From positions 7,750,001 through 7,814,000 of the forward strand of contig CM035352.1 of the NCBI GenBank assembly GCA_020137815.1: a stretch of 64,000 nucleotides of DNA, written 5' to 3'. How positions within the stretch are numbered: the stretch's first letter is position 1; the number at the start of each line of letters is the position of its first letter. The translations under genes were made by a program, and so were the position numbers. Under the pieces are notes generated by a model. That model had not been told where the DNA came from, searched no databases, and saw nothing but the letters and a program-made list of their open reading frames with translations. Positions 1-64,000 of the stretch are shown one piece after another. This DNA is from Hormiphora californensis (Eukaryota; Animalia; Ctenophora).

Positions 1-3000
1 ACCAATCAGAACCACCAGCCAGTGGACATCCTCGAATAACTGTAAGGGGAGAACTTGTTATATTTAGGTGAATGGGTATCATCTCGCTAAGCCCGGGGAC
101 ATAGGGCAAGTAGAGAGATCCTGAGTGTGATGTCCTAACCCAGGAGTGATAGGAATCCAGTACTTGCCGGGGCCGATGGGGGGGGGGGGGGTACACTTAT
201 TTACCGGGGTGATGATTCACCACTGGTGAGCCGTGAGAGAGGAACCCAGTATTTACCGGGGGCTTGGGGGGGGTGTACTTACCGGTGTACACTCCTGTTG
301 ACTATCAGCTGTCTCTTTAACCGCCCTACATCGCTCCATTAACATTTTGGACAGATAGGGAAGGACGGCACCGGTATTGAGCCGGGCCATACATCCTATC
401 ACCTCTAGTTGGTCCCTGTACTTAACACGATCATCTTCCTCCGACTCAAGGTCTATCTGATTTGAGGGGATTGTGTTTTAGAAGTTTATCTGGGGGATAG
501 ATACGGATTTAGAGGTCTATCTGGGAGGGGGGAGACAGATACCAAGTAAGGTGTCTTTCTGATGATATGGGGATCGGGGGAGGAGATAAGTGGATTTGGA
601 AGGGGAGTTTTAGCTGCTGTTAGGGGAGACATTGCCTTGTTCAGACTCAGCCTCATGAACAATACAAGGCTGACAGGTACTGGAAAGAGATGGTGATGGA
701 GCAACTCAAAATTAATCATTGTACCTCTTCCTCCTTCACATTATCATTCCTAATTCCAGTAGGAGAGGCTAGGTGACACTTGACATAACACTCTACCACC
801 CTCAACACTGCCTGGCCAAGAGGTCCACTCGCCTCAGCCCCCTCGTCCGAGTCATTCTGTAGGAGGGTTAACCAGATATCTAGCACAACGTCAACCACAT
901 CTTGAGTGTCTGCTAGCATCTGGAAGAGAGAGGAGTTGTGAGTCAGCTTCTGGAGTACACATTACATAATCTATTCTCAAAGTAACTCCTTGAGAGGGGA
1001 GATTTAGAGAAGTATAATCAGGGAAAAGCACAAGCTACCTCATCATCCCGGGTCGATGCGATCATGACATTGATAGAGAGATCAGTGATGGCTGATATGA
1101 AAGCACCCCAGAGTCCCTTCTCCATTGCTTCCACTTCTGGTGAACTATTGGTCCACAGAAGTTGGCGAACCGCCAGAGACAGCCCGTGGTACTCGTGATG
1201 GGACTTTGTCGCAGAGGCCCTGGAAAAACGGTGAATGAAATCAGAAATGTAGTACAGAAATGTAGTACAACTACTCAATTAGCTTTCATTTTGCTACCAT
1301 CCTCCTGAAATATCGAGACTGAATTAGCATCTTTAATTCACCTGATAACAAGTTTAGTTATGGCAGAGAGATAGGAAGAAAGGAATTGTTCCTGTTCCCC
1401 GGTTGTTGCGAAGATTGTTCCATTTAGTGTTCCTAACTGAACCAGGCACATTCTGGCCAAATGTTGCAGGTCCTGGTGGCTACCAAATGCTTCGTACAAC
1501 TAGGGGGATGATGTGGTCACGTGACATGTATGGAGAACCGGGGTGAGCCTGATGGCATGTTTTTGGTTTTCAATACTCTCGGGGGGGGGGGGGGGGGGGG
1601 CGTCACCTTTTATTTTGCCCATATTTGCCCATATTTGCCCATATGGGCAAAACTGAATTTTCAAAAATCGTGGGACTTTGGGCAAAATGGGCAAAAATGG
1701 GCAAAAAAATAACTCCTGTACCTTACATCATAGGTATATATATATATAGGTTTATAGCCACTATAATCGAAGCAGAATTTCACGCTGAGGAAGATGCTTG
1801 TATTTATTTTGTTCTAGGACGTTTCTGAAACCCATAAAAGCAAAAAAACCTTAAAAAAAATGTTAGTAGAGGGGTTGTAGCACCGGGAGGTAATGAGTAA
1901 ACACACACACACGCATTGAGCAAGCTCAATGTTTAGCTATTCTCCGGCTGGGTATAGGGCTGAGGTACTGGCAAGATATAGTAGGATCGCTACTGCCCAC
2001 ATGTCAAGTTTATTCGGATATACAAGTTTAAAAGGTTGGGGGGTCACAGGGACCGTCTTAGCTTCGCTCCCCGTTAACATTGCCTGTAACCGGGGGTCCA
2101 CTAAGCTCTCATATATACTCGGCCATTACTCCCAACCACTAGTAGTGGTTTTCAGTACCTCTTATACTGGTAAATCCGTATAGAAACAATCCTTGTGTTT
2201 TAATAGCGATCACTCCGTATATCTTGCACTGACCCAGTATTACCACACATTAATTGTGCAATTGGCACTATGGGATTTCTCCACTGCGGCCGGCACTGTG
2301 AGTAATCAGCCACTATATAAGCTACATCTTGGTTGCTAACCAGTCAATACATTAGTAGAGGGGTTGTAGCACCGGGAGGTAATGAGTAAACACACACACA
2401 CGCATTGAGCAAGCTCAATGTTTAGCTATTCTCCGGCTGGGTATAGGGCTGAGGTACTGGCAAGATATAGTAGGATCGCTACTGCCCACATGTCAAGTTT
2501 ATTCGGATATACAAGTTTAAAAGGTTGGGGGGTCACAGGGACCGTCTTAGCTTCGCTCCCCGTTAACATTGCCTGTAACCGGGGGTCCACTAAGCTCTCA
2601 TATATACTCGGCCATTACTCCCAACCACTAGTAGTGGTTTTCAGTACCTCTTATACTGGTAAATCCGTATAGAAACAATCCTTGTGTTTTAATAGCGATC
2701 ACTCCAGTATATCTTGCACTGACCCAGTATTACCACACATTAATTGTGCAATTGGCACTATGGGATTTCTCCACTGCGGCCGGCACTGTGAGTAATCAGC
2801 CACTATATAAGCTACATCTTGGTTGCTAACCAGTCAATACATTAGTAGAGGGGTTGTAGCACCGGGAGGTAATGAGTAAACACACACACACGCATTGAGC
2901 AAGCTCAATGTTTAGCTATTCTCCGGCTGGGTATAGGGCTGAGGTACTGGCAAGATATAGTAGGATCGCTACTGCCCACATGTCAAGTTTATTCGGATAT

Positions 3001-6000
3001 ACAAGTTTAAAAGGTTGGGGGGTCACAGGGACCGTCTTAGCTTCGCTCCCCGTTAACATTGCCTGTAACCGGGGGTCCACTAAGCTCTCATATATACTCG
3101 GCCATTACTCCCAACCACTAGTAGTGGTTTTCAGTACCTCTTATACTGGTAAATCCGTATAGAAACAATCCTTGTGTTTTAATAGCGATCACTCCATATA
3201 TCTTGCACTGACCCAGTATTACCACACATTAATTGTGCAATTGGCACTATGGGATTTCTCCACTGCGGCCGGCACTGTGAGTAATCAGCCACTATATAAG
3301 CTACATCTTGGTTGCTAACCAGTCAATACATTAGTAGAGGGGTTGTAGCACCGGGAGGTAATGAGTAAACACACACACACGCATTGAGCAAGCTCAATGT
3401 TTAGCTATTCTCCGGCTGGGTATAGGGCTGAGGTACTGGCAAGATATAGTAGGATCGCTACTGCCCACATGTCAAGTTTATTCGGATATACAAGTTTAAA
3501 AGGTTGGGGGGTCACAGGGACCGTCTTAGCTTCGCTCCCCGTTAACATTGCCTGTAACCGGGGGTCCACTAAGCTCTCATATATACTCGGCCATTACTCC
3601 CAACTACTAGTGGTTGGGAGTAATGGCCGAGTATATATGAGAGCTTAGTGGACCCCCGGTTACAGGCAATGTTAACGGGGAGCGAAGCTAAGACGGTCCC
3701 TGTGACCCCCCAACCTTTTAAACTTGTATATCCGAATAAACTTGACATGTGGGCAGTAGCGATCCTACTATATCTTGCCAGTACCTCAGCCCTATACCCA
3801 GCCGGAGAATAGCTAAACATTGAGCTTGCTCAATGCGTGTGTGTGTGTTTACTCATTACCTCCCGGTGCTACAACCCCTCTACTAATGTATTGACTGGTT
3901 AGCAACCAAGATGTAGCTTATATAGTGGCTGATTACTCACAGTGCCGGCCGCAGTGGAGAAATCCCATAGTGCCAATTGCACAATTAATGTGTGGTAATA
4001 CTGGGTCAGTGCAAGATATATGGAGTGATCGCTATTAAAACACAAGGATTGTTTCTATACGGATTTACCAGTATAAGAGGTACTGAAAACCACTACTAGT
4101 GGTTGGGAGTAATGGCCGAGTATATATGAGAGCTTAGTGGACCCCCGGTTACAGGCAATGTTAACGGGGAGCGAAGCTAAGACGGTCCCTGTGACCCCCC
4201 AACCTTTTAAACTTGTATATCCGAATAAACTTGACATGTGGGCAGTAGCGATCCTACTATATCTTGCCAGTACCTCAGCCCTATACCCAGCCGGAGAATA
4301 GCTAAACATTGAGCTTGCTCAATGCGTGTGTGTGTGTTTACTCATTACCTCCCGGTGCTACAACCCCTCTACTAATGTATTGACTGGTTAGCAACCAAGA
4401 TGTAGCTTATATAGTGGCTGATTACTCACAGTGCCGGCCGCAGTGGAGAAATCCCATAGTGCCAATTGCACAATTAATGTGTGGTAATACTGGGTCAGTG
4501 CAAGATATATGGAGTGATCGCTATTAAAACACAAGGATTGTTTCTATACGGATTTACCAGTATAAGAGGTACTGAAAACCACTACTAGTGGTTGGGAGTA
4601 ATGGCCGAGTATATATGAGAGCTTAGTGGACCCCCGGTTACAGGCAATGTTAACGGGGAGCGAAGCTAAGACGGTCCCTGTGACCCCCCAACCTTTTAAA
4701 CTTGTATATCCGAATAAACTTGACATGTGGGCAGTAGCGATCCTACTATATCTTGCCAGTACCTCAGCCCTATACCCAGCCGGAGAATAGCTAAACATTG
4801 AGCTTGCTCAATGCGTGTGTGTGTGTTTACTTAAAAAAAATGACCTCTAATTAGACACCTAATACCATTCTGACCGAGTTTTATCAAAGTTTGCGCTGTT
4901 CTCTCACACTTTAAAGAGATGAAATCAAGCTATAGAGTTGAAAAAACGACATATAACACTGAAAATTGCATTTTGCCCATTTTTGCCCACTTTTGCCCAT
5001 TTTTGCCCATTTTGCCCATATGGGCAAAACCGAAATTCGCTGGGATTATGGGCAATGGGCAAAAAAAAGGTGACGCCCCCCCATACTCTCACGTAACGTG
5101 GTATGTATAGGGAGAAGTAGAAAACACGGGAATGCAATTCAATTCAATTCAATTCAAGTGATCTACCTCAACTAGTATTTGTAGAACACGACCCTCTTTT
5201 AGAACAGTCCAGTCTTTACCAGGGGTTAGATTTACAACAGGCATCGAGAGAAAGGAGATCTGGGCTAGCTTCTTAGCTGAAGAAGGGATGACAATCTTTA
5301 TGAAGGAGCACATTACACAGCAACAGTGGCGAGTTAATTGATAAAAAAGGGATTACAGGCTGAAACAACTTACAAAGTTTAGACTTGACTTGGCTTGACT
5401 TACAAAGAATAAAACCGAAATCCCAGCTCAGGATGGTAAAAAGGATGGACATAACTTGAATCCATTGTCGGAGGTGTTGTGAGATGGAACCTGCACCTCT
5501 CAACTTCCCAACCACCTCAACTACTCCAACAAATATCCGATATAGCGGTCCTTTCTGGGGGAGGGATTGTTGGTTGGATTGTGTACAAGTGCCACATGTT
5601 AATTGTAAATTTTAGTAGTGGCTATAATTCTAGAATATAATTTGAGACTAAGGGTTCTAGGGGAAAAGTTCCAATTAATACCCCAAATACCCCCCATCCC
5701 CAATTACCTCGATTTTCTCCTTGCAATCAAGATTGTGCTGATAACTCATGTAACTAGATAACCCCTTATCAGCCACTGTGAACTCAGCCAATAACGCAGA
5801 GGCTATCTCCAGCCCTAACAGTAGTGTATCAGGTCCAGTTAGTAGCTGGCAAACGTTATCCACAAATGTAGGTAGGAACTCAGAAGGTCGGTCGAGGGAG
5901 GATCTTTTGACTATAATGGCTACAGTGTGGAGAATCTGCTTCAGGACATACGCTTGTAAACTGAGAGGATGGAAAAATGTTAACGATGGGTACTGGATGC

Positions 6001-6852
6001 TGGGAGGGGGGGGGGGGGGGTGAAGTCATATCAATGGAATACCAGATTTTATTTGGTGGACTTGATATACCATCAAGGCACCGTTGTTATAATGCTAACG
6101 ATTTGTACCTTGTTTTTCGTTGGTGAGCAAAGTTAAGCAGGAAATCCCGGAGATTATCTACCTCTATCTCCCCCAACAGGGACCACTCTCTCATCACTGC
6201 TTCGCGGAGGGTTGAACACGCCACAAAGTGTAGATATGGCTCATTTGTGCTTTCTAAGGAATGGAAGATGTGTTACTTGGTGCTTTCCGAACGAAAAGCA
6301 TGAGCCAGGATGATACCTTGCCCAAAACTGGCTCCAGCTATGAGTCTGTCTTGCGGCGCCAGAACCCGCTCAGTTCGGTTTGGAGCCGCCTGATAGATCC
6401 AGCTCAGAATCTGAGTTTTTGCAATGTTCAGATGGCGCCGCGCACTGCGCTGCTGACAACTTTCTAGCACGCTGTTTGATGTTCGGGCGCGTTCCGCGAA
6501 GTTGACAAAACGCGCCAAAACTGGTACACTAAGTGGACACACTAGCAGACGAACCAAAACACAGACAACGCACCTAAAACACAGACAACGCACCTAAAAC
6601 ACAGACAACGCACCTAAAATGTGTTTACAGATGACATAAGGTTTTTCTGATCGTTTGAATTTCATCAACAAGTTCTCGGCCTGCTTCCTCTGTTCTCCAG
6701 TCACACCGGCTGAGCCAACCTAAGGGGAGGGAGATGGATTAAATCAAGGAACAGGATTAATTAATTAATTAATTATACAGCTCTGTATCAACTAGTTCAG
6801 TAATTACCGTCATTATACGGGCTGCATCTGATAACTCCTGTAACTGTTCCAT
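1..6852 (-). CDS. XPO4: Exportin-4, multi-exon, runs off the left edge
   Basis: Hand-spliced exons give MEQLQELSDAARIMT / EQRKQAENLLMKFKRSEKPYVICKHILE / REAVMREW / CLVQLGTLNGTIF / YVKCHLASPTG / EEDDRVKYRDQL / LFEDVHWLVVLIG, colinear with recalled XPO4 motifs; GT-AG introns. Confidence 0.9.
1581..5082. mobile_element. Non-autonomous poly-G-ended TIR (foldback-like) element in XPO4 intron 1500-5166
   Basis: TIR G(n)CGTCACCTTTT...TTGCCCAT at both ends; subterminal TTTGCCCATA 10-mers; perfect 8-bp TSD ATACTCTC (1573-1580 and 5083-5090). Confidence 0.9.
1863..4830. repeat. 489-bp unit array: about 3.5 forward copies then about 2.5 inverted copies (palindrome centred near 3608)
   Basis: Units start at 1863, 2352, 2842 and 3331 and are nearly identical; flanked by direct repeat (C)TTAAAAAAAATG at 1850-1862 and 4830-4842. 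Confidence 0.97.
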
Positions 6853-7122
6853 ATGTCTGCTAAGATGGGAGGGAGTATTTAGTAGTGATACCAGGGTGGG
6901 GGGGGGGGGGCTGCTTAGCTCTCATTGTAAAGGAGGGACACAAGGGAGGGGAAACAACCGATTTGTCTAAACTAACTTTGAAATACGATAATAGCTAATT
7001 TATTGGGTTGAATTTACAGTTAAAATATTGCTTGAAACATAGAACAAGCTTACAAACACAGCACACTCCATCTCCCTCTCTCACAGTTTCCCGTTATCCC
7101 TGCCTCATGCCCTGTCACTGCC

Positions 7123-7518
7123 TCATGCCACACATGACAGACAGAACTCCCTAGTTTGAGGGGTGTTATAATCCAGCACACTACACAGACTACAGAACAC
7201 CTCTTCACACCCCACACACACCCTACTACAGGGAGTACAGGAGTACCTAGCACAATGGTAACAAGATCTACTCGGATCACCCGACTTGCAACTAAAACAC
7301 TGCAGTGGAGAGGTGGTGGTCTGCTGCACTACAGCAGGTGGTGGTGGTGGAGAGTTCCAATATCCCTGTTGGCCCTCAACTAGAAGGTTCCTTGTTTTGT
7401 CCATCATCTCGCGAAGTAGGTCGTTGTTTAGCTTAGCAGCCTCTTTTAGTGTGATGTGGGTTTTGAATTGTTGGGGAGAAGTTGAGGAGAAGGGACATTT
7501 TCTCTTTAAACTTGACAT
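7123..7518 (-). CDS. SIVA1: SIVA1-like apoptosis regulator, single exon
   Basis: N-terminal KRKCPF..Q.K.H, MDKTRNLL..G and C-terminal Cys-rich region ending FCSLCSVLDY...REFCLSC. Confidence 0.85.
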   Translation of the reverse strand: MSSLKRKCPFSSTSPQQFKTHITLKEAAKLNNDLLREMMDKTRNLLVEGQQGYWNSPPPPPAVVQQTTTSPLQCFSCKSGDPSRSCYHCARYSCTPCSRVCVGCEEVFCSLCSVLDYNTPQTREFCLSCVA

Positions 7519-7827
7519 GATCTCTATAACTAAAATATAATTAGAGTTATAATTAGAGTTAGAATTAGCAGTTGTTAATTAGAGTTGTTGATTCTTGGGG
7601 AATCAGTGGCAAAGAGGTGAAACATGTAAACACAGTTGTTTTGAAAATTGTTAAAACATCGTCATATTTAAATCAGAATATTCAATGTGGACAGACTGCA
7701 GTCTATAAATAAAAGTATGTTTTGCTCTCAAACTAATTTCAACTTTCGAAAACTGCATAAACAAAATATGTCAATACCTGAACTATGTAGATCTCAACTC
7801 AAATCACTGATTTATATAATGTCCCTC

Positions 7828-10800
7828 TCATGTGTCAGTGTCTTTGTATGTTAGTTTATCAAGGAAACCATCGATATCTCGTAAAATGTAGCCAGGACCG
7901 TCCCCCTTCTGAAAGAAAAAGAGATATTTATAATCTGAGAGGGAGAGAGAGAGGTGTATGGAGAAAACTGCTGAAGTGATGAAAAATAATAACTTATTTT
8001 ATTAAAAAAATAGAGAGAGAAAACTGCTGAAGTGATGAAAAATAATAACTTATTCATTTTATTAAAAAACACTTTACCTTTTTCTTCCTAGGCCCTCGCT
8101 TTGTTTTTGGCATGGGTGGGCTCTGCATTGGTTCCTCTTTCCGATCCACTTTTACAATCTGTTGTTTAACTGGTTTCGCACATGTCTCAGTAGAAGCCGA
8201 CTTTGTTCTCCCAGATTTCTTAGTCTCCTTCTTCTTCTTAGGGAGCCCACAAAACCTGACATGAACCACATACCCTGCCTTTCCCCGGAACTGCCTCCCA
8301 CATTTATCACACATGAGGTCCTGACAGCACTTCTCCGAGTGTGCAGTTGCCTCCTTTTGTGTGGGGAACTGCCGGGTACACTTTGTACACAGGTAGGGCT
8401 CCATCTTGTTAGCTAGGTTGCTGTACCATTCCTCTGTGCTGTCCTCCACTGGGGCAGGAGGGACAGGACCTACCTCTACCTCGGCGTGCACAACCCCACC
8501 TTCATCTTGGTTACTGGAGGAAGGGAGAGGAGAGGGTTGGGGCTGGTCAGGTAATCCATTTGATTCCACGGAGATGAGACCAATAATATCAACTTCATTG
8601 TCCGGGGTTTTAACCGGGGAAGGTTCAGTCGAGGAGGGTGGGTTTTTAGCAGGACTATCAACATCAGATTCACTCAGATTGAGTGACCGGTTCTGTGGTG
8701 GTTGATGAGGTGGGTCTACCGACTCTGACGTCACCGTGCTTATGACGTCACCAGGTGTTGCTGTTTCCTCATCACTACTCTCCAATAGGTCCTTCTCTTG
8801 GGAGGATGGAGGTGGGAGGGAGTTGGTTGCCTCTCTGATCTCATCATCATCACCTTCATCACTATCATCATGGTCATCATCCTCACCCTCACTGTCAGTC
8901 ACTCTAGTCCGGTATGTTGTAACCCCTGAGAATGTCACCTTTGGTCTAGATGATGTCATAGGTAGGAAGGTCTTCTCATCCCCCTTAATGACAGGGAATA
9001 TAGAGGACACAGTCAGACTTCCTCCACTCTCCTCCCCTTCCCCATAGTTTCTGGGTGAGTGGGTGCTCCCCTGTTCCGAGAATTTGAAAGTCTTACCCCC
9101 CATACTGAAGGACTTCATTCCACCATCCCTGCTGCCGTGAGGGCAGGAGCAAGAATTGTGGGAGTGTTCTGGGGGGATCACCACTGGTTTGGGCCGACTT
9201 TCAATACTGATATCAAACCCCGAGTTAGCGTGCTCTTCAAAGAATGGAGCCCGGGGAGAAACAACAGAGGAGGGTAGAAACCCAGGAGGGGAGGGAGTGT
9301 GCCGGGTACTCGCCGCCGACTCATTTTTAGAGGTGTTATTGGTGGTGTTATTGGTAGTGTTGTTCGTATTGTTATTCGTAGCGTTGTTCGTGTTGTTGTT
9401 GAATGACTTTAACAAATCAGCCTCCATCATCTTTGTATCTGTATCACTGAATATCGGGGTCTGGTTCAGGGATGTAGAGTTATCAAGAGGTGCTGTGGAT
9501 TGTTTCTGTGGACTTTCCTCAGTTGTGGAGTTCATATCCTCCGATGGGACCTCAGCTGGTGTCTTGTAAACTGGCGACTTTTCTCTTTTCTTACTTTTGT
9601 GTCTTTCACCGCTCCTTCTTCTTTTTCTCCGGTGTCGCTTCTCACCATCCTCTTCCCCTTTTTCATGACTCCTCCTTTTCTTTTTCCTCTTCTTCTTTTT
9701 CTCTCCCTCCTCGGATCGCTCCTCTTTTCGCTTCCTCCGCTTCTTTTTCTTCTCCGTGATCTCCTCATTTTCTTTTTCAGCTTCTCCATCACCTTTTTCG
9801 ACAACACTTTCCTTTTCACCCTCCTTGTCAATATCCTTTTCAGCATCAATAGTACCTTCATTTTCCGCCCCATTTTGAGCCCCATTCACACTATCCTTCT
9901 CTTCCTCTCCAGTCTTCTTCTTTCTCGGCCTCCCCCGACCAGGCTTCTTCCCCACCTCCTTTACCACCTCCACTACCTCATCTTGCTTGGGGTCAGAGGA
10001 CAACTGCTGTCTGATCTTCTGATCCCATGTCGCTAGAGCATCCACTGCACCGATCTTCTTTCTCGGTTTAGGAGAAGGTTTGGGGGCATTATGTTTGTGG
10101 GATGGGTGAGCAGCATTCACAAGTTGGAGTCGGATCTGGTTGGGGTTCAGCGGCTGGTAGAGGGGTTTCTGGTTAAGAAACTGATTACAATGCAGAGTGG
10201 GATCAATACCACTAGGAACTCTCTCTGATCTCTCTGCTTTGGGGGCTATAATTGATATCCCTGGGGCCACTGGTCTTGGGGCAATTCTCTGCATGCCCGG
10301 TGTCTTAGGGGCAATTGGAACAAACTGCCGCATAGCAACGAGCTCAATATCTGGATACCGTTTATCAATCACCGCTGCAGTGACAGGGTTGTCAACCACA
10401 AAGGGTTGTGCTATGGTGGCAATGGAGGACATGTGAAGTGGCATAGAGGACATCTGGACGGGGCCTAGCGTCGATGACATCTTAATTGGGGTTGCTGATA
10501 TCTGGAGAGGGGTTGCAGACATTTGGAGAGGAGTAGATGAGATCTGGAGTGGAGTAGAAGAGATCTGAAGTGGGGTAGATGAGGACTGGAGAGAGTTAGA
10601 GGAGATCATTGGAGGTTGTTTAGCTGGGGTGGACGTGACCACAACAGTTTGCTGCTGATTGTCTAGATCCATGATATCGTTATTGTGTGATCCAGGTTCC
10701 AGTAATTGATCAACTGGCATATCCAGAATATTGTCAGTATTAGTAGGGGGATGTGGAGCACCAGGTGGTTTACTAGGTGGTTGAACCACACTAGATGATT

Positions 10801-12539
10801 GTGCCACGTTGTTTGGTTGTTGCTGTAAACTGTTGTTTTGAAGCAAACTGTGGTTGGTATCTTCCCCCGATTGGTTTAGTGCCAATAGTGACAGTGCTGC
10901 TTCCTCATTTGCTGTATCCTTCTTTTGTTCTTCTGAAAAAAAAAACTTTGGTTAATGGTTACAATTTATAATTTATTTTAGAATTAAATCTAGAATTACA
11001 TTTCCAGGCTACGGTTTCTCAGACACACACACCTGCTAACTTACCAAAGACAGGTTCGCTCAGTGAGCTGCAGAAATGTTCCAACCAGTGTTCATGGGTT
11101 GTCAAGGTATCCAGAGCTGCATCCTCTGGTTTCTATGGAAACAAATCGAGGTTAGAGTTCTGTGAAATGAACATATAAATACTTTACGTCAGTTCGATTA
11201 GTAGAGTGACGTCAAACCCACATACACACCCCTCTCGAGAGGGTAGAGAAACCTCTCTCTGCCCTCAATAATAGTTACCATCTTTCTTTACTTTTCACTC
11301 TCTCTAGCTCTCCCCCTCTTTCTATGTCTCCCTGCCCCCTCGAGTCTCGCTCGACCCCCTCTTTAGGTGCACTCTTTACATCTCTCTATCTCTCCTTTCT
11401 GTCGCATAACCGTAATATATGCACCCCCATTTTGTCAGATTCAATCCCCAAATCTCGAAGCTAAGTTACCTTCGAGTTAATATTGGCAGTAAGGGACTGC
11501 ACAAAATCATCCCCGGAAAGTAAGCTCTGTGCCTTCCTAGGAGTGTTACACTTCCTCTTTCCTCTTCTATCAGGTGATCGTGAGGTTTGCTGCTGCTGTT
11601 TCGTAGGAGTCAGTAGTCCGGATGGATTGTAGTCGTTGTTATTGCGGGGGTAGAGAGGTGTCTGTTGGGATGAGGGGCCAGGAGGAGCGTTCAGATAGTC
11701 CTGTTGGTGTGCGGGACTGTGTTGATAAAGATGTTGCTGGAAAGACTGTGAGGGTCCATTAGATTGCTGTTGCTGGAACGACGGAGTGGGCCTGCTGCTT
11801 GACTGGTTATTGTACGCGAAGGAGGGTACTTGACAGGGTGTGGAGGTAGGAGCCTGGTGGGGTGTCCCAGTATACCCAGCAGGGGGTGTGGGATGTGGGA
11901 ATGTCGAGTTGGTGGAATACCCTTTAGCAGCAGTAGGTGTCTGGTACTGAGAGCTGTTACCGGTATGGGAAGTGTTGCCGGGATGTGGTGTATAGTCTGT
12001 CCAGGAGTTCTTGCTAGTCCCTGCAGGCGTTAATCTCCCCGAGGCAGGAGGAGTAGAGACATCTGCAGGGGGTTCCTTCCGTTTCCTCTTTCTTGATTTC
12101 CTGTGTTCACTACCCCCACTATGACGTCTCTTTATCAGCTCCTTGGCCTCTCTTATCTCACTGTTCTCCAGCCGGGCCTCTAGGGTTCCCGTCTCTAGGA
12201 GGCCGTTCATAACCTGGAAACAGGGAAATGTGTTGTCAGTTGTAACTCGTACACTACTTGGTGGCAACCCATTGGAGATAATAAACTCCAGAGTTTTTAT
12301 TATTAATTATATTAGCTGCTTCACTAAAAACAGTTGAGGATATCTCTAACTTCTTAAACGCTCAGTAAGGCTCTTACAACTCTGAAGAAAACCAATATAT
12401 TTACCGTAGCAAAGAATGGGCTATCTGTGTTTCCTGCAAGAGTTTTGCTGCTCTGGGCAAGTGCTCCTGCAGCGGCTGAGAATCCATTTCGCTGGAGGAA
12501 TTCGTAAACTATAGCCTCAATTTCCCATTGTTTAACCAT
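7828..12539 (-). CDS. NPAT: NPAT/Mxc-like histone locus body scaffold with AT-hook and two C2H2/C2HC-type zinc fingers; 5 exons
   Basis: N-terminal LisH-like motif (EIEAIVYEFLQRNGFSAAAGAL); long low-complexity middle; last exon 7828-7907 encodes DIDGFLDKLTY, resembling the NPAT C-terminal MDVDKFLLSLHY. Confidence 0.7.
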
Positions 12540-12814
12540 GGCTGTAAGTGAATATAGAGTTGTTAGAATCCGTCGTGGTTCGACAAAGGAGAATGGATTT
12601 AGGGCCAAATAATTAGTGTCAGACGTGCCTAACTAATTCACATCTAGGCGAGTTAACTCGGCAGTGGCATAGCAAAGACACTGGTATATACCGTATAGTG
12701 TTAGGTTCATTTGTTATCCTAGAATTACACATATGGTCCAGTGTCTAAATGTCCCAATTATGTCGCTGCACAAAGGGTGTGTCACAATTCGTTTGAACAC
12801 CACTCTTTGCCGTC

Positions 12815-13503
12815 ATGTGGGTGATGTGTCTTGTTTTCTTGTTTGGGATGGTCCGTGCTGATTTGAAGATTGTGGGGAATGGAGAGACTGAGATTAGGAA
12901 CCCTGATCCGTGTGCGAGGGTGTGTACTGGCAATTCAGGTTGGTTATTGTCGAACATTGGTTTTATCCATGAAACGTTCGTAACACAGAAAATTCGTATT
13001 CTTTGGTTTTGATGAACAGTCAGGTAGATCAAGTTAGCAAGCTGACCCTCTAATTAGGATGTTGTATACCTGGGATTATGTGTCACAGTTATAATTGCCT
13101 AATTAACATGACATACACTAAATCTCTCCCAATTTAGGGACTGGAAGGAGGGTTTGGCACACCTATAAGAACGATATTACCGCGGAGGTAACCATGGCAC
13201 CGTGCCGGTTTGTCACCATACCCTATGTCACAATCTCTGTGACCGGAACTGCCGGCCTTTACACCATTACAGGTGATTTACTTGAAGTTAGGGCTATCAG
13301 AAAAAAGTTTTTTGAAGGTAATCTTCAAGGAGGTGTTCATTATTAAATTTTCTTTGATCACTGAATGGTACATTTCAGGTGCCAGTACTGTATACAGCCT
13401 AACTAAGGACAGATTCAGGGTCTACCTGAGAGGAAGGAGTGCCATGGACGCGGCCGAGTGGGATTATGATATTAACTGGATCGCTATCGGGTTTATTTGT
13501 TAA
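12815..13503 (+). CDS. Small secreted protein, 3 exons (12815-12938, 13138-13272, 13379-13503), possible H-type-lectin-like fold
   Basis: Signal peptide MWVMCLVFLFGMVRA; GT-AG introns keep frame; ends FRVYL...INWIAIGFIC. Confidence 0.7.
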
Positions 13504-13711
13504 TACAATGCTGATTAATTGTGGAATTTGTCTTGATTGAATACACTTATCAAAATTAAATAGTTTCATGACTCACAGTCCCCAAAGTTGGCCCTTGCAA
13601 ACCATTTCGATATGTTTCCAAACCGATCAAATGTCCAAAATGTTGCCTAAAAATGGTTTCAACGACGGACTTTCTCAGTTTCCTTTCAATATTTTTGCTT
13701 TAGAGTCAAAG

Positions 13712-13956
13712 GCAGCGGATTATGGATCCCAGCACCGATTAAACTCCCAGAAAACCCCAGGTTTTTACCCCTCGAAAATGGCTTTGTGCATTACCAATTC
13801 TTTCTTCACACATGAGGCATCGTGTGCGACGTTATCAGTACCCAATACCCATACCGCGTATTTTCTGAGAGAAGCACCCAAATCACAGAGCGATTTTTGA
13901 GGGGGGGACCTGGGCTTCGTTTCTGGGAGTTCAATCGGGGATCCATAATCCGCCTG
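13712..13956. mobile_element. MITE
   Basis: Inverted ends GCGGATTATGGATCCC / GGGATCCATAATCCGC, plus inner inverted CTCCCAGAAA / TTTCTGGGAG. Confidence 0.6.
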
Positions 13957-13976
13957 GCGCCGTGTAAAGCAAAAAG

Positions 13977-14620
13977 GTTTACAAGTTTACAAGTTTACAA
14001 TTAAAGTTTTATTTATAAAGAAACAGGCCTTCCCTGAATGGGTCCACCTAAATAAAATCAAGTTGAAAAACTATCCCTTCACACTCACACTCATCAGCAC
14101 AGCACAGCACATTGAGGCGAAAGGTCATTTGGAAATGGCGGGTACCCTCTGACTGGAGGACGATCGTGAAATCCTGTCAAGTAATTGCCCAATGATGATT
14201 TGAACTGATTCAAGCTCACACAAGAATTGACAGCAGCAGGTAGAGTGTTCCATAAATGAGCTGCTCTTGGACCAAATGAGCAGTGAAATTGATTAGCTCG
14301 TTTCGTTTCTGCTCTATAGGGGTAAGGTGGTGGGACTATCCGCATACCCAGTCTAGCGTGCTGTTGAAATACTAGGTTGGCAGAGTTAGGTACAAAACCA
14401 TGAATCGTCTTCCACACATGAATCAGAATGTAGCGCTGTCTCCGACGCTGAAGGGACATAAGATTGAGCAATTTCAGTCTATCCCAATAGTCATGACCCT
14501 GCATACCATCAAGACGTCTGGTGAAACAACGTTGGACATTCTCAATAGCCTTGATATCACCAGCCTTGGAAGGGTTCCAGACTAGGCAACAGTACTCAAG
14601 AATAGGCCTGACCAAGGCCT
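13977..14620 (-). mobile_element. 5'-truncated CR1/L2-group LINE (end of ORF2, 3' UTR, TTGTAAAC repeat tail)
   Basis: VRPILEYCCLVWNP...IENVQRCFTR...YWDRLKLLNLMSLQRRR; 8-bp tandem tail at 13977-14000; possible AAGGTTT TSD. Confidence 0.85.
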
Positions 14621-14993
14621 GACCAAGGTTTGATTGGAATCTGAGAAATCTGAAATTCTACGATTTAAACCCGTTTAGAGGCAAAATGTGCATCGCATTA
14701 TGCATGTAGGAACATATTCATCGGGCGGGCCTCACAGAGCCTCCCCTCCTATCACAAATTTTCTTGGCTGGCGGCTGCCCGCTCCAAAACCTTCTCTGCT
14801 TCTCCGGCAAAACCCCCCCGATTTTCAGCTGAAAATAAATTTTTATTTTTATTTTTTTCTAATTCACGAACCCCAACACCGCGCTGATTAGCAAATAGCA
14901 TCACTTTTCATTTTTCACAAATTTTTTCACATTTTAGAATTTTTCGGATTTAAAAAAAGTTTCGGATTTTGGCATACGTTGCAGGCCCCTTAG

Positions 14994-15330
14994 AGGGATC
15001 CCTAATAAAGTTGTGACTTGTCACCAAACATGTGGTTCCCGTGGCGGTGCGGCTTCAAAATGCGCGATTGTAACTTGTCACCGCATGGTTTACGCCGCGC
15101 CGCAGCTACGCGCAGTGGGAACCACGTGCGTTTTGGTACGCGCACACGCGGTGACAAGTCATCATCATCATCATCATTAACAACATTTATTATCCCGCTT
15201 TATAGCATATTTGTAAGATAACACTTAAAAAAAGAAAAACTTTACGGCTACCTCACTGCTTTCAAAAGCGGTTACAACCGCGCCTCCGCAAGACTACAGT
15301 GACAAGTCACAACTTTATTAGGGATCCCTA
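14994..15330. mobile_element. MITE
   Basis: About 30-bp TIR AGGGATCCCTAATAAAGTTGTGACTTGTCAC at both ends. Confidence 0.8.
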
Positions 15331-15332
15331 TA

Positions 15333-15483
15333 TACTCCATTTTTTTTCAACTGTTCACCCCCCAAAGTCGTGCGCGGAATTGTTTTGCGCGTTTATCACA
15401 TGTTAACGTGTAGCGCGCGCCACCAAAATTCTAATTTTTATTAAATTTCAGTTTTTGGGTGAACAGTTGAAAAAAAATGGACT
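15333..15483. mobile_element. MITE abutting the previous one
   Basis: TCCATTTTTTTTCAACTGTTCACCC at the left end, reverse complement at the right end. Confidence 0.7.
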
Positions 15484-16130
15484 TTAATATAATATAAGGG
15501 GGTGCGCGCATGAGGGGGCTGCAGCGCATTCCAATTTCGGATTTAAAAAAGTTTCGGATTTAAAAAAAGTTACACTTTAAAAAAAATTTCATGTAATGTA
15601 ATGCGCGCACGTTCTAAATGCAGTGTAAATATCAATTTTATCCGCGCGTTACGTAAATTTCCGTGTTGACAAGCCACAAGACACTGAAACAGCTAGCCGA
15701 TAAGAAAGCAAAGAAAACGGGATACACCTACGACCAATGTTGGCATGCGCTGCAGACCCCAAGTGCGCGCGTTTTCCACGGCTTCTAGGGCCTGTAGCAT
15801 AGGGCCTGTAGCATAGGCCAACGACCAATGCATCCGTTATCTTCGACTCAGACTATCTTTCGCCATGGTGCGATCAATAACTGTTTCCATCAGGGGGCAT
15901 CGGGGTAGATTGAGGGGCGAGGGCAACAGGGACGAGCAGCTATATCAAGTGGGGTAATAGACTCATTTTATGTTTAATTTATTACAGTTTTATCATTGTT
16001 AAGTGTCTACACTATTTATATTCAGGCCGATGTTGGCCGCCACCCCCCGTTGACAAGCCACGATTTTGCTTTGAAAAATTATTACTTTTTTCAAAAATCA
16101 ACAAGAATTATTTGCATTATGTACCCATAA

Positions 16131-16517
16131 TAAGGAACCATAATAAAGTTCAAGAGCGCACCCCATCCAAGAGCGCACCACCTCCAAAAGACACCACTCC
16201 AAGAGCGCACCACATCAAAGAGAGCTCCCCATCCAGAAGATACCGCGCGCAGGGGACACCACGCGCAGAAGAGACCGCACGCGCAAATACAACGCCGCGC
16301 TGGTCTCTTCTGCGCGTGGTGTCCCCTGCGCGTGGTATCTTCTGGATGGGGAGCTCTCTTTGATGTGGTGCGCTCTTGAAGTGGTGTCTTCTGGAGGTGG
16401 TGCGCTCTTGGATGTGGTCTCTTTTGGGTGTGGTGCGCTCTCAGGTGTGGTCTCTCTTCGATCGGGTACGCTCTTGGGTGCTCTTGGAGGCTCTTGAACT
16501 TTATTATGGTTCCTTAT
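16131..16517. mobile_element. Palindromic MITE with internal AAGAGCGCACC repeats
   Basis: TIR TAAGGAACCATAATAAAGTTCAAGAGC; nearly the whole element is an inverted repeat. Confidence 0.8.
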
Positions 16518-16879
16518 GCTGTATTTCCCTGCCCAACTTCAAGGATATAAACTTTGAATCAAAGTTTGACAGCCGGCATGAGATCTGGATTGTGCCACGC
16601 CTGCTTCTAAGTGGATGCTGATATGTGAGCCGGTAAAGCTGATTGGTTGACTAATTAGACTCCAGTTTCAAGGTTATGTGATATCATGTAGTATTCAAGT
16701 CGCAGTTCATGCCATTGCCACAACTCAAAAGTGAACATTGTACAGTACAATGACGTAGGGCGCGGCGCCAAAGTTATAGACTTTCTTTGAAGTGAAACAT
16801 AAACGTCCTGTGCGCGCGCTAGTTTCCAGGAGAAGCGCCTGGTGACATCATATTTCATCAAAACAATTAATTGATTTGA

Positions 16880-17045
16880 TGAAGGAGCGTTGTCAAGCGT
16901 TGTCCGTGACGGACGGACGGACACTTTTAGTTAACTACACAATCTGCTGATTTCTAAACCCTGAATGATCTTTTTAGCACGTGCGTGCTAAAAACATCAT
17001 CCCGGGTAAATGCCCTTCGGGCATTCACCCGGGCAGGGAAAAAAT
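16880..17045. mobile_element. End of a Helentron/DINE-like element
   Basis: (GACG)n microsatellite; palindrome TTTTTAGCACGTGCGTGCTAAAAA; GC-rich hairpin CCCGGGTAAATGCCC-TTC-GGGCATTCACCCGGG. Confidence 0.45.
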
Positions 17046-17455
17046 TAACTTTTGACCTTCAAAATTTCTTAAAGACCGTCGTTCTTTAGGGGACTGATAC
17101 AGGGAGTGGGAATGTAGCGTAAAATTTCACACAGAATCTCATGAGGGGTCTGCAGCATATAAGTTTTGACTTGGCATAGCCCAAGTTTTGACTTGGCCCC
17201 CTCTCACCGTGCCCTGGCCTGGCCGCTGCGACCGCTCAGAAATGTTACGAAACAACATTGATCTTGGTGACTTGTGCCATGGAACATTATTACTTTGATT
17301 GTAGGAATTCAGAACTCGCAACTTCAAAGCGCCAAAATATGTCAAACCGAACTATTGATGTGTGACAAGCAATCGGCTGCCTGTTGTATTTGACAAAGTG
17401 CAAATATTGTTTTTAACTAATTTCATTGAACAGATTACTGGTCGAATGTATCAAA

Positions 17456-18208
17456 ATGATTCGTAGTATCCTAACTCGATCTTTCTCAACATCGGGTGAG
17501 TTATGTTTTTCAATATACTCAGTAACAACTGTCTGTATAAAGCGGGATAATAAATGTTGATGATGATGTTCTGGTTCATGTAACAACTGTAACAACTGTA
17601 GTCCCAAACATTATGTTGTCACACCTTCTCTCTTTTCCAGGTTGCCGACATGCACCGGGAAGTAAACCAATGTTACCGGCAGTAGCTAGGAAGCTGCCTC
17701 GAGTTTGCAACCCAGACTTTACCAAGTAACTACAATAGGGGTGGGGGCGGGGGTGGGTGGGGGGTGGGGTTACCAAGTAATATGTTACCGGCAGTAGCTA
17801 GGAAGCTGCCTCGAGTTTGCAACCCAGATTTTACAAAGTAATATGGGTCGGATAACCTAAAAGAACTGCGTTTTGAGATAACTAAACAGCTAAATGACAC
17901 ACAGTTCCCTGAACCCCATGCATACCTCTCTCTCGTCCCTCAGGTGTCGGGGAGCACAGCCCTTGGATGGCCAGGAAGACCCCGAACTAGGACCTGATGA
18001 AGACTACCCCGAGTGGCTATGGGAGCTAGCTGACTGGTACAAGAAACCAATTGATGATAAGTTGAAGGAACCGAACTGGCTGTTGTTTGCTCGAATAGAG
18101 AAAGTGCGGAAAATGATGCACCACAGCGTTCTAAAGATGAGACATGAGAATCCAACGCTGTATGAAAAAATTAAGTTTCCCACGGACGAAGAAGTCATCG
18201 ATCAGTAA
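17456..18208 (+). CDS. MRPL54: Mitochondrial ribosomal protein mL54, 3 exons
   Basis: Presequence-like MIRSILTRSFSTSG; core G.....GQEDPELGPDEDYPEWLWEL matches the recalled mL54 motif. Confidence 0.75.
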
Positions 18209-18269
18209 GTTTAATGCAAATATTTTATTTTCTGGGTGAGATACAAACTTTCTCCACGAGTCCCTTTCC

Positions 18270-18590
18270 AAGTCCTAACTCCCTCTTCCCCTATATCAGC
18301 ATTGTCCTAACCCCCTTTCCCTCTTTAACATTAAGTCCTAACCCCCTATCCCCCTATATCAGCATTGTCCTAACTCCCTATCCCCTTTATCAGCATTGTC
18401 CAAACTCCCTCTTCCCCTATATCAGCATTTTCCAAACTCCCTCTATCCCTTATATCAGTATTGTCCTAACTCCCTATTCCCCTATATCAGCATTGTCCTA
18501 ACTCCCTCTTCCCCTATATCAGCATTGTCCAAACTCCCTATCCCCCTATATCAGCATTGTCCTAACTCCCTATCCCTTATATCAGTATCC
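18270..18590. repeat. About 30-bp minisatellite (CCCTATATCAGCATTGTCCTAACTCCCT)
   Basis: About 10 imperfect tandem copies. Confidence 0.9.
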
Positions 18591-19039
18591 GAGAATGGGA
18601 GGCTAAACGAAGTGGCATCCACGCAGAGAGAGATGAGAGGGTTGATCTGAGGGAACAGGCGAACAGAGAGATTAATAGCAGAAAGGGCGGCCTCGCAGCG
18701 CTCGCTGAAAGAGTGGAACCCCAGGATTGGACCTTTGAATGGGTGGAGGATAAAAACTGAGAGAGGGAGATAGAGAGAATAAGTTTTGTAACTAAGTTAT
18801 TTGAGTACTTTATAAAACGCTGTAAAAGGCTAGGTCATACTTCAATTTTATTCCCTAAAGCCTGGACGAACCCTTGATTAAGCTGGAGGTCGTTCTTCCA
18901 AAATAACCTAGTGCAATTGAGAATTATCATTTGCCCCTCTTCTCTCACTAGTCCTTAGAAATGAACCCAGAATGACCCCTCCCTATCTCTAGAAATGAAC
19001 CCAGAATGACCCCTCCCTATCTCTAGAAATGAACCCAGA

Positions 19040-30143
<11,104 letters not shown>

Positions 30144-30324
30144 TTTTATATTTCGTATCTTTTATTTTTAGTTTTTGGCTCGAATTTCCCACACCTCTCA
30201 AATGTATTCTGATGTATCTTCTTTCTAAAATCAAACCCCTTGTTAACGAAATTGCCTCTCACTGAAAAGTGATGAGGGGTTATTTCGTTACCAACTATAC
30301 TAACCACACTATAATACTAGCCTG

Positions 30325-31302
30325 ATGTCTAAACTGGTTCTCCTCCTCCTCTCTCTGGGTCTCATCCCACTAGCAATTCTCCTCCACCGACCCACCATCC
30401 TCCCTCCTGACACCCTCAAAACCCACCTATCCGGCAAGATCATTCTGGTAGCAGGCGCCTCCTCAGGTATAGGTGAACAAGTTGCATATCGTTACGCTAC
30501 AGCCGGATCACACCTCATCATCACTGCTAGGAGTCTGGACAAATTGTCATCCGTTGAGGCAGGTTGTAAGGAGAGGGGTGCTGCATCCGTCCATGTTATC
30601 CCCCAGGATTTCTCAGCTATTGAGGAGCTGGAGGGGTACAGGAACAAAGTTCTAGAACTCCATCCTGGTGGGGTTGATATCCTGGTATTGAACCATGGTG
30701 CCATGCCCATCAGTCCCTGGATGGCCACTCCAGGTCACCAGGATAGAGAGTTTGTGGATCGGATCTACAGGATCAACTTGTTGAGTTATGTCGAGCTAAC
30801 CCGGCTATTCATGCCCTCATTGGAGGCCAGACAGGGTCAGATCCATGTCACAGGGTCCATGATGGGGGAGTCACCATTCTTTACAGCAGGACTCTACGCC
30901 TCAACAAAACATGGCCTACACGGCTTCTTCAAATCACTCCAACAGGAGCTGCTCGTCAAACAATCCCCTGTCACAGTGTCAATCTTTGCTTTTGGTCTCA
31001 TTTGGACTGCAGAGATGGAACAAGTGATCCTGAGTGACCCTAACGGGGACCAGATACCCGCTATTGCTAGGGGTGATGTGGGTGAGACCGCTGACATTAT
31101 GATATCTGCTGCTATTACTAAACCCAGCCTTGTGGACTATCCTGTAGCTGTGAGTGTGCTGACCAGGTTCATGCAGATGTTACCAGGGTTCAACAGGTTC
31201 ATGACGATGGCAGTTCCCTGTCCTTACGAGCAGATTGGGGAGATTAGTGAGAGGATGAGGGAGGTAGGCAGCAAGATGGGCTACCAGCGAGGCAATATGT
31301 AG
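30325..31302 (+). CDS. Short-chain dehydrogenase/reductase (11-beta-HSD1-like), intronless, N-terminal membrane anchor
   Basis: GASSGIG Rossmann motif, LVLNHG, catalytic YASTK, ALxGFF-like GLHGFF. Confidence 0.9.
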   Translation: MSKLVLLLLSLGLIPLAILLHRPTILPPDTLKTHLSGKIILVAGASSGIGEQVAYRYATAGSHLIITARSLDKLSSVEAGCKERGAASVHVIPQDFSAIEELEGYRNKVLELHPGGVDILVLNHGAMPISPWMATPGHQDREFVDRIYRINLLSYVELTRLFMPSLEARQGQIHVTGSMMGESPFFTAGLYASTKHGLHGFFKSLQQELLVKQSPVTVSIFAFGLIWTAEMEQVILSDPNGDQIPAIARGDVGETADIMISAAITKPSLVDYPVAVSVLTRFMQMLPGFNRFMTMAVPCPYEQIGEISERMREVGSKMGYQRGNM

Positions 31303-31912
31303 ATGAAGGATGTTACCATGGTTACCAGCAAGGTAATATGTAGATGAAGGATGTTACCATGGTTACCAGCGAGGCAATATGTAGATGAAGGATGTTACCA
31401 TGGTTACCAGCGAGGCAATATGTAGATGGAGGATGTTACCATGGTTACCAGCGAGACAATATGTGAACTGTATTTCTGTAGCCTTGACAACTATTCTAAC
31501 CGGTAGTTAGTGGTACAGTGACAGTTCCCTGTACGTGGTACCTATCGTAAATGGTTTTCTTCTAATGGAAATAATTCATTAATGACATCTTTTAAATTTT
31601 ATGTTCTTCCGTTCCTGTTCTAGTACGTTCAAGTATTATTTAGTGTTCTAGTATTTGTGATTCCCTTTTCATTGTTCTGTTTTTAGTGTGATCCCGATTT
31701 GTAACAGAAGATAAAATGTGATGTTTTCCCGTATGATGTGCTTTATAAAGTTTTTAGTGGTAGTCAGCCGTAGTTTCTTTATCTATCCCTACCCATCCCT
31801 CAATTCCACATCCTAACTTAGGTCCCCATCTCCCCCTTCATTCCCGATTTCACTATTTTACTAATAGTTCCCCTTTTCTTTACTAACATGCCCCTATTCC
31901 CTCTCTATAGCC

Positions 31913-33250
31913 ATGGAAAAAGTAAAAGAAATCCCACCTGTTAGAAAACCAGTGAAAAAGAAAACACCAAAAGACACGAAGAAGAAAGAAGCTAAAAAGA
32001 AGAAACGAACCCCGGAAGAACAGGAGGAGTTGAAAGGTCGTATTTTGGAACGAGTTGCCAGAGAGGAGAAAGCCTACAGAATAGTAGAGAGGTTCCTAGA
32101 GAACCCAATATCATCCTCCCTTCTCAAGAAGGCTCTGGCATACATCAACCAAGATGTGTATAATGACATAGTGGAGGAGAGATCCATACTGAAACTCTGT
32201 GGATATCCAGTCTGTTTAGGAAAACTCCCCGCTCAAATCAGGAAACAAACCTGGGCAATTGACAGACGAACAAACAAGGTGTACAAACTGGAGGAGAGAG
32301 TTAAATACTGTTCAGACAAGTGCTATTCCATATCCCGGTCACTCAGAGACAGTCTCTCTCCTGAACCCGTCTGGATGATTCCCAAAGGAGCCCATAAAGA
32401 CATTGTAGTGGTTAGTGTGAGAGAGGAGGTGGATGTGGAGGAGGAGGCGTTGCCTAGCAACCAGAAAATACCTGATATACACCTGGGTGAGGTGGAGCAG
32501 AGAGATAACAAGTTTAGTGACACTGTGCCAGGGGAGGGGTATATAGGGGTGAAACCTGTATCAGGTAGGGCGCTTGAGGAGCAGTTTGAGGGGCTGGGAC
32601 TATCAGATAGTGAAGGAGAGGAGGGTGAGCCAGAGATATCAATATTTGACAGAGCAAGGAGAACTCTACAAAGGATTAAAACTGAAGAATCGGTAACGTT
32701 CCTCCTCTCCAACCCTACAGCCCTTGATTCTGATGATGATTCTGATGGCGGGGAGGAGGATGAAGGGTTGTTGGATGAAGACCTGAAGATAGAGGGATCT
32801 TGTCCCCCCTCCCGGGCACCCATACCAAACTTGGAGGATCTCTCTGGAACAGGGGTGGAAGTGAAGGAGAGCAACACTGGAACAGAAACGTGTATTGTGT
32901 TACCCAGTGTGGATAGTGTAAACCAGGGCCGTCTCAGGAGGACCCTGGTTCTCACTAAGATGCAGCGGGCTGTAGACGCGTTGCTAAGGAGCACAACCCA
33001 TGGTTACAGTGATATATCAGAGACTCTCATTGCGTATGTGACGTCACTCAACTGGGATGCGGAGTCGTGCATGTTGCCAGGGAAGGAGTGTTTGGTTGTC
33101 ACAGGGGTTGTCATGGTGACGTTGTATAGGAAGCTGGACTGTTTGCGGAGTGGTTACACGGTTGAGGAAGTTAGGGATATTATGTGGAGTGGTTGTGGTG
33201 GTGTTGTTACAAGGTCCCAGTTTGATATGTTATGTAGTGTGATGAGTTGA
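31913..33250 (+). CDS. RPAP2: RNA polymerase II CTD phosphatase RPAP2/Rtr1, intronless
   Basis: YNDIVEERSILKLCGYPVC...KYCSDKC zinc-finger motif; C-terminal LPSVDS..Q..LRR. Confidence 0.92.
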   Translation: MEKVKEIPPVRKPVKKKTPKDTKKKEAKKKKRTPEEQEELKGRILERVAREEKAYRIVERFLENPISSSLLKKALAYINQDVYNDIVEERSILKLCGYPVCLGKLPAQIRKQTWAIDRRTNKVYKLEERVKYCSDKCYSISRSLRDSLSPEPVWMIPKGAHKDIVVVSVREEVDVEEEALPSNQKIPDIHLGEVEQRDNKFSDTVPGEGYIGVKPVSGRALEEQFEGLGLSDSEGEEGEPEISIFDRARRTLQRIKTEESVTFLLSNPTALDSDDDSDGGEEDEGLLDEDLKIEGSCPPSRAPIPNLEDLSGTGVEVKESNTGTETCIVLPSVDSVNQGRLRRTLVLTKMQRAVDALLRSTTHGYSDISETLIAYVTSLNWDAESCMLPGKECLVVTGVVMVTLYRKLDCLRSGYTVEEVRDIMWSGCGGVVTRSQFDMLCSVMS

Positions 33251-33704
33251 TATGACGCTTATTTTATTGCTGTTCCTTTGAAAATTTATTCCTTTTTTTA
33301 GAACGATGCGTTGCTATTAATTATTTTTGGTGCTGTCTCTGTTCCTCTCCCTCCCCAGTCCCCCGTTCTTCCCTCCCCTCTCTGTCCCTGTCCCTCCCCT
33401 GACATAACCCCTTCCCCTCCCTCCCCCGTTTTTCCCTTGTTCGACCCTCCCCCAAAATACACCCCATTTCTAGCAGAAGGGCCCAGGTCCCCCTGACATG
33501 TTTCCTCCCCTCTCTGTTCCTCCCCCAAAACACACCCCATCTCTAGTAGGAGGGCCCACCTCCCCTCTCTGTTCCTCTCCTCATAACTATGTTTCTAGTA
33601 GGAGGGCCCACGTCTCCCTGACATGTTTCCTCCCCTCTATGTTCCTCTCCCCCATAATCCCATCTCTAGTAGGAGGGCCCAGGTCACTAGGCCATCTGAT
33701 AAGG

Positions 33705-36700
33705 ATGTTACGGTTGTTAGGAAGGAAGCGGCCCTGTTTTATCCGGCCATTTTCATCTGGTTTTGATGCAGATGCCATCTCTAAAACTCCTGTCGAGGAT
33801 ATCAGGAACATTGGTAATTATAATTAGTTTCTTTTAATTAGTTCTAATCGGTTCCCCCTAATTAGTTCCTTCTTATTAGTTAACCCCGTCATCTTATGTT
33901 AACCCCATCATCTCTTCAGGTGTCTCTGCCCACGTTGATTCCGGCAAGACGACGGTAACGGAGCGAATCCTCTATTACAGTGGTCGGATCAGCTCCATTC
34001 ACGATGTGAAAGGTATATTGAAATCCTTAAATTGTTCTAACCCTCCTTTACATTTTCTCGCGGAGAGGGTTGAACAAATCCCTGTTTAGAAGGTAGAACT
34101 CACTCTAACCTCATGCCCCCCCCCTCTAGGTAAGGATGGAGTGGGAGCCAAGATGGACAGTATGGAGCTAGAACGACAGAGGGGTATAACCATCAAGTCA
34201 GCAGCTACTACCATGTTTTGGGGAGGGAAGCAACTCAACCTGATTGACACACCCGGTCATATTGATTTCACCATGGAAGTTGAGAGGAGTTTGAGGGTGC
34301 TGGATGGGGCCATTCTGGTCCTCTGTGCATCAAGTGAGTAGGACCCTTTGAAACCTTTGTTACCATACCATGTTTTATCTCCTGCACTGTGTGTGCCTTG
34401 ATTGACCCTCTCTGGTTATAACACAGTGTATCTTTAGGTGGGGTACAGACCCAGACGTACACAGTGAACAGACAGATGGAGAGGTACAACGTTCCCTTTG
34501 TATCTTTCATCAACAAGATGGACAGGGCAGGGGCTGATGCGTACACTACTCTACAGCAGATGAGGAATAATATGGGCCTCAATGCGGCATTCCTCTACAC
34601 ACCCATAGGTAGGATCTATGTTGTTTCAAAATTCCGTCTCTGGTCAGTTAGCTATCACCATGGATAAGCGAAGTTAAAATTGGTTCAAATTATGAATCTA
34701 CTGGTACAAAACACAACTTCATCAAACCCCATTAAAACCTATGTTTACTCTTTTTCTAGCTCGTAATACAGTTCTGAGTTCGTGTACATTTCTTCGTCGT
34801 AAACTTTCTTCTATAATGATAGTCTTTAATTAATTTACATATCGTCACAGGCAGTTGTGTAATCTCGTCCATGTGCCATGTCATCCAGGGGGTTCCCATC
34901 AGGCTTGATACACCAGCAGATGGAACCAATGCACTGTCTTCGCTCAAAGTTACCATCACTGTCACATCCCACATAGATACCACCTGGAATAAAAGTGGAT
35001 GGGTTACATAATGCAAAATAATAGTTAGTAGGAACGGTGAGGGGTTACACAATGATACAGGAAGGAATGAATTATGAAAGTAGATATGCTGGGGATAGAA
35101 CCGTTATATATCTGGAACTTTGTTCCAATACAAACTTACCAAATCCTTGTCGTCCTTCATCAAGCATCCTCTCAACATCAGAGCACGCCAGGGGGCTTCC
35201 CTCACACAGGCGGCACGATCTCACACAATTATTCTTCACATAATCATTTGTCTGGCACACTCCCTCAATAGTTTCAGTCCAATGTCGACAATTCTCATCC
35301 TGATCCTGACAGTCCACACCCCCACCATCCTCCAAAGTAACTCCAAACATTTCCTGGAGACCCTGGTTCAGGAGGGCTATAAATGATGGGTGCACTGCAC
35401 AATCTTCCTCAGCAACACAGCTACCATCCATCTCATGTCATTGGTTTATCCCGTGGACACTCACATGCCATGTTACAACCCTGGAGAAATTGTCTTTATG
35501 AAGGAGTAATTAAATAGGTTTGGAATCTGTATTTATAAAGGAGCGAATATTTCAATTTTATAAAGGAGAAACAGCAACCTTTCTCATGTTAGGATCGCGT
35601 TTGAGTCCACAGTACGATGGATGGTCAGCACACTCATTGTATATCATGCCAGCAAAGGGACACGCTGGGTCCTGTGTCTCCTCCTTGTTGAACATGTCAG
35701 GAGTACATCTGATCTCACCCTCTCTGGCCTCATGATACATATCAGTCCTCTTAAATGCTTCCCAGGATTGCATCACGTTACAATTAGTGATCTGAAGGAG
35801 GGTGGTGGATGTGACAACTATAATTCAGGGGACTATTTCCATGGTAACGTGGTAACCCCCGTGGTGACTTACACTAGGGTCTGTTGTCATGGTGACTTAC
35901 ACTGGGTCTGTTGGTGACTTACACTGGGTCTGTTGTCATGGTGGATTACACGTAGTCTGAGCTCCATGACGTACACTGGAGTCTCGTTACATGCTCACTC
36001 AATGGTTTTGCTATGGTGGCGAGTTATACTGCAATTACTTGCATTGGAACTCCAGAACTCAACGTGATCCTCGTCATAACTTCCAATCTCAGTTGTTACC
36101 CTCATGATGTCTACATGTGTACATGTGTCGTCTGTCATTAAACTTGGCTGGTGGACTCCAAATCTAACGTGGACTTTCCGCAATTCAAGGTCGGTCTAGT
36201 TTACACTGACTCAAAACACTACCCGTCTGACTTCTAACACGTAGACATAGAACGCTGTCCCTTCCTTGGTCTTCGGACGTAGTCTAAGTGGGGTCGAGTG
36301 TAGGCATCTTACCTGATCCTAGAGTCACTTCACGCATCGTGGGAACGATATTATTGTGTGTCTGCACATCTGTCTAGTCACATTCTTCTTCACAGTGCTA
36401 TGCAGGTGTGGACAGGTGTATTGGGCTTTTCGTGTGGTGTTTCTGTCACAGTGGTGCGCACAGTGGATGTTCTTGTGGTGTTTCTGTCACAGTCGGTGTT
36501 TCTGTCACAGTGGGTGTTTCTGTCACAGTGGGTGTTTCTATCGCACTGGGTGTTTCTGTCACAGTGGATGTTTCTATCACAGTGGACGGTTTCTGTTACA
36601 GTGGGTGTTTCTGTCACAGTGGGTTTTTCTGTCACAGTGGGGTCTTTCTGTCACAGTGGGTGTTTCTGTCACAATGGGTGTTTCTGTCACGGTGGGTGTT

Positions 36701-39700
36701 TCTGTCACAGTGGGTGGTTTCTGTCACAGCGGGTGTTTCTGTCACTGTGGGGGTTTCTGTCACAGTATATGTTTCTGTCATGGTGGGGGAGTATTTTACT
36801 CACATTCATGTTCATGGCACATGTGCTGTCGGAGACTATCAAACTCCGAACAACTGCATGCCTCCCCGCCCTGCACCAGGGCTGTGATAATCAACACAAC
36901 AAGACAACTCAACATTATTTGGCTTGTGTTTATTTTGTGTTTCGATCCATTTTATAGTACTTTTATCAGACGGGTTTATTGAGTTAGAATGGATAAATCC
37001 GATTTAAGTTTCTTCAAATGGGAAATCTTCCCATAAACACGGATGTATGAAACTTCTTAAGTAAACAAAGACAAATTCGATGGAAATCGGGAAATCAATC
37101 GTACGCGTGAACTTGTTAACTTGAAATCGAGTCACAAATTCGGACAAAGAAAATAAAAAGCATAACGAGAAATATAACCCTAACCAATTCCCCACGTCCC
37201 TCATCAGGAAAAGAGCGAGAGTCTGAGGGTAACTCTTACTCATCCCCCAGGAAAAGAGCGGGAGTTTGAGGGTATAGTGGATGTACTGGGAGCACGGTGT
37301 GTTTACTTTGAGGGCCAGGCAGGGGAGAAGGTCGTGTATAAGGACCTTCCCACCAGTTGGGAGGGGGAGATTATCGAGAGGAGGAATGAACTAATAGAGT
37401 GCCTTAGTAATGTAGACGAGGAGCTCGGTGAACGGTAAATTATAAATTGTAAATTACCGACTGCAATTTGTATCCCAACCCTGTCTGATTTCTCCAGTTT
37501 AAATCAGGTGATATCATAAACTTTATCTATCAGGTATTTGATGGAGGAGGTGATTAATAACACTGACATAGAACATGCCATTCACCGGAGCGTCCTAGCC
37601 AGAACCTTTACTCCCGTTATAGTGGGTAGTGCACTGAAGAACAAGGGAGTTCAGCCCCTATTGGATTGTGTGAATCGGTACCTTCCTGACCCCTCTGAAG
37701 TCAAGGACTATGCCCTGTCCGTGGAGACTGAGGAGAAGGTGAGAGAGAGATGGGGTGAGAGCCGTGAGAGAGAGATGGGGTGAGAGCCGTGATTGATGGG
37801 ATGGGATGAGAGATGGGGTGAGAGCCGTGAGTGAGATTCCCAGATATTATGAGTTCAGCACTTTCATGCACATCAGATATCTCTATTAATATTTCAGAAA
37901 TCGAGAATCACTTTTGTAAAAATGGAGTTTTAATGTGCAGTCGAAATCTAATGTAGATACCGAGAAATCACGCATCAATTAGTCAACGGCAAACGATCAC
38001 ATTGATGTAGAAAAAGAAGGACACCTGTTTCAAGTCGAACACACACACCCATATGATTTATAAGTGTGATGGGACTCAGAAAATGTCTTCTCATGCTATG
38101 ACTCACCCGCTATTACTCCAATTTAGGTCGAGGTAGATTCTTCGAGGGACAGATCTAAACCAGGGGTTGCTTTAGCGTTCAAGCTGGAAAAGGGCAAGTT
38201 TGGTCAGCTTACCTACATGAGGATTTATCAAGGGTGTTTTAGGAGGGGTAACACTATGGTTAACGTCCGAACAGGTATGTTACCATAGTTACCATTGGTT
38301 ACCACCTGTTAGCACTCTTTACCGCCTGTTACTAACATGTTACCATTGGTTACCATTGATTTCCAACTGTCACCATGGTTACCACACAGGTGATAAGACG
38401 AGGGTACCCCGACTGGTTCTGATGCACAGTAATGAGACACAGGAGATACTGGAGGCTAACGCTGGTGATATTGTCGCTATGATTGGTATGTTGCATAGTA
38501 CATTGGTACAATACTTTGTGAAGAGTACAATCGTGAAGAGTACAATTGTGAAGAGTATATTGTACAAGTTTATTCAATAACTCGTGAAGATTTGGTACAT
38601 TTGGTACCATTATTTGGAAGTATTTTCCCCATTTCCCAGGTATTGATTGTGCTAGTGGGGATACGTTCATGGACGCGGCTGTTCCTCCTAAAGAACAGCT
38701 GTCCATGGAAAGCATGTTCATTCCTGAACCAGTTATCTCCATGACCATCAAGAATCTAAACAGCAAAGATGACAAACGGTTCGGTGATGCTCTCAACCGG
38801 TTCCAGGTATGTTTACTAATTTACTAAGAAACCAAATCATATGCAGGTGTACTAGCAGCATGAACCGACCGAATCAGGAAATACTGGTCCCTGATTGGCT
38901 GATAACCAGTCACGCGACCTAAATAACGAGTTATGATTGGTTGTTTACTTGTTTCGGTCGGTTCCTGGCAGGTGTACTAGCAGTTAGGATAATGGCACCA
39001 GACCAAGTATTCAATGAATCATAGCTCACTTGCAGCAACAGTGTTGATAAAATATCCTCCCGGCTCCCATATTGTCCAAACATACCCCCACTCCCTCCTC
39101 TCCCTCCTGATGATTCAATGATATTGTCAAAGTTCCATCTCATCTCCTTCATCGACAGAGTTGAACCCCCATCTCCCCTCCAGAAAGAGGACCCCACATT
39201 CAAGGTTGAATTTAACCCTGAGACCTAACCCCATCTCCCCATCTCCCCTCCAGAAAGAGGACCCTACATTCAAGGTTGAATTTAACCCAGAGACCTAACC
39301 CCCATCTCCCCCTCTCTCCCCAGAAAGAGGACCCCACATTCAAGGTTGAATTTAACCCGGAGAACAAGCAGATGGTGATCAGTGGGATGGGAGAGCTACA
39401 GCTAGATATCTACGCAGAACGGATCCGTAGGGAGTATGAGTGTGAAGTAGAGTTGGGCACACCCACTGTGAATTACAGGTAAATGAGCTGGGCACACCCA
39501 ATGTTAATTACAGGTACAGTTGGACCCTGACTTACCGGGATGCTCGGAGGAAAGGGGTTTGCCCGGTAAATCCCACAATATGCTATATTTGATGATGTCT
39601 AACCGCTCCACCCTTGCTCAGGGAGACGGTGACAAAAGCGGTACCATTTGAGGTCCAGTACAAGCGGCAGAGTGGTGGTCGGGGTCAGTACGGGTTTGCC

Positions 39701-40399
39701 CATGGTGTCATTGAACCTCTGGAAAACAATGTGGGCGAGTTGGAGTTTGTCAATGAGGTTACTGGAGGAGAAATTCCTAATAACTTCATCAAGAGCGTCT
39801 ACAAGGTCAGTATTAAAATTAGGGCACAAACCTCGAGATCCCTTGAACCCATGAACTTGATCACACTTATCAGGGTGTAGATAATGCAATTGTTGTCACC
39901 ATGGTAACCCCTAACATTTCCAGGGTGTAGTGGAGGCGATGACTGAGGGAGCACTAGCAGGGCACCGTGTTGCTGGTATAAGGTTCGTTCTCCAGGGTGG
40001 TAAGACACACAGTGTCGACTCCTCAGATTGGGCCTTCAGCAGGGTCGGATACTACGCCATCAAGGAGCATTTTGTAAAGGAAGCAGTGATTGTGGAACCC
40101 TGGGTTAAAGTTGAGGTAGGATGTGATTGATATTTTACCTAGCCTCCTGGGTTAAAGTTGAGGTAGGATGTGATTGATATTATCTAGCATCTTGAGGTAT
40201 GATAATTGATACTTCTTAGTTGTCACTTGATGCACTGTGTTCCGCGCTACAATTCAAGTTGTCACAAGGTTCTCATTTATCACTCTTTTAATAGAAGCTT
40301 TAACATGCTCTCACTATATCTTGTAGCTCGATTTAACTCGTTATAAAGTTCTAAAATAGAATGGGGGATTCTAGAAGATATTTGAATAATATTCTATAT

Positions 40400-40473
<74 letters not shown>

Positions 40474-41290
40474 CATTACTACTATTAAAACTGACCCGCC
40501 CATCCACCATAAATAGTCAAAATACCCCCGCAGAGTAATTCATTATCTCTTCCCTGCTTCATACCAATAGATATATGTCTCGGAGGCGCCCCTTTTGTTC
40601 CCTAAGCAACACACCCTTTTGTTCCCTAGGTGACACATCCCCCTCTGTTCCCTAGATGACACACCCCTTCTATTCCCATAGCAACACCCCTCTGTTTCCA
40701 AGGCAACACTCTATTTCCTTGTAGGTGACTGCTAAAGGTGAACACAGTGGTGACGTCATGCAGGCCATCAGTTCCCATAGCAACCCCCTTTGTTCCCTAG
40801 GTGACTGCTAAAGGTGAGCACAGTGGTGACGTCATGCAGGCCATCAGTTCCAGGGATGGGGCACTAAAGGGTCTTGATTACAAGGAGGAGCTCTGTTTAA
40901 TAGAGGCAGATGCACCCCTCCAAAACATGTTCGGGTTTACTTCTGATCTCAGGTATGAATATTTGACATGTTTTTACTTTTTTTGTTGTTTTAAGTCTGA
41001 GAGACTGCGATTAAAACTTTGTCCTTTTACTACTGCCTAATACTCTCTTGTTGAGTTGCCACAACAAGGAATTACTATCCCACTCGTTGTTGTCACCCCT
41101 TTCTCAACAATTACTCCCACTTGACCACTTACCTTACTCCCACAGGACCCGGACGTCAGGTACGGGTATCTTCAACATGGAGTTCAGCGAACACAGAGAG
41201 GTACAAAGTGATCTGCAGCAGAGGCTAGTATCCGACTACAGGGACTCTGATAAGTACAAGAATGTGGGACACAGCGAGTACGGGGTGTGA
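33705..41290 (+). CDS. GFM1: Mitochondrial elongation factor G1, many exons
   Basis: [79 protein letters not shown]; presequence-like N-terminus. Confidence 0.95.
34835..36915 (-). pseudogene. Secreted multidomain protease-inhibitor-like gene (signal-TIMP/NTR-TIL-ShK-thyroglobulin type 1), nested in GFM1 intron 34609-37250, apparently frameshifted
   Basis: [19 protein letters not shown]|CSC; [10 protein letters not shown]; CP..MIYNEC...CECP...DGSCV..EDC; [11 protein letters not shown]...[16 protein letters not shown]; [24 protein letters not shown]; frame breaks near 35432 and 36270. Confidence 0.7.
36440..36782. repeat. 18-bp minisatellite GTGGGTGTTTCTGTCACA
   Basis: About 18 copies in intron 1 of the nested gene. 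Confidence 0.95.
38860..38966 (+). mobile_element. About 105-bp hairpin-ended repeat, copy 1
   Basis: GAACCGACCGAA...TTCGGTCGGTTC; 16-bp flanking duplication GCAGGTGTACTAGCAG. Confidence 0.85.
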
Positions 41291-42959
41291 GTATGGGATA
41301 CAGCGAGTACGGGGTGTGAGAGCTGGTGTGGTTTGGGGTTTGGGGTCTGAACTGGTGAGGTGGGGGACAGCGAGTACGGGGTGTGAGAGCTGGTGTGGTT
41401 TGGGGTTTGGGGAGTTTGGGGTCTGAACTGGTGAGGTGGGGGACAGTGGGTTGGGGGTGTGAGTTAGCCAGGACTTGAGTTTGGGGTGTGCGATGGGGGT
41501 CTGAACTGGGGGAGCCGTTGAGGGAGTTTGGGGTGCGAAGGGGGTAGGAATTAATCGCATGGTTTAGGGTGTATGAGGGGACTAGGAGTGAAGAATTTGG
41601 GAACACTGGACAGTGAGTTTGAGGTGATGTTGTTTTAGGATAAGTAAAGTGATCACGGGGGATGGCGTGTGACTTGTGAGATGATCAGTGACCCTTTAAA
41701 GTGTGTGTTAAACCACGTGTTAACTTATTCTGTCTGTTTTTGATACTTTATATACCGTGATGAACTCGGTTTTCTTCCGTCGTACAAGAAACTAAAATTT
41801 CACACCCATCGCGCTGTACTGCTGTTTAGTAAGCCACTTGAAACGCTGATCTTGGGGCAAACTTTGTAACTTTGCTGTTCGTGCCTGCAGCGGGGGGATT
41901 TTGCTGTGCTGCTACACCGCTGCTTAAATGCTCGCTCACACACATTTCGCTGTCTGCTAGTGGTGCCCCAGTAAATCAGATGATTTAGTGGGACATCCCC
42001 GCAGCAGTTTTTTTCTCAACTTTCATTTGAAAAGCATTTTTGAGAATTTGATGTGATATCTATCAGTTGCAGCTTTTGTGTCGTTTTTGTGACCTCCCTT
42101 ATCAGTAAAGTTTGCAAGCATCTCTCCAATTGTAACACCCTGTGCTCACCTCCTGCTCACCTGTCATGAGTGGTAGCTTTTCTAACCGACTCAGAGTGAA
42201 CAGTGATGAAAGAGTGACAAAGGGGGTATACCGTGAGGTTCAGAGTGAAGTTGTGGACCTAGTGCGAGAACTTTTCGTTCATGTTAAGGAAGCAGATTCT
42301 TTCCCCAAGAATTGGTCTGCTAGTTCAGCTTCCTGTTTCTGGGACAATCTGAAGTGTCCTAGTAAGAGTAAGATCAAGGCAGTGGGAAAACCTGAACTTG
42401 CTGAGTTTGCAGAGAAGGCATGTCGCTTGCTAGTTGAGCGGTGTTACCCAGGGGGGGTGACACGTAACACTTTGTAACACTTTGTAACATGTGCAGAAAA
42501 CTTTTTGTGCACGTTACATGTTACAAAGTGTTACATAGTGTTACAAAGTGTTACATAGTGTTACAAAGTGTTACATAGTGTTACAAAGTGTTACATAGTG
42601 TTACAAAGTGTTACATAGTGTTACAAAGTGTTACATAGTGTTACAAAGTGTTACATAGTGTTACAAAGTGTTACAAAGTGTTACATAGTGTTACAAAGTG
42701 TTACATAGTGTTACAAAGTGTTACATAGTGTTACAAAGTGTTACATAGTGTTACAAAGTGTTACATAGTGTTACAAAGTGTTACAAATTGTTACATAGTG
42801 TTACAAAGTGTCACAAAGTGTTACATAGTGTCACAAAGTGTTACAAAGTGTTACAAATTGTTACAAAAACACAAGGATTTGTAGCGAAGCAAATTTTCAA
42901 TCTTAGACCAAAAATTGATTTTGGAAAAATTTTATTTCTTTTTCCAACAGAAACGTTGT

Positions 42960-45900
42960 TGTAATGGTCATGCTTTGAGAGAATTCGGGAGAATTCCCAT
43001 GTCTTATCAACACATCAAATTATCCCCTTCAAGCTAGGTTTTAACATACCCCTCGTCACCCAGTTGGTTGATGGTTCTTATCAACTAATCACGAGGTTGC
43101 CTAGTCAACAGTACTTAATGCTTGAATCAAACCACCAAATCAGAATTCAGAACATTTACTTCTAAGACAATCCCCGCTCTCATCTTTGTCGATAGCTGTA
43201 TTTCTGTATCCCTTTACCCGCACTTAGTTAGACTTTGTTTTCCCACGTCTTTCCCTTTGTTACCCCTGTCCAGCAAACTCTCACTTCACTGTCTGCAACC
43301 AGCGATCACATCACTGTCTGCGACCTGACCAGCATCACCGAGGAGATCATCACAAGTGGAGCCTGATACGAAATCTCCAAGTAAGTGCATCGAATCATGG
43401 CTAGAACCAAAGAACAAATCCTCGCTGACATCAAAGCACTGAACGACCCTACAATCAAACGTGAAGTAGACACCTTGTTCTCCTCTACAAATGACGATCT
43501 CGCTAATGCAATCAACTCGCTTAGCCTCACAATGTCAAATCCCGTCCCAATAAAACAATTTGAGAAAGGAGGCAATTTCTCCAAATTCTGTAAAAGATTC
43601 TTAGATCATGTCGTGACCAATCAAACCCCGGCCGATTCTGTCTATCTTCTTTTCACCCAGAATATATTGTGTGATGATATGTATTCATCAATCAAATCCA
43701 TCGAACTCACACCAGCACAGAAACTAAATCCAAAGGAATTCATTAAAATATTCCAAGATCATGTTTACGGAGAGAATGCTTTAGTTCTTCGTAATGAACT
43801 CCATTCGTGCATCCAGAAGAAATCCGAAACCATCTCCGAATATGCATACAGACTCAGGGATAAATCATCTATCGCTTATCCTGACAATCCAAATCAGGCT
43901 AATAGCGACTGTCTCATTGTTTTTCTGAGAGGTATAAGCAATGCTGATATAAAGAGAAAGGTGAATGAATCCAACACCATCACCGATTTCTCATCCGCTG
44001 TCAAATATGCTAAAAATCTGGAAAATGTCGAAAAAATGTTGAATCAAAAATCAAACAATCAAGTTGAGTTTGCTCTAGTTGCATCATCTGAGCAATATGA
44101 AATCTCCCGTGCTAACAGTTCCAAATCGAGATCCAGCTCACCTCATCCCCGAAGTTATAGACACAGATCATCATCGCGATCTCCATACCGCGACAGAAAT
44201 CGATACCAATCCCGAAATCGCTCCAGCTCAAGATCAAGATCCTACTCGAGCTCCTCAGACTCATGCGAACGACCTTCCAACTCTCAATCCCGATCAAAGA
44301 GAGATATGAAGTGCCATTTTTGTAAGAAGAAAGGTCATTTCAAAAAAGACTGTCAATTTTACATCAATCAAAAAGGTGAAAGAATCCGAATCACCAAATC
44401 GGGTAAATCAAACAAATCCACCTCAACCAATCGATTTCGGAGTAGGCACTAACAAATCTTCCACGTCAAATATCTCCTACACCGATCCAAATTCAGATCA
44501 TGTCAATGAATTAGGTGTAAATCCCTTTACATCACATAAATCGTCATTCCGAGATTCAGTTATGAAATCTCCCGGATCATGGAGTCGAATTTTCCATGAA
44601 TTCACACACATGTTTTCCGTAACATTTTAACACAAACCTTGATGGTATTCACCCGAATCTCCTTTCCCACAGATAATGCTTGGATTTGCAGTACTTGATG
44701 GTACAATATCAATCCAATTAAAACTCACCGTCTCTTGTTGACACTTCGGAAAGAGAGTCATTCGGTATTTGGTCAGATGACCTGGCATGTTGTATTGCAC
44801 TTTTTTAGTTTCACAGATCCCACATATATTAACACGCTAACTGAAGGTGGTCAGGTCACCCACCTTATCGTTATCAAATCAAGGCACCGGAACACAGCAT
44901 AATGTTACGCACAAATCGTTATGTAATACGAGTTTGTGCTCGGGACTTGTTGCCCAGCTGCTTGAACACTAGTGTCTGATCTAGTTGCAGCACCCACTTC
45001 ATATAGCTCGCCTGATTTTACTATGTTAGCTTAGCACTGAAAGTGCCACCCCGACCGATTTAGGCATCGCTATCGATGTAGTTGGCGTTGATGCCATTTC
45101 AAATCGTAATATACACTGCTTTAAATCTTTGCCGATCTACCAAATCTCGTTGAAAAGATTGAGAATCTTTAGAAATCACACAGAGCATTAAAGCAGTGGA
45201 AGGGACAGTTCTTTTCTTATTCTGTCACTAATAATTAAAATCTAACCGAATCACTCCATCTAGCTAATCATCAATTATGTCCTCATCGAAAATATTGAGG
45301 AATCCTGAATCTGATCTGTTCAGCCGTCATACCTAAATCAGAAGTTAGTTCCTGCGTTCCCACCAAATTCCGGTTCGCATACTAACTCAGCAAAATAAAT
45401 CATATTCCGACTGCTGCATCATCAAATGGATTGATCATCTATACCTAATCATCCAAATCCGGCTGCCGTATCCTCTTATGGATACAAAATCTACAAATCG
45501 TGCCAAAAATGTTGGGAAATAGTTGCCAAAATGTTGGGAAATAGTTGCCAAAATGTTGGGGAAGAAAGAAGAAAGAAGATGGCGACGAGACGGAGAACAA
45601 CGAGAAGAGAGTGTCAAGAGTGTGATAGACTCTAATATGAGATGCAAAGACTCTAATATGAGATATAATTTTTAATTTTGATTTGTAATACTACGATTGG
45701 GAAAAGATTCTCTTTTCTTTTTCCTAGAGGGATTTGTAATGGTCATGCTTTGAGAGAATTCGGGAGAATTCCCATGTCTTATCAACACATCAAATTATCC
45801 CCTTCAAGCTAGGTTTTAACATACCCCTCGTCACCCAGTTGGTTCTTATCAACTAATCACGAGGTTGCCTAGTCAACAGTACTTAATGCTTGAATCAAAC

Positions 45901-46122
45901 CACCAAATCAGAATTCAGAACATTTACTTCTAAGACAATCCCCGCTCTCATCTTTGTCGATAGCTGTATTTCTGTATCCCTTTACCCGCACTTAGTTAGA
46001 CTTTGTTATCCCACGTCTTTCCCTTTGTTACCCCTGTCCAGCAAACTCTCACTTCACTGTCTGCAACCAGCGATCACATCACTGTCTGCGACCTGACCAG
46101 CATCACCGAGGAGATCATCACA
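42960..46122 (+). mobile_element. Non-autonomous Ty3/Gypsy-type LTR retrotransposon
   Basis: LTRs 42960-43354 and 45735-46122 (TG...CA, nearly identical); 4-bp TSD TTGT; PBS-like TGGAGCC after the 5' LTR; short purine tract AGAGGGA before the 3' LTR. Confidence 0.93.
43385..44452 (+). CDS. gag: Gag protein
   Basis: Q...ETISEYAYRL major-homology-like motif, FLRGI, RS-rich linker, zinc knuckle CHFCKKKGHFKKDC. Confidence 0.88.
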   Translation: MHRIMARTKEQILADIKALNDPTIKREVDTLFSSTNDDLANAINSLSLTMSNPVPIKQFEKGGNFSKFCKRFLDHVVTNQTPADSVYLLFTQNILCDDMYSSIKSIELTPAQKLNPKEFIKIFQDHVYGENALVLRNELHSCIQKKSETISEYAYRLRDKSSIAYPDNPNQANSDCLIVFLRGISNADIKRKVNESNTITDFSSAVKYAKNLENVEKMLNQKSNNQVEFALVASSEQYEISRANSSKSRSSSPHPRSYRHRSSSRSPYRDRNRYQSRNRSSSRSRSYSSSSDSCERPSNSQSRSKRDMKCHFCKKKGHFKKDCQFYINQKGERIRITKSGKSNKSTSTNRFRSRH

Positions 46123-48479
46123 TTGTATATCATCTTATTAAGTACAAAGAATCGATTACCAATGAAAAAAAGTCGATTGGGTCACAACTCACAGGTGACT
46201 CAGCACATTGGGGACCTCTGAGAGGCACAATACTTCTAATATCACTCTTAAAACTTTACCGTTGTCTAAAGTTCATATTTTTCTTTACCAAATGGACTAT
46301 TTCAGCCCTGATTTCCACAGTCGATGACATCGGAGGCTCAAAACATCCGCAAATTAGTAAAAAAGTGTATGTTTTAACCCTAGAAATGATGTAAAACTTT
46401 TAGATGTGTTCTAGAAAGACACCAAAGTCGTTCAAATTACTTATTCACCAACCGTTGAAAATTTGCTTCGCTACAAATCCTTGTGCTTTTGTAACACTTT
46501 GTAACAATTTGTAACACTTTGTAACAATTTGTAACACTTTGTGACACTATGTAACACTTTGTAACACTATGTAACACTATGTAACACTATGTAACACTTT
46601 GTAACACTATGTAACACTTTGTAACACTATGTAACACTTTGTAACACTATGTAACACTTTGTAACACTTTGTAACACTTTGTAACACTTTGTAACACTAT
46701 GTAACACTTTGTAACACTTTGTAACACTTTGTAACACTATGTAACACTTTGTAACATGTGCAGAAAACTTTTTGTGCGCGTTACATGTTACAAAGTGTTA
46801 CAAAGTGTTACGTGTCACCCCCCCCTACCCAGCTATTGATAAGCTGTCTATTGAAACTGAGGAGTGTGAGAGGAGAATCATTGACTGCCAAGAGGAGCTA
46901 ATCACCGCACAGCGTTTGTTAGTTGAGGCACAGGACCGCTTAGTTAAGCTACAGTGTCAACTGTTGGAGAAGAGAGACGGTGAAATTAGTGCTGTGCAGA
47001 CTACCGCTGAGAGGGAGATGAAATCATTTGCTAATGTTCTCCAGAAGAATTGTGAGACTGCCCTAGCACCGCAGCGAGTACGTCAGGCTATTGCTGTAGC
47101 GACAGAGGACAGGACGAGCAATGTTATTGTTCACGGTCTGTTTGATGACCCGCTTGAGAACGATCAGGATCTGGAGAGCGAGATCAAGAGAGTGTTTAAC
47201 AGTATGGGTGCTTGTATTACTGGTATTTCCAGTATGAAGCGACTTGGGAAGTATAAGGATGGCTCTGACCGGCCTGTAAAGCTACGTTTATGTGGCAAAG
47301 ACTTCCGAGATCAAATACTATCCAGTAAGAAATCTCTGAAAAACTCTGATAGGCACAAAAGTGTCTATATTTCCCCCTGACCGTTCTCCGGAGGAGAGAG
47401 AGGAGAGGAGGAAGCTGGTGGTAGCGCTGAAGGAGAGGAAGGAGGCGGAGCCGGGGAAGACATTTGGGATTCGAGGGGGCAAGGTGGAGGAAGTGTGAGA
47501 GACAGTACGAGACTGCTGTGTTTGAGTTTGTGTATTTACAAATTAAGTTAGGTTTTGAACTGGACTTTTGGGCATCAGAGCACCGGACATTTAGATGGGA
47601 TTTAGAACATTTTATTCATTTTTAAGACTATAGTTATTTTTGCAATGGTGAACCGCTCTGATTGCCGTGTAGTTTACTAGTTTTTTAGTTCTGGTAACCT
47701 ATATGGTATGAGCGTGTATATAAGTACGGATATTATTATTATTATTATTATATCCATCATGTTTCGTTGAACAAAACAAACAGTTTGGATATTGGAGCTG
47801 CTTCTGAGGACGCGTCATCAAGTGAATTACAGGTGAGAGAGGGGGTACATGGTATTACTAATTTACCATTGGTAATATAATAGTAGTCAGGTGAATGAAT
47901 GGGAAGAACGATTATACCGCATACAGACCAGATACATCTTCTTTATAACTATCACTTAAATAGCTATCATATCACCAACACACCCCACATCAGATTGTTA
48001 TGTTCGAGGGGGCTGTCAACTAGTGTTTAGTATTGCTGTACACACACACCCACACCTGCTGCACAAGATAGCTTAAACTGTAGTAACTCTTCCATATTTA
48101 GTCAGATCATCAGGGAAAGGGAGGGAGAGAGAGAGAACAAGAGAAAGGTATTATATAGAGAAAGGAGATATAATAAGACATAATATATAACATGTAGGGA
48201 AGGTCAGAGAGATTCCTAGAAAGATCACTTGCTGAGTAACAAAGAAAGACTAAATTGAAACTCGTATTTCAGGGAGAGCACCTGTCGCACACCATCAACC
48301 ACCCCCTCCATCCCTCCACCCCAACCACCCCTCCACCCCCCCCCCCCACTTCCCCACACCATGTGACACAGTAACTACTCGTGTGATTATTCACAAATAC
48401 ATATTGGACTATATATATATACTATACAGTAGTCATGTATTAAATATGTGTAATAGCAGCTCTCACTAAGATTTATACC

Positions 48480-50275
48480 CGGGGTTGGTAGGTTTTTGTT
48501 GGGGGATTTTAAAAATTGGGGAAAATTTTAAATTTGTTTATGGGGTTTTGTTATTTAAAAAAAAGGGGGGGTTTTTTTGGGGGGGGGGGGGTTTTTTTGG
48601 TTTAATCTTTGGGGGGAAAATTTGGTTTTTTTTTTTTGGGGGGTTAAAAAATTTTTTTGTTTTTGTATTTTGGGTTTTTAAAACAGGGCAAAAACACCCT
48701 TTTTTTAAAATGGTAACCCCCAAGTTTAAGCGTTTTAAAGGGAAAAAGTAAAATTTTTTGTATTTTTGGTCCCTTATATAAGAAAAAAAAAATGTAAAAT
48801 TTGGGGCCTTTTAAATTTTTTAAAAAAAGCGCTATTTTGTTCTTCAGCTTTTTCCCCTTTTTCTCTTTTCTTGGGGAAACTTTCTTTTTCCCCAAAAAAA
48901 CTTTTTTGTATTCCCTTTAGTTTCTTCGTTTTTTTCCCCTCCTTTTTCCCCTTTTCCCCCTTTTTTTCTCTCCCCCCTTTATTTTTTATTTTTTTTTCTT
49001 CTCTCTCTCTCCACAACCCCTATTATAATCTATCATTTTTCTCTTTTCTCTCTCTCTCTTTCTCTTTCCCCTCTCTCTCTCCCCTTCCCCCTTTTTTCTC
49101 TCTCTTTTCCTTTTCCCTTTTTTCTTTTTCTCTCCTCTCTTCTCCCCTCTCTTTTCCCCTCTCTCTCTCTCTCTCTCTCCCCTCTCTCCCCTCTTTTTCC
49201 TCCCCTCTCCTCTCTTTTCTCTCTTTTTCTAAAACTTCTTCCAAAAAACCCCCCTTTTTCCCCCCCAATATTTCCTTCCCCAGCGGGTTTCCCCTCCTCT
49301 CGGTTTTCCCTGGTAAATCTCTTTTTCCCTCTTTTTTTCCTGGCGTCCCACCCGGAAAAATTTCTGTTGGGGGAAAAGTTCCTTTTTCCAAATTTTTTTA
49401 AATTTTTTCCCCAGGCCCTGTTCCCGGCGCCTCCTCCTCCCAAACCCCCCCTTCCCCTTTTTTTTCCCCCTCCCTTTGGGCGGCCCCCTCTTCCTCCTCC
49501 CCGGGGGCTTTTCATCGGGCGCCGTCCTCCCTCCCCTTTGGGGCCCGTAAATTTTCCCTCTTCATTTTCTAAAACTAATGGAAAAAATCAAAAAAAACCC
49601 CAATTATTTTTCCGGAAAAAAGGGGGTTTTGGTTTTTAACTGGAAAAACCTTTTTCCCCCTTTGTTTCCTTGGGTTTAAAACCTTTTGTATGGTGGGTTT
49701 GTTTTTTTTGGGTTTTCCCTACCCCGTGAACCCCGCTTTTGGCCCAAAATAAACCCGTTTTTTAACAAGGGGGGCCGGGGGTTCGCCCCAAAAACCCCCC
49801 ATTTGACAGGGGCATTCCCCAAACAGTTGCCGTTTTGGAAGGACCAAATTCCAAAATAATGCCCTTGGGAAAAAAATTTTTAATTTAGGCCATAAAAGGT
49901 TTTTTGGTTGGTATTCCCCCCGGGCCCATTGCTTTGGGTTGTTTTCCGTTTTACCCCTGGGGGGGTTTTTTTTTTTTCACGTTCCCCTTTTAACAACCAA
50001 TTTTTCAAGTCCCTTTGGGGGTTGATTTAATTTCAAAATTGGGCACTTGAAAATTTTGCGGGACCACGCAACAAAAACCCACCTGGGGAAAAAGGGGTTT
50101 CCCTATCCCCTTTTTTTTTGTGGGTTTTTTTGGGGGCAGAGAGAACAGTTTTTTTCCCCTTCCCCCTTTCAAAAGGCCCGTTAGGGTGTTTTTTGGCCCT
50201 TGATTTGGGCACACCGGACAAAACCAAAACCCCCCTGGAAAAGGTATTCAAAGGGGGAAAATACAGGAATTTTGG
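48480..50275. other. Low-quality, homopolymer-inflated sequence (probable assembly or read artefact)
   Basis: Abrupt switch to runs of 3-9 identical bases; similar texture at about 55600-56930. Confidence 0.75.
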
Positions 50276-50278
50276 CCA

Positions 50279-54740
<4,462 letters not shown>

Positions 54741-55369
54741 GCCTGCTATAAGTTACGTGATGTAGGGGGTAACTGCTATAATACGTTAATAAATGGAGCT
54801 GTGTGTAATCAATGATGTAGGGTATACCTAGCCTGCTGTGTGTTATTATTGTAGGGGTTTTAGGGTGGACATGGACAATTCAACAACTAGAGGGTCAGTT
54901 GTCCTGTTATACGCTCCAAGGAGTGGCTGCCATTGATATAGGTGCATAGGAAAACGTACACATAATTGTACTGTTCAAACAACATCTTACACAACAAACT
55001 CCACCACACCAGTCTGATTATAATGTCAATATAAAGGCGAATATGATAGCATCCGTAATTCTCAACACATGTGAGCTTGAGGTTTCAAAAAGAATTAATG
55101 CAAGAATCCGAATGATTCATCTGCCCCCTCCTCCGGTTGAAAAAGAGTAACAAATATTAAAGTAATATTGAGCAAGTAATAACAAATGTGAGTCAGGCAA
55201 GGGCCAGCTGTTTCAAATTGGTAGTAAAATTTCGATTCGTATTTAGAAAGTAAATTGTAAATATAATTATGCATAATTTATTCGTGGGACCCCTCGAATT
55301 CAAACCCAAGAAAACGCAAAGTCACGGTCACCCTCGGTGTATAACACTCCAAACAATCATCCCCCCCCC

Positions 55370-55407
<38 letters not shown>

Positions 55408-57061
55408 ACACACACACACACACACACATACGAGGGGAAAATAAGAGGACACAAAGGTCAGAACAAAAGCCCAAAACAATAGCCTCCATAAAATTGCGAT
55501 GGTTCCCTCTAACCGGCTGTTAGCACCAAGGCTGCAGAAACGAGTGAAAGCTCGAGTTCTAGTCTGAAAAAACTTGAGCGGGATAGTCTGCGAGCTCACC
55601 ATAATTTTTCCGGGAAATTTTATCTCTCTCTCTTTATGAGTCTCTTTCCCCAAACCTTCTCTCTCAGCTCTTCCTTCCTTAATTTCTCTCTCTTTCTCTC
55701 TTCTTCTCCACCCCTCACCCCCGTTTTCCCCTTCTCTCCCCAAAAGCCTTTGTGTACAGCTCACAGAGGGCTTGTAGTACACTAACCCCAGGTCGGGGTT
55801 ACAAACAGAGGCCGAGGTTCCGGGGGGTCTGGAAAACTTTCCAAAACAGCAGTGAAATATGAGAGTTGAGAGAGGAACAAAAAAAAAAAGGGGTGGGAGA
55901 AAGGGAAGGGGGATGGGGAAAAGGGGAGGAAAGATACATGTATAGCGATAATTTCCCCCCCTATCCCCAATCTACTCTCTCTTTCCCTACTTTCTCCTTT
56001 ATTCGCTTTATTTTCTCCTTCCCACGCCAAACACCGGGGGCGCGGTCAGATAAGCAAGAGCCGGGTTAGGTGGTGGTCCCTGGAGGAGAGCTAGGAGCAG
56101 CAGAGAGGAGGGGGGGAGAGAGAGAGATAGACGAGAGAGAGAAGAGTAGAGAGCACAAGAAAGCGAGCGAGGAAAAGAAAGAAAGAGTAGCGGAAAGAAA
56201 AAGATGGGGGAGAGAGAGGAAGACCGAGAGATGGAAAAGAGAGAGAGAGAAGGGGAGAACGCATTCGGCCTAAAGGGGTTAGTGGAAAGTGGTTGGAGAA
56301 GCTAAAAGGGGTGAGGGGGGTTTAAAGAGGGTTAGATTAAAGGGAGAGAGAAATAGAGGTCTAGATATAATGCAATACTTTCAAGAGAAATAAATGAAAT
56401 CGCTGCATGATTCAATGTCCCCTGTTGATGATTAGTTTCCCGAACACAGAAAAGTTTTGGGACTACCACTTGATCCCTGGTTAATTTAAGAAACTTTTCC
56501 ACATTGACACTCGAACAGAGCTCCCTTTATTGGATGTAATGGCTTTTTTGGTTTTTTTAAACCAAAGATAACGTTTTAAACAACCTAGATACTGGGGCTT
56601 TCGTACAAAAAAAAACGGTTTTTTGGTTTTTGAAAAAACCAAATAATACGGGAAGAAAAAAAATTAAAAATCGGCTATTAATTAAAGTTTTCCGTTTGGT
56701 CGAGTAAATTTTAAAATCTAAATTTTTATTAAAAGCGTTTAATAAAATTTAAAAAATTTGGTAGGGGTTTTTTCGAAAATTTGAAACCGGGGGGGCAATT
56801 GGTCCTGTTTTGAAAAAGTCTTGTGCAAAATGTTAAACCGCGGGCAAAAGGGGTAATATTTTTTTTTGTGAGCTTTTTTTGTCCCCTTTTTTCCCCAAGC
56901 GCCAAATTTTTTACGTGGTATTGCAGGCATTTCATTGGTCCAAGCAGGTAAAGAGGACCAATCTGAATTGAGGATTATCAGTGTGTGTTCCTTTGTACTG
57001 TGGTGCTTAATTTAGAACTTGGTTTTTGACCCCTGAGCGCACTATTGAGACAGAACACGAA

Positions 57062-57139
<78 letters not shown>

Positions 57140-57272
57140 GTTGATTTTGCACGTGTTGTCCCTTGGTACAGTGCATAACACTTTAGTGTGTAATTAGTAT
57201 GTGTTCCTTTCGGTGGTGCTTGATTTTGAACTTTGTTTTTGGCCAGCTAGTGATACACGGATGACTCTTTCA

Positions 57273-57321
<49 letters not shown>

Positions 57322-57329
57322 ACACAGGT

Positions 57330-57408
<79 letters not shown>

Positions 57409-57641
57409 TTCTAAGCCATATCTTGAATAAATAGTTTTCAATTAGTTATAATTTTTGGCGATCTTCTCCACTAGTAGAATGCCTAAGACTAAAACTTTAA
57501 CTAGCTCCTGTTGCATACCCTACCATTGTTTTATTTGCACATAATACGTTTTCTAGTGATGGTCCGCACCTACAAGAAAAAAACTAGTACTGCTTACTCT
57601 CCAGAAGTTTTGAAAAAAGCACTCGGCGAAAGTCGTAAGCT

Positions 57642-57748
57642 AGGAACCGACCGAATCAGGAAATACTGGTCCCTGATTGGCTGATAACCAGTCACGTGAC
57701 CTAAATAACGAGTTCTGATTGGTTGTTTACTTAATTCGGTCGGTTCCT
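57642..57748 (+). mobile_element. About 105-bp hairpin-ended repeat, copy 2, inside the transposase
   Basis: AGGAACCGACCGAA TIR; flanks GTCGTAAGCT / GTCGTAAACT. Confidence 0.85.
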
Positions 57749-58106
57749 GTCGTAAACTAGGACGACCTACCCGAGCTATTTCTAGACAGTACAAAGTTCC
57801 TTTCACAACCCTTCGGCGCCATTATAACGCCAGCGCACAACCCGGTCCTTCTGGTCGTTCTGCCTCACTCTCCGCGTCTGATGAACAGTACCTCGTTAGT
57901 GCTCTTATTCATGCGGGTGAGCTTGGTTGGCCCTTTTCAAAGAACATGTTGAAAGATGTTGTTCAGTGCTTTGTTCGTCAGTGTGGTTTAAAAACCCCGT
58001 TCAAGAATAACAGGCCTGGAGATGACTGGTATCGGTCGTTTATGGCTCGTCATAGAAATGATCTGTCCGTGAGGAAACCTGAGGTGGTCACAACAGCTAG
58101 GGCTAA

Positions 58107-58383
58107 GGGTCACCACACACCAAAGTTAAAATTAAAATTAAAATTTTAATTTTAAACCCGCACACACCAACGGCCGTTAAAATGTCTCTCCCCATTCTAA
58201 AAGTAACAATCTCACGCACGATTTTGACGGTCGCGTTGGATGACAAAATTTTAACACGCCGTTAAAATCGCGCGCGAGATTGTTACTTTTAGAATGGGGG
58301 AGAGAAATTTTAACGGCCGCTGGTGTGTGCGGGTTTAAAATCAAAATTTTAATTTTAATTTTAACTTTGGTGTGTGGTGACCC
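58107..58383. mobile_element. Palindromic PIF/Harbinger (Tourist-like) MITE inside the transposase
   Basis: GGGTCACCACACACCAAAGTTAAAATT TIR; TAA TSD; removing it restores TARAK|GLTSE. Confidence 0.9.
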
Positions 58384-60413
58384 TAAGGGTTTGACATCTG
58401 AGGTGGTTAACTTGTTCTTTGATCTTGCTGAGCGGAAAGCGGACGAAGGCGGGTATAGAGACATTAAACAGCGTATCTGGAACTGCGACGAAACGGGACT
58501 CTCCACTAATGGAGCTGGAAATAGCTTGATATACAGACGCGGTACTAAGGACGCTCAACTTCTTGCGCCAAACGAGGGCAAATCCCAGTACACAGTTTTA
58601 TTCGCGTGCAATGCTAGCGGGGACTTTATGCCACCGTACATTGTCTATAAAGCGGAGCATCTGCATGATACATGGGTAAGGAACGGTCCTGAGGGCACTA
58701 TGTACAACACATCCCGTTCTGGATGGATGGAGATCGAAACGTTTGCCGAATGGTTTTGCAAAATGTTTGTACCGTTCGTCAAAGATTACGAGAAGCCCCT
58801 TGTTCTATATTTTGACGGCCATGGCTCCCATCTTTCAGCAGAGACAATCCACGCAGCAATTGACAACCATATATTCCTTATATGCTTACCAGCACACACA
58901 TCAGGTGCTCTCCAACCGTTAGATGTATCTGTCTTCAAGGGTGCGAAGGCTGCGTGGACCAAGATTCTCAGTCGATTTTACAGAGAGTCCAGACACGAAC
59001 ACATCAAAAAAGAGCATTTCCCTGCTCTTGTCTCGGATCTGTTTAAATTTATTACAACTCATGCCGGGGCTGCGGTTAACGGATTCATAAAGACAGGGTT
59101 GTGTCCTCTTGATAGATCAATCATACCTAAAGAAAAGATAATTCTATCGGCCACAACAGTAACTCAGGGACCCTCCACTTCTAGTGACATTCTACCAGCA
59201 ACTCCAGTGACACCCAAGTCAGCTATGCGCAACGCTATCATTTCGACACTTGCCCCAAAGCTGTCAGAGACAACAGCTGCAGCTATTACTAACGGGAAGC
59301 AGAGTCGACGGCGAGTTCAGCGAAAAGGCGGTGAATGTTTATCAGAGCAATCAGTCCTGGAGAGAATTAAGGAGGCCGATCTGGAACGCCAGGCAAAAAA
59401 GAACAAGGCAAAAGTGGTTAAAATTAAAAGTGCCGGAACTAAACCTCAGAAGTCTGGTAAAAATAAACTCATGGTAGTAGGTAAATTGGATCGATCTGAT
59501 GAGGATAATGATACTGAAGAGGGAAAAAAGGTTGACTTTATCCCCCGCCCAGCGGTACCACCTGTTACTCCGACTAGAACTCTGCGTTCTAGGTCCAGGC
59601 TAACCTTGCAGGGATGGAAGTGATGTTCCTACTTCTAGTTTCAACCCTGCATTTGAGAATGCCGAATATTTTTATTTAATTTAATACATTTTTATTACAC
59701 ATAGGTACATGTTTATTTACACCGTGTTCATAAGCTTCGTTTCTTAATAAATGTGTTATTGAAGTGTTTTTACTTCAAAATTAACTTAAACCCTCTCTAT
59801 TTAGCCTAACATGACGATTAGACGCCTCTAGATCAAGAACTGGTGAGTTAAGAAGGGGTTTTAATAGACAATAGTCAACTTAGTATTAAATAGGAAAATC
59901 TAACAAACTAAGGGTCTATATTATTTGTCCCAGAGTGGTCTACTTTGCCCCAGAGAGGTGTACCACTTTGCCCCAGAGAGGTGTGCCACTTTGCCCCACG
60001 GTCACAAAATTGACAATCAAGACAACAAAATTGACAATTTCTTGCAAATTTTTATACCAAATTTGAGAGATAAAAAGACCTAACTGGTACAGCAGTTTGA
60101 AACCGAAAAAAAAAACTAAAGACAAGGAGTTTGATATGATACGAGAAAAAATATGAACATAGATGCACAAGACTAGCTGCATATCATAATTGATATGAGA
60201 GCAAGAACAAAACCTAGATACAAAACCTAGATACACACAAGACAAGGAGTATAAAAGAACTTGCAGATATACATTAGACAAGGATCAGCATGATATGAGA
60301 GAAAGAAAAAGATAGAGGGTACCTCCATTGCCTCTGGCTGCTGCAAGAGCTCTCAAAGGTGCCATTATACCTAACATGGTGATTACTCTAAGCTCACATC
60401 TCTTTTCGTAGTG

Positions 60414-60497
<84 letters not shown>

Positions 60498-60547
60498 TTT
60501 CTCTCTTTTTCTCTTTTCTCTCTCTCTCTCTCTTTCTCTCTTTTTCT

Positions 60548-60602
<55 letters not shown>

Positions 60603-60786
60603 TTCTCTATCTTTCTCTCTTTTTCTATCTCTACCTATCTCTCTATTTGAACTCTTTCCCCCGTCTCTACCTCTCTAAGATCATTACTTTCAACTTACCT
60701 TTTTTTAAATAAACCTCATTTTCTCCATTTTTCAAGGGCTAAAGAAGAATCCATCAAATTAATTTTCTCGGCTTGTCTGTATTGGT

Positions 60787-61130
60787 GGACGGACTCTATA
60801 TCTAAACCCAAGGCGGACTCTATAAATCTTAAAGCTGACTCTAAATCTACAATTATACTTTCATTCACCATTCTAGTGCTAAAACCCCCAACCTAGCCTA
60901 ACCCTTAACCTAACGCTAACCCTAACATCGAACACAAATAACGGCCCTAACACTTATAAATGAGTATAGGGGTACAGCAAACTCTAACGGCCGAAATCCC
61001 GAGTTCGCTGCAAATAGAGGACTGTATGTCAATGTAAATTTATGTAGACATAGAGTCCTCCTTATTTATACTTTGCAGACATCGAGTCCTCATAGAGTTT
61101 AGACTTATTCGGAATCTATATCTAAGTCTA
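60787..61130. repeat. Element with GGACTCTAT inverted motifs and telomere-like (CCTAAC) tract
   Basis: GGACTCTATA repeats on the left, ATAGAGTCC on the right, CCTAACCCTTAACCTAACGCTAACCCTAAC at 60897-60927. Confidence 0.45.
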
Positions 61131-61729
61131 AATTTACAGAGGGAAAATATTCAAATGGTTACGCCATTTGGTTAACCATTTGAATCGTTTCCCTTTGTTA
61201 TTCGCTCTTGGGTAACCAGTTAAGCACTCTTGGTGGGAGGCGTCCTCTATGTGTATGTCTAAATTTAGATATAGAGTACCAGAATTCGCACATCACCTGT
61301 ATCCGTGGTGCTCCGGGGGTCATAGTGCACAGTTTTGTTGAGTTGCTTGAACAGTTCAACAGCTCTAAGACCGACCCGCAACCGATTCGGATAACGGAAC
61401 ACCACGGTATCACACAACGAAAAATGTGTTGTGTGTGCCGACTACCGAACCGAAAAAAAATTGACCTCCATAAACCGACCCGAAAAGTTTTCGACCTCCA
61501 TAAAACCTTCATAAACCGAACCGAACCGGAAGTTTTTTTCGATTTCGTTAAACCGAACCGAAGTTTAAAATCGTAAATCATCCTTTTCCTACACTTGATA
61601 TTAGTATAATCTTTAGTTAGCTGATAGAAGTTTATGGACAGTTAATTGAATTGTAGGGAAGAACCAACACTTCCCTTCCCCACTAGTTCACTAGAATTAT
61701 CTTCATGAACCACCACGGTCACGCACACC

Positions 61730-61820
61730 CAGGACCGAAACAAGTAAACAACCAATCAGAACTCGTTATTTAGGTCACGTGACTGGTTATCAGCCAATCA
61801 GGGACCAGTATTTCCTGATT
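61730..61820 (-). mobile_element. About 105-bp hairpin-ended repeat, copy 3, truncated
   Basis: Reverse complement of copies 1 and 2; flanked by 18-bp duplication CCACCACGGTCACGCACA. Confidence 0.8.
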
Positions 61821-62789
61821 TCATGAATTTTCCCACCACGGTCACGCACATCTTTTGCGAGCTAAATCTCATTGAAACTTTTAGTTAGCGTTGATCCTGA
61901 ACAAGAATTATTGCATTCAATGAATAATGCTTTTTAAGGACTGTTGACGACTCGAAGATTTGTTCAGGAAAAGATAATCGTGACGGCATATTGTCGTATA
62001 ATGAGATAATATATAATTTGATGCGATTGCTAACAGTTAGAAGTTTGAACTAAATACAGTGTAGTAAAATTAGGCAATATAAGAGAAGGGATCAGTTTTA
62101 GAAGATGACCAGGATGTTATGTGAAGCAGAAATACGAAAACAAATGTGGAGGAGGGCTTGTTGAGTAAGGGGGTTAGGAGGGGCCATTTGTAGGAAACGT
62201 GACCACAGGTCATTGTCCTTCAATGAATAGTGATGACACTGGCAAAACATAGAGAGTTGCCTGACACTGTATCTGCACTACCCAGTACCCACGGTTTAAA
62301 AAAAGTAGAGTATAAACAAGCTTTGTGTGACTTGTACTGTGAGCGTTTGGTAAAAGAAATCAAGCTAAACAACTAACTAACATCCCTGCAGAGCTATGTA
62401 ATAAAACACAAAGGGGGGGGGGGGCAGCTGTGTGTCTCGGCATCTTAAACAGTGTGTGTGAGCTACATTGCCGAGTAAGAAAACGTAAAGGCTGCGTAGA
62501 GGAACAAAGAAAAAACTATAAAGGACGGGGTAGAGAGGAATATATAGCTGTGAAAGTAAGTGCACAGAGCTCTAAGCGGCGGGTATGGGATAAAGACTTT
62601 TGAAATGGCCTATAGACGTAGAAAACGAGAAGGCGAGAGGAACCAGAAAAAAATGGAGGACCAGGAGAGAAGGAAAAGCGGAAGAGAGCAGGCTGAGAGG
62701 CGGATGGAGAAAGGAGAGAGAGAGAGATTGATAAGAGAGCGAGAAGAGAGAGCCAGAGAATCGTAAAAGAGTAGGAGCGAGAGCTGCGT

Positions 62790-62852
<63 letters not shown>

Positions 62853-63383
62853 ATTCACCTATAGTCTGTAATATCAACATAATATTAATGTGTTTTGCAG
62901 GTCTTCTATGATTGAACAGGTTCCACGATTAATGATGACATCAAACAGTTATTATATTGTTGTAGAATTAGAAATATAAATACATAATTTTTGAACTGTC
63001 AGACCATTGGCATGTCCCTATTCTCAATTCTTTCGGAGTGAGAACTGTGGCCAGAGCATTGGCATGACAGTTTTTGAAGGTCAATTGGTTAGTAACCAAC
63101 CTTCAAGGAGAGGCAGGTATGACTCAAGGAGCAATGAGAGGTTTAGTAGGTATGACTGGAAAACGGATACCTCGAAGTAGTATTGCAGTTGAAATGGCGA
63201 TAAAAAAGAGGAACTTTGATACTTGTGGGAAAGTCGTATCACCCATTGGCCCTTACACTACATTTGGAAATTGCCGTCAGGACTGTTCCCTGTGGTCCTT
63301 TCCCGATTTTAATTCTAAACCACGCTGCAGTGCGTCATTTGAGAACGACGAGACACAAATGTCAAAGTGAAATGAATTGAAAG

Positions 63384-63525
63384 TACAGTCGGACCCCGAT
63401 TTACCGGAACCCCGATTTACCGGGAGGATAAACTTCCCCCGATATAAGAAATTGACGATATTTTGCCCCGATATACCGGGCACCCCGATTTACCCGAGCA
63501 TCCCGGTAAATCGGGGTCCGACTGT
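63384..63525. mobile_element. Tc1/mariner-type MITE
   Basis: TA-CAGTCGGACCCCGATTTACCGG ... CCGGTAAATCGGGGTCCGACTG-TA. Confidence 0.85.
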
Positions 63526-63753
63526 ATATCACCCTATTACCACGCAAAAACTAAAACGTGGCTTTGTATGTGAGCGCAACGAAAGAAACGATTAAGAGAT
63601 CTCTCAAGAGCTGCTGCTCTGTACATGTTGTATACAGTTATTCAGAGAGAGAGAGAGCTGGAAAAGTATTGGATAAAAAAGGGGGCGACGGAGGAAGGGG
63701 ATGGGAGTGGGTAGTAAAAGAGTAGAGGAGAAAGGAGAGGACGTAGAGAGGGG

Positions 63754-63855
<102 letters not shown>

Positions 63856-64000
63856 CTTACAGTCATCCAGTTGATGATCAGCAACTTTATGAGAGGCACA
63901 GTGAGGCACGGTACACACAGTGAGGAGGTATAAAAGTAAAAAAGAAAGAATACGATTTTGTTATAGGAGTCAAGTTGATTCAGGCTTTAAGATAATTCAG

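Follow-up and report, generated by a model that had tools for sequence, protein, structure and literature searches.

The array at 1863-4831 of the window (the whole stretch of 64,000 nucleotides of Hormiphora californensis contig CM035352.1 that was analysed) is probably a young insertion of a non-coding 489-bp family, likely a non-autonomous Penelope-like element (PLE) passenger, because its ends match the known PLE insertion footprint. The architecture itself is of a known kind, as it has already been described for PLEs. The insert amounts to 2,969 bp and consists of a forward and an inverted arm, placed back to back. In the features below, phase denotes the position within the 489-bp unit, with phase 1 set at 1863:

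1581..1862, no strand, left part of the host non-autonomous TIR element, with a G-run terminus and 10-bp subterminal repeats
1852..1862, + strand, left copy of the 11-bp target-site duplication (13 bp counting CT at 1850-1851)
1863..3604, - strand, left arm, 3.56 units from phase 1 to 274, with the putative sense strand being - and its 3' end outermost
1863..1895, - strand, 33-nt one-sided 'tail' between two putative reverse-transcription start sites
1913..1930, no strand, 8-bp perfect hairpin present in each unit, phase 51-68, adjoining a (CA)n tract
2133..2149, no strand, hairpin/palindrome present in each unit, phase 271-287, with the inversion junction centred on its ACTAGT core
3603..3614, no strand, inversion junction, which fits annealing of same-strand cDNA ends at 10 of 12 bases
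3605..4831, + strand, right arm, 2.51 units from phase 282 down to 34, with a tail-less outer end
4832..4842, + strand, right copy of the target-site duplication
4843..5082, no strand, right part of the host TIR element

The outer ends of the two arms fall on the same unit strand, with start points 33 bases apart, and the central 6 bases of the overlap at the inversion junction are perfect. On the presumed RNA strand, the tail is A or C at 22 of its 33 bases. Variation among units is confined to one site in 2,969 bp, phase 354, where the forward arm reads G, AG and A and the reverse arm A and A, and the forward units are thus not all identical. The unit is non-coding, with 4-14 stops in each of the six circular frames. 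No further copy was found in the window, where nhmmer returned no significant match and the best similarity is a 17-bp match at 23219.

A direct repeat that brackets the array and is absent from the unit had been pointed out in the initial annotation. Indeed, CTTAAAAAAAATG is found at 1850 and 4830 only and does not occur in the unit; since the C and T at 4830-4831 also match the unit, we refined the duplication to a strict 11 bp, up to 13 bp. In a control covering 7 spacings with 2 bases of slack, 389,921 pairs of sites were examined in the rest of the window, and 13 of them had an 11-bp repeat abutting both ends. The target of the insertion is A/T-rich, an A-tract, and lies within the TIR element that had been proposed as the host. 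This element (approximately 1581-5082, some 520 bp when the insertion is subtracted) is confirmed, carrying its own 8-bp duplication, ATACTCTC, at 1573-1580 and 5083-5090. The suggested search for an empty site with a single target motif was also successful: in the independent sample S3, one contig, with a depth of 133.5 and 39 letters on its shorter side, joins 1852 to 4833, thereby skipping 2,980 positions, or 2,969 + 11, exactly the insert plus one duplication. Together with the multicopy nature of the family and the inversion joints found elsewhere, the empty site supports the earlier proposal that a pre-formed multimer was inserted in one step.

The unit forms a multicopy family in independent samples. 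Summed contig depth, which is no copy number, reaches approximately 357,000 at phases 1-122 in X6, falls to 164,000 at phases 123-259 and to 55,000-60,000 beyond, with 439-784 on the flanks; X2 displays the same order in the same measure, yet weaker (16,800, 13,100, 8,900 and 8,000). It is from this gradient that we infer the sense-strand orientation of the array. Both outer start points, phases 1-2 and 33-34, recur in unrelated samples, each on a single low-depth contig (depth 4.9 and 3.2): one in X12 begins at phase 2 after 21 foreign letters and inverts at 102/305, and one in X14 inverts at 33/69 and exits at phase 33 into a T-rich flank. Forward-to-reverse joints make up 8 of the 15 joints listed, from a total of 27. 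Three of these eight fold at nearly the same phase, and seven have fewer than 30 letters on the shorter side and are hence weak.

The initial annotation had described about six 489-bp units, head-to-tail and then inverted. The arrays are real, at 3.56 plus 2.51 units, while the assembly may be in error on the exact number; the G/AG/A site at phase 354 may likewise reflect a miscalled consensus where an array was collapsed. Two further explanations, satellite expansion in situ followed by an inversion, and misassembly of the palindromic array, would be congruent with this error-like site, and also with the finding that none of the contigs listed spans the array or its junction with the host. 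However, a target duplication that encloses both arms is expected from neither process, given the low chance rate above, and neither yields end phases that recur in other samples, rendering these explanations very improbable.

The preferred PLE origin is instead in agreement with insertions of established members. These are truncated at the 5' end and show partial tandems, an inverted copy next to them and, on one side only, a tail of 30-40 bp (PMC8557442); duplications of 8-10 bp, a tail of 31 bp and palindromic sequence where the inverted copies meet have also been described (PMC3846280). The array has an inverted 5'-truncated arm, resulting in inverted repeats around the insertion, with more forward-to-reverse joints elsewhere; a one-sided tail in the 30-40-bp range, with ends at phases 1 and 34 here, 2 in X12 and 33 in X14; and a duplication at an A/T-rich target, accompanied by an empty allele. 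In one PLE, the purified enzyme was found to cleave and extend the two DNA strands, initiating at a pair of internal sites that delimit the tail (PMC11167929). At the present locus, a PLE enzyme would nick the A/T-rich target on both strands with a stagger of 11 bases, and would likely copy multimeric RNA of the unit onto the two cut ends. The - strand of the left arm would then represent the RNA and phases 1 and 34 the two internal reverse-transcription start sites, with the two cDNAs (3.56 and 2.51 units) annealing at the ACTAGT palindrome before being filled in. We regard a linear transcript, made head to tail from an array already present, as the most likely template, and give this assignment about an even chance.

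Primer-template complementarity at the ends is slight, with 2 bases at the right and mostly wobble pairs at the left, and was therefore left out of the argument. The region surrounding the start sites does not fold more stably than its shuffles (z -0.27 and 0.82). We also considered self-priming by an intact fold-back at the hairpin of phase 271-287; the whole hairpin would be expected at the junction and is absent, arguing weakly against it.

Among known systems, the non-autonomous Chlamys PLEs such as MRC1 (Craig et al. 2021, PMC8557442) are similar in being non-coding, with multicopy head-to-tail insertions in Chlamydomonas and frequent 5' truncation, and in belonging to a clade mostly without canonical hammerheads, congruent with the hammerhead-free unit. 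They are however algal and share their 3' ends with an identified autonomous family, while the host here is an animal. Endonuclease-bearing PLEs were compared as well, namely Pen2a/Pen2/Pen3a of Adineta vaga (PMC3846280), Naiads (PMC8557442) and Anolis Poseidon PAc (PMC11167929). The inverted arm, the palindrome at the inversion and the A/T-rich target are in common, with a tail of 33 here versus 31-40 bp and a duplication of 11 versus 8-10 bp. In contrast to these elements, the array holds no RT/EN frame and no hammerhead core, it targets an A-tract instead of (TA)n, and each of its two arms is a multimer of the whole 489-bp unit.

The partner would probably be a Naiad-type PLE without a canonical hammerhead. 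Naiads, i.e. PLEs of this sort, are listed for two ctenophores and reported to favour (TA)n targets; the HHR_core string (cuganga, 7-17 nt, gaaa) is present in some Naiads only (PMC8557442), and CUGANGA is absent on both strands of the unit. An RT or GIY-YIG Pfam match was detected in none of the 85 window ORFs scanned, and homology of the unit to a known pLTR was not apparent, none of four tail-region motifs being present in the Craig supplement. Given the (TA)n preference, the A-tract target counts against a Naiad partner. By eye, the unit was seen to agree at 14 of 16 positions with the end of the Beroe Naiad consensus, the expectation for that single word being 0.09 per 64 kb. We treat this likeness as a lead only, since it was picked afterwards from several hundred words and is located on the other side of the tail.

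LINE-type priming at TT/AAAA, as put forward in the initial annotation, was considered as a model in which a LINE retroposes a tandem transcript by L1-type twin priming. The A-rich target resembling TT/AAAA, the 11-13-bp duplication and the inversion with microhomology would agree with such an event, as would a LINE-like reading-frame remnant at 14094-14657, which has no Pfam match. In L1-type twin priming on one RNA, one arm should end near the start phase of the other. The junction phases are however 274 and 282 and the starts 1 and 34, a misfit to twin priming, and the array has neither a poly(A) nor a simple-repeat end; LINE-type priming is unsupported for these two reasons. The same features, a poly(A) or simple-repeat 3' end and an arm ending at the priming site of the other, would mark a LINE-mobilised SINE and are absent from the array. 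As for a tRNA-derived SINE, no tRNA gene was detected in 1500-5200, and none of 17 GWTCRANNC matches falls inside the array. Moreover, a one-sided tail such as the 33-nt stretch here is described as unseen in non-LTR TPRT (PMC8557442). Aggregated, we judge a LINE-driven origin improbable.

A further alternative retains the same PLE enzyme and differs only in the template, which would be a circular monomer of 489 nt, copied over several rounds from each of the two cut ends; the unit would then be retrozyme-like and either carry a ribozyme that escaped recognition or become circular in some other way. We consider this possible, although unlikely. In its favour, both arms are multimers that differ at a single site, PLE internal initiation needs no RNA end (PMC11167929), and animal retrozymes are tandem, circle-forming and linked to PLE ends (PMC7229834; bioRxiv 10.64898/2026.07.22.740005). 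Folded as a circle, the unit also does slightly better than 60 shuffled versions, with z -2.4 for either strand. Animal non-LTR retrozymes (same sources) are further similar in their tandem non-coding units of a few hundred bp, a trait present here, in a GC content below 50%, in duplications of more than 4 bp and in a proposed PLE dependence; the type I hammerhead that defines them is missing from the unit. Indeed, Rfam produced 0 matches on the unit at E up to 10 and 0 at the gathering score, and a relaxed hammerhead search (one core change plus a 2-bp stem II) gave 0 matches. The nearest hammerhead-like arrangement, CUGAUUA and GAAA 23 nt apart on the - strand, has G8 changed and stem II not closed. 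An HDV-like descriptor returned nothing on the + strand and seven candidates at one site on the - strand, poor ones with P1 broken and P1.1 missing. Hence, with no ribozyme found by Rfam or our own descriptors, the earlier suggestion of retrozyme membership is not supported.

Also weighing against a circle, the fold is not rod-like (63-65% paired versus 60-62% in shuffles), the forward units are not all identical, and the one RNA contig compared with the array, of 277 nt, is a flank-plus-inversion copy and not a clean monomer. Five other RNA samples, X16-X20, with shares of 0.14-0.23, do not enter into the evidence. Viroid-like or Zeta-like traits (a rod-like fold, ribozymes, an endless frame) were not found in the unit. 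Variable start phase had been read as a sign of a circle; this reading is not supported, because the same two start phases (1-2 and 33-34) are seen again in other samples and agree with the PLE tail. The specific scenario of a 489-nt circular RNA without a known ribozyme, or with a new one, on which a PLE dimer rolls from both cuts with two fixed starts, is rather doubtful in our assessment. If true, it would add a class of animal retrozymes that lacks the hammerhead, found in an early-branching animal, and would show directly from genomic sequence that PLE tandems arise from circles.

Whichever the template, how PLEs build tandem and inverted insertions has been called open (PMC11167929, PMC8557442). 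With a PLE as the responsible element, the locus would record both priming events, the 11-bp nick stagger and the annealed junction in one young copy, which also has an empty allele and in which both arms are multimers. The short, non-coding, ribozyme-free unit would thereby offer a simple substrate for discriminating a circle from a linear multimer as template, and for the need for hammerheads. In the portion of the literature covered by a narrow search, no description of such a family in ctenophores was found.

A DNA rolling-circle element, either Helitron/DINE-1-like or an integrated CRESS-like minicircle, would be congruent with the tandem units, the (CA)n tract and the hairpins, and one sample carrying the unit is a viral metagenome. 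The nonamer CAGTATTAC at phase 373 presumably resembles a CRESS origin and was counted on the same side. It is however placed outside any hairpin loop and has a chance rate of 1% (YAGTATTAC) to 9% (NANTATTAC), the viral-metagenome sample also contains host-MITE pieces, and viral-contig scans gave 19-25-bp matches only. An 11-bp duplication with an empty site is not generally expected for HUH-type elements. Neither CRESS/Helitron feature, a nonamer in a stem-loop or the lack of a long target duplication, is displayed by the array, leaving this explanation barely plausible. The metagenome-contig scans (0 and 1 match) and the viral-contig scans (1 each) identified three loci of 19-25 bp that we take as chance; the collection matches L002 and L003 are the same match, on equal-sized contigs. 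Finally, a gene product of the window is 89% identical to a Pleurobrachia bachei protein, the nearest named protein.

Two arrays of period 489 were recovered by Tandem Repeats Finder, and a base-by-base walk resolved them into a forward and an inverted arm of one non-coding unit. The array disrupts a TIR element (the host MITE) of ~520 bp that carries an 8-bp duplication of its own. Phases are positions in the unit, with 1863 as phase 1.

1573-5090: host MITE, ~520 bp, ending in G-runs and carrying subterminal repeats of 10 bp; the span includes its 8-bp duplication
1863-3604: forward arm, 3.56 units, phase 1 to 274
3605-4831: inverted arm, 2.51 units, phase 282 to 34
Unit phases 51-68: short hairpin
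Unit phases 271-287: short hairpin

The arms thus bear out the initial annotation, which had described about six 489-bp units, head-to-tail and then inverted, with differing start and end phases. Among the units of both arms, phase 354 is the sole variable site. The proposed bracketing repeat of 12-13 bp is indeed present at both ends, with CTTAAAAAAAATG found at 1850 and 4830 only, but the duplication is strictly 11 bp and reaches at most 13, because the first two letters of the right copy match the unit too. As a chance control, a comparable flanking repeat occurs at 13 of 389,921 site pairs elsewhere in the window. The host MITE may resemble Merlin transposons, judging by its terminal GG, 8-bp duplication and repeats within the TIRs.

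Unit words are present in 20 of the 24 sequencing runs listed: two samples of the same organism contribute six DNA runs, and the remainder are six metatranscriptomes and eight metagenomes, marine or viral; own-organism RNA runs are absent from these 24. Contigs, used throughout, of four runs (X2, X6, X12 and X14) were compared with the array. On a contig of X6, the second sample, 1852 is linked to 4833, and the 2,980 bases left out equal the insert together with one copy of the duplication; the joint, whose shorter side is 39 letters, is known from its two joined sides alone. This is an empty site, supplying the host element with a single motif that had been suggested as a check. Three further joints bypass the array into 4841, one carrying 38 other letters, and look like variants of the host MITE, which shows many variants and high depth in the compared runs; two copies of the motif occur in none of the bypassing joints listed. 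The pieces listed from the four runs include none across the array or over its junctions. The array insertion is real and young, and probably polymorphic.

Summed contig depth in X6, which is not copy number and whose bins match phases roughly, is ~357,000 for phases 1-122, 164,000 for 123-259 and 55,000-60,000 beyond, with flanks at 439-784; X2 keeps the same phase order over a twofold range. Forward-to-reverse joints make up eight of the 15 listed (27 in all); five of these eight lie at clearly distinct phases, and in seven the shorter side is below 30 letters.

Inward from either outer end the same unit strand is read, starting at phase 1 for the top strand and at phase 34 for the bottom one (36 if CT is counted as target), and therefore both cut target ends appear to have been extended on one template strand. 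Extension would start at two template sites 33 bases apart. Both putative start sites are seen again, to within one base, in X12 and X14, in one low-depth contig each. That of X12, the sole RNA contig (277 nt, depth 4.9), runs from 21 foreign letters through phases 2-102 to reversed 305-151 and may be DNA carry-over or read-through, while that of X14 (depth 3.2) runs from phases 9-33 through reversed 69-33 to a T-rich flank. The start sites show no special fold; the 33-base tail between them is A or C at 22 of 33 positions, tied second among 489 windows. The inversion junction is centred on an ACTAGT palindrome, at which two same-strand cDNA ends could anneal with 10 of 12 bases pairing, although a junction falling on such a palindrome is nothing unusual, since the unit holds 12 of them with six bases.

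The literature on Penelope-like elements (PLEs) describes insertions of this kind: 5'-truncated partial tandems with an inverted copy alongside and, on one side only, a tail of 30-40 bp, as well as multicopy head-to-tail insertions of non-autonomous Chlamys elements (Craig et al. 2021, PMC8557442), and 8-10-bp duplications, a 31-bp tail, mobilisation in trans and inverted-junction palindromes, the latter interpreted as self-priming (Arkhipova et al. 2013, PMC3846280). Frangieh et al. 2024 (PMC11167929) report that purified PLE protein cleaves A/T-rich DNA on both strands and extends them, that its two internal start sites bound the tail and that hammerhead cleavage is dispensable, and PMC9977147 presents an active autonomous/non-autonomous PLE pair producing short truncated insertions. 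Two-ended target-primed reverse transcription of the non-autonomous unit's multimeric RNA by a PLE enzyme is the best-supported reading, and we regard it as quite probable. Against it, the 85 window ORFs scanned contain no RT or GIY-YIG family as a partner element, and no homology of the unit to a pLTR was found in the Craig et al. 2021 supplement (0 of 4 tail-region motifs); the unremarkable fold of the start sites and the single low-depth contig behind each recurring end also weigh against it. Passages of a pleurobrachiid genome paper (PMC8527503) mention neither Penelope nor retrozymes. For the template, a linear multimer has about an even chance and a circle is rather improbable; the data fail to separate the two.

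The retrozyme-like element initially proposed stands in part. The insertion would resemble that of retrozymes in its working, and an origin of retrozymes from PLE ends has been suggested (bioRxiv 10.64898/2026.07.22.740005), but the unit fails their defining test, a type I hammerhead (PMC7229834): Rfam returned no matches on 1850-2900 at E up to 10 or on the whole window at gathering score, CUGANGA is absent from the unit, and a relaxed hammerhead descriptor found no match in it. Craig et al. 2021 (PMC8557442) report Naiads, a PLE clade, without canonical hammerheads in Beroe and Mnemiopsis. On the minus strand, 2295-2310, repeated in every unit, matches at 14 of 16 positions a CTGATGA-containing word close to where the Beroe Naiad consensus ends on its 3' side, and CTGATGA also lies near the end of that of Mnemiopsis; a decayed half hammerhead core or chance are possible explanations. 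No tRNA gene was found in the array region and no B box in the array. The circular frames of the unit hold 4-14 stops each, despite 489 being divisible by three. Against 60 shuffles, its circular fold shows a small gain in stability (z -2.4 for each strand), with pairing barely higher (63-65% versus 60-62%). Outside any hairpin loop, 2235-2243 (phase 373) reads CAGTATTAC (chance 1-9%), which we take to be similar to the CRESS-virus origin nonamer.

Elsewhere in the window, a second TIR element (42451-46824) has G-run termini, a TACCCAG duplication and long 10-bp-repeat arrays in each arm. Nested in it is a small LTR retroelement (~42960-46122) whose TG...CA repeats measure ~390 bp. This retroelement has what looks like a 4-bp duplication and a single gag-like frame (43385-44452) with a weak zinc-knuckle match; no pol frame was seen in it. 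An open DDE_1 (pogo-like) transposase frame of 459 aa occupies 58244-59623. A Pleurobrachia bachei protein shares 89% identity with the gene at 31913-33247 across 79% of the gene's length; the gene's remaining 13 matches show 30-46% identity, and one of these belongs to a cluster that has a Bolinopsis microptera member. On this basis the animal is probably a ctenophore close to Pleurobrachia. At 19482-30140, a CCA-adding/poly(A) polymerase-family gene (minus strand, 23319-25309) lies within the span of the MMS19 exons (plus strand). A 31-bp repeat forms two blocks in the same orientation ~900 bp apart (26368-27420), and a ~100-bp repeat is present in three copies, 96-98% alike and one inverted (38862-38967, 57644-57749 and 61733-61820).

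Follow-up and report, generated by a model that had tools for sequence, protein, structure and literature searches.

The locus and its surroundings

The window, that is the whole 64-kb stretch of DNA which was analysed, carries near its start an exportin-4 gene on the minus strand (256..6272), with a nested insertion in one of its introns and exons in order on both sides. Compared with 5DLQ, these exons correspond to residues 56-107 (E 1e-6) and 105-188 (E 1e-6) and, weakly, to residues 270-307 (E 0.12) and 445-487 (E 0.025); a fifth candidate stretch showed no match to 5DLQ. The outer layer of the insertion is a non-coding host element (1581..5082), which measures about 520 bp, has terminal inverted repeats and is flanked by an 8-bp duplication (1573-1580/5083-5090). 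It has G-run termini and 10-bp subterminal repeats, and related sequence is frequent in sequencing runs of the host. This element is split by the inner insertion, a two-armed array in which a unit of 489 bp is present in about six copies, the first at 1863..2351.

Further mobile or otherwise recognisable sequences are spread over the window. At about 42450-46810 lies another element of the foldback type, whose long inverted arms consist of 10-bp repeats; they enclose a frame of 355 codons (43385-44452) which has no match in Pfam and in which a motif like a zinc knuckle can be seen by eye. The 459-codon frame at 58244-59623 (plus strand) encodes a DDE_1 transposase domain, and the stretch at 35075-35437 (minus strand) shows a weak match to a ShK-like domain (E 0.0004). 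At 14094-14657 (minus strand) lies a fragment which we take to resemble the C-terminus of a CR1/L2-type LINE; it has no match in Pfam.

Architecture of the array

The left arm (1863..3604, minus strand) comprises 3.56 units in forward direction, namely three full copies followed by unit positions 1-274, and with the minus strand as putative element sense, the 3′ end of the element would be located at 1863. The right arm (3603..4831, plus strand) comprises 2.51 inverted units, running from unit position 284 to 1, through one full copy, and from 489 to 34-36, with a putative 3′ end at 4829-4831. Both arms meet at 3603..3604 with a microhomology of 2 nt, within a near-palindromic hairpin of unit positions 272-288 (2134..2150 in the first copy), at which they are joined in copy 4; a perfect fold-back is missed by 3 nt. 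The array is flanked by a 13-bp, A/T-rich target-site duplication at 1850..1862 and 4830..4842 (both plus strand), and the first 2 nt of the right copy also fit the unit. This 13-mer occurs exactly twice in the 64-kb window. The starts of the arms are 33-35 nt apart within the unit, and the 33 nt present at the left end only (1863..1895, minus strand) form a “tail” between the two putative cDNA start sites at unit positions 1 and 34-36. Homology to a primer amounts to 2 nt or less at either array end.

The copies are identical except for unit position 355, where the five copies covering it read G, AG, A, A and A. The base A accounts for less than 5% of the depth in runs X2 and X6. An interpretation of the G/AG/A pattern as a ligation scar read by a reverse transcriptase was set aside, since A is this rare in the family and a polishing error fits equally well. 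The inversion may also have arisen by a simple fold-back of a single cDNA, yet this requires the mismatch at unit position 355 and a slip of 3 nt. The unit has no coding capacity, its longest stop-free frame being 87 codons. A 17-nt match to the unit at 23219-23235 is embedded in unrelated sequence and does not extend.

Predicted folding of the unit

In the sequence-only reading the unit was described as a large structured RNA, densely self-complementary beyond chance and with crossing, pseudoknot-like helices. All 13 pairs and hairpins listed there are exact Watson-Crick complements within 1863-2351. The excess over chance is modest, with 37 perfect helices of at least 6 bp against 24.3±4.8 expected, a number reached by three of 200 shuffles. 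It is not significant at 7, 8 and 9 bp: 11 helices of at least 7 bp were counted against 6.3 expected (reached by 14 of 200 shuffles) and three of at least 8 bp against 1.5 (45 of 200), and the count of 9-bp helices was reached by 15 of 200. Folding of the whole unit on both strands, in linear and circular mode, likewise gave modest values between -1.8 and -2.5: relative to 100 dinucleotide shuffles, the MFE z-score was -2.06 (linear) and -2.26 (circular) for the plus strand and -2.52 and -1.83 for the minus strand. The claim of dense pairing was overstated, and what is above chance is one rod.

This interrupted rod (1971..2227), in which unit positions 109-174 are paired with 295-365, is predicted on both strands, most of its helices having probabilities of 0.87-0.99 on either strand. 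Its z-score of -4.46 (plus) and -4.87 (minus) lies below all 24 background windows, the lowest of which reached -2.76, and below each of 63 shuffles matched for selection (lowest -4.43); when the real unit was subjected to this selection, the result was -3.5 for the plus and -6.6 for the minus strand. Among 13 local windows of 120 nt, none passed a z-score of -2.1. A hairpin beside a CA run (1914..1931) is predicted with a probability of 0.87 on the plus and 0.40 on the minus strand, and its stem is kept in the loose ends of divergent family members, as judged by eye.

The crossing helices are no more frequent than expected by chance, and most of them compete with the rod, so that a pseudoknotted architecture is not upheld. 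A packing score allowing crossings had a z-score of -1.7 on the plus strand (reached by four of 150 shuffles) and -1.0 on the minus strand (27 of 150). Adjacent crossing motifs of 5+5 bp are found four times in the unit against a mean of 1.2, with at least one in 59% of 500 shuffles and at least four in 39 of them. Pairing probabilities of the crossing helices range from 0 to 0.56 and are mostly near 0. In the circular ensemble, where pseudoknots cannot form and helices are ranked as nested alternatives only, two of the 13 listed helices reach at least 0.98 on both strands, and the GAGGTACTG, CTGGGT, ATATAGT and TCACAG helices have a probability of 0.00 on both. Two pairs among the listed helices use the same bases.

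Natural variation adds to the picture of a structured RNA. Nine natural substitutions sum up to -9.3 (plus) and -8.3 kcal/mol (minus), where +2.8 and +1.1 would be expected (p 0.007 and 0.04), and thus stabilise the fold of both strands alike; the test excludes three indel rows as well as rows outside the unit, and several variants come from single low-depth contigs. None of the nine is a two-sided change in the rod. What remains of the large structured RNA is a weaker form, consisting of one rod, stabilising variants and an insertion anatomy that implies an RNA template. A list of complementary words within 489 nt is weak evidence for a ribozyme.

Search for ribozymes

That the unit matches no recognised ribozyme was borne out. 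Scans against Rfam gave no match, either for the whole window at the gathering score or for 1800-2900 and 2245-2345 at an E-value of 10, and an intact known core is absent. HDV-like, twister, hairpin, pistol, hatchet and twister-sister cores were searched by Rfam at an E-value of 10, those of HDV, twister and hairpin also by custom descriptors, and none of them passes. Three loose HDV-type matches on the minus strand with an A/U-rich P1 were judged to be chance without a shuffle control, and a twister-like stretch at unit position 213 has no partner strand. In by-eye likenesses to hatchet, pistol and twister sequences, the order is wrong or the partner strand is missing. The likeness to group I is indeed only fragmentary, since an S-like 10-mer occurs alone, with no R and no match in Rfam.

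The case of the hammerhead is different. Its CTGANGA core is literally absent on both strands, as had been noted, but a motif similar to a minimal hammerhead with one substitution was missed on the minus strand. This degenerate motif of minimal type I (2270..2313, minus strand) consists of a 4-bp helix I, CUGAUUA, a bulged helix II and GAAAUC, with U at core position 8. The topology of helix I, helix II and GAAA-UH is present; the core pair 3-8 (C-G or U-A) and G10.1-C11.1 are both missing, C3 being combined with U8, and no variant of this U is listed in runs X2, X5, X6, X7 and X15. A bulge-free search misses the motif. A relaxed descriptor, which allows an unpaired base before helix II and one core substitution, gives one match in the unit, on the minus strand, and is matched by seven of 3000 shuffles, a p-value that is optimistic because the descriptor was written after the motif had been seen. 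One further match in the window, at 56422, corresponds to the background rate. For the segment concerned, a plain hairpin (-15.5 kcal/mol) is favoured over the hammerhead fold (-3.0 kcal/mol), and helix I had a probability of 0 in four folds of the growing transcript. With U8 the core halves are mutually complementary, so a plain hairpin could mimic the motif. A decayed relic is the likely interpretation. A new ribozyme is possible but unsupported.

The family in sequencing runs

The unit or a part of it was found in 20 of 24 listed sequencing runs from 13 studies, the best being DNA runs of one organism and marine metagenomes; eight runs were examined in detail, and runs X17-X20 (shares <0.2) were not used. 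Two host runs contain 2995 and 772 contigs on the stretch, and the family is plainly repetitive and dispersed in the host. In run X6, the summed contig depth, which does not equal copy number, declines from about 580 times that of the flank near unit positions 20-80 to 32-117 times beyond unit position 240, a weak hint of truncation. Two separate metagenome studies (X5, X7) yielded contigs with the same head-to-tail junction, and the unit, which contains no DNA of its neighbourhood, is thus not a local stutter. In run X5, a 519-nt contig closes on itself.

Evidence at the RNA level is faint. Two metatranscriptome runs contain one contig each with a depth of 4-5, and the sample behind X5 was also sequenced as RNA in two runs, which contain almost none of the words of the unit. 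A 23-nt pattern had no matches in viral contigs, a pattern scan of metagenome contigs had none either, and blastn gave no match in phages. A looser pattern matched 14 loci, each with a likeness of at most 37 nt and all judged to be chance.

Probable mobilisation by a Penelope-like element

The array is probably a single insertion of a dispersed non-coding family, reverse-transcribed from minus-strand RNA of the unit by a borrowed protein of a Penelope-like element (PLE). If the cDNAs were primed by the chromosome, the template was the minus strand, since both arms read the plus strand inward from the flanks. The hammerhead-like motif is located on this same strand.

In the proposed course of events, a dimer of the PLE protein would place nicks in the two strands at a distance of about 10-13 bp, and the chromosomal 3′ ends would each prime a cDNA at one of two internal starts, unit position 1 or 34-36. 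As the cDNAs exceed the length of the unit, the template may have been a circle or an uncut multimer; a circular template was proposed for PLE tandems by Cervera and de la Pena (PMC4209133). The near-palindromic hairpin would be the place where both cDNAs meet and are joined. A likely role of the rod is to stabilise or present the RNA. The hammerhead-like motif probably descends, in decayed form, from a PLE terminal repeat, and copying likely does not depend on it.

The individual steps have counterparts in described PLEs. Their insertions show partial tandems, an inverted 5′-truncated copy and a tail of 30-40 bp at one end, and non-autonomous Chlamys elements form multicopy head-to-tail insertions (Craig et al., PMC8557442). 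The purified PLE protein of Anolis cuts A/T-rich DNA, after which both strands are extended; it uses two internal starts on the RNA without primer homology, the stretch between them constituting the tail (Frangieh et al., PMC11167929). Since uncleaved RNA is the main template of this purified enzyme (PMC11167929), an undescribed self-cleaving motif would probably not be needed for copying. The one insertion studied here combines tandem copies and an inverted 5′-truncated copy with a tail of 33-35 nt and an A/T-rich target lacking primer homology.

Other family members point in the same direction. Four start-side junctions with foreign DNA are listed, at unit positions 2 (X12), 33 (X15), 189 and 457, two of which are at most 1 nt from the two start sites (chance about 0.0009), a small count drawn from 19 of 221 loose ends listed in one set and all three in another. 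The far ends are scattered (unit positions 50, 68 and 463). Further inversions lead from unit position 64 to 188 (X6) and from 102 to 305 (X12), one of which, being from an RNA run, could be a library artefact.

The host is probably a ctenophore; the best match of a neighbouring gene, at 89% identity, bears a label of the form used for Pleurobrachia gene models. Among ctenophores, PLEs are on record from Beroe and Mnemiopsis. Within the window, none of the 65 open reading frames scanned matches the reverse transcriptase or GIY-YIG families of an autonomous PLE. Six short motifs of the unit were compared with the Naiad and Chlamys consensus sequences of the published supplement (PMC8557442) and none was present in them, and the 3′ ends of the Beroe and Mnemiopsis Naiad elements, as displayed, show no clear likeness to the unit by eye. 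At the 3′ end of Naiad_Mley in this supplement, GAAAC is located upstream of CTGATGA, by eye a permuted hammerhead-like core, and the table notes a hammerhead core for the Beroe element only.

Alternative explanations

Reverse transcription can also be attributed to a LINE enzyme that copied a read-through transcript of a tandem satellite and produced inversion and duplication by twin priming. The A/T-rich target, similar to a TT/AAAA site, the 13-bp duplication and the CR1/L2-like fragment in the window would agree with it. In classical twin priming, the end of the first cDNA coincides with the beginning of the second. In the array, the arms start at unit positions 1 and 34 yet end at 274 and 284, neither end has a poly(A) or simple-repeat tail, and the two recurring start sites are left unexplained, so we regard a LINE origin as unlikely. 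A self-replicating viroid-like circular RNA, endogenised and equipped with an undescribed ribozyme on either strand or on both, was the implication of the sequence-only reading, and we consider it very improbable. Such an RNA would account for a rod on both strands, for the self-closing contig in X5 together with copies exceeding one unit, and for nine variants with a net stabilising effect; a genomic tandem, however, also yields a closed contig. Moreover, the sequence is best represented in host DNA runs, which contain variant contigs by the thousand, whereas the RNA evidence is faint, the z-score of the whole unit is only about -2, and neither an Rfam family nor a passing core of HDV, twister or hairpin type is at hand.

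The inversion at a hairpin with microhomology would also fit an origin at the DNA level, in which a small circular DNA, derived from a satellite or similar to a CRESS satellite, was multiplied by rolling-circle or template-switch repair and then inserted into a break. The unit contains a nonamer (CAGTATTAC) at position 373, and a part of it occurs in one viral-fraction metagenome (X13). But the nonamer is located off the apex of a stem-loop, contrary to what applies to CRESS origins, and is altered in a relative (loose end in X7); the 23-nt pattern and blastn found nothing in viral contigs and phages, respectively, and neither target duplication nor recurring starts are predicted by such an origin, for which there is only a slight probability. 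That the inverted array is an artefact of the assembly or of long-read fold-back appears most improbable. A near-perfect palindrome of 1.2 kb invites this suspicion, as does the possible polishing error at unit position 355, and none of the contigs displayed spans the stretch. An artefact would nevertheless not be expected to have exportin-4 exons in order on both flanks, nested flanking duplications of 13 and 8 bp, arms of unequal length, or inversions in other records.

Comparison with known elements

Given its borrowed-PLE origin as the preferred reading, the unit is most likely a non-autonomous, PLE-mobilised, retrozyme-like element with the minus strand as its RNA, and it appears to work like a non-LTR retrozyme or a non-autonomous PLE (cf. 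bioRxiv 10.1101/2022.05.23.493040). With metazoan non-LTR retrozymes it shares non-coding head-to-tail units, a GC content below 50%, a target duplication of more than 4 bp and a self-paired fold (PMC7229834; PMC7761336; bioRxiv 10.64898/2026.07.22.740005). Its size is within their range of 51-972 bp, and mobilisation by PLEs is proposed for both (bioRxiv 10.64898/2026.07.22.740005). The unit is longer than the tested retrozyme circles (170-400 nt) and differs from non-LTR retrozymes in lacking an intact type I hammerhead. Retrozyme circles are abundant (PMC7229834); the RNA signal of the unit, which comes from contigs of metatranscriptomes, is faint. In the cited papers, the link between retrozymes and PLEs consists of co-occurrence, shared hammerheads and trees of terminal repeats. 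The retrozyme passages of PMC7229834, PMC7761336 and bioRxiv 10.64898/2026.07.22.740005 do not mention ctenophores, and the literature search returned no paper on such elements in this group.

Among the PLEs themselves, insertions with an inverted 5′ copy and a tail, and non-autonomous Chlamys elements such as MRC1, resemble the array in their combination of tandem and inverted arrangement, in a 30-40-bp tail and in multicopy head-to-tail non-autonomous copies (PMC8557442). Unlike Naiad and Chlamys, which target (TA)n or (C)n, the array is inserted into a run of A, and no sequence link to an autonomous family was found among the elements compared there (PMC8557442). The reaction of Poseidon of Anolis carolinensis in vitro is similar with regard to two-strand extension, two internal starts, missing primer homology and an A/T-rich target (PMC11167929). 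Poseidon, however, codes for its own protein, and directly upstream of its starts lies an intact hammerhead assisted by protein, whereas the nearest motif copy of the unit is located 40-120 nt downstream; the start region of the unit is not clearly the AC-rich stem-loop described for Anolis (PMC11167929). The minimal type I hammerheads of PLE terminal repeats also have a 4-bp helix I, an unpaired base before helix II, no helix III and a tandem arrangement permitting dimers, but they contain C3-G8 or U3-A8 (PMC4209133) instead of the C3-U8 found here, where in addition G10.1-C11.1 is absent and a plain hairpin is favoured.

Starting from this comparison, one can conceive of the unit as an RNA circle which parasitises Penelope-type enzymes and is cut and closed without a working known ribozyme, either by a C3-U8 hammerhead cleaving only as a protein-assisted dimer or by another catalytic fold that alternates with the rod. 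We view this as rather doubtful. If true, it would extend retrozyme-like circles to ctenophores and either loosen the core rule of the hammerhead or add a class of ribozymes.

In this insertion, a non-coding tandem element shows the mechanical traces of the PLE reaction, namely priming on two strands and two start sites at a distance of 33 nt, and it suggests that a working hammerhead is dispensable. For assays of PLE priming, the unit could serve as a compact template of natural origin. With respect to the gene in which it resides, the two arms form a near-perfect inverted repeat of 1.2 kb (2375-4831) in the exportin-4 intron. The exportin-4 pre-mRNA would carry a long double-stranded hairpin, a possible source of small RNAs or editing.
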